NCBI GenBank assembly: GCA_021323675.1
Contig: JAJPKP010000087.1
Span: 10,654 to 74,653 of the forward strand
Reading direction: 5' to 3'
Length of the DNA: 64,000 nucleotides
Source: Pseudomonadota bacterium
GTDB taxonomy: Bacteria > Desulfobacterota > Binatia > Binatales > Binataceae
The position numbers and the translations under genes were made by a program. This document shows positions 1 through 64,000 of this stretch, piece by piece. The notes under the pieces were generated by a model. It searched no databases and was not told where the DNA came from. It saw nothing but the letters and a program-made list of their open reading frames with translations. The stretch's first letter is position 1. The number at the start of each line of letters is the position of its first letter.

Positions 1-625
1 TTTTGGCGTTTTCGAACATCTGCTTCGGATAGATGCGTTCGAGGAACTGGTTGTAAATCACGGTGGGCGCAATCGCATTGACGCGAATTCCCTTGCCTGC
101 GAGTTCTCCCGATGCCGCCCGCGTCAGGCCCATCACGCCGGCCTTCGCCGCCGAGTACGCCGCTTCGCCTCCCGACGATGCCAGCCATCCCGCCGCCGAC
201 GCCATATTCACGATGGCGCCCTTGCCCTGGTTCATCATGTGCGGCACGACGGCGCGGATCGCCCAAAACGTTCCTCTGAGGCACACGTTCATCACGAGAT
301 CCCAGGTCTCGTCGGAGAGCTTCCAGATCGGTTCGAGCTTGTTGATGCCGGCGTTGTTGAAGAGGATGTCGATGCGGCCGAATTTCTCGATCGTTTTGGC
401 CACCGCGTCTTCAATCTGGCTGCGAACGGTGACATCCACGCCAATCCCGAGGACCTCGCGATTGAACTGCTTGCCAAGCGCGGCCGCCGTTTCCTCCGTC
501 CGCTTCGCATGCGCGTCGGTAATGACGACCTGCGCGCCCTCTTCCAGAAAGCGCTCGGCGACCGCGTGGCCAATTCCAGCGCCCGCCCCCGCGGTTATTA
601 GCGCAACCCTGTCTTGCAGCAGCAT
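1..625 (-). CDS. SDR-family oxidoreductase, 3-prime end cut by window edge
   Basis: Minus-strand reading frame runs off the window start, so it is absent from the ORF track. ATG at 625 is preceded by GGAGGA (reverse complement of 631-636). My hand translation starts MLLQDRVALITAGAGAGIGHAVAERFLEEGAQVVITDAHAKRTEETAA. This is a classic Rossmann TGxxxGIG SDR N-terminus. Confidence 0.8.
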   Translation of the reverse strand, partial: MLLQDRVALITAGAGAGIGHAVAERFLEEGAQVVITDAHAKRTEETAAALGKQFNREVLGIGVDVTVRSQIEDAVAKTIEKFGRIDILFNNAGINKLEPIWKLSDETWDLVMNVCLRGTFWAIRAVVPHMMNQGKGAIVNMASAAGWLASSGGEAAYSAAKAGVMGLTRAASGELAGKGIRVNAIAPTVIYNQFLERIYPKQMFENAK

Positions 626-848
626 GATAGTCCTCCCCGTCAAAGTCGCGGATGATCGATGCCTTTGATCTACAACCATGCCGAGGGAATCAGAAGGGGC
701 GGGACGGCAGAGGCAAATCGGCCAGGCGGCCATCAAACCGCAAGTTCGAGGCGGCTAATCCGAACTCGGCGTCAAGCTCCGATGCAAAAGAGTCTCATCT
801 TGCGCGACCGCTCGTGCTATGAATCGATGAGCGCGTCTGAAGCGAAAG

Positions 849-2096
849 GTGCATCCGATGACCACGAACCCCAAGGGCGCCGGAATTTCTCCGGAGCGGC
901 TGAAGATTCTCGACCGCCATCTCCAAACCCGGTACATCGACACCGGCAAAATTCCCGGAGCACTGACTGTCATCTTCAGAAACGGCGAACTGGCCCATCT
1001 GAGCGCCCTCGGCTACGCCGACGTCGAGCGCAAAAAGCCGGTGCGGCCCGAGACCGTGTACCGCATCTATTCGATGAGCAAGCCGATCACGAGCGTCGCC
1101 TTCATGATGCTGGTGGAGCAGGGCCTGGTCGCCCTCGATGATCCCGTGCATCGGGTGATCCCCGAATGGCGCGACCTCGGCGTCTATGAGGGCGGATTCA
1201 TGGAGACTTTTCGCACCCGGCGCCCGGACCGTCCGATGCTCATGATCGATTTGCTGCGCCATACTTCGGGCCTGACCTACGGATTCCAGCAGACGACGAA
1301 CGTCGATGCGGCGTATCGCAAGCTCAAGGTGGGCGAGCGCGCGGGAGAAACGACTCTCGACGACATGATGGCGCAGCTTTCGCTCCTGCCGCTTGAATTC
1401 TCGCCCGGCACCGCCTGGAACTATTCGGTCTCCACCGACGTGCTCGGCTACCTGGTTGGAAAGATCTCGGGCGAGCCGTTCGATCAGTTCCTAAAGAGGC
1501 GGATTTTCGAACCGCTCGGGATGGTTGATACCGGCTTTCACGTCCTTCCCGAGCAGCAGGAGCGCTTCGCTGCCTGCTACGCCGCCACGCCGCGGGGCGG
1601 GATGGTGCTGTTCGACGACCCCGAAAAGAGCATCTACCGCAATCCGCCGCGCCTGCTGTCGGGTGGTGGCGGGATGATATCGACTGCGGGCGACTACCTC
1701 CGCTTCGCCCGGATGCTGCTAAACGGGGGCACCTTGGATGGCGAGCAGATACTCAGCCCGAAAACCATCGAGCTGATGACGCTGAATCATCTGCCGGACG
1801 GCAAGGACCTGCCCGCGCTCTCGCGATCGCTTTTCAGCGAAGTCACGTACAACGGAGTCGGGTTCGGCCTCGGCTTTGCCGTCACAATCGACACCGCGAA
1901 AACGATGATACCCGGCAGCGCGGGCGACTTCGCGTGGGGCGGGGCCGCATCGACGTACTTCTGGATCGACCCGCGAGAGCAGTTGATCACGGTCTTCATG
2001 ACCCAACTGATGCCGTCAACGACCTACGCAATCCGCCGCGAGCTTCGAACGCTTGTCTATTCGTCGTTCGCCAGCTCACGCCGGCCGGTCGCGTAG
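849..2096 (+). CDS. Serine hydrolase, beta-lactamase/EstB-like family
   Basis: 415-aa ORF with an S-x-x-K nucleophile motif (YSMSKPIT) about 75 aa from the N-terminus. Overall length and layout fit class C beta-lactamase-related esterases. Confidence 0.8.
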   Translation: MHPMTTNPKGAGISPERLKILDRHLQTRYIDTGKIPGALTVIFRNGELAHLSALGYADVERKKPVRPETVYRIYSMSKPITSVAFMMLVEQGLVALDDPVHRVIPEWRDLGVYEGGFMETFRTRRPDRPMLMIDLLRHTSGLTYGFQQTTNVDAAYRKLKVGERAGETTLDDMMAQLSLLPLEFSPGTAWNYSVSTDVLGYLVGKISGEPFDQFLKRRIFEPLGMVDTGFHVLPEQQERFAACYAATPRGGMVLFDDPEKSIYRNPPRLLSGGGGMISTAGDYLRFARMLLNGGTLDGEQILSPKTIELMTLNHLPDGKDLPALSRSLFSEVTYNGVGFGLGFAVTIDTAKTMIPGSAGDFAWGGAASTYFWIDPREQLITVFMTQLMPSTTYAIRRELRTLVYSSFASSRRPVA

Positions 2097-2109
2097 ACGA
2101 AAATCGATA

Positions 2110-2130
2110 GCGGCGCGGGATTCGCGCCGC
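2110..2130 (+). terminator. Candidate terminator hairpin after the serine hydrolase gene
   Basis: Perfect 8-bp GC stem gcggcgcg / cgcgccgc with loop ggatt, 14 nt after the stop at 2096. There is no clear T-tract, so it is weak as an intrinsic terminator. Confidence 0.3.
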
Positions 2131-2242
2131 CTACTTCCCGGGTGCGGCGGCGCGTCATCAACATCGAGTTGATCGGACGATCCAAATTCGCCATCAAAGC
2201 TGCTTGGGGGGCTGTTAGCGGTCGCGCGACCGGGGTTGCTCG

Positions 2243-3748
2243 TTGAGAGTCGCATGCTCCATCGGTTTCGTTCAGTCCGCTTTGGTCGCGGCATTGGCGG
2301 CCGCCACTGCTTGCGCGCTCCACGCCTGTACTCCGGCCGCGCAGACATCAACACCGCAGCCAACAGCAGCCCCATCGGTGGCAGCGGCGCCTACGCCCCA
2401 AGCGCCGCCGGCACCACTTGCCCTTTGCCGCCCATCCGGCCTGCCGCCTGCAGATTTGCGATCCAGGCCCGGATACACGCAATTCACGGTAGTCGTTGAT
2501 GATAAATCCGGGGACCGGTAGCCGGACTGACGCAGTCCGACTTTGTCGTTCAATCTGGCGATCGCCGGCTTCCAATCGCCTATTTTCATGAGAACGACAG
2601 TTCGAATTCTCCCGTGTCCCTGGCACTGGTCGTCGATTCGTCGGTAACGATGTACTCGAAGACCGGGGCGGCCAGACCGGAAAAACGTCTCGGAACCCGT
2701 GCCGCGATCGCCGACGCTCTCGACGGGCCTCAACGCCTGCGATGAAGAGGCCCTGATTACGATCGGCGGCAAGAGCGTGCGCCCGAATGGCGCATCTCTC
2801 GCGCCGGTTATGCTCCAACAGCCCTTCACAACCGATATGGATCGCGTGTTGACCGACTACTACGAGACGGTCCCGACCGGCCCCGGCCATCAGCTCGCAG
2901 CCGGGATTCACCGAACTCAGCGTCACTGTCGCCGGGCCCGATTCCGCGCTGCACGACCTCAAGAAATCGGATTTCGCCGCATCGTGCGGCGGGCCGCCTT
3001 GCAAGATCGCGTTCTTCGAGCAGGCGAGCGCCCAGCCCAGATTGGTCGTCTTCGTCATCGACACATCCGGGAGCATGCAACCGAAGCTCCACTCGGTTAC
3101 ACAGGAGCTCGGCGCGATGTTCGACCACCTCAACGCATCCGATTCGGTGGCTGTAATTGCGTTTAACAACAAACCGTACCTGCTGAGCAAACCGATCACG
3201 AATCACCAGTCAGGCAAAAGTGTCCTCAGGTTCCTGGCGGCAAACGGACAGACCGCGATGTATGACACACTCAAGTCGGTCGTTCGCACCTTCAAATCGC
3301 GGACATCGCCGGTGATTATCGTGCTGGTAGCCGACGGAATGGACAACGCGAGCACCACCTCGCGGGATGAGGTTTTGAAGCGGTCACCGACTCAAACATT
3401 CGCGTCTTTGCGATCGGAATCGGAAATACGCGCGACACGAGCCCTGCGGCTTTTCTGAAAGTTGGATCGGTCACGATTGGCGACAGCGGTGCGAATGCCG
3501 TGGATGCACCGACCCTGGATGCGATCGCGAAAGGAAGCGGCGGCCAGGACTTCATTGTCCCGCCAATGAACGAAGACCAGAGCGCGGAATTCCGTTCCGC
3601 CATCAACCAAATCCTGGCTCTCATCAACTCGGGTTACGTCATCGGTGTCGTCGTGCCACCTGGAGGCACCGGGCCGACAATTTCGACTCCGGGCCATCCG
3701 GATCTGCTGCTTCATACCCGAGTCATCGGGAAAACTGCGGGGTCCTAG
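2243..3748 (+). pseudogene. Disrupted lipoprotein gene with two tandem von Willebrand factor A (VWA) domains
   Basis: The N-terminus has a lipoprotein signal (AATACALHAC lipobox). A sensible protein can only be read by changing frame four times. The frame shifts 2 to 1 between 2506 and 2518 (..VVVDDKSG / PVAGLTQSDFVVQ..SLALVVDSSVTM). It shifts 1 to 2 before the stop at 2743 (..AIADALDG / LNACDEEALITIGGKSV). It shifts 2 to 0 near 2895-2910 (..PGHQLAAG / FTELSVTVAGPD..VVFVIDTSGSM). It shifts 0 to 2 near 3373-3385 at a TTTT run (..TSRDEVLK / AVTDSNIRVFAIGIGN..LDAIAKGSGGQDF). MIDAS motifs seen are DSSVT and DTSGS, then GQTAMYD, then ADGMDNAS. Confidence 0.6.
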
Positions 3749-4191
3749 GTGCGCCGCGCGGGATCGAAGATCAGATCGCGCGATCGGATCCACAAATAGA
3801 GCGTGACCAGAACGAGCGACGGGCCGATGCGCGCGGCGGTCTGCACGTGAGTCCATTCGGCGCGCGTGTCCATGTACGCGATTATGAAAATCAGGTAGCT
3901 GACGACGGTCTCGGCCATGTAGAAAAGCCCCAGCAGCAGGCTCCATCGCCTGCCAGTAATCATCCCCACCGCCATCACCCAAAAGACGCCGGCTTCGACC
4001 AGCAGAACGATCTGCGCCTGCGATCCGTAAAACACGCTGCCGCCGATCAGCGCGCGCACGGGCGCGATGTAGCTGGCGAAGGGATCGCCGATAACTGCCG
4101 TCCACACCAGGTAGAAGGACCAGACCAGCGCGATCGCTCCAAAGACGCGGAGATCGAGAGGCCACGGGTACTCCTTGCTTGCGGCCATCAA
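3745..4191 (-). CDS. Small integral membrane protein, unknown function
   Basis: 148-aa ORF with about four hydrophobic helices by eye. I recognise no family. Confidence 0.5.
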   Translation of the reverse strand: MMAASKEYPWPLDLRVFGAIALVWSFYLVWTAVIGDPFASYIAPVRALIGGSVFYGSQAQIVLLVEAGVFWVMAVGMITGRRWSLLLGLFYMAETVVSYLIFIIAYMDTRAEWTHVQTAARIGPSLVLVTLYLWIRSRDLIFDPARRT

Positions 4192-4258
4192 TTTACAGCT
4201 ATCAACCGCGGAGCTTGCGCTTCAAGGCTTCGTAACCATCCGCCGGCCGATCGCGCTC

Positions 4259-6340
4259 TCAGGCGACGGCAACGGCTTCGGGCTTGAGCAGCAGGCGGCG
4301 GGCGGCCTCGATGCAATCGGAGGTTCCGGTAAGACCGATCACATCGCCCTCGCGCAGAACTTCCTCTCCGCTGGCGACGATTATGTGGTTGTCGCCCCGC
4401 GAGATTGCGATCGCCGCGGCGCCGGTCTCCGCGCGAAGATCGATCGACGACAAGGTTTTGCCGATGGCCGCGGCGCCCGGTTCGAGCCGCACCGGCGTGA
4501 TCATGCCGAACCCGGGGATATTCTCTTCCAGTTGCGCCGCCGCGCGCGCACCGGTGAGAGAATGCGTCAGCAGATCCATCAGATGATGCATCTGCCCGTG
4601 CATCTTCTGGACGCTGCGGAAGATGACAATACCCATAAGGACCGCCCCGATAACCGCGATTCCAATCCCTTCCAGCGGCTCGAGGAACGGCTGAAGGAGC
4701 GCCAGCAGCGGCACGACGACAACCAGCAGCAGGGTGGCCTGCAAGATCGAAATCAGGGCGAGAGCCGGACCGTTCAGCGCGCCGGTGGCGGCATCGTGAG
4801 TCTGCTCGTCGGAGAGCGTTTTCATCACCAGGGTATGCGCAAGCCGCCGCGCGCCCAGGTACATCGCGGCCGCGAACGGGGCGCTCAAGAGCAGCGCGAT
4901 GAGATCGACCAGAATCTCGCTCTCGAGAAAGTCCAGGCGCGCCAACTCTCGCACCGTGTCGGTGATGCCGATGTAATCGACGTCGTTGCCGATCATGAGT
5001 GCCACGATCGCAATCGCGCCCCCGCCAAGCATCAGGATCGGCCACGCGACGGTCCCGATCGGCACCGCGCCGCGCCTCAGCCTTTCCATCATCGAATCGT
5101 ACATCCCCTGCGTGGCGCCTACTCGGTTCGGCATATGGCCGCTGATGAACTGCGCGAGCGGAACCGAAGCCCGGATCATGAACGGAGTGGTGAAGGTCGT
5201 AATCGCCGAGACGGCGATGGCAAGAGTGTAGAGGAAGTCGCGGGTGGCGTGGGTCGAGATTCCAAGCCCGGCGATGATGAACGAGAACTCGCCGATCTGC
5301 GTGAGGCTCATCCCCGCCTGCACCGACGTACGCACGCCGACGCCCGAAAGCAGCGAGGCCAGCGTAACGCCGAACAGTTTTCCCAGTATCACCGTCAGGA
5401 CCAGCACCGTGAGCGCCATCCAATGCTCCGCGATGAGCGCCGGCTCGATCATCATCCCGACTGAAACGAAGAACACCGCGCCGAAGATGTCCCGCACCGG
5501 CGCAACCAGATGCTCGATGCTGTCGGAGTCGCCCGATTCCGCAACCAGAGAACCCGCCAGAAAGGCGCCCAGTGCAACCGAGTACCCGGCGTGCTCCGCG
5601 ATGATTGCGAGCGCGAAGCAGATTCCGATACTCGCGATAAGCGTCGTCTCGGGCCGCCGCAGCCGCACCACCATCCGAATCGCCCGCGGAACGATGAGCA
5701 AGCCTCCTCCCACCAGCGCCAGCAGGAACAGGCCCAGCTTACCCACCGTCACCAGCATCATGTGGGCGCTCAGTCCCACGCCGGAAGCCAGTCCGGTGAG
5801 CACCGCCAGCAGCATCACAGCGGTCAGGTCTTCCGCGAGCAGGACCCCGAAAACCAGATCGCTGACATGGGGGCTGATTTTGCCTTGCTCATTGAAGGCC
5901 TTGGCAACGATCGTCGTGCTGGATATGGACAGCGCCACGCCGGTGAAAATGCCTTCGAGCTCCGTCCATCCCATCGCGCGCGCAACTACGTACCCGAGCC
6001 AGACCATCAACCCCACCTGCAGAGCGGTAACAAATCCGGCGGTAGGACCGAGACGCAGGAGTTTTCGGATGCTGAACTCCAGCCCCAGCGCATACATCAA
6101 CAGGATGACGCCGAACTCGGAGAGCGCCTGGACGCGCTGAGAGTCGGCGAGAAGAGGAATCGGCACGTGCGGCCCGACGATCATTCCCGCGATTAGGTAG
6201 CCGACCACGACCGGCTGGCGGATGGCCTGAAACAGGACCGTCGTCACCGCGGCAACGCAAAGTACGAGGCCCAGGTCTTCAAGAAAAGTGTGGGTAACTA
6301 GCAGGCTATGCACCCCCGATTCGCGCAAAATATTATGCAT
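4259..6340 (-). CDS. Cation:proton antiporter (CPA2/Kef-like) with C-terminal RCK_C (TrkA-C) domain
   Basis: The track ORF is 4259-6430. I prefer the ATG at 6340 (MHNILRES..) because the upstream 30 aa are Arg/Pro/Cys-rich. The membrane domain has VGYLIAGMIVGP and EFGVILLMYALGLEF. The C-terminus (GKTLSSIDLRAETGAAAIAISRGDNHIIVASGEEVLREGDVIGLTG) is RCK_C-like. Confidence 0.8.
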   Translation of the reverse strand: MHNILRESGVHSLLVTHTFLEDLGLVLCVAAVTTVLFQAIRQPVVVGYLIAGMIVGPHVPIPLLADSQRVQALSEFGVILLMYALGLEFSIRKLLRLGPTAGFVTALQVGLMVWLGYVVARAMGWTELEGIFTGVALSISSTTIVAKAFNEQGKISPHVSDLVFGVLLAEDLTAVMLLAVLTGLASGVGLSAHMMLVTVGKLGLFLLALVGGGLLIVPRAIRMVVRLRRPETTLIASIGICFALAIIAEHAGYSVALGAFLAGSLVAESGDSDSIEHLVAPVRDIFGAVFFVSVGMMIEPALIAEHWMALTVLVLTVILGKLFGVTLASLLSGVGVRTSVQAGMSLTQIGEFSFIIAGLGISTHATRDFLYTLAIAVSAITTFTTPFMIRASVPLAQFISGHMPNRVGATQGMYDSMMERLRRGAVPIGTVAWPILMLGGGAIAIVALMIGNDVDYIGITDTVRELARLDFLESEILVDLIALLLSAPFAAAMYLGARRLAHTLVMKTLSDEQTHDAATGALNGPALALISILQATLLLVVVVPLLALLQPFLEPLEGIGIAVIGAVLMGIVIFRSVQKMHGQMHHLMDLLTHSLTGARAAAQLEENIPGFGMITPVRLEPGAAAIGKTLSSIDLRAETGAAAIAISRGDNHIIVASGEEVLREGDVIGLTGTSDCIEAARRLLLKPEAVAVA

Positions 6341-6473
6341 TTTCGCCGGGCAGTTACAGCTTCGCCCCGGGCATCGAGGCGGAGCCGGACCGGCGCCGCG
6401 ACATGATTCGCGCGGGTGCGGACGGCTCAACCGCCCGCGCCCGTTTTTTATTGATGGTGAGATTTACCCGGTT

Positions 6474-7634
6474 TCAGACGTTCGCGACTCGCGGCATCAC
6501 TTTGGTCCAGAACAGCTCGATCGTCTTCATCAGCCTGTCATGCGGCAACAACCCGTTATACATCCAGGCGAAAATCCATCGCACCGGGAGCCGTTTCATG
6601 AACGATTCGATCTGCCGCGTAACGGTGTCCACCGTTCCCACGAAGGCGAGGCCGTCGTTCCACAGATCGGCGCGCTCTTTGGTCTCGGGATCTTCCATCC
6701 CGGCCGAGAAGCCGAAGGGTTCGAACCATTCGTGCCCGCAGAAGTAGCCGCTTTCGTGCCAGATGGCGCGCGCTTCATCGTCGGTGTCCGCGATGATCAC
6801 GTCGCGCAGGACTCCCATCCCCTCTCCGAGCGGATTTCCCGACACGCTGGAGTAGAGCCTGCACAACTGCATCTCGTACTTCGGATGGAGCGGCGGAAGG
6901 ATCGCCGTGACACCTTCCTGCGCGCACCAGCGGATGCTGCGTTCCGATGACGCGAAGGGTTGAAACAGAGGAGGATGCGGTTTCTGCACCGGCTTGGGCA
7001 CGACCGCGACGGAGCGCACGACGCCGTTCTCGACCCCGCCGCCCCACTTTCGGGTCGCATCGAGCGTCCACGGCGTGTCTCCGGGCGGCACCCGCCAGTA
7101 TTTCCCGTTGTAGGAAAGAAACTCTTCCGTCCACGCTTTCTTGATGATCCGGAAGCATTCTTCGAAAGCCGCCCGGTTCGCCGCGTCGATTTCATCGTGC
7201 TGATGAGGCAGCGCGCCGTGGATTCCGTGGGTCTGCTGCGCCATCACGTCAACCCATCGCCGCTGATAGCCGCGGGCGAAGCCGGCGTTGGCGCGCCCGC
7301 CCGACATATGATCGAGCATCGCGATGTCCTCGGCGACGCGAATCGGATTCTGGGACGGCAGCACAATTCCAAGCTGTCCGACGCGCAACCGCTTGGTTTG
7401 CATCGCGATATAAAGATCGAGCAGCACAGGATTGTTCGAGAGCTCGAAGCCTTCGACATGAAAATGATGCTCGGTGAAGCTGATCGAATCGTACCCGAGA
7501 TCGTCCGCCAGCCGCGCCTGTTCCGAGATCTCGCGCAGCATGCAGTCGTAAGCTGCTCCGTCGAGCCCGACTTTGCCTTTCTCGATTTGCTCCCTGGTGC
7601 CGACGGTCGGCAGATAAAATAGCGATACCTTCAT
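6474..7634 (-). CDS. Luciferase-like (LLM class) flavin/F420-dependent oxidoreductase
   Basis: The real start is the ATG at 7634 (MKVSLFYLPTVG..), preceded by AGAGGA. The 749-aa track ORF is a read-through extension. Motifs SFTEHHF, NPIRVAEDIAMLDHMSGGR and GFARGY are typical of the LLM family. It is a paralog of 61497-62768. Confidence 0.8.
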   Translation of the reverse strand: MKVSLFYLPTVGTREQIEKGKVGLDGAAYDCMLREISEQARLADDLGYDSISFTEHHFHVEGFELSNNPVLLDLYIAMQTKRLRVGQLGIVLPSQNPIRVAEDIAMLDHMSGGRANAGFARGYQRRWVDVMAQQTHGIHGALPHQHDEIDAANRAAFEECFRIIKKAWTEEFLSYNGKYWRVPPGDTPWTLDATRKWGGGVENGVVRSVAVVPKPVQKPHPPLFQPFASSERSIRWCAQEGVTAILPPLHPKYEMQLCRLYSSVSGNPLGEGMGVLRDVIIADTDDEARAIWHESGYFCGHEWFEPFGFSAGMEDPETKERADLWNDGLAFVGTVDTVTRQIESFMKRLPVRWIFAWMYNGLLPHDRLMKTIELFWTKVMPRVANV

Positions 7635-7708
7635 AACATCCTCTGCAAGCGCGCTCCGGCGCCGTCCGTTTGCCCGACTGTAGAACCAACCGCGTCGCGG
7701 CGGCAAGT

Positions 7709-8155
7709 TCAGAGAGTGCGTTTTCGGCGCCACGGAATCTCGGGCGGAACAATCAGCAACGTCGCCACGATTGCCAGGGTAAAGCCGTAGTACAGCGCGG
7801 TGAAGACCGCCGCAGGCCAATCGTGGAAGACGATGCGGTGGGTCCAATAGGTGATGAAGTCGGCGGGGTAGCCTGCCTGTCCGGCTCGCCGCCGCAACGC
7901 ATTCTCCAGCACAGTCAGCGGGCAAGCCATCCCCGCAATCGTTTCGACGCACACCAGCGCAATGGCGGCCAGATGAAGGATGCGAAACCAGAAATTGCGG
8001 ACCCAGCGCGCGCCCAACGCCGCGCCGGCGATGATTGCGCCCAGACCCAACATCACGAATGCGACGTAAGCCAGATGAAACAGCGCTACGGCATCCGCCA
8101 GCAGGCTCCATCGCGTCATCACAGCCATCATTGCGCTTTTTCCGATCCGGCGCAC
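7709..8155 (-). CDS. DUF2784-like membrane protein
   Basis: 148-aa ORF with hydrophobic helices and the CPLT-x-LE-x-x-LRRRAG motif that I associate with DUF2784. The family call is from memory only. Confidence 0.55.
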   Translation of the reverse strand: MRRIGKSAMMAVMTRWSLLADAVALFHLAYVAFVMLGLGAIIAGAALGARWVRNFWFRILHLAAIALVCVETIAGMACPLTVLENALRRRAGQAGYPADFITYWTHRIVFHDWPAAVFTALYYGFTLAIVATLLIVPPEIPWRRKRTL

Positions 8156-8246
8156 CGGCGAGTCTTTGCAGGCGCCAAACAGCCGGGGTTATACTCGCCC
8201 ATCGCCCGCGCCTGAGGTGCCGGGATGGCGACAGGAGAGTGAGCCG

Positions 8247-9038
8247 ATGCGGCTTGAAAACAAGGTAGCACTGATCACGGGCGCCGGTTCGGGAATCGGC
8301 GAGGCAACCGCGAAAACCTTCGCGCGCGAAGGAGCGCGCGTCGTCGTAGCGGATCTCAACGACGACGGCGGCCGCCGCGTCGCATCGCAGATCCGCAGCG
8401 CCGGCGGTGAAGCGGAATTCTTTCACGCCGATGTCGGAGCGCCGCGGGAAATCGAGGCGATGATCAAGTTCGCGGCCGATCGCTACGGCCGCCTGGATAT
8501 TCTGCACAACAACGCGATCTTCACCACGGTCGGGCGCGTTGGAGAAATCACCCTCGAGGGATGGCAAAAGACCGTGGATGTCGGCTTGACCGCGTATTGG
8601 TACGCGACCAAATGCGCGATCGAGGTGATGCTCCCTCAGAAGCGAGGCGCGATCGTCAACACCGCATCGGTTTCCGGCCTTGCGGGAGATTACACGCTGG
8701 GCGCATACAACGCCGTCAAGCATGGAGTGGTGGCGCTGACCAAAGCAACCGGCATCGAATACGCGCGCAAGGGAATTCGCTGCAACGCCGTCTGCCCGGG
8801 TCCAATCGGCACGCCTCCGCTGCTCCGGCTCGAGGATTCACGCCCCGACGTACTCGCGCGCATTCGCGAGGCGATTCCGATGGGCCGGCTCGGCGAACCG
8901 CAGGAGATCGCGAACGTCGTCCTGTTCCTTGCGTCCGACGAAGCTTCATTCGTTACGGGGGCCTTCTTTGTAGCCGACGGCGGCTTGTGGGCGCATTCCG
9001 GGATGCCGAGCCTGTCCGGCCAGGGTCCGGAGTGGTAA
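8247..9038 (+). CDS. SDR-family oxidoreductase
   Basis: ATG at 8247 (MRLENKVALITGAGSGIGEA..) is preceded by GGAGAG. TGxxxGIG, NNAI and Y-x-x-x-K (YNAVKHG) motifs are present. The track ORF start at 8166 is an extension. Confidence 0.85.
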   Translation: MRLENKVALITGAGSGIGEATAKTFAREGARVVVADLNDDGGRRVASQIRSAGGEAEFFHADVGAPREIEAMIKFAADRYGRLDILHNNAIFTTVGRVGEITLEGWQKTVDVGLTAYWYATKCAIEVMLPQKRGAIVNTASVSGLAGDYTLGAYNAVKHGVVALTKATGIEYARKGIRCNAVCPGPIGTPPLLRLEDSRPDVLARIREAIPMGRLGEPQEIANVVLFLASDEASFVTGAFFVADGGLWAHSGMPSLSGQGPEW

Positions 9039-9068
9039 CAGTTCTTTCCGATTCGGAGGGCTAACAAG

Positions 9069-9959
9069 ATGTCACAGCAGCAGCTTCAAAGTCTGGTCGC
9101 GATGCTCAAATCGCGGCCGATCGACCCCAACGCCTCGATTCAGGACACGCGCGCCGGTTTCGAACAGATGGCGAGCCTGTTCCCGGTCGAGGCGGACGTA
9201 AAGTGCGAACCGGTAAGCGCGGGCGGGGTGAAATCCGAATGGGTGGCCGCGCCGGGAGCCGATCCGAACCGTTCAATCCTGTATCTGCACGGCGGCGGCT
9301 ACGTGATTGGATCGATCAACACCCATCGCTCGCTCGCAGGACGCCTCTCCAGGGCATCGCAGGCGCGCGTGCTGGTCATCGACTACCGCCTCGCTCCCGA
9401 GCATCCGCATCCGGCGGCCGTCGATGACTCGGTCGCAGCCTATCGATGGATGCTGCAGCAGGGCTTGCAGCCGTCGAAGATCGCGGTGTCGGGCGACTCA
9501 GCGGGCGGAGGCCTCACCGTAGCGACCCTGGTTGCGATTCGCGATGCGAAGCTGCCGCTGCCCGCGGCCGGCGCGCCCATCTCGCCCTGGGTCGATCTCG
9601 AAGGCGTCGGCGAGTCGATGACCAGCAAGGCGGGAGTGGACCCGATCGTGCAAAAGGCCGGACTTCTGCAGATGGCGCAGGCATACCTCGGCGGAAAGGA
9701 TCCGCGTACGCCTCTGGCCGCTCCGCTTTACGCCGATCTCTCCGGATTGCCTCCGCTTCTCATCCAGGTAGGCACGGCGGAGACGTTGCTCGACGACGCC
9801 GCGCGCCTGGCGGAACGCGCAAAGAAGGCTGGCGTGAATGTTTCCTACGAGCCGTGGGAGAACATGATCCACGTGTGGCATCTGTTCGCGCCGATGCTGG
9901 ATGAAGGACAGCAGGCGATCCAGCGGATCGGCGAGTTCGTACGCCAGCGCACCGCTTGA
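9069..9959 (+). CDS. Alpha/beta hydrolase, hormone-sensitive-lipase-like esterase (family IV)
   Basis: HGGGY oxyanion motif (LYLHGGGYVIGS) and nucleophile elbow GDSAGGG are present. RBS GGAGGG lies upstream. Confidence 0.85.
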   Translation: MSQQQLQSLVAMLKSRPIDPNASIQDTRAGFEQMASLFPVEADVKCEPVSAGGVKSEWVAAPGADPNRSILYLHGGGYVIGSINTHRSLAGRLSRASQARVLVIDYRLAPEHPHPAAVDDSVAAYRWMLQQGLQPSKIAVSGDSAGGGLTVATLVAIRDAKLPLPAAGAPISPWVDLEGVGESMTSKAGVDPIVQKAGLLQMAQAYLGGKDPRTPLAAPLYADLSGLPPLLIQVGTAETLLDDAARLAERAKKAGVNVSYEPWENMIHVWHLFAPMLDEGQQAIQRIGEFVRQRTA

Positions 9960-9984
9960 ACCGGCGGCGAGGCGATGAGCGGAA

Positions 9985-10698
9985 ATGGCTGCCCCCATCG
10001 CCGATCGCATCGCCGCGATCGACTGGAGCAGGATTGAGGACGACCTCAACGATCGCGGCTATGCGCTGACCGGTCCGCTGCTTGACCCGGCTGAGTGCGC
10101 GAACCTGATCGCGATTTATGACGATCGCGACCGGTTCCGCAGCCGGATCGAGATGACCCGCTTCAACTACGGCGCGGGCGAGTACAAATACTTCGCATAT
10201 CCCCTGCCCTCGCCCGTGGCCGAACTCCGAAGCGCCCTTTACCGGCGGCTTGCGCCCATCGCAAACCGATGGTCGAGGATGCTGGGCGGCGGCGAACTTT
10301 ACCCGCGGTCGCTGACCGAATATTTGAAGCTGTGCCATTCGGCGGGTCAGGCGAGGCCGACTCCGCTGCTGCTTCGCTACCAGGCCGGCGGCTACAACTG
10401 CCTCCATCAGGACCTTTACGGAGAGCTCGCCTTTCCCCTTCAGTTCACCTGCGCGCTGAACCGGCGCGGACGAGACTATGAAGGCGGAGAGTCGCTGCTG
10501 GTCGAGCAGCGGCCGCGGGCACAATCGCGAGGAGAATCAATCAACCTGGACTTCGGTTGCGGAATAATTTTCCCAAACCGCTATCGTCCGGTAGCGGGCG
10601 CGCGCGGGCACTACCGCGCAACCGTGCGCCACGGCGTGAGCACGATCCGGAGCGGAACGCGCTGGGCGCTCGGGATAATCTTCCACGACGCGAAGTGA
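9985..10698 (+). CDS. 2OG-Fe(II) oxygenase, proline-hydroxylase-like (PF09859-type by recognition)
   Basis: 237 aa with LHQDLYGE..FPLQ, GGESLLVEQRPRAQSR and RHGVSTIRSGTRWALGIIFHDA. This matches my memory of the oxygenase family often found beside Ada/AlkB genes. Confidence 0.6.
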   Translation: MAAPIADRIAAIDWSRIEDDLNDRGYALTGPLLDPAECANLIAIYDDRDRFRSRIEMTRFNYGAGEYKYFAYPLPSPVAELRSALYRRLAPIANRWSRMLGGGELYPRSLTEYLKLCHSAGQARPTPLLLRYQAGGYNCLHQDLYGELAFPLQFTCALNRRGRDYEGGESLLVEQRPRAQSRGESINLDFGCGIIFPNRYRPVAGARGHYRATVRHGVSTIRSGTRWALGIIFHDAK

Positions 10699-10762
10699 GC
10701 GGAGCTCCGCCGCGAACAAGCCGCCGCGCGCCAAACCTCGCGGCGCTTAACAAACGCGGCGG

Positions 10763-12169
10763 TCAGTCCTTGATGCGGTTTATGCCGTCGAGCGCGGCGT
10801 TTTTGTAGCACTCCGCCAGGGTCGGATAGTTGAAGACGGTGTCGATGAAATAATCGACCTCGCCCTTCAGCGACAAGACCGCCTGCCCAATATGAATCAA
10901 TTCGACGGCGCCCTCGCCGATCGCGTGAACCCCGAGCAGCTCATGGGTCTCGCGATGGAAGATCAGTTTCAGGAAGCCGATCTCGTCGCCGATTATCTTG
11001 CCGCGTGCGACTTCCTTGTATTGCGCCTTGCCGATTTCATACGGGACGCCGTTATCGGTCAGTTCTTCTTCATTGCGTCCCACGAACGAGATCTCGGGGA
11101 TCGTGTAGATGCCATAGGGAAACAGCTCGGGCGCATGTTTCGCGGGGATGCCGAAGGCGTGGCAGACGGCGATACGCCCCTGTTCTTTTGAAGTCGAAGC
11201 GAGACTGGGAAATCCGATGACGTCGCCGGCGGCGTAGATATTTTCGACTTCCGTCCTGTAGCATTCGCCGGTCACTATCCGGCCGCGAGCGTCGGCGGAG
11301 ATTCCGGCCGCGGCAAGGTTCAATGAGGTGGTCGCACCGTTGCGGCCGGTGCTGGTCAGAACCTTGTCGGTGACGATCTGCTTGCCGCTGGCCAGGTTGG
11401 TGCGCACGCGGCGGATTCCGTCCTCGACGAAAGGCTCGACCGACGCGACTTCCTCGCCGAGCCGAAGCACCATCCGCCGCTCGCGCATATGGTAGGCGAG
11501 CGTATCGACGATTTCGGCATCGACGAACCCGAGCAGCCGAGGACGCTTGTCGATCAGCGTGACTCGAACGCCAAGAGCGGCGAACATGCTCGCGTATTCG
11601 CATCCGATCACCCCCGCGCCAATCACCGCAAGCGTGCGCGGCAGCTCGTCGAGCTGAAGGATGTCATCGCTGCAGAAGATGTCGCGTCCGTCGAGCGGCA
11701 TCCGCGGATCGCGTATCGACTCGGTACCGACCGCGACCACAATCTTGTCGGCCGTGATGGTGCGCGAGGCGCCGTCGCCCACGCGCTCGAGGCGCAGAGT
11801 ATGAGGATCGGCGAAGTTCGCCGCGGCGCTCGCCAGCTCGACGCCGTTGCGTAGCAACTGATCGCGCATCACGTCGATCTCGGTGCGCACCACCGGTTCG
11901 ACGCGGAACAGCAGATCCTGAAAAGTGATCTTTTCCTTGACCCGGTAGGAAGCGCCATATATCGAGTGCTCGCGATAGCCGGAAAGATAAATGATTGCTT
12001 CGCGGATGGTCTTGCTGGGGATGGTGCCGATGTTGACGCAGATGCCGCCGACGATGGGCTTGCGCTCGATGACGATGACCCGTTTGCGGAGCTTGGCCCC
12101 CTGTATCGCCGCGTGATGGCCGGCGGGACCGGACCCGATTACCGCGAGATCATAGTCGTATTGCGCCAT
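10763..12169 (-). CDS. sthA: Soluble pyridine nucleotide transhydrogenase (Si-specific)
   Basis: 468-aa flavoprotein disulfide-reductase fold with GSGPAGHHAA. GGICVNIGTIPSK has only one Cys where lipoamide dehydrogenases have CxxxxC, as in E. coli SthA (GGGCTHWGTIPSK). Confidence 0.7.
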   Translation of the reverse strand: MAQYDYDLAVIGSGPAGHHAAIQGAKLRKRVIVIERKPIVGGICVNIGTIPSKTIREAIIYLSGYREHSIYGASYRVKEKITFQDLLFRVEPVVRTEIDVMRDQLLRNGVELASAAANFADPHTLRLERVGDGASRTITADKIVVAVGTESIRDPRMPLDGRDIFCSDDILQLDELPRTLAVIGAGVIGCEYASMFAALGVRVTLIDKRPRLLGFVDAEIVDTLAYHMRERRMVLRLGEEVASVEPFVEDGIRRVRTNLASGKQIVTDKVLTSTGRNGATTSLNLAAAGISADARGRIVTGECYRTEVENIYAAGDVIGFPSLASTSKEQGRIAVCHAFGIPAKHAPELFPYGIYTIPEISFVGRNEEELTDNGVPYEIGKAQYKEVARGKIIGDEIGFLKLIFHRETHELLGVHAIGEGAVELIHIGQAVLSLKGEVDYFIDTVFNYPTLAECYKNAALDGINRIKD

Positions 12170-12455
12170 CGGATGTCCTGAAGCTCAGCCAAAGAGACTA
12201 TCAGGAAAGAGACGATAGCCGCGAATTGTTGCGGGAGGGTGAATACGGCGGGTCTCGCGGGCCAACTCCTTGTGTCGCGCCGGCTATTTTGCCACGAGCC
12301 CCCTATCCATCCGAATAGCTGCCCGAACTAGACCGGGAAGCACAATCCGGTAATCGCACCGAAACTCCGATCGAACCGACGGTCATCGCAAGCCGCCTGG
12401 GCGCCCTTGTCTGAGACATCACGCCCCGCATGAGACCTTGCCTCAGAGCGTCTTC

Positions 12456-13643
12456 TCAGTGCCCGTCTGCCGGAGGAGGCGCGTGGTCGGTTGGCTTTGG
12501 CGGAGCGATGCTTCCCTGCCTGATCAGATCTCCGATCGCGTAGTACTTCTGGATGTCGAGTTTTACCTGATCCAGTCCCGGGTCCGTCGCCGCGGTCAGC
12601 GATTGGGTCAAGGTCTGCAGTCCTTTGTCGAGACTGCAGAGGTCGTTGTAGTAGAGCGCGTCGGCGATGGCAGCCTCGACGGTATATTCGGTTATCGACC
12701 TTGCTTGCCGGCCCTGAACCGGAGCGGTGGAAAGGACTGCGGGGGTTGCGGCGGGCGACGCGCTTGCCGCCGGCGACGGGGATGCGGACGGACTGGCCTT
12801 GGGCAGCGCGGGCGTCCCCTCTTCCACCAGCGATCCGCGCAGCGCGAGCAGCCACTCCCGGCGGCTTTCGTCGATCGCCTGCACGATGGTCGCCACCAGC
12901 TTCTGCGCGAAGATGTCCGAATTGTATTCGGCCCGCGCCCCCGAAATCGCTCCCGTGACGCCCGCCAACGTCCGGGCGGCAACCGTGTTCGACACGATAC
13001 CGCCCGCGGCTCCGGTTCCCACCGCCGCCGTTCCCAGCACCAGATTCGTGTACGACTGGTAGGTGTTGAGATGCTGGGTGAACGCACGGCAGGCGGAATT
13101 TGACGCGGCAATCAGGCGCTCCTGCACCGCATTGCGGCGCATCTTCAAGTACTCGAGATCGCTATCGGGCGGCGCCACCGCGGAGGCCTGGAGCGTCAGG
13201 CGGCCCTGGTTCGGCGGGCTTTCCAGGGCCGCGCCCCGATTATTCAAAGCCGGACACTGGCCCGCCTTGTAGTTGTAGAAACAGTCGAACGCCCATTCGA
13301 TGCATTCGGGACGCTGATCCTGCGCGTCCGGGGAACTTCCGAACAGCGGATAGGAGGTCAGCGGAAGATTGGGACTCTGGCACTGCTCGCCGCCGGTGAG
13401 CAGCGGCACGACGTCGACCCGATCGAAGTGATTTTCCTGGCCGAACAGCACATAGCCGACTTTGCTGTTGCCGACATCGGCCCGTTCCTGGCCGATCACC
13501 GGATGGGCGCCGTTGATGTCGATATTGTTGCCGACTATCCAGTCGAGCGCGCCGCATCCGGCGATGGCATAGACGGCGGTAGCCGCCAGCACGCTCTTTA
13601 GAGCAGCGCGGGCGGGAACTCCGCGCGGTGCCTGACATCGCAT
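12456..13643 (-). CDS. Lipoprotein of unknown function
   Basis: 395-aa ORF with signal peptide and lipobox (VYAIAGC). It has a Cys-containing N-terminal region and an internal Ala/Ser/Pro linker (KASPSASPSPAASASPAATPA). I recognise no family. Confidence 0.55.
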   Translation of the reverse strand: MRCQAPRGVPARAALKSVLAATAVYAIAGCGALDWIVGNNIDINGAHPVIGQERADVGNSKVGYVLFGQENHFDRVDVVPLLTGGEQCQSPNLPLTSYPLFGSSPDAQDQRPECIEWAFDCFYNYKAGQCPALNNRGAALESPPNQGRLTLQASAVAPPDSDLEYLKMRRNAVQERLIAASNSACRAFTQHLNTYQSYTNLVLGTAAVGTGAAGGIVSNTVAARTLAGVTGAISGARAEYNSDIFAQKLVATIVQAIDESRREWLLALRGSLVEEGTPALPKASPSASPSPAASASPAATPAVLSTAPVQGRQARSITEYTVEAAIADALYYNDLCSLDKGLQTLTQSLTAATDPGLDQVKLDIQKYYAIGDLIRQGSIAPPKPTDHAPPPADGH

Positions 13644-13865
13644 ATCCCGTTCCCCCTTTTTTGTCCGTGCGGGAAGTGGCGAGATGCTGTAGCTCGTGGA
13701 TAATCGGGCGCACCGCTTATGTCAAGTTTCTTTCCGCTTTGCGCTCACTCCGCGTGAGTAGCCCCAACCTCGTAGTGAGCCGATTCCAAGCCGCGGGCAT
13801 TAGAGGGTTTTTCGGAGTACACTGGTGAAAATGCCCCGAGTTGCGGGCCTACCGGAGGAATTGCG

Positions 13866-14258
13866 ATGAGCGCGGATCAAATGAGGCAGCCGCTCCGCCC
13901 CGCCGAAGGCGGAATCGTGGCCTTCAGACTCGCCGACGAAATCGCGCGTCTCAAATCCGGCGCCGAATGGCAAAACGGCGATCGTCATGCCGTCAGCCTG
14001 GTCAAAGATGACGCGTTGAACGTGCTTCTGATGGCGCTCAAGAAGGGCGCACGGCTTCATCCCCATCGCGTCAAAGGTCCGATTGTCGTCCAGCTTCTGT
14101 CCGGCCAGATTCGGGTGAGCGCCGACGGACATGAATGCGCGATGTCGGCCGGTGAAATGCTCGCTTTCGATCGCGGCGTCGCTCATGGCGTCGATGCGGT
14201 TGAAGAGAGCGTGATGCTGCTGACGACCGCGATCGAGCGAGCGGCGGACGCCGCCTAG
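13866..14258 (+). CDS. Cupin domain protein
   Basis: 130 aa. The G-x5-H-x-H-like region (GARLHPHRVKGPIVVQLLSGQIRV) and size fit a small cupin. RBS GGAGGA. Confidence 0.6.
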   Translation: MSADQMRQPLRPAEGGIVAFRLADEIARLKSGAEWQNGDRHAVSLVKDDALNVLLMALKKGARLHPHRVKGPIVVQLLSGQIRVSADGHECAMSAGEMLAFDRGVAHGVDAVEESVMLLTTAIERAADAA

Positions 14259-14337
14259 CACCGGCGCGAGCGCTTCCCTGATTGGCGCTTTAAGGTGTAT
14301 TTTAAATGCTGCTATTAGCAGAGGCAGGTAACTCGCG

Positions 14338-15066
14338 ATGAATCCCGATATTGAACTCACCGTTGCGGCCGCTGAGCAGACAGAACAGGTCTTCGACGCC
14401 CTCGAACGGCTTGCCGTGAATCACGCGATGGAACTGACCATCGCCGGCTCCGAAAACGTTCCCGCCTTTCTGACGGCGCTGCGGCAGCGCCGCCCTGACT
14501 CGCTCGACTGGTGGCCGCTGGAAGATGCGGAGGACGCGGTGCGCGTCCTGGTCGTGCGTCGCGAGCCGCGGCCGCGCTCGATTGCCGAGTTTCTCGGCGG
14601 CGACCATCATCGCCTGACAGGCTACTGGCAGGAATTTCTCGGCGCGGTGCAGGCGTGCGCGCGCTCATACGAAACCGTTTTCACCACCGAGTCAGGCCAT
14701 CGGACGGTCGCGGTACGCCGGCTTTCCGAGTTCATCTTCGGACTGCGGAGACACATTCGGATGGAAGAGGAGTTGTTTTTCCCGATACTGGAGGAGAAGG
14801 CGGGAATTCCGGCAGGCGCGGGCCCGACGGCGGTGATGCGCGCCGAGCATCGCCAGATTCGGCAGCTTCTGGACGCTATGGAAAAGGATCTTCTCGGCGG
14901 CTTTTGCGCGACTCTCATCCAGGCAATCGAGAACCAGCCCGCGCAACTCTCTTCCCTCCTGCGCAGCCACGACATGAAGGAGGAGAACGTGCTTTATCCT
15001 CTGGCGGATCGAGTGTTGACCGAGGCCGATCGCGACGCGTTGTGCCTCAGGATGCAGGCGATCTGA
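14338..15066 (+). CDS. DUF2249 plus hemerythrin-like (HHE cation-binding) domain protein
   Basis: The N-terminal ~80 aa resemble DUF2249. The C-terminal half has hemerythrin-type metal ligand spacing: DHHRL, H-x-x-MEEE-x-FFP, EH-x-x-I and H-x-x-KEE-x-x-LYP. Confidence 0.6.
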   Translation: MNPDIELTVAAAEQTEQVFDALERLAVNHAMELTIAGSENVPAFLTALRQRRPDSLDWWPLEDAEDAVRVLVVRREPRPRSIAEFLGGDHHRLTGYWQEFLGAVQACARSYETVFTTESGHRTVAVRRLSEFIFGLRRHIRMEEELFFPILEEKAGIPAGAGPTAVMRAEHRQIRQLLDAMEKDLLGGFCATLIQAIENQPAQLSSLLRSHDMKEENVLYPLADRVLTEADRDALCLRMQAI

Positions 15067-15078
15067 CGGGCGCCGAGC

Positions 15079-16809
15079 TCAGATGGGCATGCGATAGCCG
15101 TAGAATTCGTGATCCTCGTTGTAGCCGCCCTGGCCCTCGCCCAGATGGCGGAAGTCGCTTACGAACTCGATCGCTTCGATCCACTTCACCTGCTTGAAAC
15201 CGAGTTCGTTCTCGCATCGCAGCCGAAGCGGAGCGCCGTGAACGACCGTGAGCGGCTTTCCGTTCATCTCGTACGCGACGATCGTCAGGGAATGCCGCAT
15301 GTTGTCGATCGAGTGGACGTCGTAGTAGCGGCCTCCGTCGGCGCCGGGTGCAAATGAATAGAACACGGCATAGCGCGCTTCGGGAAGCGGCTTGACCGCC
15401 TCGACTATCTCGCGCATCGGCACCCCGCCCCACTTCGCGACCCCGGACCATCCCTGGATGCAAAAGTGCGCGGTGATTTGCTCCTGGCGGGTCATCGACT
15501 TGAGTTCGGCAAAGGTAAATTCCCGGGGCTTCTGGACCATCCCGTCCACGCGCAGGCGGTAACCCGCGAAGCCGGTCTTGACCAGCGACTCATAAGTCTC
15601 CGAATCCGGCATCGTCCCGTTCGGCCAGAAGAATGGTGAAATGTCCTTCTCCGAATATTGCGTCCTGACGTCCCACCATTCTCCGAACGCATCGAGCGGT
15701 CCGAGCAGGAAGCGCCCGGCCTTTTGCACGATCCGCGCATGCCTGATTGTGAACGGTGACGCGGCAAGCCACACCGCCGCCACCACCAGCATCGCCACCG
15801 CGAAAATTTCGAGGCCCAGCGGACTGTCGTTGTTGAGGCCGGCAAACATGTGATTGACGTTGTGGCGAAGGCCCGTAACGAACACCATCGTCACATGGAC
15901 GCAGACGAACATGATGAACCAGCACAGAATCAGAAAATGGATCGATCGCGCGGCCTGCCGATTGAACCTTCGCCCAAACCATCCGAGCTTGTTGGAGATC
16001 GCGGGCGCCTGCATCAGCCCGCTCACAATCGCAATCGGCGCCGCGATAAAGACCGTCATGAAGTAGGTCAGTTTCTGCAGGCTGTTGAAGTAAAGCCATC
16101 CGTCATTGGGCGGAAACCGCAGCGACAGATACTGGAGGATGGTCGAGAGAGCGTTGGGAAAAATCTCCCAGGACATCGGCACCAGCCGCTGGCATTGATG
16201 CGTGCTGAACAGCAGCACGTAAAAAATCACCCCGTTCACCACCCACAGCAGATCGAACGAGAAGTGCCACCATCGCGCCAGGCCAATCGTGTGCCTCATC
16301 CCGGGAATCCCGAGCCATCCCGGAAGAGTCACCGAGTCATCCTTGGCCGTCCACAGGCGGTCCCTGGGAACCTCGTGCTGAAAGCGGAACCATTCAGTGC
16401 CGGGCGTCGAATCGCGGTTCCAGTAAAGGCGCGGATGGTCGGCGAGAATCTGGATGCCGGCCCGGATGATGAGCATCATGAAAAGCAGGTTGAAAAAGTG
16501 CTGCCATCGCAACCACGCCGGGTATCCTGAATAATCGGCGGGCACTGAAGTGACGGTGCCGGGGTAGCGCGCGATAAATTCCTGCACCGCCGGAATTCGG
16601 CGCAGCTCCTGCCCAATCGCGATCCCGACGATCAGCATCAGCCCCGCGATCGGAATAAGCCAGAACACGTTGAACCATCGTTGGCCCACGCGGAAGTGCG
16701 GCATGGTTCCGTACCGCGGCGGCAGCCAGTGGCTCAGCCGTATTCGATCGTCCGCGTGAGTGAGCTCTCCTTCCAGAACATCCGTTGCAACGCAGCTTGT
16801 CTCGTTCAT
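15079..16809 (-). CDS. Fused membrane cytochrome-b-like domain and molybdopterin oxidoreductase (MsrQ/MsrP-like fusion)
   Basis: 576 aa. The N-terminal ~380 aa has multiple hydrophobic helices with conserved His (WQHFFNLLF, WWHFSFDLLW, SIHFLILCWFIMFVCVHVTMV). The C-terminal ~190 aa is a sulfite-oxidase-family Mo domain (ITAHFCIQGWSGVAKWGGVP, PLRLRCENELGFKQVKWIEAIEF). Confidence 0.7.
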   Translation of the reverse strand: MNETSCVATDVLEGELTHADDRIRLSHWLPPRYGTMPHFRVGQRWFNVFWLIPIAGLMLIVGIAIGQELRRIPAVQEFIARYPGTVTSVPADYSGYPAWLRWQHFFNLLFMMLIIRAGIQILADHPRLYWNRDSTPGTEWFRFQHEVPRDRLWTAKDDSVTLPGWLGIPGMRHTIGLARWWHFSFDLLWVVNGVIFYVLLFSTHQCQRLVPMSWEIFPNALSTILQYLSLRFPPNDGWLYFNSLQKLTYFMTVFIAAPIAIVSGLMQAPAISNKLGWFGRRFNRQAARSIHFLILCWFIMFVCVHVTMVFVTGLRHNVNHMFAGLNNDSPLGLEIFAVAMLVVAAVWLAASPFTIRHARIVQKAGRFLLGPLDAFGEWWDVRTQYSEKDISPFFWPNGTMPDSETYESLVKTGFAGYRLRVDGMVQKPREFTFAELKSMTRQEQITAHFCIQGWSGVAKWGGVPMREIVEAVKPLPEARYAVFYSFAPGADGGRYYDVHSIDNMRHSLTIVAYEMNGKPLTVVHGAPLRLRCENELGFKQVKWIEAIEFVSDFRHLGEGQGGYNEDHEFYGYRMPI

Positions 16810-16836
16810 CGGAGTAAAAGCAGTTCAAATGTAAAG

Positions 16837-16884
16837 GCGCGGCGGCGATGCGCCGCGCAATTCGCGGGGGCTGAGAGCCCCCGC
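16837..16884 (-). terminator. Two GC-rich hairpins downstream of pgi
   Basis: Hairpin 16864-16884 has a 9-bp stem gcgggggct/agcccccgc with loop gag. Hairpin 16837-16858 has an 8-bp stem gcgcggcg/cgccgcgc with a 6-nt loop. On the minus strand the second is followed by CTTTACATTT. The first begins about 10 nt after the pgi stop. Confidence 0.45.
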
Positions 16885-16893
16885 CCCCACTTG

Positions 16894-18522
16894 TCAGCGT
16901 CCCGAACGCAGACGCCGATATCGCCGTATCAGAGCGTTGGTCGAACTGTCGTGCTTCAGGTCGGGCTCGGACGAGCTTTCCAATTCGGGGATAATTCGTT
17001 TGGCGAGCACCTTGCCCAACTCGACCCCCCATTGATCGAACGAGTCGATGTCCCAGATAGCGCCCTGGGTAAACACATTGTGTTCATAGAGGGCGACCAG
17101 GCTGCCGAGCGTGCGCGGAGTCAGCTTGTCCGCCAGGATCACATTGGTCGGCCGATTTCCCTCGCAGACGCGGAACGGCGTCTGAAAGTCAGGAGATCCT
17201 TCCGCCTTCAGTTCTTCCGGAGTCTTTCCGAATGCGAGCGCCTCCGCCTGCGCGAAGACGTTGGACATCAGGAGGTCGTGATGCTCTTTCAGCGCGCTAA
17301 GCGGCCGGCAGAAGCCGATCAGATCGCACGGAATGAGTTTCGTGCCCTGATGGATAAGCTGGTAGAAGGAATGCTGCCCGTCGGTGCCGGGCTCGCCCCA
17401 GATAATCGGTCCGGTCTGCACGCCGACATGATTGCCGTCGAGATCGACGTGCTTGCCGTTGCTCTCCATCTGCAACTGCTGGAGATAGGCGGGAAAGCGC
17501 CGCAGGTTGTCGGAGTAAGGCATGATGCCGATGGTCTGCGCGCCGAAAAAATTGTTGTACCAGACCGTGAGCAGACCCATCAGAACCGGCAGGTTCTTTT
17601 CGAGCGGCGCGGTGCAGAAGTGCTCGTCCATCGCGCGGAATCCGCCCAGCAGCTCGCGGTAATTCTCCGGCCCGATCGCGATCATCGTGGAGAGCCCGAT
17701 CGCCGAGTCCATCGAATATCGCCCACCGACCCAGTCCCAGAAGCCGAACATGTTGGCGGTGTCGATTCCGAACTTGCGCACCTCGGCCTCGTTGGTCGAA
17801 ACCGCGACGAAGTGGCGCGCGACCGCCGCATCGCTTCCGAGCTTCTCAACGATCCAGCGGCGCGCGGTGGCCGCGTTGGTCATCGTCTCGAGCGTGGTGA
17901 AGGTCTTTGAGGAGATGATGAACAGAGTCTCGGCGGGATCGAGATCGTGGGTCGCTTCGGCGAACGCGGCGCCGTCGACATTGGCGACGAACCGGAAGGT
18001 CATCGCGCGGTCGCTGACGTCGCGCAGCGCCGCATAGGCCATCTCCGGTCCCAGGTACGATCCGCCGATTCCGATATTGATCACGTTGCGGATGCGCTTG
18101 CCGGTGTGCCCCTTCCATTCGCCGCTGCGCACGCGATTGGAAAATTGCGCCATCTTGTCCAGCACCGCGTGCACTTCCGGCACCACGTCCTTGCCATCGA
18201 CCCTGATCTCGACTCCCTTGGGGGCGCGCAGTGCGACGTGCAGCACCGCGCGTTTTTCGGTGATGTTGATTTTCTCGCCGCGAAACATCGCGTCGCGCCG
18301 TTCGGCGACTCCCCGCTCCTTCGCGAGTTGAAGCAACAGGCCGACGGTCTCGGCGGTGATTCGGTTCTTCGAATAATCGAGGTAGAGTCCCGCTCCTTCG
18401 GCGGCAAGCTTCTGTCCGCGCGAGGGATCTTCGGCGAACAGCCGGCGGAGATGAAGGTCTTTTATCTTTTCGTAGTGCGATTGCAGCGCACGCCACGCGG
18501 GGGTATCGGTCGGTCGGGCCAT
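16894..18522 (-). CDS. pgi: Glucose-6-phosphate isomerase
   Basis: ATG at 18522 ([13 protein letters not shown]..) is preceded by GAGGAGG. PGI motifs include [13 protein letters not shown]. 542 aa. The track ORF start at 18594 is an extension. Confidence 0.9.
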
Positions 18523-18542
18523 CGCTTCAATCCTCCTCGCTT

Positions 18543-19619
18543 TTACCTGAGCGCCTTGCTCTTCGACTCGATTGACTTGAGCAGGTCCTGCCACGAATCG
18601 ACGAAGGCTTTGGCGCCCTCCTTCTGCAGATCCTCGCCGAGTTTCGCGACGTTCACGCCCGCCTTGCCGAAGTCCGCGATCACCCGATCGCAGTCTCCGC
18701 CATCGCGCGGGAGCGTGTTGTCCACCTTTCCGTGATCGCCGAAGGCAAGCAGCGTCTCTTCCGGCATCGTGTTGATGGTATTGGGAGCGGCAAGCTCGCC
18801 GATATAAAGCACGTCAGAAGCCTTCGGATCCTTGGTGCCGGTGCTTGCGAACAGCAGCCGCTGCGGCCGCGCGCCCAGTCCCTCAAGCCGCTGCCATCGG
18901 TCTGAATCGAGCAGTTCGCGATAAGCGCGGTAAGTCTGGCGCGCGATTGCGGGGCCCAGCCGGTCGCGGAGATTGTCGGGCACCTTGTCCATCGTCGCCT
19001 TGTCCCATCGGCTTACGAACAGCGACGCGACGGAGCGGACGTCGGGGCTGAGCCCCGCCGCAATCCGCCGCTCGAGGCCTTTCATGTACGCATCGGCCGC
19101 CGCGACGTAATGATCCCGCGTGAAGATCAGAGTTACGTTGACGCTCACTCCCGAGAAAATCGCCTCTTCGATAGCCGGGAGTCCTTCGCGGGTGCCGGGA
19201 ATCTTGATGAACAGATTGCGCCGCCGCGCTTTTCGATAGAGCCGCTTCGCTTCCGCGACGGTGGCCTGCGCGTCGTACGCAAGCAGCGGCGAGACTTCCA
19301 GCGAGACCCAGCCGTCAACGGTCGCGCTGTGCTCGTGGATCGGAGCAAACAGATCGGCCGCGCGAGAGAGATCTTCGATTGCGAGCTCGAAAAACAGCGC
19401 CTCGCCCGAGCATCCGCGCGCGGTCAGATCGCGAACCTCGCGGTCGTAGGATTTGCTGTGCGTGATGGCGTGGTCGAAGATGGTCGGGTTTGAGGTCAGT
19501 CCGGTTACGGAGAGATCGTCGATGTAGCGTTTGAGCGTGCCGCTGTCGAGCAACTCGCGCGTGATGTTGTCGAGCCATAGGCTCTGTCCGAGATGGTTCA
19601 ATTGCTGGGTGGGTTTCAC
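18543..19619 (-). CDS. tal: Transaldolase
   Basis: GTG at 19619 is preceded by GGAGGAG with a 7-nt spacer. Sequence includes [22 protein letters not shown] and NLFIKIPGT (Schiff-base Lys region). 358 aa. The track start at 19784 is an extension. Confidence 0.85.
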
Positions 19620-19817
19620 GTTTCCGCTCCTCCGCCCTCGAGATGCCGGCTCCAGGGCAGTTTTCGCATCGTTGCGTAACGCCGCCGTTGGGAAAAAATC
19701 GCGAGCGCGCGGCTTTTCCGGGCGGCATCCGAATTGTGACCGTTTACCATCAAGTCTGATGCAAACTCTCGCGCAATGCATCACCTGTTCCGCTCGGAAC
19801 AGGCGGCCGGGCCGAAA

Positions 19818-21209
19818 TCAGTGTTTCGCGTCCGACACCTGCGGATTGATCCACGGGCCATCGGTGCCGATCAGTTGGTTGGCCTCCTCCGGCCCCCAGG
19901 TTCCACGTTCATACGTGTAGAGCGGCGTAACGTTGCCGAGAACCGGCTCGACGATGCGCCATTGCGCATCGATCAGGTCCTGCCGCGCAAACAGGTCGCC
20001 TATCCCGCGCATCGCGTCGCCGAGCAGGCGCTGGTAAGGAGGTTCGTCGGCGCCCGCCTGCCGCTGCAGCATCAACTCGACATCGTTGCCAATCATCCGT
20101 TCGCCCGGCAGTTTTACCCGCACCCCCAGCGCGATCGTGATGTCGGGACTCACGCGCATCCGCATATGCGAGGACGTTCCCGGCACGATTTCGCCAAAGG
20201 TTTCGCGGGGCGGCCGCTTGAATTCGACGATCACTTCGGTCGCGGTGACCGGAAGTTCCTTGCCGGCGCGGATGTAGACCGGCACGTCCGCCCATCGCCA
20301 AGTATCGATGAACAATTTGACGGCCACGAAGGTTTCGGTCGTCGAACCGGCCGCCACCCCCATCACAGACTTGTATCCATTGTATTGCCCGCGCACGACC
20401 GAAGCGGGCGTGAGCGGACGAACGGCCTTCAACAGGCTCGCCTTCTGATCGCGGGTTGCTTCGTGGTCCTCGCCGGTCGGCGGGTCCATCGTGAGATTCG
20501 CCAGCACCTGGAGCATATGGTTCTGAACCACGTCGCGGATCGTGCCGGCTTCATCGTAGAAGCGGCCGCGATCCTGAACGCCGAAATTCTCCGCCATCGT
20601 GATTTGGATGCTGCGGACGTAAGTGCGGTTCCAGATCGGCTCGAACACGGGATTGGCAAAGCGGGTGTACAGGATGTTCTGCACCGGCTCTTTGCCGAGG
20701 TAGTGGTCGATGCGGAAGATGCTTTCCTCGGGGAAATATTGGCGCAGGATGTGATTGAGATCGCGCGCGGATGCGAGATCGTGGCCGAAAGGCTTTTCGA
20801 TCACCACGCGCGCGTTTTCGGCGCATCCCGATTTCGCGAGTCCCTCCGCCGCCACCCCGAACAGGCTCGGCGGAATCGCCAGATAATGCAGCGGACTCTT
20901 CGCCGCGCCCAGCTCCTTGCGTACCGCGGCGAAGGTAGCGGCGTTCGCGTAATCGCCATCGACGTAGCGCAGCAGCTCCGTCATCTTGCGAAACGCTTTC
21001 TCATCGATGCCGCCATGATGTTCGAGGCTGTCTTTCGCGCGCGCCTTGAGTTGATCGAGGCTCCATCCTGATTTCGCGACCCCGATGATGGGAACGTCGA
21101 GGCCTTCGTCGCGGATAAGCCCCTGGATGGACGGAAAAATCTGCTTGTAAGCGAGATCGCCAGTAGCGCCGAAAAAGACCAACGCGTCCGATTGAAAGCT
21201 GGGCATCAA
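19818..21209 (-). CDS. zwf: Glucose-6-phosphate dehydrogenase
   Basis: FGATGDLAYKQ NADP-binding motif and the RIDHYLGKE signature are present. 463 aa. Confidence 0.9.
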   Translation of the reverse strand: MMPSFQSDALVFFGATGDLAYKQIFPSIQGLIRDEGLDVPIIGVAKSGWSLDQLKARAKDSLEHHGGIDEKAFRKMTELLRYVDGDYANAATFAAVRKELGAAKSPLHYLAIPPSLFGVAAEGLAKSGCAENARVVIEKPFGHDLASARDLNHILRQYFPEESIFRIDHYLGKEPVQNILYTRFANPVFEPIWNRTYVRSIQITMAENFGVQDRGRFYDEAGTIRDVVQNHMLQVLANLTMDPPTGEDHEATRDQKASLLKAVRPLTPASVVRGQYNGYKSVMGVAAGSTTETFVAVKLFIDTWRWADVPVYIRAGKELPVTATEVIVEFKRPPRETFGEIVPGTSSHMRMRVSPDITIALGVRVKLPGERMIGNDVELMLQRQAGADEPPYQRLLGDAMRGIGDLFARQDLIDAQWRIVEPVLGNVTPLYTYERGTWGPEEANQLIGTDGPWINPQVSDAKH

Positions 21210-21523
21210 CCCCTCCCCCGCGGCTATTTGCTGGGCGTCCAGGACGACCCTTACCGCCGATAGGTGTATCTCAGCGTATTACCGGAGGGGTCGTAAAGAG
21301 AAGCGGCATAACACCGCTGTAATCATCTCTGAGCAAACCTGCAGAGCGGCAAGCTAAGGATGGCCGCGCATCACGGGTCAGCCCTCCGGCGAACATCCGG
21401 AATTATAACTACACGTGGAATGAATGCGAATGCCGCTTGAATTTAGCGCGTTGACCCCCGCAATACCGGGTGTTAGTCGGGGAGATAGAGCCTGCCGAAC
21501 GTCTTCAGCGCGGGAGGTGAACC

Positions 21524-22831
21524 ATGAACCGCGCGGTTCTTTTCGCAACGGTTCTGATTGTCGCGACGGCCGGCGCCCGCTGGGCATCCGGCGCCGAGCT
21601 CGAACCGGGAACTTTCATAACCAAAACGAATGCTGCCAAGGTCGGCAACCTGGTCAGCCCCGGCAACTACGTGCTGGTTCGCCAGGGCATGGATATGAAA
21701 ATCGTTCCGACCAAAGATTACGACTGGCCGGCGCCATACAAGAGCTCGACTGAACAATACTCGCCGCAGGTTCGCCTTGGCCCCAACGGCGATCTGGAAA
21801 ATTATCGCGCGGGACTGCCTTTTCCGATGATCGATCCGAACGACCCGCATATCGCGCAAAAGATCATGTGGAACTTTCAGCTCGGCCCGTCGTATTCGGA
21901 CGATCTCGACGCGCAGGATGTGGAAATCGCGAACTATGCGCCCGGGCACTCCGGAACGCCGTGGTCCGTGTATCACATCGGGCACCTGGCCGTGTACCGG
22001 AATATCGGCCGCGAAGAAGTCGCGCCGGTCCCGACGGACGAGGATGGCGATACCGGCATCATGCAGCGCATCGCGCTTGGACCGATTATCGTTCCGATCG
22101 AGCCGCCGTTCTGGCAAACGCCCTGGATGTCGTTCGTGTGGTATCGCTACACCGACCCGCTGAGGTCGGATCTGGTCTGGTCCTCGATGAACTACAGTTA
22201 TACCAACTGGCCCGGACCATATATCGGGCCGCCGGATTATCTGACGGGCAACTCATTCTTTGGGAACTTCGATCTGCAATCGCTGTTCGGGTTTGCGGGA
22301 AGATTTCAGGACTTCGATTTCAAATTTCTCGGCGAAAAAGATGTGCTTGCGGTCGTGCACGCAACCTCGCTTCCCGCACGATCCTGCGAGGCGGACGGCG
22401 GCCGCACGATCTGCCCCGAAGACTGGGAAATGCGCCACGTCTACGTGATCGAGGCCGACGCTCGCCGGCCGGGCCGGTTTGCGGATATTCCCCCGATTGC
22501 CAGGCGCATCCTCTATATCGATTCGCAGGGATGGTTCATCACGGCTTCCGATCAGTACGATCACGCAGGAAATCTGTGGAAGACTCTCGCGATCTTCAAT
22601 ACCGTTCGCGATCGCGAGTATCCGAACTCGAAGGCCGCCGTGTATTCATTCGACCGCCTGTTCCCGACCGCGATGGTTGATGAAGACGTGCAGAGCGGAT
22701 ATTCGACGATTCTGTTCACTCCAGCTCCCGATCGGCCTCAGCACGACACCTGGTTCATCAACCAGGGAATCATCTCGCAGCGCTGGATAGTTCCGCAGAG
22801 GTTTTCGACGTTCAGGGAGTACTTTTACTGA
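21524..22831 (+). CDS. DUF1329-like secreted protein (LolA-like outer-membrane lipoprotein-sorting fold family)
   Basis: 435 aa with a signal peptide (AVLFATVLIVATAGARWASG). The AGLPFP..KIMWNF region and size match my memory of DUF1329. RBS GGGAGGTG. Confidence 0.5.
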   Translation: MNRAVLFATVLIVATAGARWASGAELEPGTFITKTNAAKVGNLVSPGNYVLVRQGMDMKIVPTKDYDWPAPYKSSTEQYSPQVRLGPNGDLENYRAGLPFPMIDPNDPHIAQKIMWNFQLGPSYSDDLDAQDVEIANYAPGHSGTPWSVYHIGHLAVYRNIGREEVAPVPTDEDGDTGIMQRIALGPIIVPIEPPFWQTPWMSFVWYRYTDPLRSDLVWSSMNYSYTNWPGPYIGPPDYLTGNSFFGNFDLQSLFGFAGRFQDFDFKFLGEKDVLAVVHATSLPARSCEADGGRTICPEDWEMRHVYVIEADARRPGRFADIPPIARRILYIDSQGWFITASDQYDHAGNLWKTLAIFNTVRDREYPNSKAAVYSFDRLFPTAMVDEDVQSGYSTILFTPAPDRPQHDTWFINQGIISQRWIVPQRFSTFREYFY

Positions 22832-22937
22832 GCGCGAGGCGCGGACTTCGCGATCCGGCCCGATGAACGGCGGGCTTTCTGCCTGGCCCGCACTTCGGCT
22901 ATGAGACATCTGTGGCGATCGCCGGCGGAGGGCGCCC

Positions 22938-24128
22938 ATGGATTTCTCATTCAGCGAAGAGGACGAAGCCTTTCGAAGGGAATTCAGAAGCTGGCTCGAG
23001 AAGAACGTCCCGCGCGACTGGCGCGACGACAGCGAACTGGCGGATCCCGAGACCAAAAGCGAATTCGAACGCCGCCGCGCGTGGCATCGCAGGCTCTACG
23101 ACGCGGGCTGGATGTGCATTCACTGGCCGAAAGAGTATGGCGGCAGAGGCGCGACACTGATCCAGCAGTTCATCTATATGCAGGAACTCGATCGGGCAAA
23201 GGCCCCTCCCACCGTGAACTTTCAGGGAATCGCCCGCGTAGGACCGACGCTGATGCAATGGGGCACGCCGGAGCAGAAGCGGCGCTTCATACCGAAGATT
23301 CCGTCCGCGGAGGAAATCTGGTGCCAGGGTCTTTCCGAACCGAATCACGGTTCCGACCTGGCCGCCGTTGAAACGCGGGCGGTCGATGAAGGCGATCATT
23401 TCGTAGTCAACGGATCGAAGGTCTGGACCTCGAACGCACATCACGCGGATTTCACCACTCTTCTGTGCCGGACGGACCCGAGCGTGCCGAAACACAAGGG
23501 CCTCAGCTACTTGCTCATCGACATGAAGAGCCCCGGCGTGACCGTGCGTCCGCTTGTGCAGATCACGGGCGAGCACGGCTTCAACCAGGTCTTTTTCGAA
23601 GACGTCGCCGTTCCCAAATCGAACCTGGTCGGACAGAAAAACCAGGGCTGGATGGTCGCGATGACGAACATGATGTTCGAGCGGACCATCCACGGCGGAC
23701 GAACCGACATGATGGTGGAAGTGCGCCAACTGGCCGACCTGGCCCGGAAGGTGGAACGCGATGGCAGGCCGGCATCGCAGGATGAGTACGTGCGCCAGAA
23801 AATTTCCTCCTTCGCGTGCGAAGCGGACGCCCTCAAGTACACGAGCCTGCGCCAGCTAACCCGCCAGTTGAAAGGACTGCCGCCCGGACCGGAGGGCTCG
23901 ATCCTCAAGCTCGGCACTACGGACCTCAATCTGCGCATCCAGATGTTCGCGATGGAGCTGCTTGGGCCGTACAGCCAGATTGAGTACAAGGCGGATGGCG
24001 CGATCGATCGCGGCAAGTGGTCGCATCGGATGCTCGCGGCGCGCCGCGGCACCATCGCCGCCGGCACCAACGAGATTCAGCACAACATCATCGGCGAGCG
24101 GGTACTGGGCCTGCCGAAAGGCACCTAA
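22938..24128 (+). CDS. Acyl-CoA dehydrogenase
   Basis: 396 aa with typical ACAD layout. The C-terminal GTNEIQHNIIGERVLGLPK carries the catalytic-Glu region. RBS GGAGGG. Confidence 0.85.
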   Translation: MDFSFSEEDEAFRREFRSWLEKNVPRDWRDDSELADPETKSEFERRRAWHRRLYDAGWMCIHWPKEYGGRGATLIQQFIYMQELDRAKAPPTVNFQGIARVGPTLMQWGTPEQKRRFIPKIPSAEEIWCQGLSEPNHGSDLAAVETRAVDEGDHFVVNGSKVWTSNAHHADFTTLLCRTDPSVPKHKGLSYLLIDMKSPGVTVRPLVQITGEHGFNQVFFEDVAVPKSNLVGQKNQGWMVAMTNMMFERTIHGGRTDMMVEVRQLADLARKVERDGRPASQDEYVRQKISSFACEADALKYTSLRQLTRQLKGLPPGPEGSILKLGTTDLNLRIQMFAMELLGPYSQIEYKADGAIDRGKWSHRMLAARRGTIAAGTNEIQHNIIGERVLGLPKGT

Positions 24129-24178
24129 CCGCGGCTCCGACGCCGCCTGCCGCCAAACATCGGCGAGATCGAACGGCG

Positions 24179-25369
24179 TCACCTTTTTGTAAGCGACAGC
24201 CCCGAACGGGTACTGATGGAATTGGCCTCGACCGTCGCCGGCGCACGCAGGTAGATGCCTCCGAACGTGTTGGATATTGAATTGCTGCGAATGGTTATCG
24301 GGCCGCCGCACGGCTCGAAATGGATCCCGTTCGAGTTGCCGTTGGTGACACCCCCGATGTTGTAAATTGTGTTGCTTTCGACGGTTATGTTCGAACTCTG
24401 CTCCGAGTAGATGCCGTTGCCGTGCGGCGCATCGTGAGCGGTATTGCCGTGATACAGGATTCCTTCCGACATCTTGGTATCGATCCCATTGTGGTTCCAT
24501 TCACTTACGTCGTTGTTCAGAATCCTGATGTTAGTAGCCTGCTGAACGTTGATAGCGTTGTGTCCTCCCGCATAACTGACGCGATTACCTTCAACCGTCG
24601 GCGAAGTCGCATAGTTGATATAAATCGCATTGCAGTACCGGCCCGTGTCGATCAGATTGGTTCCGTTCTGCGTGACGATGTTGTCGCGGATCACGGATCC
24701 TACGTTTCTTGAGGGGTTTTGCGATATCATCGAAATCGCCCAGCAACCCGTCCGTGTGGTTCGTATATGGTCGATTACGATGTAGCTGCGGTTGTCGGCG
24801 GAAACTGCTTTGTCGCGAACCGCCGCCTCGACGATGTGATCCGTAGGATTCGACCCGTCGGCCAGCCTGACGAACAAATGGCTGCCGTCCCAGTACCACG
24901 TGCCGGGAGGCATTGAAGATAACGACCTCGACTCATTCAGGCCCCACCCGACAGCGTTGTCTATGTATACGTTGCCAGGGTTCTCGCTGAGCGGGGCTTT
25001 GTACACCGCGCCGGAGTATTGGACCCAGCCCCGGACAATATCCGCGCCACTGATTGTCGGCGGATCGCCGGAACCATACGCGGTGATCGTGATCGGCGCA
25101 TCCTCGGCGCCACTTCCATCGATCACAAGGGTCTCGCGCCACAGCGAGCCGCGCTCGAGGTAGACGACATCGCCAGGCTCGAGGACGGTCGAGTTGACCT
25201 TCCTCAGTGTCTTCCAGGGCGACGACGGCGATCTGCCGGAGTTCAAGTCACTGCCGGAATTGCCGACGTAAAACGCGCGGCCATACGCGGGTGCTGGAAA
25301 CCCCGCACAAACGCCAAGGAGCACAACCGCGACCAAGCACAATGCCGGGTTCCTCGATACGCGTCTCAT
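24179..25369 (-). CDS. Secreted right-handed parallel beta-helix repeat protein
   Basis: I prefer the ATG at 25369 (MRRVSRNPALCLVAVVLLGVCAGFPAPAYG signal). Repeated N-x-[IV]-x-x-N turns are seen (IRDNIVTQNG, VEGNRVSYAG, ILNNDVSEWN, VESNTIYNIG, IRSNSISNT). It is a clear paralog of the C-terminal part of 29352-31430. Confidence 0.75.
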   Translation of the reverse strand: MRRVSRNPALCLVAVVLLGVCAGFPAPAYGRAFYVGNSGSDLNSGRSPSSPWKTLRKVNSTVLEPGDVVYLERGSLWRETLVIDGSGAEDAPITITAYGSGDPPTISGADIVRGWVQYSGAVYKAPLSENPGNVYIDNAVGWGLNESRSLSSMPPGTWYWDGSHLFVRLADGSNPTDHIVEAAVRDKAVSADNRSYIVIDHIRTTRTGCWAISMISQNPSRNVGSVIRDNIVTQNGTNLIDTGRYCNAIYINYATSPTVEGNRVSYAGGHNAINVQQATNIRILNNDVSEWNHNGIDTKMSEGILYHGNTAHDAPHGNGIYSEQSSNITVESNTIYNIGGVTNGNSNGIHFEPCGGPITIRSNSISNTFGGIYLRAPATVEANSISTRSGLSLTKR

Positions 25370-25827
25370 CGTGGCCCCACACATAAACAGAATCTCTTCG
25401 AAGGGCTCATAAGTTTCTGAATCGAACATGTGAGGGCCTCAACCGCGGAGACAGGTAAGTCTCTCGCATTCGGCGTTCGTCTCACGCGACGCAAGCTTGA
25501 TGCCGCATGCTCCGGTGTCTCGTTTACTGCTGTTCCGCGGCGTCCACGCCGCAAATTGCACGACCTGAGTTCGGCGACGACGCTTTCGCTGAAGATGTGC
25601 TTTGTAAGATTGCGCCGTTTGCAGAGTCAGGATTTTCCGGGGCGGGATTAGCGGCAAAGCCATCGCTCGAATCCCCTGCTCGCGAATCACCGGTTAGGCC
25701 ATTTTTACAAACGAGCCTCAGGCAAACGCGATGAGTACGTTGTGATTCAAGCCGCGAATACGCTTCAGGACTGAACTGAACACTTTCTGAAGCGCCAACG
25801 GCCCGAAGGAAGCGAGGGGCATCCTAC

Positions 25828-27405
25828 TTGCTTCAGAAGCTGCTGGTCCCGCGGATTTCAGTGGCGCAAGCCGCGCGACGGGCTCAAGCAGTGCAATCAG
25901 GACGAGCATTATTCGACGATATCTCCACCGTCGAAGCCCGAAGTCAGATCCCGTCGCCTGTCCTTCCTGGCAGCATCGTCCTGGTAGCCCTCGCCCTTCT
26001 CGTGCTCTCAAATCCTCGAGGGCCGGTTACCCTCCTGCTTGCCGGATGCGTGGCGCTTGCGGCGCTGGTTGCCGCCGTCCTCTATACGCAGCGGCATCGA
26101 AGCTCGGTTATCACCATGATCCTGCTGGTCGAGATGCTGAGTTCGAGCTTCCTTTTCCCGCAGGGCGTGAATACTACTGCACGTTACGGCCTGGATTTTC
26201 TGTTCTGCGCCCCGCTTCTTCCGCTACTGCTGCGGCGTGGGATTCTCCGGAAGGGCGGGTTTCGCCTTCTTACGATCTATTTCGCGTGGTGCCTCTTCAC
26301 CGTGGCTTATTCTCTGGTTCCCGCCTATTCACTGGGAAGGGCATTGAGCTCGATGCTCCTGATCGCGAGCCTCGCGGTTCTCGCCTTCGATGTAACCGAT
26401 CAGGACGGTGTTGCCGATCTGCTGCGCAACTATCTGGTCGGCTGCGGCATCATCGTCGCCCTGGTCGCGTTCGCCGCACTTTTTCTGCCGCACAACATAA
26501 CATTCAGCTCAATCGAGATGCTCGATGCGAATGGGCGGCCGATTCCGGGCACTATCGACTATGCCTCGGGCGGCATATCAAGATTCGTCGGTATCTTCAC
26601 GCAGCCGAACGAGCTTGGTGCACTGGTGATCGTTACGATCGGCGCGGCGCTTGCCTACTGGAAGTTCGCATCGAAACGCGGCCGGCTGCTGCTGGCAGCG
26701 CTGATAGCAACGGCTGCCGCATTTGGAATCGCCGCCGATTCGCGATCGTCGATGGCGGCGTCGATGCTCGGAGTGCTTGCGTTTCTCGTCTGGAAATACA
26801 GATGGCGCGGGCTCCTGGCATGCGCGGCGGTGGCCGCGGCGCTGGTCCTGGCGATGGCCTTCACGGTTGGAGATCTCGACTCATACGTTTCCCGCGGCAA
26901 TGTCGCGTCGCTTACTGGAAGAACGGACGTGTGGAACTATGCAATGAATCAGGTGAAAGCGTCTCCGCTGCTTGGTTACGGTTACGAAGTCGAAGGACAG
27001 ATCTACCAGCTCAAATACTTTCCGCTGTGGTGGGGTCCCTGGGATGAAGGGCCGCGCAGCTCACTCCACAACGACTACCTGTCACACCTCGTGGGAGTCG
27101 GCGTGCCTGCCACCCTGTTCTGGCTTTTCATCATATTGCGCCCGTGGGCGAACCTGTTTCGACAAAAAGATGACCCGTGGGCGCTCAAGCCGATTTTTTT
27201 GCTAATCGTCCTGCCGCTTCTCATCCTCAACTGTGCGGAGAGCGGAGCGGGAGACTGCCACTACTCGACCGGCCTGCTGTTCATGCTGTGTTGGGCTCTT
27301 GCGGAGCGCGCTCGACTGCTCAGGAGTGAAAAGACAGCGCAAGACAACACATCGGCCAACACCGCGCCGACGCTGATCTCGGCAATCGCCGCGCTCGACC
27401 GTTGA
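25828..27405 (+). CDS. O-antigen ligase / polymerase-like (Wzy_C family) membrane protein
   Basis: 525 aa with many hydrophobic helices. It has a periplasmic-loop region with SRSSMAAS and a later HNDYLSHLVGVGVPA motif typical of O-antigen-ligase-like proteins. The TTG start is uncertain. Confidence 0.7.
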   Translation: MLQKLLVPRISVAQAARRAQAVQSGRALFDDISTVEARSQIPSPVLPGSIVLVALALLVLSNPRGPVTLLLAGCVALAALVAAVLYTQRHRSSVITMILLVEMLSSSFLFPQGVNTTARYGLDFLFCAPLLPLLLRRGILRKGGFRLLTIYFAWCLFTVAYSLVPAYSLGRALSSMLLIASLAVLAFDVTDQDGVADLLRNYLVGCGIIVALVAFAALFLPHNITFSSIEMLDANGRPIPGTIDYASGGISRFVGIFTQPNELGALVIVTIGAALAYWKFASKRGRLLLAALIATAAAFGIAADSRSSMAASMLGVLAFLVWKYRWRGLLACAAVAAALVLAMAFTVGDLDSYVSRGNVASLTGRTDVWNYAMNQVKASPLLGYGYEVEGQIYQLKYFPLWWGPWDEGPRSSLHNDYLSHLVGVGVPATLFWLFIILRPWANLFRQKDDPWALKPIFLLIVLPLLILNCAESGAGDCHYSTGLLFMLCWALAERARLLRSEKTAQDNTSANTAPTLISAIAALDR

Positions 27406-27574
27406 TGATCGCAGTTTGGCGAACCGCCCGTTACCATCACACGTTTTCCGATGAGCCTTTCGTTGCGGAAAGAATTACAAGCCGGCCGTTTCCAACGTCG
27501 CAGAACCCGCAAGTCTAAGCATCGTTTGTGGCGTCTAGCGCCGACCAGGCTGCCTCGCCTGGCAAGCACGCAAT

Positions 27575-28435
27575 TTGCACGCACCGGTTGCCGTGCTGAA
27601 AGAAGCGCTGGTAAGGCTCGGAGGATGGCGAGCGCCGATCTTCTTCGGAGGTGCAGGCGACTTCGACCGATGGCGATGGCTCGCGGCACACGCCGAAGCG
27701 GGGCCGATTCGCACCCTGGATGCCGGTTCGGGCCTCGGCGCGTTCTCGTTTCACGCAGCAAGGCACGGCAACGATGTCGTGGCTATCTCTTTCATCCCGG
27801 AGAACAACCAGAAAGCCCGGAGACGCGCGCAAATCCTGAGGTTCGATCGGATAACCTTTCTCGACGGCGACCTTCGCGACCTCGACCGGATGTCGGGCGG
27901 TCTGGGGATGTTCGATCAGATCTTCTGCGTCGAAGTAATCGAGCATCTCAAGGACGACGGAAAATTGCTGCGCGATCTTTCCGCGATGCTCAAGCCCGGG
28001 GGCAAGCTCCTTCTGTCCACTCCCTACGAGTTCCATCGCCGGCTGGTCGATGAACGCATCTCGGAGGTCGAAGATGGCGGGCACGTGCGTTTCGGCTACA
28101 CCATCGAAAAGCTCCGAGAAATGCTCAATTCCAACGACCTGGATATCATCCGGGAACAATTCATCACTGGCGCGGTCACGCAGCAGATCGACAACCTGAT
28201 GCGGCTCATCCGCAGATGGACGCCGAACGATCGCACTCTTTCATGGATAGCCACTTTCCCTCTGCGACTGTTCCAGATCTTCGACCGTCCTGTCACGGCG
28301 CTCACCGGATGGCCTCATCTCTCGATAGCCCTCGTCGCCGTGAAGCGAAACCCAGCGGGGCTTCGCCTTCCTGAGTACACGGACACGAGTTTCGCGGAGA
28401 GCCGAGATTCAACGGGAGCGGGCGGAGCCCGTTAA
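27575..28435 (+). CDS. Class I SAM-dependent methyltransferase
   Basis: Motif I is LDAGSGLGAFS. Post-I and motif II regions are seen (DVVAISF, FDQIFCVEVIEHL), as is KPGGKLLLSTP. The start (TTG 27575 or GTG 27593) is uncertain. Confidence 0.8.
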   Translation: MHAPVAVLKEALVRLGGWRAPIFFGGAGDFDRWRWLAAHAEAGPIRTLDAGSGLGAFSFHAARHGNDVVAISFIPENNQKARRRAQILRFDRITFLDGDLRDLDRMSGGLGMFDQIFCVEVIEHLKDDGKLLRDLSAMLKPGGKLLLSTPYEFHRRLVDERISEVEDGGHVRFGYTIEKLREMLNSNDLDIIREQFITGAVTQQIDNLMRLIRRWTPNDRTLSWIATFPLRLFQIFDRPVTALTGWPHLSIALVAVKRNPAGLRLPEYTDTSFAESRDSTGAGGAR

Positions 28436-28439
28436 ACGA

Positions 28440-29306
28440 ATGGCCAGGACGTCGAAATACCTTGCGATAACTCCGGCGCGCGACGAAGAGAAATTTCTGC
28501 CGGACATGATCGACTCGATGGTCTCGCAGACAATCCTGCCGGTCCGATGGATTATCATCGATGACGGTTCGGCCGACCGGACTCCCGATATCATCGATGA
28601 AGCCGCCGCCAGGTTTTCGTGGATCGTTCCCAGGCATCTGGCACGCACGCGGAGTCGCGAGCCTGGCGGCGAATCGGTAATCATGCGTTTCTTGCCGAGA
28701 GAAGAATGGCAGGACGTCGATTACATAGTTCGTTTCGACGCTGACTTGTTCTTCGTTCGAGACTATATCGAACGGCTCCTGAACGAGTTCGACCGCGATC
28801 CTTCCCTGGGCATCGTGAGCGGCTGCCTGATCGAGCCTTCGCACGGCGAATGGCGTCTGAATGCGATTCCGTCATTCCATACTCGCGGTCCGAGCAAAAT
28901 CTATTCGCGGGCCTGTTTTGAGGCGATTGGAGGACTCGAGCCGGGCGAAGGCTGGGATACGATCGACGAAGTAAAGGCGATGATGCGAGGTTTTCGGACG
29001 CGCAATTTCCGCAATATCACCGCCTTTCATCGAAGGACCACCGGCAGCGCCCGAGGATTGTGGCGCACCCGTTTCGGGCAGGGGCGCATCGCCCACTTTG
29101 TTGGCTATTCGCAGCTCTTTACGCTGGCGCGCGCCGCCGGCCTGCTCTTCTCCGAGCCTTTCATAGGCGGGTCGGTGATGCTCCTTCTGGGGTTCTATTC
29201 AGGCTACGTTTGGCGCCGGCCGAGATTTCCAGATCCTCAAGTAATGAAGTTCATCCGCAGACAGCAGTTTCGACGGCTGACCTTCAGAGAATCGGTCTGG
29301 CAGTAG
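28440..29306 (+). CDS. Family 2 glycosyltransferase
   Basis: The N-terminal GT-A region is LAITPARDEEKFLPDMIDSMVSQT..WIIIDDGSADRT. A D-x-D-like FDADL and C-terminal hydrophobic helices are present. It starts 5 nt after the methyltransferase stop. Confidence 0.8.
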   Translation: MARTSKYLAITPARDEEKFLPDMIDSMVSQTILPVRWIIIDDGSADRTPDIIDEAAARFSWIVPRHLARTRSREPGGESVIMRFLPREEWQDVDYIVRFDADLFFVRDYIERLLNEFDRDPSLGIVSGCLIEPSHGEWRLNAIPSFHTRGPSKIYSRACFEAIGGLEPGEGWDTIDEVKAMMRGFRTRNFRNITAFHRRTTGSARGLWRTRFGQGRIAHFVGYSQLFTLARAAGLLFSEPFIGGSVMLLLGFYSGYVWRRPRFPDPQVMKFIRRQQFRRLTFRESVWQ

Positions 29307-29351
29307 CTCGCTGCGAACATCGACGGAGACCGGCGAGGTTATTTTGAGACA

Positions 29352-31430
29352 GTGGTGCGGTTTAGGCCTGCCGGTTTCCTTCTCTTTCTGACTTTTGCGG
29401 CGCTTGTGTTCGCCGCGCCGGCACTCGCCGACGATATCGCAATCGTCTCACCCCTGGGAAACGCCCTGGTCTCCGGCAAGGTCAAGGTTGTCTCTCGCGG
29501 AAAGCCGCCGAACTCCACCCGTGTGAGCTTCTATGTCGACGGCCACGAGTTCGCCACGGCGCCGGCCCGAAAACATCTCGCGAGGAAATGGGATTCCGGG
29601 ACCGTGGCTGCCGGTCTCCATTCGTTGAGCGCCATCGCGTTCGATTCAGCGGACCAGGTCACCGGCAGTTCGCAGGAAAACGTATTCGTCGGGACCGGGG
29701 TGGTTATTTCCTCACCGGCAAATGACGCGACCGTTTCGGGATCGTTCAACGTGATTTGCCAGGTGGCGTCGGGGGCTCGATCGGCGATTCTCTACATCGA
29801 TGGAACCAAACGCGCGGAGGGACCGCCATATGTCTTTGCTCTCTCCGCCGAAACGATCGGAAACGGTTCGCATACGATCACGGTTGAGGCGATCGGGCGA
29901 AACCATACCAGCATGGGATCGGCTTCCATCAGGGTCAACGTGACGCAGCCGGCGCCAACGCCGACTTCAGCTCCCACTTCGAAGGCAACCCGGACACCCA
30001 TTGCGATTTCGACGGCAAGTCCGCTACCCCATCCGCCGCCTTCCTTGACTCAGACTCCGGTTCCCGGAGCGCACGCCTACTATGTCGATCCTTCCGGCAG
30101 CGACGCCGCCGCCGGAACGTCGCCATCCACTGCCTGGCGTACCCTGTCCCGCGTAAACTCGGCATCCCTGGTTCCGGGCGACGTCGTATACCTCAAACGC
30201 GGCGGCTTCTGGCGCGAGGCATTGATTCCGAGCGCCAGCGGCACATCCGGCGCGCCGATCGTTTTCACCGCGTTCGGAACGGGCAACCTTCCGATTATTT
30301 CCGGCGCGGATGCCGTCAAAACATGGACCAACTATGCAGGCGCCATCTTCCGGGCCGCACTCGGCACCTCGCCGGCCAACGTCTATGTTGACCGCGCCTC
30401 CGGTTGGGGCCTTCTCCATGCGGGGTCGCCATCCGCGATGCCGGCGGGATCATGGTATTGGTCAAATGGATTTCTTTATGTGCGCCTTTCTGACGGTTCC
30501 GATCTCAATACTCACTTCATCGAAGCCGCGGTGCGTCGGGAAGGCGTGTACGCTACTAATCGAAGTTACATAACGATTGATCATCTGGCGGTCGAACGAA
30601 CGGCGGGATGGGGTATCGAATTAATGTCCGAGAGCAACCAGAGCCAGACCACAGGCGTCATCGTTAGCAACAATCTTGTTACGCAGAATGGAACCGGTGA
30701 GGTGGATACGGGCGGCTATTTCAACGCAATCTACATCAATCGCGCGGTCTCGCCGGTGGTAGAGGGCAACACGGTAAGCTATGCAGGCGGACATAACGGA
30801 ATAAATGTTCAGTATGCGACCAACGGCAAGATTCTTGACAACAACGTCAGGCACTTCAACCACAGCGGCATCGACGTCAAATGGTGCGATCGGATGCTGA
30901 TCGCGGGCAATGCCGTTCACGATTCCAGGCATGTGTCGATCTATTCGCAGAGTTCTTCCAATATCACCATCGAGGATAACATCGTCTTCAACATCACCGG
31001 CACCGCTTGTGGCAGCGCGGATGGTATCCATGTCGAGAGAATGGCGGGCGGCCAGAACGTGATCTTCAACAATTCCATCTACAACGCCTACTGCGGAATC
31101 TATCTCCTCTCACCGGCTGCGGTGATGAACAATGCCCTGAATGCGATCGGCTCCGGTTACGGGCTAAGGGCGGTCTCCGGCGGCACCTACGACTACAACG
31201 ATCTGGGCCAGAACGCGTGGGTCGAGCTGGACAGCAAGCAGTATCGTTTCTCAGCCTGGCGGGCGTTGGGCGGTCATTCGCACGACATCGCGGCGGATCC
31301 GATGTGGACCGCACCTGCCACCGGCGACATGTCCCTCCGATCGGGCTCACCCTGCATCCACGCCGGAACCGACGTCGGTCTCCCATACGCAGGCCCCGCC
31401 CCCGATATGGGCGCAGTGGACTCGCAATAG
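29352..31430 (+). CDS. Secreted protein: two Ig-like repeats, Pro/Thr linker, parallel beta-helix domain
   Basis: Signal peptide is FLLFLTFAALVFAAPALA. Two similar ~90-aa repeats are present (SPLGNALVSGKVKVV.. and SSPANDATVSGSFNVI..). A linker PAPTPTSAPTSKATRTP follows. The beta-helix region aligns by eye with 24179-25369, for example PGDVVYLKRGGFWRE vs PGDVVYLERGSLWRE and VEGNTVSYAGGHNGINVQ vs VEGNRVSYAGGHNAINVQ. Confidence 0.75.
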   Translation: MVRFRPAGFLLFLTFAALVFAAPALADDIAIVSPLGNALVSGKVKVVSRGKPPNSTRVSFYVDGHEFATAPARKHLARKWDSGTVAAGLHSLSAIAFDSADQVTGSSQENVFVGTGVVISSPANDATVSGSFNVICQVASGARSAILYIDGTKRAEGPPYVFALSAETIGNGSHTITVEAIGRNHTSMGSASIRVNVTQPAPTPTSAPTSKATRTPIAISTASPLPHPPPSLTQTPVPGAHAYYVDPSGSDAAAGTSPSTAWRTLSRVNSASLVPGDVVYLKRGGFWREALIPSASGTSGAPIVFTAFGTGNLPIISGADAVKTWTNYAGAIFRAALGTSPANVYVDRASGWGLLHAGSPSAMPAGSWYWSNGFLYVRLSDGSDLNTHFIEAAVRREGVYATNRSYITIDHLAVERTAGWGIELMSESNQSQTTGVIVSNNLVTQNGTGEVDTGGYFNAIYINRAVSPVVEGNTVSYAGGHNGINVQYATNGKILDNNVRHFNHSGIDVKWCDRMLIAGNAVHDSRHVSIYSQSSSNITIEDNIVFNITGTACGSADGIHVERMAGGQNVIFNNSIYNAYCGIYLLSPAAVMNNALNAIGSGYGLRAVSGGTYDYNDLGQNAWVELDSKQYRFSAWRALGGHSHDIAADPMWTAPATGDMSLRSGSPCIHAGTDVGLPYAGPAPDMGAVDSQ

Positions 31431-31512
31431 GCGCGTTCAGTCCCTCGATCGTTCGATTTTGCCATTCACCGGCCGCCCGATGAGGGGTGCACACGGAGAG
31501 AGATCGCCACGT

Positions 31513-32253
31513 TCATCGACGCGCGGACGAGTCGAATTGGTTGCCTGCGCTCGCGAACCGGTCCACACGATGGAACCAGGCATGCCAGGTTCCCCACGTC
31601 GTGGTGTTTCCGATGCTCATAATCATTCGCGACCGAAGGAGAAGACGATCCGGAGCCGGGAGGGTGATGATCGAGTCGACTACTCCCGGTTCATCGGTGC
31701 GGACCGGTATCGAGTACATCCAATGAGTCGTGTCGATAGTTACGAGCGTGGTCCGTGCGTGAATCATGACAGGCGTTACCGAGTAGACATCGGTCCGGAT
31801 GCCGCGCGCCTCGTACGTGCTGTAGGCGAGACCAAAATGAACAAGAAGATCGAGAACGTGCGCTTTCGGAGTAACCTTGATCTCGGCTTGCGGGACTTCG
31901 ATCGAGTGGCCGTCGAAGCAGAAGGTGATTTTGCCTGGAGATCCGATGTTCACGATACCCGCGCTGTTCGAAACCGAATCGAAATCCGCAGGCTCCCCTT
32001 GCCAGCATCCAAGAAACCCGGCCGGAATTTCAGGCGATTCGATCGCGGGCGGTGCCGGCGCGAGTTCGGGCCGCGGCATCGGCGGAAGCACAAGGGTGTC
32101 TTCGGACTCGGGAGGAGCGACGGTTGTGGACGGCACGCCCTGCGGAAGAGCGCTGGGCAGCTCATCGCTAGCCACGGGCGCGGCTTCCAGCGCCAACCAC
32201 AAGCACACCAGCGTCGCCGCCCACATGCTTTTCAATCTGCGCTTTCGAGCCAC
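31513..32253 (-). CDS. Secreted protein of unknown function
   Basis: 246-aa ORF with a signal peptide (MWAATLVCLWLALEAAPVAS) followed by a Pro-rich segment. The opposite-strand 318-aa ORF is Arg-rich and looks like a shadow. Confidence 0.5.
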   Translation of the reverse strand: MARKRRLKSMWAATLVCLWLALEAAPVASDELPSALPQGVPSTTVAPPESEDTLVLPPMPRPELAPAPPAIESPEIPAGFLGCWQGEPADFDSVSNSAGIVNIGSPGKITFCFDGHSIEVPQAEIKVTPKAHVLDLLVHFGLAYSTYEARGIRTDVYSVTPVMIHARTTLVTIDTTHWMYSIPVRTDEPGVVDSIITLPAPDRLLLRSRMIMSIGNTTTWGTWHAWFHRVDRFASAGNQFDSSARR

Positions 32254-32477
32254 AAATTCCTTCGATACCGCTGTCTTGTTGGGTTGCGCGGCACGCCTGT
32301 CCCTCGGCTACCACCTTCATCCCTGGTGCATCCCGTATCGCACAAAGTTTATACGCCTCGCCCCAACCTCCACCTGCCCGAAGCACGTCTCTACACCACT
32401 CCGGGCCGGGCGTGAAACTTTGGGCACATTTTGGTCACGATGCCCACTTCGAGAGTGTCGGAAACCCGAAAAAGGAC

Positions 32478-32554
32478 TGGCGCGCCCTGAGGGATTTGAA
32501 CCCCCGACCCTCTGATCCGTAGTCAGATGCTCTAATCCGCTGAGCTAAGGGCGC
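32478..32554 (-). tRNA. tRNA-Arg (anticodon ACG)
   Basis: I folded a 77-nt cloverleaf by hand. Acceptor GCGCCCT/AGGGCGC, D-arm GCTC..GAGC, anticodon stem TCTGA/TCAGA with loop CTACGGA. T-arm GGGGG TTCAAAT CCCTC, discriminator G, encoded CCA. Confidence 0.9.
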
Positions 32555-32651
32555 GCCGGAACTTTAGAGGCTTCCATATTCGCCTGTTCCTCGCAAGATG
32601 AGGGGGCATCCGCATCTTCCGTGCCCTCGCATCCGCTGAGCGCGAAGGAGT

Positions 32652-33713
32652 TCAGGCGGATGCCGTCTCGGTGGGCGGGGGCGAGGATTCCTCGCCTGGC
32701 GCCGGCTCGCCGGACTCGCGCGGCGCTCCGGCCAGCTCCGCGACCGCCGCGTGAAGCGCCGAGGTGTCCCCCTCCGCCTGCATCGAGGCCAGCAGTTTCC
32801 GCACGCGCTCCAGATGCCGTGCGTTGTCGCGATTCAGCCCACGCAGCATCGCCGCCGCGGTCGTCGGATGCCGCACGAGAAAGTCGGGGTCCGCAATCGC
32901 TTCGGCCGTGATCCGCGTAAACGCCAGGTTGTCGTGCCATCGCCCGAGCTCGTCCTGCAGCGTTTTCAGCGAACCGAGCGCGGCCGTGGCCGTCTCGGAT
33001 CCGAGATCGCGCAGCAACTCGATACGATAGCGAAGCCGCTTGGTCTGGATCCGGAACGCGTGGATGTCGGCGGGATCGACGCTGGAAGCCGCCTTGGCGA
33101 GCGACTTCCTCCAATCCTGGTAGGCAGCCGCGACTGATGCGCCAAGGGTTGCGAATGGGTCCGAATCGCGAGGCTCCGCTTCCTGCGCTCGCTGGCGGAT
33201 TAGCTGATGGCCGCGATGCGCGAGAGTGAACATCTTGCGGTTGGCGATCTTGCGCCGAGCCCGGCTCGTATGCCTTTCGAGCGCCGCGCGCGCCGACTCG
33301 AGCACCATCGTCCAGGCTTCCTTCTGGGCGGGGTTGCGAACGTTGCGCAGCTTTCGCTTCAGCATCGCGATCACCACGTCCGAGTCGCGCCATTCACCGA
33401 GCGACCTTCGCGTCCGGCGCAGCGTTTTCACCATCGCGCGCGCGTCGGGCGGAAGCGGCTCGGGAAACAGCGTGACTATCACCTGCTGAAGGCGCCGGCT
33501 CCATACGCGCAGGTCATGAACCGCCTCCGGACTGTCTTCGCTCAGAACCTTGGGCAGAAGGGTGACGCACTTGCGCAGCCGCTCGCGCATCAACTTCTCG
33601 AGCTCAGGCCATCCCCGATGCTCAGGAGCTTTGTGATGCGGCGTAGATGGATTGGCCGATGGCAAGACATTCACCGGGCGGCGGGGACGAAAGAATCCAT
33701 GAATTCCTCTCAA
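32652..33713 (-). CDS. CHAD domain protein
   Basis: Conserved-histidine alpha-helical domain motifs are present: EAVHDLRVWSRRLQ and IHAFRIQTKRLRYRIELL. The start is uncertain (TTG 33713 or ATG 33590). It lies directly downstream of phoR. Confidence 0.7.
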   Translation of the reverse strand: MRGIHGFFRPRRPVNVLPSANPSTPHHKAPEHRGWPELEKLMRERLRKCVTLLPKVLSEDSPEAVHDLRVWSRRLQQVIVTLFPEPLPPDARAMVKTLRRTRRSLGEWRDSDVVIAMLKRKLRNVRNPAQKEAWTMVLESARAALERHTSRARRKIANRKMFTLAHRGHQLIRQRAQEAEPRDSDPFATLGASVAAAYQDWRKSLAKAASSVDPADIHAFRIQTKRLRYRIELLRDLGSETATAALGSLKTLQDELGRWHDNLAFTRITAEAIADPDFLVRHPTTAAAMLRGLNRDNARHLERVRKLLASMQAEGDTSALHAAVAELAGAPRESGEPAPGEESSPPPTETASA

Positions 33714-33762
33714 TCCTACCGGCGTGTTGCGGGCTTCTCAAGGTTAAGAGCACGCGCGCGCT

Positions 33763-35166
33763 TTACTGCTGCTCTGCGGCGGGAAGCGTGACGGTCACTG
33801 TCGTTCCCACTCCGACGCGGCTTTCGATCCTGAGCGCGCCGTGATGAAGCTGAACGATGTGTTTCACGATGGCGAGACCGAGGCCGGTGCCGCCGAGCTC
33901 CCGCGATCGCGCGCGGTCAACGCGGTAGAAGCGTTCCGTCAGCCGCGGTATGTCGCGTTCCGGGATGCCCTCCCCCGTGTCGGCCACCACCAGCGCGACG
34001 GCGGGCGCCGACTTGCCGCCCGCACCGTTCAGGGCGCCAGGCTTCGCCGACGCGGTGACATGGCCGCCGCGGGGCGTGTATTTGATCGCGTTGTCGAGCA
34101 GATTGACCATCACCTGATGCAGCCGGTCATGGTCGCCGACCAGCTTTGGCAGTCCCTCGGCACATTGCACTTCGAGTTGGACGCCTTCGCGCGCGGCGGC
34201 CACCTTCATCAATTCCGCCGCCTCGCCGATGACGCTGGCGGGCTCGAGGTTTTCAAAGTTGAGCGGCGTGTTGCCCCGCTCGAGATCGGAGAGCGAGATG
34301 AGGTCATCGAGCAGCCGGGCCAGGCGGCGCGCCTGGCGATCGATGATGCCAAGGAAGCGGTTTTGCGTTTCCCGGTCCTCGACGCCCTGCATCAGGGTCT
34401 CGGCGTAGCCGTAGAGCGCGGCAAGCGGCGTGCGCAATTCATGGGTGAGGTTGGATATGAAATCCGCACGCACCGTCTCGTACGCCTTGAGTTGGGTCAC
34501 GTCGTGAAAGACCAGCACCCACGCGGCGTCATGCGACATCCGCACGGGAGCGGCGCTCGCGGCGAGGTAACGCTGCGCGGGGTTCTGGATCATGAATTCC
34601 CGCGAGACGACCTCGGTCGCCGATCGCATCGCATGCCCGACGAAATCCTGAAGAAGCGGATCGCGGCACAACTCGACGAAGTCGCGCCCCGCGTAGTCGG
34701 TTTCGGGATCGAGCGCGAACATGCGCCGCGCCGCGCCGTTCAGAAGCACCACGCCGCGATGACTGCCGATCACCACCACCGCTTCGGTCATGCTGCGCAG
34801 GATGGTTTCGAATTCGTCGCGCTGGTCGGTCAGGGATTCGACTTCGGAGACGACGGAATCGGCGGCATCGAGCAGGCGCTGCTCGGCGCGCGCGATCGCG
34901 TCGCGGCTTTGGGGAAGGAGATGCGGCGGGGGCTGGCGGGCTTCGAGCGCTTCGGCAATCGCGTCGATGCGTTCGGCGTGCCGGCGCCAATCGACCGCCA
35001 CACCCGATCCAGCGAGAACGCCGGCGGCTAATCCGGCCGCGGTGACCGCCACCACCAGCCAGGGGGAGACGGAGCCGCCAGCCGCAAGGACCGCGAGCAA
35101 GGCGGCCTCAGGAATCAGGCCCGCAATTACCGCAACGATTACACGCCGCCAGGACGAGTTAGCCAA
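33763..35166 (-). CDS. phoR: Phosphate regulon sensor histidine kinase
   Basis: It has N-terminal transmembrane helices and a PAS-like segment. H-box is HELRTPLAALYGYAETL; N, G1 and G2 boxes are seen (DNAIKYTP, DTGEGI, GTGLGLAIVKHIV). Its position after phoU-phoB supports the PhoR call. Confidence 0.8.
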   Translation of the reverse strand: MANSSWRRVIVAVIAGLIPEAALLAVLAAGGSVSPWLVVAVTAAGLAAGVLAGSGVAVDWRRHAERIDAIAEALEARQPPPHLLPQSRDAIARAEQRLLDAADSVVSEVESLTDQRDEFETILRSMTEAVVVIGSHRGVVLLNGAARRMFALDPETDYAGRDFVELCRDPLLQDFVGHAMRSATEVVSREFMIQNPAQRYLAASAAPVRMSHDAAWVLVFHDVTQLKAYETVRADFISNLTHELRTPLAALYGYAETLMQGVEDRETQNRFLGIIDRQARRLARLLDDLISLSDLERGNTPLNFENLEPASVIGEAAELMKVAAAREGVQLEVQCAEGLPKLVGDHDRLHQVMVNLLDNAIKYTPRGGHVTASAKPGALNGAGGKSAPAVALVVADTGEGIPERDIPRLTERFYRVDRARSRELGGTGLGLAIVKHIVQLHHGALRIESRVGVGTTVTVTLPAAEQQ

Positions 35167-35905
35167 GCGCCTCCGGATTGAACCGGTAACCGACGCTGCG
35201 AACCGTCAGAATAAGCTCGGGGTTCGCATCGTCGCGTTCGATGTGCTGGCGCAAGCGCCGCACGTGAACATCGACCGTTCGCGGTTCAACGAACGTGTCG
35301 CGTCCCCAAACCATATCGAGCAGTTGCTCGCGCGTATAGACGCGCATCGGGTGCTGAACAAAAAATTTGAGCAGCTCGAATTCCCGGAGCGCGAGTTCCC
35401 GGCGCTTTCCTTCGACAAAGACCTGATAGGTGCCGAAATCTATTCGGAGCCGTCCCCGTTCGTATACCCCGGCGGCGTCGGTTTCGGCATTGGGATTGGC
35501 GCGGCGCAGCAGCGCTTTGACGCGGGCGACGACCTCGCGGGGGCTGAAGGGCTTGACGACGTAATCATCGGCGCCCATTTCCAGCCCGAGCACCTTGTCG
35601 ACTTCGGTGCCCTTGGCGGTAACCACGAGGATGGGCAGGTTGGCGGTATCGCGCCCGGCGCGCATCTGGCGGCAGATTTCGAGACCCGGAGTGCCGGGCA
35701 GCATCAGATCGAGCAGGAGCAGGTCAGGCACCCGCCGGCGAATCTTCTCGAGCGCCTGGGCGCCGTCACCCGCCTCTTCGACCACGAAGCCTTCGCGCTC
35801 GAGGTTGTAGCGCATCAGCTCCCGGATATCCGCCTCGTCCTCCACGATCAGCACGCGCTGGCGCGTGCCGCCGCGGCGCTCTTCCATTACGGTTTGAGGG
35901 TTCAT
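35159..35905 (-). CDS. phoB: Phosphate regulon response regulator (OmpR family)
   Basis: Receiver domain (RVLIVEDE, LLLLDLMLPG) and winged-helix output (LTVRSVGYRF) are present. Its ATGA overlaps the phoU stop, and it overlaps phoR by 8 nt. Confidence 0.8.
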   Translation of the reverse strand: MNPQTVMEERRGGTRQRVLIVEDEADIRELMRYNLEREGFVVEEAGDGAQALEKIRRRVPDLLLLDLMLPGTPGLEICRQMRAGRDTANLPILVVTAKGTEVDKVLGLEMGADDYVVKPFSPREVVARVKALLRRANPNAETDAAGVYERGRLRIDFGTYQVFVEGKRRELALREFELLKFFVQHPMRVYTREQLLDMVWGRDTFVEPRTVDVHVRRLRQHIERDDANPELILTVRSVGYRFNPEALG

Positions 35906-36591
35906 TGTTGCTTCTTGTCCATGTGGCGAACGACTTTACCCTTGACCATGAAGATCACCATCTCAGCGATGTTCGTGGCGTGATCGGCGATTCGTTCGAT
36001 GTACTTGGAGACGAACAGCAGCCGCGTTGCCGCGCCGATAGTATGGGGGTCCTCGGCCATGTAGCTCAGCAGCTCGCGGTAGATCTGGTAGTTGAGCGCG
36101 TCGACCTCGTCGTCGCGATCGATGACGTGGCGGGCGAGATCGTCGTCGTTGCGCATAAAGGCGTCGATGGAATCCTTGACCATCGATTGCGCAATCTCCG
36201 CCATCCGCGGCAAATCCACATACGGCTTGAGCTGGGGAACTTCATTCAATTCCAGCGCGCGTTCGCAGATATTGACCGCGTTATCGCCGATTCGTTCGAG
36301 GTCGGTGGTGATCTTGAGTCCCGTGGTGATGAAGCGCAGATCGCTCGCGGTCGGCTGATGCAGGGCGAGAAGCCGGATGCACTGTTCGTCATTCGCGACG
36401 TCCATGTGGTTGACTTCTTCGTCGCGGGCGATGACCTCGCGCGCGTGCGCGCTGTCGCGATCGACCAGCGCCTCCATCGCCTCGGCGATTTGCCGTTCCA
36501 CGAGACCGCCCATCTTGAGCAGGCCGGCGCGCAGGCCGCGCAGATCTTCCTCATATTGCCGATTCGTATGCTGCGGCTGCGTGGTATCCAT
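35902..36591 (-). CDS. phoU: Phosphate signalling complex protein PhoU
   Basis: ATG at 36591 (MDTTQPQHTNRQYEEDL..) is preceded by GGAGGAG. Two PhoU repeats carry E/D-x-x-x-D motifs (ERIGDNAVNI, ERIADHATNI). 229 aa. The track start at 36969 is an extension. Confidence 0.85.
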   Translation of the reverse strand: MDTTQPQHTNRQYEEDLRGLRAGLLKMGGLVERQIAEAMEALVDRDSAHAREVIARDEEVNHMDVANDEQCIRLLALHQPTASDLRFITTGLKITTDLERIGDNAVNICERALELNEVPQLKPYVDLPRMAEIAQSMVKDSIDAFMRNDDDLARHVIDRDDEVDALNYQIYRELLSYMAEDPHTIGAATRLLFVSKYIERIADHATNIAEMVIFMVKGKVVRHMDKKQQ

Positions 36592-36611
36592 CGGTGTCTC
36601 CTCCGGCGGCC

Positions 36612-37373
36612 TCATCCGAAGCGGCCGGTAATATAATCTTCCGTCTCTCGGCGCTTGGGATTGGTAAAGATCTGGTTGGTTTCGCCGAACTCGATCAGAT
36701 CGCCCTGGTAGAGAAACGCCGTGTAGTCGGACGTTCGAGCGGCCTGCTGCATATTGTGAGTCACTATCACGATTGTGTAGTTGGACTTCAGTTCGAGCAA
36801 TAGCTCCTCGATGCGGGCGGTCGAGATCGGGTCCAGCGCCGAGCACGGCTCGTCCATCAGCAGCACTTCGGGCTCGACCGCCAGCGCCCGGGCAACGCAA
36901 AGGCGCTGCTGCTGTCCGCCGGAGAGGCTGCCGCCGGGACGCCGCAGATGGTCCTTTACCTCGTCCCACAGAGCGGCCTGGCGCAGGCTCTTCTCCACGA
37001 TTCGGTTGCGTTCGGCCCGGCTGATTCCGGCCGAGTTCAGGGTCAGCCCGGCCGCGACATTGTCCTCGATCGACATGGTCGGGAACGGAGTTGGCTTCTG
37101 GAAAACCATCCCGATTCGCCGCCGCACCTGCACGGGATCCACGGCCGAATCGTAGATATTCTCGCCATCGAGCAGAACTTCGCCGTCGGCGTGCGCTCCC
37201 GGAACGACTTCATGCATGCGATTCAGGCATCGCACCATCGTCGACTTGCCGCATCCTGAGGGGCCGATAATCGCCGTGACCTTGCCCTCGGGAAACGTCA
37301 GGTTGATGTCTTTGACCGCGCGGGTCTGGTTGAAGTACGCGTTCAGATGCCGTGTAACGAGCTTATCGGCCAT
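36612..37373 (-). CDS. pstB: Phosphate ABC transporter ATP-binding protein
   Basis: ATG at 37373 ([14 protein letters not shown]..). Walker A is GPSGCGKST, signature LSGGQQQRL, Walker B LLMDEP. The C-terminal YITGRFG is typical of PstB. 253 aa. Confidence 0.9.
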
Positions 37374-37375
37374 AT

Positions 37376-38242
37376 TTACCGTGCCGCCTTGGCAGGCGCT
37401 CGCGTTACCCATCGGACGCCGAGTTCGAGTGCCAGTACAATCACCGTTAATACCAAAGCTCCCGCCCACGCCTGGCGTTGCCAGTCGGGGAAAGGTGAAA
37501 TCGCGTATGTATAGACCTGAACCGTAAGGGTCGCAATCGGTTGAACCAGCGAGGTTGACCAGAACCTGTTCCCGAAGGCGGTGAACAGGAGCGGCGCGGT
37601 CTCGCCGGCTATCCTGGCGATTGCGAGGATGACGCCGGTTGCGATACCGCTGAGCGCGGTGCGAACAATTACCGAGAGCGACGTCTTCCATTGCGGCACT
37701 CCCAGCGCCAGCGCCGCCTCCCGAAGTTCATGAGGCACCAGGATTATCATCTCTTCCGTGGTTCGGGTGACCAGCGGGATCATGATAATCGCCAGCGCAA
37801 CCGACCCCGCCAGCGTCGAAAACCGGCCCATCGGATGCACCAGCACGGCGTAGGCGAAGATGCCGACCACAATCGACGGCACCCCCATCATGACGTCGGC
37901 ACAGAATCGCACGGTGTCGGCAAACCGCCCAAGGCGATGCTCCGCCAGAAAGAGGCCCGCTCCGATTCCTATTGGCACCCCGATCAGGCAGGCGATACCG
38001 ACGACCTCGAAGGTTCCGACGATAGCATTGGCCATCCCGCCGCCCTTCTCGCCGACCGGGGTGGGCATGTGGGTGAAGAAGGCCCAGTTCAAGCTGGTCG
38101 CCCCCTTGAACACCAGGTAGCCAAGCACGAGGAAGAGAGGAATCAAGGTGACGATGGTCGCGGCAACCGTGACCGCCATCATAAAGTCGCTCTTGAACTT
38201 CCTGAACGCGTGGCTGCTTTCTTTGTAAACGGTACCGGCCAT
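37376..38242 (-). CDS. pstA: Phosphate ABC transporter permease PstA
   Basis: ATG at 38242 (MAGTVYKES..). The permease has an EAA-like loop ([14 protein letters not shown]). 288 aa. Its start overlaps the pstC stop by 1 nt. Confidence 0.85.
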
Positions 38243-39234
38243 TATCTGCTGCTGTCGAACCTCTGCCGCGCGACTGCCGCCACCAGCAACCGCGCGATGA
38301 CGTTGAGTACGATCCCAAGGCCCAGAAGGACCAGACCGAGAGCGATCAGGGACGAGACGTAGAGGTCGCTGGTAGCTTCGGCGAACTCGTTGGCAATCAC
38401 GCTCGCCAGAGTTGCCGCCGGAGCGAACAGCGAGGCGGATATCTGCGGCGAATTGCCGATCACCATCGCCACGGCGATCGTTTCGCCCAGAGCGCGGCCC
38501 AGGCCCAGGATAATTGCGCCGATGATTCCGCTGAGCCCGTACGGCAGCACCGCCATCCGCACCATCTCCCACTTGGTGGCGCCCAAGGCAAGCGCGGCTT
38601 CCCGCTGGGTCGGCGGAACTACCCGGAAGACATCGGTACACACCGATGAGATGTAAGGGATAACCATGATGGCGAGCACGACACCCGCCGAGAACATCCC
38701 GACCGCCACCTTGGGTCCGGCAAAAATCGGCAAAAAGCCCAGATAAGTCCCGAGAAAGGACTCGACGTAATCACGCAGCCACGGCCCGAGAACGAAGATC
38801 GCCCACAAGCCGTAAACGACCGACGGAATTGCCGCCAGCAGATCGACCAGAAATCCCAGCCGGCGCGAGAGCCAGTCCGGCGCCATCTCGCTCAGGCACA
38901 GCGCCACTCCGAGGCTCAGCGGGACAGCGATCGCAAGCGCGATCGCCGAGGAGACGGCGGTCCCGTAGATGAACGGGAGCGCTCCATACAAATCGTTGAC
39001 CGGGTCCCAGTCAGAAGTGACCAGGAAGGAGAAGCCAAATTTCCGTATCGCCGGCATCGCGTCGACGATGAGCGCGATTGCCAGGGCGAAAAGCAGGATA
39101 AGGACGATTGCGGCAAGACCCAGAGTGACCAGGTTGAAGACCCGGTCCCCGAACAGGCGGACACGAACGCGCCGGCGGGTCTCACGCCCCACCACCGCCA
39201 CATTTTCCGCCACCGAGGTTCCCAATTCCGACAA
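38242..39234 (-). CDS. pstC: Phosphate ABC transporter permease PstC
   Basis: 330 aa with a TTG start. The EAA loop is [14 protein letters not shown]. Its position is upstream of pstA-pstB. Confidence 0.85.
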   Translation of the reverse strand: MSELGTSVAENVAVVGRETRRRVRVRLFGDRVFNLVTLGLAAIVLILLFALAIALIVDAMPAIRKFGFSFLVTSDWDPVNDLYGALPFIYGTAVSSAIALAIAVPLSLGVALCLSEMAPDWLSRRLGFLVDLLAAIPSVVYGLWAIFVLGPWLRDYVESFLGTYLGFLPIFAGPKVAVGMFSAGVVLAIMVIPYISSVCTDVFRVVPPTQREAALALGATKWEMVRMAVLPYGLSGIIGAIILGLGRALGETIAVAMVIGNSPQISASLFAPAATLASVIANEFAEATSDLYVSSLIALGLVLLGLGIVLNVIARLLVAAVARQRFDSSR

Positions 39235-39306
39235 TTAAGACCCGCTTGTCTTGCCCAGGCTCTGAGATAGACCCCGACGAAGTCCGGGCAGATTCCCTAC
39301 AAGCGA

Positions 39307-39338
39307 ATCTTAGCGATTGATTGTTACTGAGATGTTAA
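39307..39338 (-). promoter_or_regulatory. Candidate Pho-box-like direct repeats plus -10 element upstream of pstC
   Basis: The minus strand reads TTAACAT CTCAG TAACAAT CAATCGC TAAGAT. Two TAACA(T/A) hexamers start 11 bp apart, followed 8 nt later by a TAAGAT -10-like hexamer. This lies in an AT-richer spacer about 75-100 nt upstream of the pstC start. The architecture resembles PhoB sites; the sequence differs from the E. coli consensus. Confidence 0.3.
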
Positions 39339-39393
39339 TTGGGCTCGAAATCTCAATGAATACAATGCTTTTCCGCCTCTTGACGAAATCTGC

Positions 39394-40665
39394 TCAGAGG
39401 CCCGAAACCCGCTCCTCCCCATGCAGATAAGGCCTCAGCACCGCCGGGACGGTGATGCTGCCGTCTTCGTTCTGATAATTCTCCATTATCGCGATCATCG
39501 TCCGCGGAAGTGCCAGACCCGATCCATTGAGCGTGTGAACAAATTCCGGTTTACCCCCTTTCGGACGAAAGCGGATACCCGCCCGCCGGGCCTGAAAATC
39601 GGTGCAGTTCGAGACCGAGCTGACCTCGAGCCATTCGGCGCATCCCGGCGCCCACATCTCCAGGTCGTAGGTGACCGCGCTCGCAAAACTGAGATCGGCG
39701 GTGCATAGTTCGACGACCCGGTAAGGTATCTCGAGTCGCGCGCAGATCTCCTCCGCATTCGCGACCATCTTGTGGAACTCCTCATCCGAGGTCTCAGGCC
39801 GCACCAGCTTGACCATCTCCACCTTGTCAAACTGGTGTCCCCGCTTGATTCCGCGGACATCGCGCCCGGCCGACATCTTCTCGCGCCGGAAACACGGGGT
39901 GTACGCGGTCAGGTAAATCGGCAGACGGGCCTCATCGAGAATCTCGTCGCGATAAAGCGCGGTCAGAGGCACTTCGGCGGTCGGGATGAACCAGAAGTCC
40001 TCCTCGAAATCCTTGTACATCGTGTCGGCGTTCTTCGGGAGATGGCCCGTGCTGGTAGCCGTCGCGGTGTTGACCATCAGGGGCGGGAGGATTTCCAGGT
40101 ATCCCTGCTGGCGCTTCAGATCGAGCATCCAGGTGATCAGAGCGCGCTGCAGGCGGGCAAGCGACCCCATCATCACGTAAAAGCGCGTCCCCGCAAGCTT
40201 CACTCCGCGATCGAAATCGATAAGCCCGAGATTGGCCGCGAGGTCCCAATGCGGAATCGGCTTGAAGGATGTGAACTCCTGGGGAGTACCGACCGACTTG
40301 ATCACGCGATTGTCCGCCTCGCTCTTGCCGACGGTGACGTAGGGACGCGGAAGGTTGCGAATTCCCAGCATCAGGTCTTCGAACTGCCGTTCCACCTCCG
40401 TAAGTTCGCGTTCGCCGGCGGCGATCGTGTCGCCGAGCGCGCGCATCTCGGCGCGCTTTTTATCGCGCTCCTCGGGAGAGGCTTTTCCGAGTTCCCTGGA
40501 CTCGCGCGTGCGGCGCGCGCGCATCTCGTCGAGTTCGTGCTGAAGCCGGCGGCGGCGCGAGTCCGAATCGAGAACGCGGTCTATCTCGGCGGGCTCGACG
40601 CCGGTCTTGGCCAGTTCTGCTTTGACGAAATCGGGTTTCTCGCGGATTAGTCTGATGTCAAGCAT
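39394..40665 (-). CDS. serS: Seryl-tRNA synthetase
   Basis: 423 aa with an N-terminal coiled-coil arm. Class II motifs are present (TPCFRRE, GSGLALPRTMIAIMENYQ). Confidence 0.9.
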   Translation of the reverse strand: MLDIRLIREKPDFVKAELAKTGVEPAEIDRVLDSDSRRRRLQHELDEMRARRTRESRELGKASPEERDKKRAEMRALGDTIAAGERELTEVERQFEDLMLGIRNLPRPYVTVGKSEADNRVIKSVGTPQEFTSFKPIPHWDLAANLGLIDFDRGVKLAGTRFYVMMGSLARLQRALITWMLDLKRQQGYLEILPPLMVNTATATSTGHLPKNADTMYKDFEEDFWFIPTAEVPLTALYRDEILDEARLPIYLTAYTPCFRREKMSAGRDVRGIKRGHQFDKVEMVKLVRPETSDEEFHKMVANAEEICARLEIPYRVVELCTADLSFASAVTYDLEMWAPGCAEWLEVSSVSNCTDFQARRAGIRFRPKGGKPEFVHTLNGSGLALPRTMIAIMENYQNEDGSITVPAVLRPYLHGEERVSGL

Positions 40666-41103
40666 TCAGAATGCGTCCTTCAAATGTTCGAGGTGCGGAT
40701 TTCCGGGGCCGCTAAGGGCTATCACGTCGAAGCGCACCGGATGGCTGCCGGCCTTGTAGCCATTCGCGAAGATCTCGGCCGCACGCCGGATTCGCTCCTG
40801 CTTGCGCCGATTGACGGCCTCTTCGGGCGCGCCGGCGGAGTTGCCGGTACGGCGCTTGACCTCGATAAAAACCAGGGTGCCATGATCCATCGCGACCAGG
40901 TCGATTTCGGCGCCGCGGGCTCTGAAGTTGCGCGCCACGATTCGGAAGCCCTCGCGTCGCAGATACCGCTCGGCGATCTTTTCGCCCTCTCTGCCGAGCG
41001 CGACCCGCGACGGGGCAATTTCGGTTCTCCTCTTCCCGATAACCCGCAGCCACAGGCTGCGAACGGTGTCGATCACTGAATCCAAAACCGGCCCGAGCGT
41101 CAT
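40666..41103 (-). CDS. yraN: YraN-family (UPF0102) endonuclease-like protein
   Basis: GREGEKIAERYLRREGFRIVARNFRARGAEIDLVA..LVFIEVKRR is the typical YraN core. I prefer the ATG at 41103; the track start is 41181. The stop abuts the serS start (TGAATG). Confidence 0.7.
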   Translation of the reverse strand: MTLGPVLDSVIDTVRSLWLRVIGKRRTEIAPSRVALGREGEKIAERYLRREGFRIVARNFRARGAEIDLVAMDHGTLVFIEVKRRTGNSAGAPEEAVNRRKQERIRRAAEIFANGYKAGSHPVRFDVIALSGPGNPHLEHLKDAF

Positions 41104-41212
41104 CTTATATGCGTCCGTCGCTTGCCGCGAGATTTGCGCGACGGCCCCGCAGCCCGCCACCATCCCGCGTTCCCCTGACACGCAATGCCGAGGATGTTAC
41201 GATTGCGGGTCG

Positions 41213-41509
41213 ATGGCACTCAGCAAGATAACCCCTGAACAGGTGCGCCATGTCTCGCTTCTGGCGAGGCTCAGCCTCGCGCCGGACGAAGAGGAGCGGA
41301 TTCGCGCCAATATGGACGAAATCCTGGGCTACATCGACAAGCTCAACGAGCTTAACACCGATGGCGTCGAACCGACGGCCCAGGTCGGGGACCCGGGGAT
41401 GGCGATGCGCGACGACGTGGTAACCAACCATCCCGATCCCGAGGCGATGCTGGCGAATGCGCCGGCGCGCGAACGCGGCTACTTCAAGGTGCCGAAGATT
41501 ATCGAATGA
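41213..41509 (+). CDS. gatC: Glu/Asp-tRNA amidotransferase subunit C
   Basis: ATG at 41213 (MALSKITPEQVRHVSLLARLSL..) gives 98 aa. It is hidden in the 3-prime part of track ORF 40928-41509 and is followed by gatA and gatB. Confidence 0.85.
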   Translation: MALSKITPEQVRHVSLLARLSLAPDEEERIRANMDEILGYIDKLNELNTDGVEPTAQVGDPGMAMRDDVVTNHPDPEAMLANAPARERGYFKVPKIIE

Positions 41510-41532
41510 ACCGTACCTGCGAGCTCGCTTAG

Positions 41533-42999
41533 ATGGCATCGTCTTCCGAACTGAACCGGCTGACCATTGCGGAGGCATCGGATCGCCTTCGGCGGCGGGA
41601 AATTTCCGCCGTCGAGTTGACGCGCGCGTGTCTCGATCGAATTGCCGCCGTCGATTCGCGGCTCAATGCCTTTATCACCGTGACCGAGAAGGAAGCGCTC
41701 GAGCAGGCGCGCGCCGCCGACCATCGGCTCAGCTCCGGCCAGGCGCCCGCGCTGTGCGGCATCCCGCTCGGCATCAAGGACATCTACTGCACGAGCGGAG
41801 TCCGCACGACCTGCGCATCGAAGATCCTGGAGACCTTCGTGCCGCCGTTCGATGCGACCACGATCGCGAAACTGCGGGCCGAAGGCGCCGTGTTTGTCGG
41901 CAAGACGAACATGGACGAATTCGCGATGGGTTCATCGACGGAAAACTCCGCGTTCGGACCGACGATGAATCCGCACGATTTGACCCGTGTCGCGGGAGGA
42001 TCGTCGGGCGGATCCGCGGCCGCAGTTGCGGCCGATGAATGCCTGGCTTCGCTCGGCACCGACACGGGCGGTTCGATTCGCGAGCCCGCTTCGTTTTGCG
42101 GCGTGGTCGGAATAAAACCGACCTACAGCAGGGTGAGCCGTTACGGCGTGATCGCCTACGCATCTTCGCTCGACCAGGTGGGTCCGTTTGCGAAAACGGT
42201 GCGCGATGCGGCGATACTGCTACGCGCTCTGGCGGGAGCCGACCCCCGCGACTCGACCTGCTCGGCTCGCCCGGTGCCTGACTACGAACGGGCGCTGACC
42301 GCAGAGGTGAAGGGACTTCGGATCGGCGTGCCAAGGGAATATTTCGTCGAGGGGATGCAGCCTGAGGTCGAAAGTTCGGTGCGCGCGGCGCTCAAGCAAT
42401 ACGAATCGATGGGCGCGAAGACCGTCGAGATCTCGCTGCCGCATTCGAGCTACGCGATCGCCTGCTACTACATCGTGGCCACCGCCGAGGCGAGCGCGAA
42501 CCTGGCCCGCTACGACGGCGTCCGCTACGGACTGCGTGCCGCCGCTGAAGACAACATCGAGCTGAACGAAAAGACGCGCGAGCAGGGATTCGGCGCCGAA
42601 GTGAAGCGCCGCATCATGCTTGGCACCTTCGCCCTCTCGGCGGGCTACTACGATGCCTACTACCTGAAGGCGATGAAGGTGCGGACGCTGATTCGCCGCG
42701 ACTTCGAGCAGGCGTTCCAAAAATGCGACGTGATCGTCACCCCCGTCGCGCCGACTACCGCGTTCCGGCTCGGGGAGAAGATGTCGGATCCGCTGACGAT
42801 GTATCTGTCGGACATCTTTACGATCTCGGTGAACCTGGCCGGCTTGCCGGGCCTCGCGATGCCCTGCGGATACGACGGAAACAATCTGCCAATCGGCATG
42901 CAAATAATCGGGCCGCAGTTCAGCGAGGATGCGATTTTGCGCGCGGGCGATGCCTTTGAGCGCTCGGGTGCCGTGACGCTCAGGCGGCCAGCTTTGTAA
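41533..42999 (+). CDS. gatA: Glu/Asp-tRNA amidotransferase subunit A
   Basis: 488 aa with amidase signature [12 protein letters not shown]. Confidence 0.9.
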
Positions 43000-43013
43000 C
43001 GGATAATCCAGCG

Positions 43014-44447
43014 ATGAGCCACGACGCATACGAAGCGGTGATCGGACTCGAAGTCCACACCCATCTGCTCACCAGGTCGAAGCTGTTCTGCGGATGCTCC
43101 ACCGAGTTTGGCAGAGGGCCGAACGAAAACGTGTGTCCGGTCTGCATGGGAATGCCGGGCGTCCTGCCGGTGCTGAATCGTCACGCGGTCGAACTCGCGG
43201 TGCGGACCGGCATTGCCGCCAACTGCGAGATCGCGCCCCGCTCGATTTTCGATCGCAAAAGCTATTTCTACCCCGACCTGCCGAAGAACTACCAAATCTC
43301 CCAGTACGAAACTCCGATCTGCAAGGGCGGGTATATCGAGCTGCCCGGCGATGGCGCGGCGCGGCGCGTTCGCCTGGTGCGAATCCATATCGAGGAAGAC
43401 GCCGGCAAGAACATCCACGAAGCGAATTCAAGCCTCGTCGATTTTAATCGATCGGGTGTGCCGCTGGTCGAAATCGTGAGCGAGCCCGATATCCGGTCGG
43501 CGGAAGAAGCGGGCGCCTATCTTCGCGAGCTGCGCGACATCCTGCGCTACATCGGCGCTTCAGACGGGCGGATGGAGGAAGGCAGCTTTCGATGCGACGT
43601 CAACGTCTCGGTGCGCAAAAAAGGCGCCAGCGAGTACGGCGTCAAGACCGAGATAAAAAATCTCAATTCCTTTCGCTTTGTCGAAAAGGCGATCGAACAC
43701 GAAGTCGCCCGCCAGATCGAGGTGCTCGAATCAGGCGGAAAGGTCGCCCAGGAGACCCATCTGTGGGATCCCGATCGCGAAGAAACGCGCCCGATGCGAT
43801 CGAAGGAATTCGCCAACGATTATCGCTATTTCCCCGAACCCGATTTGCCGCCACTCGTCGTGCCTCCCGAGATGATCGACGCGATTCGAAGCTCGATGCC
43901 TGAGCTGCCGGCCGCCAGGCGCGCCCGTTACGCCCGCGATTATGGTTTGAGCGCATACGAAGTCGGCGTGCTCACGGCGGAAAAGGACACGGCGGACTAT
44001 TTCGAAGCCGTGCTGCCCGGCCTGAAAAATGCCCGCACCGCGGCGAACTGGGTGATGACCGAGGTTCTGCGCGTATCGAACGAAAGCGGCAAGCCGATCG
44101 CCCAGGCCGCTCCGCCCGCGTCCGAGGTCCGCGCTCTGCTCAAGATGGTCGAAGACCAGCAGATCAGCCTGAACGCCGCCAAGACCGCGTTCGCCGCGAT
44201 GTGCAAATCCGGCAAATCGGCGGACGCCACCGTCGCCGAACTCGGCCTCGCGCAGGTGTCGGATGAAGGCGCGATCGCGGCGGCATGCGACAAAGTGATA
44301 GCCGCGGAGGCCGGCAAGGTTGCCGAGTATCGCGGCGGCCGCGACAAGCTGTTCGGCTTTTTTGTCGGCCAGGTGATGAAGGCGATGGGCGGCAAGGCCA
44401 ACCCGAAAGTCATCAACGAAATCCTGAAGAAGAAACTGGCCGGCTGA
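43014..44447 (+). CDS. gatB: Glu/Asp-tRNA amidotransferase subunit B
   Basis: 477 aa. The N-terminus YEAVIGLEVHTHL and the C-terminal GatB/YqeY tail (GFFVGQVMKAMGGKANPKVINEILKKKL) are present. Confidence 0.9.
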   Translation: MSHDAYEAVIGLEVHTHLLTRSKLFCGCSTEFGRGPNENVCPVCMGMPGVLPVLNRHAVELAVRTGIAANCEIAPRSIFDRKSYFYPDLPKNYQISQYETPICKGGYIELPGDGAARRVRLVRIHIEEDAGKNIHEANSSLVDFNRSGVPLVEIVSEPDIRSAEEAGAYLRELRDILRYIGASDGRMEEGSFRCDVNVSVRKKGASEYGVKTEIKNLNSFRFVEKAIEHEVARQIEVLESGGKVAQETHLWDPDREETRPMRSKEFANDYRYFPEPDLPPLVVPPEMIDAIRSSMPELPAARRARYARDYGLSAYEVGVLTAEKDTADYFEAVLPGLKNARTAANWVMTEVLRVSNESGKPIAQAAPPASEVRALLKMVEDQQISLNAAKTAFAAMCKSGKSADATVAELGLAQVSDEGAIAAACDKVIAAEAGKVAEYRGGRDKLFGFFVGQVMKAMGGKANPKVINEILKKKLAG

Positions 44448-44449
44448 CA

Positions 44450-44482
44450 TTTCCCGCCGCGTCAGCCGCGCGGCAGGGAAAG
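44450..44482. terminator. Imperfect hairpin between convergent gatB and the NMO gene
   Basis: tttcccgccgcg tcag ccgcgcggcagggaaa forms a roughly 12-bp stem with one bulge. It is flanked by TTT/AAA, so it could act in both directions. Confidence 0.35.
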
Positions 44483-44492
44483 AGACTCCCGT

Positions 44493-45512
44493 TCAGCGCA
44501 CCAGCGGAGCGAGGCGGCCCGAAATTGCGGCGCGGGCTTCTTCCGCAATGCGCCGGACGATCTCTTTCGCGGGTAGAATCTCCCGAACCAGGCTTACCGA
44601 TTCGCCGGCATAGAACGGCAGGCTCTCGATATCGCCCTCGATGTAATCGGCCGGCGCCATCACCGTGTACTTCACCATGGGAACCTCGAGGCCGCGGTTG
44701 CGCATCGTGCCGATTTGCCGGCCCTCGCCGGGGCGATGGCCTGACTCGGGGCATCCCGCCCGCTCCCATTCCTCCACGACCTTGGTGCGCAGAACGCGAT
44801 GGGCGGCATCGGGCCATCCGATGTCGTAAAGTTTGGTGTGCACGGTTTCTGACGCATGCGCGGAGAGCAGGCGCTTCTTGTAAACGGGATGAGCGGCAGA
44901 TTCCTCGGAGGCGAGAAAGCGAGTGCCAAATACGGCGCCGTCAGCGCCGAGGGCGAGAACCGCGGCAAGCCCGCGGCCATCGACGATACCGCCCGCGGCA
45001 AGCATCGGCAGGTCGCCGATCGCATCGCGAACTTCGGGAATCAGCGCGAGCGTCGTGACGGTTCCGCGCACGTGTCCTCCCGCCTCGAATCCCTGCGCGA
45101 TAATCGCGTCGGCGCCGGCGCGCTTCGCCGCCAGCGCCTCTTCAGCCGAGCCGCACTGCCAGATGACGCGCCGCACGCCCTCCGCTTTCGCTTGCGGAAT
45201 CATCGCGGCAGGGTCGCCCCAAAACATAGTGACCGCGTCGATCGGTTCCCGGGCAAGGAGCTTCAAGTTTCCCTCGCGCAGGAACGGCACGAGCAGGTTT
45301 ACGCACAAGGGCTTGCGGGTAAGCGCTCGGGCCGCGGAAATTTCCGAAAGCATCGCCTCGGGAGTAAAGCCCGCCAGCGCGACCGTGCCCATCCCGCCCG
45401 CTTCGCTGACCGCGGCGGCGAGCGGCGCCAGCGCAACTCCGCCCATGCCTGCGCTTACGATCGGCAGCTCGATTCCGAAAAGGTCGCAAATTCGCGTGTG
45501 CAGCATGGCCAA
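44493..45512 (-). CDS. Nitronate monooxygenase / FabK-like NAD(P)H-dependent flavin oxidoreductase
   Basis: 339-aa TIM-barrel FMN protein. The N-terminus LFGIELPIVSAGMGGVA is typical of the NMO (2-nitropropane dioxygenase) family. Confidence 0.75.
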   Translation of the reverse strand: MAMLHTRICDLFGIELPIVSAGMGGVALAPLAAAVSEAGGMGTVALAGFTPEAMLSEISAARALTRKPLCVNLLVPFLREGNLKLLAREPIDAVTMFWGDPAAMIPQAKAEGVRRVIWQCGSAEEALAAKRAGADAIIAQGFEAGGHVRGTVTTLALIPEVRDAIGDLPMLAAGGIVDGRGLAAVLALGADGAVFGTRFLASEESAAHPVYKKRLLSAHASETVHTKLYDIGWPDAAHRVLRTKVVEEWERAGCPESGHRPGEGRQIGTMRNRGLEVPMVKYTVMAPADYIEGDIESLPFYAGESVSLVREILPAKEIVRRIAEEARAAISGRLAPLVR

Positions 45513-45548
45513 CTCCAGGCAATCCGCCGCCGCGCGGAAGGCGGCGGG

Positions 45549-45977
45549 CTACGGACTCTCCTGCGCGTAGTCCCACGAAATGACGCGGTCCGGCTTGAAG
45601 CGCACGATCACGAGTTCTTCGCCCCGGAGCGATTTGGCATACGCCTCGCCGTTCTTCTTGCCCAGATAAGCGACCGCCATCCGCTTCACCCGGGCGTCAT
45701 CGGTTCCCCGGGTCATCGTCGCGGCACCTTTGAGAATCACGCATTTGTAGGGCGGTTTCTTCGTGTCCACCACGAGCGTCACGCGCGAGTCGCGCGAGAG
45801 GCATTTGTATTTGAAAGCCTCCGCGCCGGTGTGAAACACGACTTCGCCCGCGCGATATTCGTACCAGGTCGGCACCGCATGCGGGGCGCCGTCGGGGGCG
45901 GTCACGGCGACCACGGCGATATTGGGTTCGCGCAGAAGTTTTTCGATCGCGGACTTTTTCATCGGCATCGAATTCAA
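45549..45977 (-). CDS. Pyridoxamine 5-prime-phosphate oxidase family (PPOX-class, possibly F420-dependent) protein
   Basis: 142 aa with a split-barrel-type sequence (IAVVAVTAPDGAPHAVPTWYEY..VVFHT). Confidence 0.6.
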   Translation of the reverse strand: MNSMPMKKSAIEKLLREPNIAVVAVTAPDGAPHAVPTWYEYRAGEVVFHTGAEAFKYKCLSRDSRVTLVVDTKKPPYKCVILKGAATMTRGTDDARVKRMAVAYLGKKNGEAYAKSLRGEELVIVRFKPDRVISWDYAQESP

Positions 45978-46031
45978 GCCTCGCTCAACTACGGTTAATC
46001 CGGATCGGGTCGAAAGCGGAAGGCCCGCCTG

Positions 46032-46832
46032 CTATCGCCCTTTGAAATCCGGTTTGCGCTTCTCCTTGAATGCGCGCAGGCCTTCGCGCACGTCTTCCGA
46101 CGGGTTGGTGATCATCACGTTCAGCGCCGCGTCCTCGAGGGCGTTGGCGAGCGTCATCTCCTGCTGCTTGTACATCATCCGCTTCGCGGTCCTGATCGCG
46201 AGCGGAGGACCATCCGCAAGCCGCCGCGCCAGTTCTTCGGCGCGCTCCATGAGCTTCGCGTGCGGAACGACCTCGGTGACCAATCCCAGCTCGAAAGCGG
46301 TTTTTGCATCGTACACTTCGGACAGCAGCGTCATCTTGAGCGCCCGATCCAGCCCCATCACGCGCGGAAAGAAGTACGCGCCGCCTTCGTCGCAAAGCAG
46401 GCCGAATTTGAGCGCGGTGTCCCCAAGCCGGGCCTCGTCCGAAGCGATTCGGAAGTCGCAGCAGAGCGCCAGCGTCAGTCCGCCGGCGACGGCGGCGCCA
46501 TTGATTGCCGCGATAGCGGGTTTGTCGAAGCGGTTCAGCGAAAGAACGAGCTGATGAAACCCCTCGCGCATCTCCAGCAGATGGCCCATCGGATGTCCAT
46601 GAAAGCGCGACGCGGCATCGGGAGCGCCGCTGATATCTCCACCCGCGCAGAAGGCGCGGCCGGTGCCGGTTACGATCAATACCCGGACGTTGTCGTCCTG
46701 CCGGGCGAGATCGATGGCGGCCATCAGTTCCTTGACCATCGGTTCGCTGTATCCGTTCATCCGTTCCGGCCGGTTGATCGTGATTTTCGCGATGTGCTCG
46801 CGCGTGTCGTAGATGATCGTTCGGAAGTCCAT
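46032..46832 (-). CDS. Enoyl-CoA hydratase/isomerase family protein
   Basis: ATG at 46832 (MDFRTIIYDTREHIAKITINRPERMN..) is preceded by AAGGAGG with a 6-nt spacer. The crotonase oxyanion region is FCAGGDI. 266 aa. The track start at 46874 is an extension. Confidence 0.85.
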   Translation of the reverse strand: MDFRTIIYDTREHIAKITINRPERMNGYSEPMVKELMAAIDLARQDDNVRVLIVTGTGRAFCAGGDISGAPDAASRFHGHPMGHLLEMREGFHQLVLSLNRFDKPAIAAINGAAVAGGLTLALCCDFRIASDEARLGDTALKFGLLCDEGGAYFFPRVMGLDRALKMTLLSEVYDAKTAFELGLVTEVVPHAKLMERAEELARRLADGPPLAIRTAKRMMYKQQEMTLANALEDAALNVMITNPSEDVREGLRAFKEKRKPDFKGR

Positions 46833-46990
46833 TGGGGTCCTCCTTGCATCAATCGTGCGGACGGTATTTGTCATGTCTTATCAACTTCACCGAGACGAGG
46901 GATAGATGCGGAGGCGGAAGCTCGATAACCCCGCTCATGCCGGAGTGTTGCGGTGCGGCGGCGTCCCAATGATAATTGGAGCCGTTTTCC

Positions 46991-47701
46991 ATGAACGGAA
47001 TTCACGACATGGGCGGGATGGACGGCTTCGGGCCGGTCGTGCCCGAGCGCGATGAACCCGTTTTCCACGAGGAGTGGGAAAAGCGGGTTTTTGGCTTGAC
47101 CAACTTCGTGCTCGGCAGGATTGGGCGGAACGTCGATGAATTCCGCCACGCGATCGAGCGCATTCCGCCGGCGCGCTATCTGTCGTCGTCGTATTACGAG
47201 CGATGGCTACAGGCCGCTGAGACACTGCTCCGCGAGCACGGGATCTTGACCCGAGAAGAGCTGGATGGGTTGCCGGACGCGAAGCTGGCGGCCGCTGCGA
47301 AGCCGGCGGCGCAGCCGGCCGCGCCGGAACGAAAGCGCCCGAAGGCGAGCGCGAGATTCAAACCGGGAGATCGGGTCCTGGTCCGGAACATCAACCCGCC
47401 CGGGCACACTCGATGTCCGCGCTACGCCAGGGGCAAACGCGGGGTTATCCGCCGCGACTACGGAACCTACGTCTTTCCCGACACGAATGCGCATCGCGCG
47501 GGCGAAAACGCGCAGCATGTGTACTCGGTCGAATTCAGCTCGCGCGAGCTTTGGGGCAAGAGCGCGCCGGAACGAGTGATGCTCGATCTGTGGGAAGATT
47601 ATCTTGAGCCTGCGGACGAAAGCCGGTCGCGCGGCAAACCGCGCGCTCGCGCCCGCTCCGCGGCGGCGAAAAGAACCCGCAACAAGGGGCGCAAGCGATG
47701 A
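46991..47701 (+). CDS. nthB: Nitrile hydratase beta subunit
   Basis: [16 protein letters not shown] is the canonical beta-subunit N-terminus. The C-terminal SH3-like region is [35 protein letters not shown]. The gene ends in a basic tail, and its stop overlaps the alpha start (ATGA). Confidence 0.85.
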
Positions 47702-48306
47702 GCGGAAATCATCACGACACCTCCGAGCACGGACCGGCGGCGCGCGTAAAGGCGCTGGAGCAGCTCCTGATCGAAAAGGGCCTGATCGACTCCGCAGGCA
47801 TCGATCAGATCGTGGACGCGTACGAAAACAAGATTGGACCGCGCAACGGCGCCCGCGTGGTCGCGCGCGCATGGACCGATCCCGCCTTCAAGAAGAGACT
47901 GCTCACGGATGCCGTGGCGGCGTGCGGGGAGCTTGGAATCGCGGGACCGGAGGGCGGCCATATGGTCGCGGTGGAAAACACCCCGCGTGTCCATAACATG
48001 GTCGTATGCACGCTCTGCTCATGCTATCCGTGGCCGGTCCTCGGCCTGCCTCCGGTCTGGTACAAGAGCTTCGCCTACCGATCCCGCGCGGTGAGCGATC
48101 CTCGCGGAGTGCTGCGCGATTTCGGGCTCGAACTGCCCGACGACGTCGAGATCCGGGTATGGGATTCGAGCGCCGAGCAACGCTACCTGGTGCTGCCCGA
48201 GCGTCCACCGGGCACCGAAAACTTCACTGAGGACGAGCTGGCCGCACTCGTCACGCGTGATTCGATGATCGGAGTCGCCAAAGTAGCGCCGGCGAAGAAA
48301 CAATGA
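47698..48306 (+). CDS. nthA: Nitrile hydratase alpha subunit, cobalt type
   Basis: The metal claw is [18 protein letters not shown]. The C-T-L-C-S-C-Y form is the Co-type variant; Fe-type enzymes have C-S-L-C-S-C-T. Confidence 0.85.
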
Positions 48307-48650
48307 GCGACGCCAGATTTCGCGAACTCGCGGCCGCGCTGGGCCGCGACGAATCGAGCGTGTTCAGCGCGCCCTGGGAAGCGCGGGCGTTCGCGATCGC
48401 GCTCGGGTTGAGCGAGGCGGGCCTGTTCACCTGGGACGAATTTCGCGCGCAACTCATCGCGGAAGTCGGCGCATCCGATCGTATCCGCGAGCGCGATGGA
48501 ACCTCCGATCAGGGCGAATACTATCAGCACTTCGTGCGCGCGCTCGAAACCATCGTCAGGGAAAAGAACATCGCATCGGGCGCGGAGTTGGCGGCGAAGA
48601 TCGCCGAACTAGCCGCTCCGGCTGCGACCAATCCGAATCATCGCGATTAA
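48303..48650 (+). CDS. Nitrile hydratase accessory (activator) protein
   Basis: 115 aa with an ATGA overlap to the alpha stop. The beta-like segment [28 protein letters not shown] is typical of NHase accessory proteins. Confidence 0.7.
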
Positions 48651-48716
48651 AGCGGCAGTCTGCGCAGAACCCCGCATCTTTCCGCGGATCAGCGCGCCTG
48701 GACTCGAACGGGCTGG

Positions 48717-49262
48717 TCAGGCGTTCTTGCCCTGCTTGCCCTCAACCCACTCGAACATCACCGACTGGTAATACTCGAGGTTGCGGCCGAGCAGAAAGAC
48801 CTTGGGGACGCCCTCGATCCGGGCATAGATCGCGGTGTGGGTCGGGTTCTCGGCCCCGAAGAAGATATGAATCGGCTTGCCGTTTCCGCTGCCCGAGATG
48901 GACATTTCGCTGCGCGGATGATCGAGGCCGAACTGCGCCAGGTCGCTGACATTGTCCGCCACTACCTCGACCTGCTTGGCGTTCACCAGCAGATTGACCA
49001 TCGCCTGCATGAGATCCTGAGGAACGAAAGCGCCCTTCGGCTCGACAAGCTGATAGAGCTTTCCGTCCGAGGTTTTCTCGTAACGAATCGATTCGGTGCC
49101 ACGCGTGACTGTAATCGAATCGATGCCGCTGAGCTTGAGCAGGCTCGCTTCTTCCGCGTCGGTCCGAGCAGTGGGTTTTTCGGCCGGGTGATCGAAGTAG
49201 AGATAAAACGGCAGCAGAAGCAGAAACAGAGCCGTGAAGACTATTGCAGAGCGCGGACTCAC
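48717..49262 (-). CDS. DUF4340 domain protein
   Basis: 181 aa with an N-terminal membrane anchor. Sequence and position downstream of a GldG-like gene match DUF4340 as I remember it. Confidence 0.55.
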   Translation of the reverse strand: MSPRSAIVFTALFLLLLPFYLYFDHPAEKPTARTDAEEASLLKLSGIDSITVTRGTESIRYEKTSDGKLYQLVEPKGAFVPQDLMQAMVNLLVNAKQVEVVADNVSDLAQFGLDHPRSEMSISGSGNGKPIHIFFGAENPTHTAIYARIEGVPKVFLLGRNLEYYQSVMFEWVEGKQGKNA

Positions 49263-50689
49263 ACGAAGAACCTCCGGCGAACAAAAACGACCGTCGCGAT
49301 GGTAAACAGGATCACCGTCTCCAAACCCGCCCCGAGGTCGCGCAGGCGATGCGATTGCTGCTCGGTCACGAAGAAGCCGGCGGTCTCTCCCTTGTTAAGG
49401 CGCTCGCGGCTTGCGATCAGAATATCGTCGCCCGCGAGCGCGTTTATCGCACTCACCGCCAGGTCGCTGTTTCCGAGCATCTCGATGAACTGATTCGAAG
49501 CGAAGGCCGAACTGCCGAAACCGACGATCCGCGTCATCTGGTCCAGCGGAATATGAATATTGGTGGCCGGCGCGAGGTCAACTTCGGCACCGACCGTGAC
49601 CGGACCCTTGGTATCGCGGCCACCCTGATATTCGGTAATTCCCGTCGTCAGTGCTTTCGGGTCGCCGGATGCCCAGCTCTCGTGGGACGAGCGAAGCAGC
49701 TCGGTCGTCGCAACTATCTGCAACCCGTCGGGCGCGGGCGTTCCCGGCTGCCCGGTTAGCATGATTCCCCGCGCGAGCGACATGACCGCATCGGCGGACA
49801 TCGATCGGGTAATCGCGCTGTCTTCGGATCGCAGCGGAATTCTCGTGGTGAGAATTTCACCCGCGGTCAGGCGATAGGCGGGATCGACGATTATCTTGTC
49901 CGTGAAGTCGATGTGGTATTGGTCGAGGAACTTCGCCAGAGTCGGCGAATCGTACGGATCGAGCATCACCAGATAGTGGCCGCCCCTGGCGAGGTATTTG
50001 GCGAGCTCCGCCAGTTCCTCGGGCAGAAAGTCCTTCTGCGGACCAAGAGAGACCAGCACCTTCGCGTCGTCGGGCACGCCGCCGGCGAACAGCGAGACGT
50101 TGTCGATCTGATAATTGTTTTGTTCGAGCAGCGCCCGAAACTGCGAAAAGCCAAGGCTGCGGTCGCTGCTGAACAAGTCGCGCTCGCCGTGCCCGACCGT
50201 GAGATAGATGTGCTTGGCCTGGTCGGCTGAGATCTGCAGGATCGCTGGAATCAAAAGATCGGAGCGGGCGTTGTCAAAATCGCGCCGGCGCCCCTGCGAT
50301 TCCACCACCACTTCACCGTAGCTGGAGATGCCGTATTGGCGGGCCAGCCCGGGAGCCTTGTTGACGTCGATAACCTCGTACTGGAGCTGAGGAGTGAAAG
50401 CCGCCGCCTGAAACAACAGATCCGCAAGCTCCAGGTAGCTCGGGTCTTCGGTGCGCACGAACGCCATCACCTTGACCGGATGCGTCAGGCCGCCGAGCAC
50501 GCGCTTGTCGAAGTCCGACAGCGAGTAGCGCTTGTTCGGCGTCAAGTCCCACCGCACGTTGTGGTTGCTGATTATCGCGTTGACCAGAACCAGCAGCGCC
50601 GCGAACGCGGCTGCGGTGTAGATCAGCAGAAGATAGTTCCTGACCAGAGAGCCGCGCGTGGCCTCCGATTCTACCTGCGGCCGGTCCAT
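49259..50689 (-). CDS. GldG-like ABC-transporter auxiliary component
   Basis: I prefer the ATG at 50689 (MDRPQVESEATRGSLVRNYLLLIY..). It has N- and C-terminal transmembrane anchors and a large extracytoplasmic domain. 476 aa. The track start at 50929 is an extension. Confidence 0.65.
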   Translation of the reverse strand: MDRPQVESEATRGSLVRNYLLLIYTAAAFAALLVLVNAIISNHNVRWDLTPNKRYSLSDFDKRVLGGLTHPVKVMAFVRTEDPSYLELADLLFQAAAFTPQLQYEVIDVNKAPGLARQYGISSYGEVVVESQGRRRDFDNARSDLLIPAILQISADQAKHIYLTVGHGERDLFSSDRSLGFSQFRALLEQNNYQIDNVSLFAGGVPDDAKVLVSLGPQKDFLPEELAELAKYLARGGHYLVMLDPYDSPTLAKFLDQYHIDFTDKIIVDPAYRLTAGEILTTRIPLRSEDSAITRSMSADAVMSLARGIMLTGQPGTPAPDGLQIVATTELLRSSHESWASGDPKALTTGITEYQGGRDTKGPVTVGAEVDLAPATNIHIPLDQMTRIVGFGSSAFASNQFIEMLGNSDLAVSAINALAGDDILIASRERLNKGETAGFFVTEQQSHRLRDLGAGLETVILFTIATVVFVRRRFFV

Positions 50690-51507
50690 TTTCTGGCCTC
50701 CATCGATCGCAGCGTCAGGTAGATGAAGAAAATGATGAAGAAGATGAAGTAGGTCACGTGATCCAGATCGATTATCCCCTTTGCAAACCCGCCGAAATTG
50801 TCGAACAGCGAAACCGCCCGGATCGCTTCGGTCCAGCTCCCCTGAAACGCCGCTTCGTTCCAGTTTAGAATCCAGAAGAACAACAGCGGGAGAATCGTAC
50901 CGATGCCCGCCATCACCTGGCTTTCGCACAGCGAGGAAACGAAAACTCCGAATGCGATGAAAGCGGATCCGATCAGCAGCAAGCCAACGTATCCGGCCAC
51001 CAGCGGAAACAGCGGAAAGCGATGAATCGAGTGAAGGTAGGCCGGGTAAAGCAGCGTCAATCCGATCATCATCAGCAGGATCACTTCACTGGCCAGGATC
51101 TTGCCGCCCAGTATTTCCCCGTCGCGCAGCGGATAGGTGTAGAGAAGCTCGATGGTGCCGAGCTTCCGCTCTTCCGCAAACAGGCGCATCGTCAGGAACG
51201 GAACGGTAAGCAGCAGGCAAAGCCGGATGTCGGTGAACAGCAGTTGCCAGTAGTTCTGGATGATGTCCTTGGCGAAGGCGATGGTCTCGAAGAAGTTGAG
51301 ATCGGTCCAGGCGTAAAGGCCCGCCATAAACGCGAACAGGCCGGTGACGATATAGACCAGCGGAAACGCGAAATAGGAACGCAACTCCTTGCGCGTCACC
51401 GCGAGCATCCGGCTCATGGAAAAGCCTACGCCCATCGCGCGGGCGCTATCCCGGACGGCTTCCGACGCCGTGCGGGCAGCCTCGATTGTGGCTGCGCCAT
51501 TCGACAT
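50671..51507 (-). CDS. ABC-2 type transporter permease (GldF-like)
   Basis: Multi-helix permease. The start is probably ATG 51507 (MSNGAATIE..) or a downstream Met (MSRMLAVTRKELRSYF). Confidence 0.7.
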   Translation of the reverse strand: MSNGAATIEAARTASEAVRDSARAMGVGFSMSRMLAVTRKELRSYFAFPLVYIVTGLFAFMAGLYAWTDLNFFETIAFAKDIIQNYWQLLFTDIRLCLLLTVPFLTMRLFAEERKLGTIELLYTYPLRDGEILGGKILASEVILLMMIGLTLLYPAYLHSIHRFPLFPLVAGYVGLLLIGSAFIAFGVFVSSLCESQVMAGIGTILPLLFFWILNWNEAAFQGSWTEAIRAVSLFDNFGGFAKGIIDLDHVTYFIFFIIFFIYLTLRSMEARKWTGRR

Positions 51508-51562
51508 GGTTATTGACCTCGATGGGCGGGCCGCCCGAATCGTGCGAGGATTGCGCGCGCCA

Positions 51563-52516
51563 CTAGACCCTCTCTTCGTTTGTGACGAGGCGCATGAACA
51601 AATCTTCAAGGCTCATCGCCATTGGCTTTACTTCCAGCAGGCCCCATCCCTTCTGCACCACGCATGCAGCGAGCGCCGAACGAATATCCTCGCCCTGCCC
51701 TTTTGAAAAAACTACAAACCCGCAGTTGCCGGGCTGGGTAGCGTCCACCGGGCGATCTTCCACTCTCTGAACGCCGGGAACCGCGGTGAGCGCCGCCCGC
51801 ACCTGGTCCGCCGGACCCGCGACCGTGATTTGGGTTTGATCGCTGCCCTGCAACTTGGCGGTCAACTGCTCCGGCGTGTCCTGGGCGACGATGTTGCCGC
51901 GATCGATGATGACCACCCGCCGGCAGGTCATGTTCACTTCGGGAAGAATGTGGGTTGACAGCAGCACCGTCGAACGGCCGGCGAGCGAACGGATGAGCTC
52001 GCGAATTTCGACCACCTGGCGCGGGTCCAGCCCCACCGTGGGCTCATCGAGAATCAGCACTTCGGGGTCGCTCAGGATCGCCTGCGCGATTCCGACGCGC
52101 TGGCGATACCCTTTGGACAGCTTGCCGATTAGCTTGCGGCGCACTTCGCCCAGGCCGCAGGTTTTGATCGCATATTCCAGCCGATCGCGAGTGGTCTTCG
52201 CGTCGAGGCCCCGGACTCGGGCCGCGAATTCCAGCAGCGCGGTCACGCTTAAATCCGGATACAGCACCATGTTCTCGGGCAGGTATCCGATTCGCCGGCG
52301 CGTTTCGAGCGAATGCTCAGCCACGTCGAGTCCGCCAATCAGGGCGCGGCCGGCGGTGGGCGGAAAGAAGCCGGTCAGGATGCGCATAATCGTGGTTTTG
52401 CCGGATCCGTTGGGACCGAGCAGCCCGATTATCTCGCCCTTCTCAACCTTGAAAGAGACGTGATTTACCGCACGAGTAGCGCCAAAGTACTTGGTAAGGC
52501 CTTGGACCTCTATCAT
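51563..52516 (-). CDS. ABC transporter ATP-binding protein (GldA-like)
   Basis: Walker A GPNGSGKTT, signature LSKGYRQRV, Walker B LILDEPTVGLD. 317 aa. Confidence 0.85.
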   Translation of the reverse strand: MIEVQGLTKYFGATRAVNHVSFKVEKGEIIGLLGPNGSGKTTIMRILTGFFPPTAGRALIGGLDVAEHSLETRRRIGYLPENMVLYPDLSVTALLEFAARVRGLDAKTTRDRLEYAIKTCGLGEVRRKLIGKLSKGYRQRVGIAQAILSDPEVLILDEPTVGLDPRQVVEIRELIRSLAGRSTVLLSTHILPEVNMTCRRVVIIDRGNIVAQDTPEQLTAKLQGSDQTQITVAGPADQVRAALTAVPGVQRVEDRPVDATQPGNCGFVVFSKGQGEDIRSALAACVVQKGWGLLEVKPMAMSLEDLFMRLVTNEERV

Positions 52517-52778
52517 TTACCCTTTTTCGCCCGCGCCGCAGAAGTTTGCGCTGCCGGACCGCGAACGCGGACGAATCGAATCGCGTCTCGGGCCAGAATT
52601 CCCCTATCGGCAGCGCTGTGGCCTCAACGTCGAACGCATCGGCATTGTAAGAACGGTGCGCAAACGAAGTCAATTCACTTTATTCCATGCGGGTTTGCAT
52701 ACCAAGCCCCCCTTAGCTTCACCGATGCGCTTTCAGTTGGCCGAACTCACGGGTATTCTCGGTTCGGCGGAAAATCCG

Positions 52779-53081
52779 ATGGGCAAGTTTTTTGCCGGTG
52801 CAATCCTGGTCCTCGTTCTTGCCGCTGTGGCGTTCTTCGTATGGTCGAGAGTGAACGCCGCGCATCAGGAGGATCTGCAGGCGCAGATCGACGGCCTCAC
52901 CAAGCAGGTCTCGCAGCTCACCGACGAAAATACCCGCCTCAAGACGGAACTCTCGAAGCTTCAGACCGAAGAGCAGAACCTCGCGGCGCAGAATGACGAG
53001 CTGCGCAAGGCGATCGGATCCGTCAAGGCGACCGGAAAACTGCCCCCTAACATCGAGATGGAACTCAATCCTCCCAAATGA
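52779..53081 (+). CDS. Small membrane-anchored coiled-coil protein
   Basis: I prefer the ATG at 52779 (MGKFFAGAILVLVLAAVAFFVWS). A heptad-like Q/E/L-rich segment follows (LQAQIDGLTKQVSQLTDENTRLKTELSKLQTEEQNLAAQNDELRKA). The 5-prime part of track ORF 52491-53081 looks non-coding. Confidence 0.5.
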   Translation: MGKFFAGAILVLVLAAVAFFVWSRVNAAHQEDLQAQIDGLTKQVSQLTDENTRLKTELSKLQTEEQNLAAQNDELRKAIGSVKATGKLPPNIEMELNPPK

Positions 53082-53173
53082 CGCGGCGGGCCGCCGCCTT
53101 TATCGCGCGAAAGAACTCCAGGGCGCGCGGACGTCCCGCCAGCCGAAAGCAGGCCGGCGCTCTTTTTCGATCG

Positions 53174-53710
53174 CTACTCTTGCTTGGGCAGCAGGAAGCG
53201 CTGCCATTCGTCGAGAAAGCCGAGCCGGCGCAAATCCGGCATGCGGTCCAGATAAACTTCGCCCTTCAGATGATCGGTTTCGTGCTGAATGACCCGGGCG
53301 TGGAAATCGCGCGCGACAAAATCCAGCGGAGCGCCATCTCTTCCAATCGCCTTGACCCGCAGCTCCTTGAAGCGCGGAACCATCCCGCGCAGGTCCGGGA
53401 TACTCAGGCATCCTTCCCAATCATCGATCGTGGCTCGGTCGATGACGGTCACTTCGGGATTGATGAGCACGGTGAGCGGAATCGGCGGCAGATCCGGATA
53501 GCGCGGATGGTTTCGGACTTCGAGCACCGCGAGCTGGATGGGCAAATGGACCTGCGGAGCGGCCAGACCGACGCCGTGGTATTCATGCATCGTCTCGACC
53601 ATGTCATCGATCAGCCGCTGGAAGTCGCGCGTTTTGATTTGATCGATCGGGACGGGCTGCGCCCCCGTCCGCAGCGAAGGAAAACCCAGGCGCGCTACTT
53701 TGAGGATCAT
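53174..53710 (-). CDS. def: Peptide deformylase
   Basis: All three PDF motifs are present: GVGLAAPQV, EGCLS and HETDHL. Confidence 0.9.
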   Translation of the reverse strand: MILKVARLGFPSLRTGAQPVPIDQIKTRDFQRLIDDMVETMHEYHGVGLAAPQVHLPIQLAVLEVRNHPRYPDLPPIPLTVLINPEVTVIDRATIDDWEGCLSIPDLRGMVPRFKELRVKAIGRDGAPLDFVARDFHARVIQHETDHLKGEVYLDRMPDLRRLGFLDEWQRFLLPKQE

Positions 53711-53720
53711 CGCGGAGCGT

Positions 53721-54524
53721 TCAGTTGGCCAGCGCGGTGCCGAGCTGCTGGGTCTTTTCGCGCAGGATGCTCACGAGCTTGTCATAGCCCTGCTCGTTGA
53801 TTACGCGATTGAACTGGTTGCGGTAGTTCGCGATAACGCTGATCGAATCCACATCGATATCGTAGATTTTCCAGTCTCCGCCGACGTCTTTCATCAGGTA
53901 GCTGACCTGGAGCGGATTCGGCCGGCTTTGCAGCGTCACGGTGCTGAAAACCTCGGCGCTATCGCCGTCAACGCGCTCGTTGTTGAAGACAATTACCGAA
54001 GTCTTGATGTCCTGCTGCACCTTCTCGACCGAGTACTTTTCGATCTGCGACAGGGCGACGTCTTCGATAAAGCTGGTGAAAAGGGGAACGAACTCCTGGC
54101 GCTGGTCCGGGGTGAGGGCGCGCCAATGGTAGCCGACGGCCGATCGCGCCATCCCCTCGAAATCGAAATTGGCCTCGGCGATAGTGCGCAGCTTCTGCCG
54201 CCGCGCCTGCGCACTGATATCGCGATCCTGGAAAACCGCGATCGCCTGATCCATCACTCCCTTGACGGTCTTCATCGGGTCGTGGGGAGGTGGAGCATCA
54301 GCGTGCAGCGGAGCGGCCGCATACAGCATCGCAACAACCGCGATGGCCGCTCCGAGCAGAGCCAAATAGAGAATTATCGCGGCGCGGCGCGACGAAATTC
54401 GGGGTGTTGGGGGCGTCGTCCGCTTCGGCACCAGCGCAAGCGGCGGCCTGCGCGCAGGCGCCATTCGCGGCCTGGGCCTCGGTTTATGTCCAGTGGGGCC
54501 GATTCTTCTGCCTTCGGTTTTCAT
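53721..54524 (-). CDS. MlaC/Ttg2D-like phospholipid-binding protein
   Basis: The C-terminal ~200 aa match the toluene-tolerance Ttg2D/MlaC family by eye (ANFDFEGMARSAVGYHWRALTPDQRQEF, DWKIYDIDVDSISVIANYRNQF). I prefer the ATG at 54524 because the longer track ORF would run through the terminator at 54604-54662. Confidence 0.7.
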   Translation of the reverse strand: MKTEGRRIGPTGHKPRPRPRMAPARRPPLALVPKRTTPPTPRISSRRAAIILYLALLGAAIAVVAMLYAAAPLHADAPPPHDPMKTVKGVMDQAIAVFQDRDISAQARRQKLRTIAEANFDFEGMARSAVGYHWRALTPDQRQEFVPLFTSFIEDVALSQIEKYSVEKVQQDIKTSVIVFNNERVDGDSAEVFSTVTLQSRPNPLQVSYLMKDVGGDWKIYDIDVDSISVIANYRNQFNRVINEQGYDKLVSILREKTQQLGTALAN

Positions 54525-54603
54525 GACTGAAACTACGGCGCACTGCAGCACGGGCTGCTGCGTTGCATATGAAGATTCTAGCCGAATATCGCACGCGATT
54601 GGA

Positions 54604-54662
54604 TCAAAAAAGAACCCCGCTCCTCCGGTCACGCCGCTGGCGCGCACCCGAGGAGCGGGGGT
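54604..54662 (-). terminator. Intrinsic terminator downstream of the 1028-aa thaumatin-like gene
   Basis: The minus strand reads CCCCGCTCCTC (24-nt loop) GAGGAGCGGGG TTCTTTTTT. The 11-bp GC-rich stem lies at plus-strand coordinates 54615-54625 / 54650-54660, followed by a U-tract. Confidence 0.55.
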
Positions 54663-54686
54663 TTAGGTCGGACGGTCTTCGAGCGG

Positions 54687-57600
54687 TCAGTTGGCCGGAT
54701 TCGAGTTTATCTGGAACGATCCGAACGTGATGTCGTAGTTCATCGTGTTCGAGACGCTCGAGCTGGTTCCCGCCGAAGCGCACGTGAACGTGCTGGTCGC
54801 ATCGTCAAACGGGAAGCTGTAAGCCGTCGGACACGCATCCTTCAGATAATGCAGCCAGGGCAGGACGTCGTTTTGCCAGGCTGTGCTCGAATCTGTGCAA
54901 TTCGTGAACGACGACCCGAGAATCGTCGGCCAGTCGGACGCGACGCCGGTGGCCGTCGGGCATCCGCAGCAGAACGAATTGGCCGCCGCGGTGTTGTAGC
55001 AGGACGTCGCGCTTCCGACCGCGTTGCCGTTGCATCCGAACATGTTGGCAATCGTATCGGGAGTGCCGCTCGGCGGGCTTTGCGCGGTCGCGGTGCAATC
55101 GACCGGTCCGTACTTCTGCCCTGCCTGGCCGCAGAAATCGTCATAGGTCCAGAGGCCGCCGGTCGCACTTCCGCAGGTCTGCAGCAGATTGCCGCCGACC
55201 AGTCCCGTGCCGCAGGTGGCTCCGAATGCGGAACTGCTGCAATCGGTCGCCGAGGAGCAGGAATCGACGCAGGTGCCGCTTCCGCTGCACGCCATTCCGC
55301 TCGGGCACGAGACATTGCCGTCGCATCCCAAAGGCTGGCATTGGCCGGTAGTGGTGTTGCAGGTTCCCGAGACGGAAGAGCAATCCGAATCCGCCGTACA
55401 CGGAGACGTGCAATAGCTGCCCGCGCTGCAGGATTGCCCGTTGGGGCAGGTTCCCGAATTCGGGCATGCGAGCGGCCCGGGTACGCAATATCCGCCAGCG
55501 CCGCACAGGCTGTTCAGCGGGCAGGAGCCATCCACCGGGCACTGCAATTGAGCGACGCAGGTTCCAGTCGCCATCCCCGACGGGATGTCGCAGACCTGGT
55601 GAGAGTTCGGGCAGGGCTGAGTCGCGGAACAACTCGCCTGGCTCGATACGCAGGTCCCGAATTGTTGCCCGTTCGGGATATTGCAACTAAAGCCGGCCGG
55701 ACACGTGACGGTCGCATCGCAGGTCAAAGGCGTACATGTGCCGTTCTGGCAGGTTGCGGACTCCAGGCCGGTGGCGGCGCTGGAGCAATCACTGTCGGTA
55801 GTGCAGGTGTCGGGAAGGCATAGTCCCTGGACGCAGGATGGCGCGGTGTTGGGACACTGGCTCGACGACGTGCATTGCGTGGTCGGAGCGCAGAATCCAT
55901 TGACGCACGGCAGGCTGCCGGGACAATCGCTCGAAGTCGTACATGCGGGCTGATTGGGAATGCAAGTGTAGGTAGTGGCCTTGGTGGTCGGATCGACACC
56001 GGTCGGTTGGCAAGCCGATCCCGCCGGGCATCCGGCGCTGTTGGGATTGCACGACGGCAGGCTTACCTGCGTCAGCAGCGAGGTTTCATCGCCAAAGGTC
56101 GGGACGCTGGCGAGGTTGAAATTCCACGAGCATGCGCTCAGGCCCCCGCCGGATGCGGGCTGCGCGGACGTGCTTCCCGCGGTCTCGCACTGGTAGGCAG
56201 TGGTGCCCGGCGATGGCGAGGCGGTGGATGAAGGATCGGGACCCATCTGCACCGCGACGTTCGCGCCGTTAATCACGCTGACGTCATAGAAGTCCACCGC
56301 GTTCGCTGAGAGCGTGAATTCGGCGAGAGTATCGGGCGGGAGTCCTCCGCCGCCAACCGGACATCCCTGGTATGCGGAATTTCCGCAATCGCCCGTCTGG
56401 CACATCGTGCCGTCCGATTGGCATCCGGTCCGCGCAAAGCTGTTGCCGCTCCATCCGATGATCGGGAAGCAGGTGCAGGTCTGTCCCTCCTGAGCCTGGG
56501 AGCAATCGGTCGCGGTGGGCGGAACATGCGGTGCAAAGGGGCCACTGGTCCCGCTAATTACGCATCGGCCGCTCGCGCATTGGGAATCCTCGGTGCACAA
56601 GGTGCTCGTGTTGGTAATCTTTCCGGGGCCAGCCCAGAACGATCCCGGCGCCACTCCACCCGGCAAACAGAGTACCGTGGTGGAACTCTCCGACAACTCC
56701 AGATCGTTTTGAGGGATGGTCGAAGACGAGTACTGGCAGAGGCCCATGTTGGTGTCGCAGGTCTGGCCGCTGATAGTGCAATCGGAGTCGCTCTGACACG
56801 CCTGCGTCTCGCCCGGATGAACCGGAGCGAAGAAACACGAACCGCCGGTGCATTCGGACACCTGGTTAGTCCACGTGCACGATGTGCTCGATCCGCAGTT
56901 GGCGGCCGTGCTGCAGGAGGTGTTGTTCTGCAGGCTTGAGACCGTGGTGGTGCAAAGACCGGTGGTCGTGTCGCAGGTAAAGTTGGTATCGCACTGGCTA
57001 TTGGAGGTGCATGCCGCCCCGAGTCTGCCTACGCACTCGTTCTGGCTCAGCGTGACCGTAGTTGACTGTGCGCCGCCGGCGCATACGGTGCTCGGAGCCT
57101 CCATACAAACGCCGGTATTCGTGTCGCATTGGTTCGCATCCGCGCACTGCGTGAAACTCGTGCAGGCGCTGGTGGCGACGCAGGTTTGATTGGGGCCGCA
57201 ACTGTTGTCATTTGACACCGCGCACGCAACCGGCGGCGGTCCGCCGCCCGTCACCAGCCCGAGCCAAACCGTATTCGAAGTGGTGTTCGTGTACTTGAAG
57301 GTGCGAAATCCCGTTGGACAGGTCGGCAGAGATGTCGTCGATGGCACCACTACGAATCCGAGTGATGTCGTCGAGCCTCCTGTTGTATGGCTGAGGTTGA
57401 CATGGTCGCCGACTCCGGCGCACACCGCCAGCGAAAAGCTGCCGTCCGGATGGACGCTCGCTGACCCACTCGCCGAGCACCCGGATGATCCCGCCGCGAC
57501 CGCGTTGGCTTGTCTGAAACCGGCGCTCGAGGAGCTCGAACCACTCACAGTTCCGCCGCCCGGTGCCACACCGGGAGCGCCCAGGATTGCGACGACCCCG

Positions 57601-57773
57601 TTTATCGGGGCCTGCACTTGAACATTCGCAATCGGAGTCGCCGTGGGCGTCGGGGTGGGGGTGGGAGTGTTCTTATGCCCTCCGGAGGAGCTTGAACTAC
57701 CGCCGCAGGCGCTGAGAAGCAACAACAGGCCAGTAAGGAACAGCGAGGACCAAGCAGCAAGCCTACGAGCCAT
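54687..57773 (-). CDS. Giant cysteine-rich lipoprotein with a split thaumatin-like (PR-5/osmotin family) domain
   Basis: 1028 aa; RBS AGGAGA. Lipoprotein signal is LLLLLSAC, followed by linker TPTPTPTPTATP. Thaumatin blocks are FKYTNTTSNTVW (aa 159-170), ARTGCQSDGTMCQTGDCG..PPDTLAEFTL..DFYDVSVINGANVAVQM (aa 447-510), SCYNTAAANSFCCGCP, and LKDACPTAYSFPFDDATSTFTC..NYDITF (aa 977-1016). Two long Cys-rich insertions lie between the blocks. Confidence 0.85.
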   Translation of the reverse strand: MARRLAAWSSLFLTGLLLLLSACGGSSSSSGGHKNTPTPTPTPTATPIANVQVQAPINGVVAILGAPGVAPGGGTVSGSSSSSAGFRQANAVAAGSSGCSASGSASVHPDGSFSLAVCAGVGDHVNLSHTTGGSTTSLGFVVVPSTTSLPTCPTGFRTFKYTNTTSNTVWLGLVTGGGPPPVACAVSNDNSCGPNQTCVATSACTSFTQCADANQCDTNTGVCMEAPSTVCAGGAQSTTVTLSQNECVGRLGAACTSNSQCDTNFTCDTTTGLCTTTVSSLQNNTSCSTAANCGSSTSCTWTNQVSECTGGSCFFAPVHPGETQACQSDSDCTISGQTCDTNMGLCQYSSSTIPQNDLELSESSTTVLCLPGGVAPGSFWAGPGKITNTSTLCTEDSQCASGRCVISGTSGPFAPHVPPTATDCSQAQEGQTCTCFPIIGWSGNSFARTGCQSDGTMCQTGDCGNSAYQGCPVGGGGLPPDTLAEFTLSANAVDFYDVSVINGANVAVQMGPDPSSTASPSPGTTAYQCETAGSTSAQPASGGGLSACSWNFNLASVPTFGDETSLLTQVSLPSCNPNSAGCPAGSACQPTGVDPTTKATTYTCIPNQPACTTSSDCPGSLPCVNGFCAPTTQCTSSSQCPNTAPSCVQGLCLPDTCTTDSDCSSAATGLESATCQNGTCTPLTCDATVTCPAGFSCNIPNGQQFGTCVSSQASCSATQPCPNSHQVCDIPSGMATGTCVAQLQCPVDGSCPLNSLCGAGGYCVPGPLACPNSGTCPNGQSCSAGSYCTSPCTADSDCSSVSGTCNTTTGQCQPLGCDGNVSCPSGMACSGSGTCVDSCSSATDCSSSAFGATCGTGLVGGNLLQTCGSATGGLWTYDDFCGQAGQKYGPVDCTATAQSPPSGTPDTIANMFGCNGNAVGSATSCYNTAAANSFCCGCPTATGVASDWPTILGSSFTNCTDSSTAWQNDVLPWLHYLKDACPTAYSFPFDDATSTFTCASAGTSSSVSNTMNYDITFGSFQINSNPAN

Positions 57774-57890
57774 AGTCTCCTACACCTTGCGCCCGCGAAG
57801 TGTTTCGGAAGTTGCACGCGGCGGCAAAATCATCACGATCGCGGGTGCGTGAGACCTGGCCGACGGCTCGGAGTTCATATCACACCTTGG

Positions 57891-57923
57891 CGCACAATAC
57901 AGCCGAGATTGTGCGATTATCAA
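57891..57923 (-). promoter_or_regulatory. Candidate promoter with overlapping inverted repeat upstream of the 1028-aa thaumatin-like gene
   Basis: The minus strand reads TTGATA (57923-57918), an 18-nt spacer, then TATTGT (57899-57894). A perfect inverted repeat CGCACAAT-N9-ATTGTGCG (57891-57915) overlaps the spacer and the -10. The region is conspicuously AT-rich (aaaaattaattgataat). Confidence 0.3.
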
Positions 57924-58029
57924 TTAATTTTTGTTGTTTCGGTGTCTGAACAAAGCTCAGCACTTGTTTCCATCTGCCGTTTCCTATCATTGCCACATAC
58001 CGAATGCCTTCACCGCCATCCTTCGACGT

Positions 58030-60192
58030 CTACTCTGAAGCCGGCACGGGCAGGCTCGTGAAATCAATCTGGTACCCGAGCATATTGACCGCTCCCTGCG
58101 CCTGGCACTGGAAGGTGCTGGTGAAGTCGTCGTAGGCGTAGGTGTAGGCGCTCGGGCAGGCTTCTTTCAGATTCGCCAGCCATGGCTGAACGTCGGCAGC
58201 CCAGGTGGTGTTGTTGCTGGCGCACGATCCGGTAGCTGCGGGCCACAGCGTGGAAAGCGGATTGGCGGCATCCGTCGCGCATCCGCAACATCCCGTCGTC
58301 GGGTCGGCGTTGGCGTTGTAGCATGACTGCTCGTTGGCAGGATTTCCGGCCTGGGCGGCGCTGGATGCGCCGTTGCAGCCGAGCAGACTCGCGAGGTTGG
58401 TCTTCGTGCTGTCGCCGTCGATGATGCCGGCGCCGCAATTCAAGGCGGGGCTGCCGGGTGACCCTATAAGGTTGTTGGCGTTGGCGCAGAAGTCGTCCGC
58501 TGTCCACCATCCCTCGAAACTTCCGCACTGGCGCAGATAGACCTGCGGCGATAGCGTCGCGCTGCCGAGGCCCGGAACAAGTTGGCTTCCGCAGAACTGC
58601 CCGGCTGGGCAATCGCTCTGCGCGCTGCACTGGCAGTAGGAGTTGCCATCGCCGGCCTGCAGGCAGTGCAATCCGCTCGGACATTGAGTGTCGGAAGAGC
58701 AGGTCTTGTAGCAGACCCCATTCAGAGCCTTGGCATTGCCCGAGCACGAATAGGCGACCCCGGCAGGATCGGCAAATAGCGGACATCCGGTCGGCGCCTG
58801 TCCCGCGGGCGGGTTCCCGGTGCCGACGGCGCACGGCTTGGCAATCAGCATCAACAGAGTGGTGTAGTCGGTGGTTTGCGTAGCCGAAGGAATGGGAACG
58901 CTTTTGGTGTATTGGCCGAAGTCGAAATTGCAATCGCCGCCCGGCGTCGCACACCAGTAAGCAGGATCGACGCCGTTCGGGGTTTGAGTCGCGGTCGGAA
59001 TTGGACCCATCTGCTCTCCGATATTGGCGCCATTGATCACGGTGATGTCGTAAAAGTCCGTGGCACTTCTTTGCAGGGTAAATTCCGCGATAGTCGCGGG
59101 CTGAGCGCCGCCCACGCCAACCGGACAATCCGCGTTCGGAACCGGTTTTCCACCGTTTGACGAGACGGAAGTGTTGCAATCGCCGGTGAGGCAACTGGTG
59201 CCGTCGGCCTGGCAACCGGTTCGAGCGCCCAGGCCTCCGCTCCACCACACCGCGGAAGGAATCGCCGTCGAAGACGGCGCCGCGCCGGGCGACGGAGCCG
59301 GCTGATATGTCACGTTCGCTTCGGTGAGACAGAAATTGACGGCGGCGGCGTTGGTCGGCAGTTCCCAATTCCACGGATCGTCGGGAGTGAAATCGAGAAA
59401 CTCAGTCGGCGATGGAAGCGTGAAATAGCAAAGATTGGTGGCGAGATTGCACCCCGCGCCCGGTCCGCAATCCGAATCCTGCTGGCATTGGCAGTTGAGG
59501 CCCGCCGACTTGGGCCCGATTGGATTGGAAATGCCGGGGCACGCCAGCGATCCGATGCTGGTGCCGCATTGGCATGATCCCGTCGCGGCATTGATCGTGC
59601 TCGCGGCGGCCAGGCAGCTTGAGGCGCCGTTGTTGACCACGCACACCGAGCGCAAGGCGCCGCCCCCGCCCGAAACCCACAATGCCTGCGAAGTGCTGTT
59701 GGAGACCAGCAGCTGGCGCTCGTTCGCGGCGCACGGATTGCCCGTAAAGGTGCTGGGCGCAGCCGTCGAAGAGACTGTCACATCTCCCAGCACCGAAGAT
59801 TGGCCGCTCGAATCCTCGAAATCGACCTCGACCTGGTTGCCGATCGAGCCGCAGACCGACACCGAGAAACTGCCGTCAGCGTTGGTAGCGACACTTGCCA
59901 TGCGGGTGCAAGAAGATGCTTCCGCAGCCTTTAGCTCGGTCGCCGAAGAAGACCCCGAGGCCGATTCATCAGCCGCAGTGATTATTCCCTCGCCAGGTGC
60001 GACGCCTGCGCTGCCGATAACAGTGACGAATCCGAGGGCGTTGGGACTGGTCACCGTGATTGAGGCAGTGGGCGTGGCGGTTGGAGTCGCGGTAGGTGAC
60101 TTTCCGGTTCCGGAGGAATTTGACCCGCCACACGCGCTTAAGAACGTCAGCAGGCTTGCTGAAATTGCCAGCAGCCCCAAGCGACGCATCAT
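58030..60192 (-). CDS. Cysteine-rich lipoprotein with a split thaumatin-like (PR-5/osmotin family) domain, paralog of 54687-57773
   Basis: 720 aa. Lipoprotein signal is LLTFLSAC, followed by linker TATPTATPTA. Thaumatin blocks are LLVSNSTSQALW, ARTGCQADGTSCLTGDC..ATIAEFTL..DFYDITVINGANIGEQM (aa 323-395), SCYNANADPTTGCCGC, and LKEACPSAYTYAYDDFTSTFQC (aa 675-696). Confidence 0.85.
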   Translation of the reverse strand: MMRRLGLLAISASLLTFLSACGGSNSSGTGKSPTATPTATPTASITVTSPNALGFVTVIGSAGVAPGEGIITAADESASGSSSATELKAAEASSCTRMASVATNADGSFSVSVCGSIGNQVEVDFEDSSGQSSVLGDVTVSSTAAPSTFTGNPCAANERQLLVSNSTSQALWVSGGGGALRSVCVVNNGASSCLAAASTINAATGSCQCGTSIGSLACPGISNPIGPKSAGLNCQCQQDSDCGPGAGCNLATNLCYFTLPSPTEFLDFTPDDPWNWELPTNAAAVNFCLTEANVTYQPAPSPGAAPSSTAIPSAVWWSGGLGARTGCQADGTSCLTGDCNTSVSSNGGKPVPNADCPVGVGGAQPATIAEFTLQRSATDFYDITVINGANIGEQMGPIPTATQTPNGVDPAYWCATPGGDCNFDFGQYTKSVPIPSATQTTDYTTLLMLIAKPCAVGTGNPPAGQAPTGCPLFADPAGVAYSCSGNAKALNGVCYKTCSSDTQCPSGLHCLQAGDGNSYCQCSAQSDCPAGQFCGSQLVPGLGSATLSPQVYLRQCGSFEGWWTADDFCANANNLIGSPGSPALNCGAGIIDGDSTKTNLASLLGCNGASSAAQAGNPANEQSCYNANADPTTGCCGCATDAANPLSTLWPAATGSCASNNTTWAADVQPWLANLKEACPSAYTYAYDDFTSTFQCQAQGAVNMLGYQIDFTSLPVPASE

Positions 60193-60366
60193 TGATACTC
60201 CCTTCGTGCTGCGCCGCTATGAGATCGCGACTGGCACTGTTCCGTTTCTGGACGCGCCCAGATGCATTCATCGCAACTTATCCGCCCAACTTGTATCAGA
60301 TGTCGAACGACAACAACGAATACCCATCCGGTCGCGAACTATTACCGGCGGTTATGGATGGCCGCG

Positions 60367-61329
60367 TCAGGCCGATCGCGGGCGAAGCCTGCGAACATTG
60401 CGACCCGGCTCCGCCTCATCCCCGAGAGCATCGAGATTGGCGGACGCGCTGCCGCGAATGCGTCTCAGCAGCGAACGGAGGGGACCGGAGATGTGCCGAT
60501 TTTTGTTGCGTACGGTCTGGATGGTCCAGGTGACGGGCGGGTCGAAGGGAACGGTCGCCACTCGCGCAGCATCGATCTGGCTTGCCACTTCGCCGTCGAT
60601 AAAGCCGACTCCCGCTCCAGTGGCAACCATCGCCGCCACCGCCTTCTGAGTCGCGGCCTCGCATGACACCTTTGGTCGGCGCGCGGCTTCGAAAAATCGA
60701 AGCTCGACGATCGATCGGATCGTATGCGGCGGGCTGATCAGGACGATGCGCTCATCGGCGAGGTCCTCGATGCGCAGGCTGCGCCGCGTGGCGAGCCGAT
60801 GCATTGCAGGAAGCGCCACCAGCATCCGGCGCTCCCCGATGGGCGCCGTATCGAAATGAGGCTGGCTGCTTAGGGGACCGAAGAGAAAGCCCAGGTCGGC
60901 GAGTTCCAACCCGATCGATCGCAGCACCCCCTCCTGCGTTTCCACCACGATCTGCATCCGGATTTCGGGATTGTCGCGCGCAAACTCGCCCAGCAGGCGC
61001 CCGATCGAGCCTTCGACCAGCGCGGGCAGGGACACGATGCGGAGATCGCCGCGCTTGCCGCTTTGAATCGAGCGCACCGCGGCCGCGATGCGCTCCATCC
61101 CGGCGTAGGAGCGCTGGACTTCCTCGTACAGCATCCTTCCGTCATCCGTAAGCGTCATCCCGTGGCGGCCGCGCCGAAAGAGCATCAGTCCGCAGTTGCG
61201 TTCGAATTGAGCGATAGCGCGGGTCACCGCGGGCTGCGTGATCTTCAGCTTGTGGGCGGCGTAGGTCGCGGATCCAGCCTCCACGACCGCGCGGAAGATC
61301 TCAACCGATCGAGCGTCGATCGCTTCCAT
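60367..61329 (-). CDS. LysR-family transcriptional regulator
   Basis: The N-terminal HTH is GSATYAAHKLKITQPAVTRAIAQFE. 320 aa with a typical LysR substrate-binding C-terminus. It is divergent from the LLM gene at 61497. Confidence 0.85.
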   Translation of the reverse strand: MEAIDARSVEIFRAVVEAGSATYAAHKLKITQPAVTRAIAQFERNCGLMLFRRGRHGMTLTDDGRMLYEEVQRSYAGMERIAAAVRSIQSGKRGDLRIVSLPALVEGSIGRLLGEFARDNPEIRMQIVVETQEGVLRSIGLELADLGFLFGPLSSQPHFDTAPIGERRMLVALPAMHRLATRRSLRIEDLADERIVLISPPHTIRSIVELRFFEAARRPKVSCEAATQKAVAAMVATGAGVGFIDGEVASQIDAARVATVPFDPPVTWTIQTVRNKNRHISGPLRSLLRRIRGSASANLDALGDEAEPGRNVRRLRPRSA

Positions 61330-61496
61330 GCATTCTCACGGCGCGCGCGGTGGGCGAGCGCGGCAACGGATGAGGCAGCATAGCTTGAGGAGGCGACAAG
61401 AGCGACCCGCAATCTTCGCGGTTTGACTTCCTTAATTCTCCGGAGCTAGTGACGGTCAGACGGCATCTTCTCCTCGGAAAAAAGGAGGCGGCCCCT

Positions 61497-62768
61497 ATGC
61501 CCAAGATTATCCTTCAGCTTTATCCCGTCATTCCCGCTGCCAGCGAAGAGGAACGCGAGAAGCTGCGGCCCATCGGACGCAACCGCGATCGCTACCAGGA
61601 AACCATCCAGGGATGGAGCGATATTATCCGCGCGGCGGACGAAATGGGCGTGTGGGGCGTCGCAACCATCGAGCATCATTTCTGGTCGGAAGGGTATGAA
61701 GTCGGCCCCAGCCCGGGCGTGCTGAACGCGTACTGGGCCGCGATCACAAAAAACGTGCGCGTCGGGCAGCTCGGCTACGTGATGAGCACGCAGAATCCGA
61801 TTCGTGTCGCGGAAGAGACCGCCGTGCTCGATCATCTGACGCAGGGACGATGCTTCGTCGGCTTCGCGCGCGGGTATCAATCGCGATGGACCAACGTGAT
61901 CGGCCAGCATCTGGGAACGCGCGCGACCACATCGCCGTCCGCCGCCAAGGTCGATCCTTCGCGGATGTTCGGCAAGCAGCCGGAGGGCAAGGAATTCAGC
62001 GATGACGAAGTCAACCGGCGTCTGTTCGAGGAAGAAGTGGACATCGTCGTAAAGGCGTGGACCGAGGAAAGCATCGAATTCAAAGGAACCGCCTGGCAGA
62101 TTCCGTTTCCCTACGATCGCGGCGTCGACGACTGGCCGCTTGCAAACATCGGCGTGACAGCGCGGCTCGGCGCGCATGGCGAAGTCGATGAGTCCGGCCA
62201 TGTGCGCCGCGTAAGCGTCGTGCCCGCGCCCTACTCCAAGCCGCATCCTCCGGTGTTCGTCGCCACCAGCGGATCGCCGGAGAGCGCGGAGTACGCCGCC
62301 CGGCGCGGGTTCATCCCGCTTTATTTCACCGCGCTGCAGACAGCGCTCACTCTGGGCAACGCGTACGTGAAGGCATCGGCGGCGGCCGGCCGCCCGGTCC
62401 ACCTCGGCCAGAACCAGGCGCTGGTCAGGATGCCGCGTATCGCTTCGTCGCGCGCGGCCGCGGACCAGATGGTGATGGACTACGATTCCGACATCTTCCG
62501 GAACTTTTACGCCGCGATGGGACGGCACAGGATCGAGCGGCGCGATGTTCCGGGCGCGGTCACGAAATACGGGCTATGGACGATCGGCACGGCCGACGAT
62601 GTGCGAAAGCAGCTTGTCGATGAGTGGAAACAGATGCCGGCGGAATACCTGACGCTGATCTATCATTACGCGCAGATGCCCAAAGACGCGGTGATCGACA
62701 ACCTGCGGCTGTTCATGGAGAAGGTAAAGCCCGCGCTGGATGAACTGACGCAGTATCCGGCGCGCTAG
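61497..62768 (+). CDS. Luciferase-like (LLM class) flavin/F420-dependent oxidoreductase
   Basis: ATG at 61497 (MPKIILQLYPVIP..) is preceded by AAGGAGG. Motifs TIEHHF, NPIRVAEETAVLDHLTQGR and GFARGY are present. It is a paralog of 6474-7634. Confidence 0.8.
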   Translation: MPKIILQLYPVIPAASEEEREKLRPIGRNRDRYQETIQGWSDIIRAADEMGVWGVATIEHHFWSEGYEVGPSPGVLNAYWAAITKNVRVGQLGYVMSTQNPIRVAEETAVLDHLTQGRCFVGFARGYQSRWTNVIGQHLGTRATTSPSAAKVDPSRMFGKQPEGKEFSDDEVNRRLFEEEVDIVVKAWTEESIEFKGTAWQIPFPYDRGVDDWPLANIGVTARLGAHGEVDESGHVRRVSVVPAPYSKPHPPVFVATSGSPESAEYAARRGFIPLYFTALQTALTLGNAYVKASAAAGRPVHLGQNQALVRMPRIASSRAAADQMVMDYDSDIFRNFYAAMGRHRIERRDVPGAVTKYGLWTIGTADDVRKQLVDEWKQMPAEYLTLIYHYAQMPKDAVIDNLRLFMEKVKPALDELTQYPAR

Positions 62769-62773
62769 GCGCG

Positions 62774-63382
62774 TCAATCGCCGAAGGTCACCTTCTGCCC
62801 CCGCACCCAGGCGAGGATGTCGGCGATATCGCGGTCGGACATTACGCTGCCGAAACTCGGCATCGAACGGCGGCCATGAACGATCACGTCGTTCCAGTCG
62901 CGCCATCGAAAAAGAATCGGCTGCTGGACCAGATTGGGACCGAGTTTTCCGCGCGCGTCGCCGTTGTGGCAGGGTGCGCAATTGTTCGCATAGAGCTGGC
63001 TTCCACGGCCGGCATCTCCGGGCGCGTGATGGCCTGGTTCGGGGGCGACGGCCGCTAACGCCGCCGCAGCCGAAATTCGCGCGGGCGTCATCGGCGGTGC
63101 ACCCGGACCATATCTGGCGGCCAGATAGTCGGCGAGCGGGGCTATCTGATCGTCCGAAACCGGCGAGCCCCATCCCTTCATCTTCTTGATGACCGCAAGC
63201 CATGCGTCACGGCTGAGCCGCTGCTGCTGAAGCATCAGGCCGGAATGACATATCTGGCAGTCATTTTGCGCGACCGTTTCGGCATCGCCAGTCTGGTTCG
63301 CGGCGCGCGCGAGCGCGGGCGCGCCACACACGACGATCGCCAATGCGAGCATCGCGAGGCGCCTCACGATCGCACCTCGCAT
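62774..63382 (-). CDS. Dihaem c-type cytochrome (SorB-like partner)
   Basis: I prefer the ATG at 63382 (MRGAIVRRLAMLALAIVVCGAPALARA signal). Two CxxCH motifs are present (CQICH, CAPCH). It overlaps the stop of the upstream Mo-enzyme gene. Confidence 0.75.
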   Translation of the reverse strand: MRGAIVRRLAMLALAIVVCGAPALARAANQTGDAETVAQNDCQICHSGLMLQQQRLSRDAWLAVIKKMKGWGSPVSDDQIAPLADYLAARYGPGAPPMTPARISAAAALAAVAPEPGHHAPGDAGRGSQLYANNCAPCHNGDARGKLGPNLVQQPILFRWRDWNDVIVHGRRSMPSFGSVMSDRDIADILAWVRGQKVTFGD

Positions 63383-64000
63383 CGGACACGGTCGATGCCG
63401 TTCCACAGGTAGCCGCTCTTGTTCCACGGAGTCTGATCGGGCTGCGTGTTCCCGGCGCTGTCGGTGGCGCGGACCGCGATCGTATGCGCGCCCGCCTTGG
63501 GCGAATCCCACGTGTACCGCCATTGCTGCCACGCGCCGGGAGATCTTTGCCGATCGAGATCGGCGGCAACCCACGCCCCGCCATCAAGCGAGACCTCGAC
63601 GCGTTCGACTGCGCCGGTTCCCGTGAAAGCGACTCCCGATACAACGATCCGGCCCGCGGGCATCACAGCGTTGTCCAGTGGGCGCGCAATCAGGGACTTA
63701 ACCCGGTTGGCCGTCACCGGAGGCGGCTTCCCCGCCTGGTCCTGCCCTGAAATCCGATAGCCGGTCTGCATGTAAAAACCTTCGGCTTCGTGATCCTGAA
63801 GCGTGATCCTGCCGATCCACTTAAGCCAGTGATCGCCCGCCCATCCGGGAACGATGAGGCGGCAAGGTCCGCCGTGCAGAACCGGCAGAGGCGCTCCGTT
63901 CATCTCGAATGCGAGCAGCGTCGTGGGGTCGAGTGCGCGCTCGATCGGGATGCTCCTGACGAACCTGGGCGTCGTCGGCATCGGGGGCAAATCGAATCCC
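63364..64000 (-). CDS. Sulfite-oxidase-family molybdoenzyme (SorA-like), 5-prime end outside window
   Basis: LLAFEMNGAPLPVLHGGPCRLIVPGWAGDHWLKWIGRITL is the end of the Mo-binding domain. An Ig-like Mo-co dimerisation domain follows. The frame stays open to the window edge. Confidence 0.75.
   Translation of the reverse strand, partial: GFDLPPMPTTPRFVRSIPIERALDPTTLLAFEMNGAPLPVLHGGPCRLIVPGWAGDHWLKWIGRITLQDHEAEGFYMQTGYRISGQDQAGKPPPVTANRVKSLIARPLDNAVMPAGRIVVSGVAFTGTGAVERVEVSLDGGAWVAADLDRQRSPGAWQQWRYTWDSPKAGAHTIAVRATDSAGNTQPDQTPWNKSGYLWNGIDRVRCEVRS

Follow-up and report, generated by a model that had tools for sequence, protein, structure and literature searches.

Two adjacent genes of a Binataceae soil bacterium encode greatly enlarged, lipobox-bearing thaumatin-family proteins

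Analysis of a 64-kb stretch of DNA (the window) from an uncultured soil bacterium of the family Binataceae, a diderm, supports the assignment of the products of two adjacent genes, A and B, as native bacterial, lipobox-bearing and greatly enlarged members of the thaumatin/PR-5 family. This assignment is based on HMM matches, the fold of the B model, residue mapping and genomic context. In both proteins the thaumatin domain is interrupted by two cysteine-rich inserts. Judging from sequence, modeling and analogy, we tentatively consider A and B as ancient long-type thaumatin paralogs acting as exported, disulfide-locked surface proteins, which could well bind a polysaccharide of the beta-glucan type and possibly cleave it.

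The original prediction of two adjacent same-strand genes of 1028 and 720 aa was reproduced to the nucleotide. The locus comprises the following features:

54687..57773, minus strand: gene A, open reading frame of 1028 aa, predicted thaumatin-family lipoprotein precursor (mature form about 99 kDa, pI about 4.05, 93 Cys)
58030..60192, minus strand: gene B, open reading frame of 720 aa, predicted thaumatin-family lipoprotein precursor (mature form about 70 kDa, pI about 4.05, 43 Cys)
57774..58029, minus strand: B-A spacer of 256 nt with one weak sigma-70-like site (57894-57923)
54606..54660, minus strand: intrinsic terminator immediately 3' of gene A, an 11-bp GC-rich outer stem plus inner stem, then UUCUUUUUU

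Both are real genes, as seen from their Shine-Dalgarno sequences (AAGGGAG 7 nt upstream of the gene B ATG, AGGAG 5 nt upstream of the gene A ATG), the strong terminator after A (MFE -42.1 kcal/mol, z -4.88, 0 of 200 shuffles folding equally well) and the conservation of the pair and its synteny, retained at 66-70% identity in one independent assembly. Folding of the B-A spacer revealed no terminator hairpin (fold z-score 0.0). The pair is flanked by MlaC and LysR genes, as originally described, and on both sides by ordinary bacterial housekeeping genes, including those for SerRS, GatA/B, PGI and G6PD, within a window of even GC content throughout. An identical B protein and the same LysR-B-A order were found on 16 contigs from independent assemblies, thus the locus is not a chimera. 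Eukaryotic contamination or misassembly is refuted in general: nothing was found in its favor, and the even GC content, the bacterial neighbors, the lipobox signals, the ribosome-binding sites, the intrinsic terminator and the synteny kept in relatives all speak for native genes, as initially assumed.

In several Binataceae, envelope genes (MlaC, ABC-2 transporter, GldG-like) adjoin the locus, and a surface-glycan cluster is present elsewhere in the window. Together with the Gly at position +2, with which a lipoprotein could stay periplasmic, this would be compatible with A and B binding the periplasmic or capsular glucan or envelope polysaccharide of their own cell, serving envelope homeostasis instead of being aimed at other organisms. 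We regard such a role as distinctly unlikely, as the strong terminator lies between gene A and MlaC and the envelope-gene adjacency is restricted to close relatives, other Binataceae homologs being located in unrelated contexts. At the 83 loci inspected, neither a glycoside hydrolase nor a sugar transporter, nor any other partner that recurs, adjoins the thaumatin-family genes; with no conserved gene neighbors, the context supports no pathway.

The relationship to the thaumatin family goes far beyond chance. Pfam PF00314 (gathering score 27.4) matched A with 65.7 bits (E 6e-18) and B with 36.6 bits (E 4.9e-9), in both cases split into two separated stretches, as had been expected. A PDB sequence search directly matched zeamatin, PR-5d and osmotin (A versus zeamatin, E 9e-15). 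The proposed fold was recovered as well: the AF2 model of B (pLDDT 70.3, pTM 0.70) yielded Mal d 2 (3zs3; Foldseek probability 1.0, target-normalized TM-score 0.59), the Amycolatopsis TLP (7p22) and thaumatin as best structural matches. A contains every sequence block quoted in the original prediction (ARTGCQSDGTMCQTGDCG begins at aa 447, PPDTLAEFTL at 479, DFYDVSVINGANVAVQM at 494, FCCGCP at 934, LKDACPTAYSFPFDDATSTFTC at 977 and NYDITF at 1012), and the lipoprotein signals were likewise located, LLSAC at A aa 19 and FLSAC at B aa 17. The PROSITE-type thaumatin signature matches osmotin and neither A nor B.

Protein B is organized as follows:

60130..60192, minus strand: aa 1-21, predicted signal peptide and lipobox L-S-A-C (Cys21), MMRRLGLLAISASLLTFLSAC followed by GG
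59743..60129, minus strand: aa 22-150, Pro/Thr-rich linker (aa 22-44) leading into an approximately 100-aa beta-rich N-terminal domain (sequence and model)
59653..59742, minus strand: aa 151-180, first thaumatin beta-strands, RQLLVSNSTSQALWVSGGGG, aligned to osmotin residues 1-14
59260..59652, minus strand: aa 181-311, insert 1, about 131-150 aa with 11 Cys by region lengths (osmotin, 32 aa)
58993..59259, minus strand: aa 312-400, conserved thaumatin core (WWSGGLGARTGC, four domain-III Cys, IAEFTL, DFYDITVINGAN; PDB and Pfam alignments)
58513..58992, minus strand: aa 401-560, insert 2, in which two modules of four cysteines each, spaced C-x5-C-x5-C, occupy 498-520 and 522-556
58033..58512, minus strand: aa 561-720, C-terminal thaumatin part (WWTADDFC ... 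CCGC ... CPSAYTYAYDDFTSTFQC ... YQIDF; PDB alignments)

Close orthologs carry the lipobox variants LSAC, LSSC, ISGC and VSAC. The N-terminal domain may, with low confidence, be Ig-like: DSSP assigned strands at 45-139, yet at a pLDDT of just 30-60, the Big_6 match stayed below threshold (E 0.056) and Foldseek gave weak matches to a CGTase domain. The model shows insert 1 as folded with good confidence (pLDDT 80-91), and likewise insert 2 (pLDDT 90-95), a region also matching the LegT model discussed below.

Protein A follows the same plan:

57705..57773, minus strand: aa 1-23, predicted signal peptide and lipobox L-S-A-C (Cys23), MARRLAAWSSLFLTGLLLLLSAC followed by GG
57324..57704, minus strand: aa 24-150, Pro/Thr linker and N-terminal beta-rich domain, homologous to the B counterpart
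56460..57323, minus strand: aa 151-438, first thaumatin strands (FRTFKYTNTTSNTVWLG), then insert 1 (about 275 aa with 29 Cys and roughly 6 four-cysteine modules; module and length analysis)
56235..56459, minus strand: aa 439-513, conserved thaumatin core (Pfam and PDB alignments)
55164..56234, minus strand: aa 514-870, insert 2, 10-11 tandem four-cysteine modules (aa 575-867; module table)
54690..55163, minus strand: aa 871-1028, C-terminal thaumatin part (WTYDDFC ... FCCGC ... CPTAYSFPFDDATSTFTC ... NYDITF; PDB alignment)

Residues 1-188 of A and B share 37% identity, and strands are predicted in A at 51-142 (low confidence; A model pLDDT 40). The orthologs of A, 950-1318 aa long, show the lipoboxes IAAC, VSAC, LSAC and INAC and retain 95-96% of the insert 2 cysteines. 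Insert 2 of A contains no tandem repeat on DNA level, and its DUF7107 and Dumpy-DPY matches fall below threshold. By its C-x5-C spacing and CT.S.DC motifs, the array could be an ice-binding or antifreeze-type beta-helix, which it resembles in Cys spacing. Apart from this spacing, only the antifreeze activity reported for some TLPs (PMC3048497) points in that direction, and among the functional readings it is the most far-fetched, considering that a PDB sequence search with the array returned no antifreeze protein, just an insignificant LDL-receptor repeat (E 0.26), and that for both B modules AF2 predicted hairpins, not a helix.

Compared with plant PR-5 TLPs (osmotin 1pcv, zeamatin 1du5, PR-5d 1aun, Mal d 2 3zs3), A and B share the fold and the order of conserved blocks at 30-35% identity across 329 shared alignment columns and, by prediction, are likewise secreted and disulfide-rich. 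In contrast, their mature forms span 700-1006 aa instead of about 205 aa. A and B, not the plant proteins, possess two nested Cys-rich inserts, expanding 32 plant residues to 149-275 aa and 75 residues to approximately 295-480 aa, and they additionally carry the lipobox, the PT linker and the N-terminal domain.

Mapping of the canonical cysteines and the acidic cleft, suggested along with the original prediction, gave a divided picture. Relative to the reference osmotin sequence (checked to be identical to 1pcv), the four domain-III cysteines C51/61/66/72 correspond to C327/334/339/356 in B, E84 to E370, D97 to D382, C175 to C679, D185 to D689 and C192 to C696; the A equivalents are C451/458/463/471, E485, D497, C981, D991 and C998. 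Lost or replaced are the C9-C204 disulfide (Thr at the Cys9 position of B), D102 (N387 in B, N502 in A) and R44 (Gly in B, Asn in A), the latter two substitutions meaning that the cleft is not the canonical REDDD. The equivalents of E84, D97 and D185 are invariant in 25 out of 25 diverse bacterial sequences, and that of D102 is Asn in 24 of them. Among 23 sequences spanning both positions, the C9-C204 pair is wholly kept in 9 and wholly lost in 14, an all-or-none pattern expected of a genuine disulfide in a common fold. Cysteines of A and B are 95-100% conserved toward their orthologs versus 62-70% identity at the remaining residues.

In our proposed reading, the Sec signal and lipobox would leave mature proteins starting at a lipid-modified Cys, followed by the flexible Pro/Thr linker, the small beta-rich (possibly Ig-like) domain and the thaumatin fold with its two nested inserts. 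Strongly acidic (pI about 4), equipped with the PT linker and probably locked by disulfides, about 20 in B and 45 in A, the two proteins must act extracytoplasmically, presumably anchored to a membrane and surface exposed. The cleft with its invariant Glu, Asp and Asp would bind a polysaccharide, most plausibly beta-1,3- or mixed-linkage glucan as with PR-5/GH152 proteins, and may hydrolyze it, while the inserts and the Ig-like domain could be rigid spacers or auxiliary binding surfaces holding the cleft off the membrane. In the literature, the thaumatin cleft is linked with the binding of glucans as well as with glucanase activity (PMC3048497, PMC11800479, PMC8267864). GH152 glucanases (Lentinula TLG1, whitefly Bta13961) and longer-domain basidiomycete TLPs, belonging to the same Pfam family, set a precedent for cleft-based glucanase and for within-domain insertions (about 280 versus 215 aa; PMC11800479, PMC3048497); unlike A and B, they retain REDDD and contain small insertions only. 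Counting against a glucan ligand are the altered REDDD cleft, the model confidence below 50 at the YAYDD segment of B (residues 684-691), the low confidence of the A model as a whole and the lack of recurrent carbohydrate neighbors. Equally, a demonstrated ligand or activity is not known for any of the long bacterial proteins. Other activities have also been reported for thaumatin-fold proteins (PMC3048497), weakening the case further.

Inserts, linker and Ig-like domain, none of them belonging to the thaumatin core, make up the bulk of the mass, the composition is rich mainly in S, T, G, A, C and P, and the 10-11 repeated modules of A appear stalk-like. In combination with the altered motif and the 83 loci free of carbohydrate-metabolism neighbors, this would suit non-enzymatic surface adhesins or structural envelope proteins, whose fold and module arrays merely form a rigid, protease-resistant scaffold with no specific glucan ligand. 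We hold this for doubtful, since the E, D and D of the cleft are, like the clade-specific Asn, invariant from phylum to phylum, a constraint beyond the needs of a scaffold, and family conservation peaks not in the repeats but in the C-terminal thaumatin module (approximately 185 aa), the most widely conserved stretch. Some thaumatin-fold members are reported as xylanase inhibitors, and A and B might, by analogy to those of wheat, inhibit foreign enzymes; this is very improbable, the inhibitors being of the small type without cleft (PMC3048497), whereas in A and B conservation is highest at the cleft residues.

The enlarged architecture is common to proteins of Legionella (LegT), Myxococcus, Bdellovibrio, Coxiellaceae, Lysobacteraceae and others, and the INGxN/AEFT/YDD pattern spans the whole clade of long-type bacterial proteins. 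A species genome scan gave 142 matches; clusters at E<=1e-30 numbered 229. Bacteria that are predatory or associated with protists frequently have homologs (Myxococcota, Bdellovibrio, Legionellales, Lysobacteraceae), within a taxon list biased by how the scan was seeded. This distribution and the antifungal activity of many plant PR-5 proteins (PMC3048497) could hint at osmotin-like toxins permeabilizing the membranes of fungi or other eukaryotes. Such a function appears quite improbable: besides the seeding bias, the lipid anchor would hold the protein on its producer, and A and B are very acidic (pI about 4) versus osmotin, described as basic (PMC8267864).

The original prediction called such proteins uncharacterized, which stands; they are not unrecognized, as close orthologs appear at NCBI under the name "thaumatin family protein [Candidatus Binataceae]", NCBIfam holds a LegT model (NF045527) and a bacterial TLP structure exists (7p22). 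A and B belong to a widespread bacterial thaumatin branch already labeled in databases, and the novelty is smaller than first claimed. The Amycolatopsis rifamycinica TLP (7p22) has a solved thaumatin fold, ranks second among the structural matches to the B model and, unlike A and B, is short (about 220 residues) and insert-free; sequence searches with A, B and the family profile did not detect it, placing it further from A and B in sequence than the plant TLPs. LegT of Legionella pneumophila (lpg1328), given as a "Thaumatin domain" Dot/Icm substrate (PMC2824747), shares the enlarged thaumatin region: B residues 506-711 matched model positions 552-759, and all tested long-type bacterial homologs matched positions of approximately 336-772. 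With 68.6 bits for B, far below the equivalog cut-off of 1200 bits, and no reported match for A, neither is a LegT ortholog. Legionella-type proteins also differ in keeping C9-C204, in shorter inserts (86 and approximately 210 aa) and in a plain signal peptide instead of a lipobox.

"Tandemly duplicated" proved correct for the adjacency and misleading for the origin: by sequence comparison, A and B are old, anciently diverged paralogs of the long-type family, not a recent duplication, with A closer to Myxococcus proteins than to B. Its nearest relatives from cultured organisms are 750-770-aa proteins of Myxococcus, Corallococcus and Pyxidicoccus (loci L025, L027-L029, L031, L033), which an NJ tree places as sister to the A-type clade. 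Those of Myxococcus and Corallococcus are 41-43% identical to A over its residues 151-619, a stretch that takes in the 29-Cys insert 1. Members of this group have a B-sized insert 2 (23 Cys) without the 10-11-module array of A, the N-terminal regions differ, and the gene neighborhood is unrelated, featuring glutamine synthetase and an amino-acid permease.

Both genes of the pair (A and B hereafter) could be assigned to the thaumatin family on the basis of profile score and fold, an assignment we consider nearly certain. The ORF boundaries of the original prediction proved exact:

54687..57773, minus strand: A, 1028 aa
58030..60192, minus strand: B, 720 aa

All thaumatin blocks quoted in that prediction were found in A (aa 447, 479, 494, 934, 977, and 1012). 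The Pfam model PF00314 (gathering score 27.4 bits) matched A with 65.7 bits (E 6e-18) and B with 36.6 bits (E 4.9e-9), in each case as the anticipated split match, in two stretches on either side of the second of two Cys-rich inserts (insert 1 and insert 2) nested in the domain. Among PDB sequences, A directly matched zeamatin (E 9e-15), PR-5d, osmotin, and thaumatin; the matches of B were weaker and split. An AF2 model of B, calculated from a 27-sequence alignment, reached a pLDDT of 70.3 and a pTM of 0.70, with values of pLDDT 80-91 for insert 1 and 90-95 for the modules of insert 2. Its top Foldseek match was Mal d 2 (probability 1.0, E 3.6e-6, alignment over 557 columns, target-normalised TM-score 0.59), further matches being 7p22 (the structure of a thaumatin-like protein of Amycolatopsis rifamycinica), thaumatin, and Jun a 3; the best PDB matches were all thaumatin folds. 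The AF2 model of A (pLDDT 40) was unusable for fold comparison. The expected thaumatin fold is consequently supported by modelling for B, whereas the prediction for A relies on homology, both with B and with sequences in the PDB.

The pair lies, as had been claimed, between ordinary bacterial genes: one flank carries MlaC, peptide deformylase, an ABC transporter plus ABC-2 permease, and a GldG-like protein, the other a LysR regulator plus a luciferase-like monooxygenase. Elsewhere, the window encodes SerRS, GatA/GatB, PGI, transaldolase, G6PD, Pst/PhoU, and one tRNA-Arg, while Rfam and tRNA scans gave no match near the A/B locus. GC content is even across the window, and an identical B protein in an unchanged LysR-B-A order was found on 16 contigs from several assemblies. 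Contamination or a chimeric contig could therefore be ruled out, and the native origin put forward originally holds. Close homologs are labelled "thaumatin family protein [Candidatus Binataceae bacterium]" by NCBI, and a Binataceae MAG contig (L009) carries the same thaumatin-MlaC-Def-ABC-ABC2-GldG block with flanking proteins being 62-89% identical. These names and the shared block identify the source of the window as belonging to the Binataceae (phylum Binatota).

SD-like sequences precede both genes, and no hairpin was detected in the 256-nt spacer between B and A. Directly 3' of A, we located the following element, which had been missed by a consensus scan owing to its long loop:

54606-54660, minus strand: intrinsic terminator with downstream U-run (-42.1 kcal/mol, z -4.88)

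Given this strong terminator, co-transcription of B/A with MlaC was rejected. A 308-aa MlaC ORF starting from GTG 54647 runs across the terminator and is over-extended; translation probably begins at ATG 54524 instead, yielding about 267 aa, and the MlaC ortholog on the independent contig L001 is called at 265 aa. ORF clustering across 83 loci carrying homologs revealed no conserved partner genes. Short-chain dehydrogenases were the sole recurrent non-self family, at varying positions, and their recurrence near thaumatin genes was taken as chance. All other ORF clusters were dismissed as partners, being alternative-frame ORFs within thaumatin genes. A 436-aa alternative-frame ORF inside B (58064-59374, minus strand) recurs in 11 loci as a consequence of a conserved thaumatin gene in GC-rich DNA, and was discarded as a gene-caller trap.

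A and B share a common plan consisting of a lipobox signal, a Pro/Thr-rich linker, a beta-rich domain, and a twice-interrupted thaumatin domain. The lipoprotein signals proposed for both N-termini were recovered, with a positive n-region, a hydrophobic h-region, and L-S-A-C (MARR...LLLLSAC23 in A, MMRR...TFLSAC21 in B), placing the lipobox Cys of the signal peptidase II pattern [LVI][ASTVI][GAS]C at Cys23 and Cys21, respectively. Close orthologs carry the same pattern; in remoter members of the family, a plain signal peptide takes its place. A and B are thus predicted lipoproteins, which would be membrane-tethered outside the cytoplasm, with mature masses of 99 kDa and 70 kDa and a pI of about 4.05 for both. 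The N-terminal beta-rich domain (~100 aa), modelled at low confidence, gave a sub-threshold Big_6 match (E 0.056); across residues 1-188, the two proteins share 37% identity. Pfam searches with the isolated inserts and N-terminal domains returned only sub-threshold matches, to DUF7107, Dumpy-DPY, and Big_6. The enlargement of the thaumatin domain becomes apparent from the spacing of its blocks, compared below between osmotin, the close homologs of A and B (A-type and B-type), and other bacterial proteins.

Block spacing and cysteine content within the thaumatin domain
First strand to ARTGC, osmotin: 32 aa
First strand to ARTGC, Legionella type: 86 aa
First strand to ARTGC, Bdellovibrio: 98 aa
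First strand to ARTGC, B-type: 131-150 aa (11 Cys)
First strand to ARTGC, A-type: 180-275 aa (19-29 Cys)
First strand to ARTGC, Myxococcus: 251 aa (29 Cys)
INGAN to YDD, osmotin: 75 aa (9 Cys)
INGAN to YDD, Legionella type: ~210 aa (15 Cys)
INGAN to YDD, Bdellovibrio: ~240 aa (17 Cys)
INGAN to YDD, B-type: ~295 aa (23 Cys)
INGAN to YDD, A-type: ~480 aa (49-55 Cys)
INGAN to YDD, Myxococcus: 23 Cys

Insert 2 of A comprises 10-11 tandem four-cysteine modules (C-x5-C-x5/6-C-x4-10-C, aa 575-867), that of B two. Repetition on DNA level was not found in the module array of A, which marks the array as old. Such an array could in principle form an antifreeze-like beta-helix and act as an ice binder, but this idea gained no support, as no PDB sequence relative of the array was found. 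Cysteines are 95-100% conserved among orthologs, as opposed to 62-70% identity at other residues, indicating that the inserts are folded, disulfide-locked parts and not junk. The position of insert 2 also tolerates whole-domain insertions, as seen from a long non-Cys-rich stretch within it in an 859-aa B-type homolog (P0049), which bears the extra Pfam domain PF16075. In six further B-type homologs of 763-801 aa (P0033, P0035, P0037, P0040, P0041, and P0045), a ~230-aa N-terminal Cys-rich domain and a long Pro/Thr/Ser linker replace the lipobox and the beta-rich (Ig-like) domain, so that the thaumatin module is paired with varying N-terminal parts.

A and B lack three textbook features of thaumatins: the complete set of 16 cysteines, an intact REDDD motif, and the signature pattern. 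Residue numbering follows an osmotin sequence that was confirmed to match PDB 1pcv at each of its 205 residues.

Osmotin residues and their equivalents
C51/C61/C66/C72: B C327/C334/C339/C356; A C451/C458/C463/C471
C175: B C679; A C981
C192: B C696; A C998
E84: B E370; A E485
D97: B D382; A D497
D185: B D689; A D991
R48: B R324; A R448 (Arg kept)

The PROSITE-type signature G-x-[GF]-x-C-x-T-[GA]-D-C-x(1,2)-[GQ]-x(2,3)-C matches osmotin and neither A, B, nor any of 23 diverse bacterial homologs; these retain only its core C-x-T-G-D-C, which reads CQTGDC for A and CLTGDC for B. Mapping of the acidic cleft, as suggested originally, gave a divided picture. The equivalents of E84, D97, and D185 are kept, being invariant in 25/25 diverse bacterial sequences, but D102 is replaced by Asn in 24 of these 25 (N387 in B, N502 in A), and R44, presumably the Arg of the REDDD motif, by Gly (B) or Asn (A). 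A plant-type cleft was encountered only once among 23 homologs from the genome-scan loci, in a 502-aa protein of Nannocystaceae bacterium ST9 (L059:5524-7032), which alone has both Arg at the R44 position and Asp at that of D102 (IDGFN in place of INGxN), along with C9 and C204; it may represent a link between the canonical and the long bacterial types. Plant thaumatin-like proteins (TLPs) with substituted REDDD aspartates exist as well (PMC11598614).

Similarly, the 16 canonical cysteines could be retrieved only in part. Six are secure (C51, C61, C66, C72, C175, and C192), whereas the C9-C204 pair is absent from A and B as well as from the Myxococcus and Bdellovibrio proteins. Four to six more are plausible in domain II, where the MAFFT alignment (osmotin 105-165) is unreliable, with osmotin spread over the insert modules. 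Nine proteins from Legionella, Coxiellaceae, Thermoanaerobaculia, Polyangiaceae, Lysobacteraceae, Campylobacterales, and Nannocystaceae possess both C9 and C204, and one without the other was never seen among the compared bacterial proteins, a clean covariation as expected for a true shared fold. Typical large TLPs are characterized by 16 cysteines forming 8 disulfides, and small ones by 10 Cys (PMC3048497 for both); in a TLP from a rust fungus, the number of disulfides is 6 (PMC13148976). The family thus tolerates cysteine loss.

A search of the B-family profile against 1.84 billion representatives (50%-identity clusters) yielded 1527 clusters at E<=1e-3, 733 at E<=1e-10, and 229 at E<=1e-30. 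Strong matches mostly measure 400-800 aa and have a C-terminal ~185-residue module in common. In a complementary scan covering one genome per prokaryotic species, 142 relatives were detected, with Binataceae ranking first, besides Myxococcus, Corallococcus, Pyxidicoccus, Polyangiaceae, and Nannocystaceae on the Myxococcota side, and Bdellovibrio, Legionella, Coxiellaceae, Thermoanaerobaculia, Lysobacteraceae, Burkholderiales, Neisseriales, Campylobacterales, Doudnabacteria, and Dadabacteria. An apparent enrichment of the family in predatory or protist-associated bacteria hints at a pattern rather than establishing one, the scan having been seeded with Binataceae motifs and capped at 80 loci. 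Many relatives are lipoproteins by pattern (Bdellovibrio, Deltaproteobacteria CG11, Pseudomonadales, Campylobacterales, Neisseria-like). The same enlarged (long-type) thaumatin region was identified in proteins of 1902 aa (L063:1606-7311, Gammaproteobacteria MAG OFTM317) and 2542 aa (P0205); therefore, A does not mark the size limit of the family.

PMC2824747 lists LegT of Legionella pneumophila (lpg1328) among the Dot/Icm substrates, with a thaumatin domain, and no described biochemical function was found for it in the literature. Its NCBIfam model NF045527, an equivalog with 776 positions and a cut-off of 1200 bits, matched Legionella MAG homologs with 198-215 bits and B with 68.6 bits, and did not match A at E<=1. 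In view of these scores, orthology of A/B to LegT was rejected. All tested long-type proteins match model positions ~336-772 and none reaches 1200 bits, so what LegT has in common with A/B is the long-type thaumatin region. Together with the wide taxon spread, these matches show that the enlarged architecture is a clade character and no peculiarity of the window.

The pair had also been described as tandemly duplicated, a label that our data show to be misleading. A and B align in only three collinear pieces (36-39% identity), while residues 151-619 of A, insert 1 included, are 41-43% identical to Myxococcus and Corallococcus proteins. Over 329 shared columns, A is 52% identical to Myxococcus and 45% to B, and a neighbour-joining tree (without support values) places the A-type clade as sister to the Myxococcus clade, separate from the B-type clade. 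A recent tandem duplication was rejected accordingly. L001 contains the B-A pair and the same downstream genes (66-70% identity), L009 and a further locus (L018) have a B-type gene alone upstream of MlaC, and the remaining Binataceae homologs reside in unrelated gene contexts. The pair is thus an adjacency of old paralogs restricted to a sub-lineage.

In terms of function, both proteins combine an exported, disulfide-rich thaumatin fold with a lipobox and a cleft under strong constraint. By sequence and fold, A and B share the Pfam family of the GH152 beta-1,3-glucanases. In PR-5/GH152 proteins, such a cleft has been connected with the binding of glucan and with glucanase activity (PMC3048497, PMC11800479, PMC8267864). 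On this basis, the cleft of A/B may bind a polysaccharide, beta-1,3- or mixed-linkage glucan being the best guess, and would possibly hydrolyse it. We consider this a tentative explanation, somewhat short of an even chance, against which stand the altered REDDD motif, the lack of a characterised clade member, and the lack of conserved neighbours. Competing readings see in A/B nothing but a scaffold or adhesin, proteins binding glucan of the producing cell itself, toxins against fungi, inhibitors of enzymes, or the ice binder mentioned above. Extending the glycan-cleft explanation, the long-type proteins (LegT, those of Myxococcus, Bdellovibrio, and Lysobacteraceae, and A/B) might constitute an undescribed class of extracellular, cleft-bearing proteins with which bacteria hold on to or cleave glucan walls, be it those of fungi, oomycetes, algae, or amoebal cysts. 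We regard this generalization as rather unlikely; if true, the lipid-anchored pair would mark uncultured Binataceae as physically engaging eukaryotic microbes.

Published work deals with thaumatin-like proteins as belonging to plants, fungi, and animals, and the word "prokaryote" is absent from a 2026 review on them. Our literature searches turned up no publication on long-type thaumatin proteins of bacteria and nothing relevant joining thaumatin to Binatota, Myxococcus, or Amycolatopsis, nor on 7p22. The description as uncharacterised is thus supported by the literature, but has to be qualified, as public annotation is correct, a LegT model exists, and 7p22 has been deposited. No new category is opened by A and B, public labels being already correct and the proposed role inferred. 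What emerges is a well-conserved bacterial branch with distinct features, namely a two- to fivefold enlarged domain, nested inserts of cysteine modules, clade-wide Asn for D102, optional loss of the terminal disulfide, and frequent predicted lipid anchoring. Its members, the Legionella effector LegT being one of them, come from Binatota, Myxococcota, Bdellovibrionota, Pseudomonadota, Acidobacteriota, and further lineages. Orthologs of A in cultured Myxococcus and Corallococcus render its function directly testable.

Apart from the thaumatin genes, several further loci were observed within the window:

24179-31430: surface-glycan-type gene cluster, with products of 416 aa (right-handed beta-helix protein), 525 aa (membrane protein, Wzy_C/O-antigen-ligase-like), and 692 aa (Big_7 and beta-helix/NosD domains)
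12456-13643, minus strand: 395-aa ORF without Pfam match at E<=1e-5
6474-8723, minus strand: 749-aa ORF with a luciferase-like monooxygenase domain only at residues 395-657
15079-16809, minus strand: single 576-aa ORF uniting a cytochrome b561-type membrane domain and a molybdopterin oxidoreductase domain

The 749-aa ORF may be over-extended or a fusion with an unassigned N-terminal half. The two parts of the 576-aa ORF are usually encoded by separate genes (MsrQ/MsrP-like).
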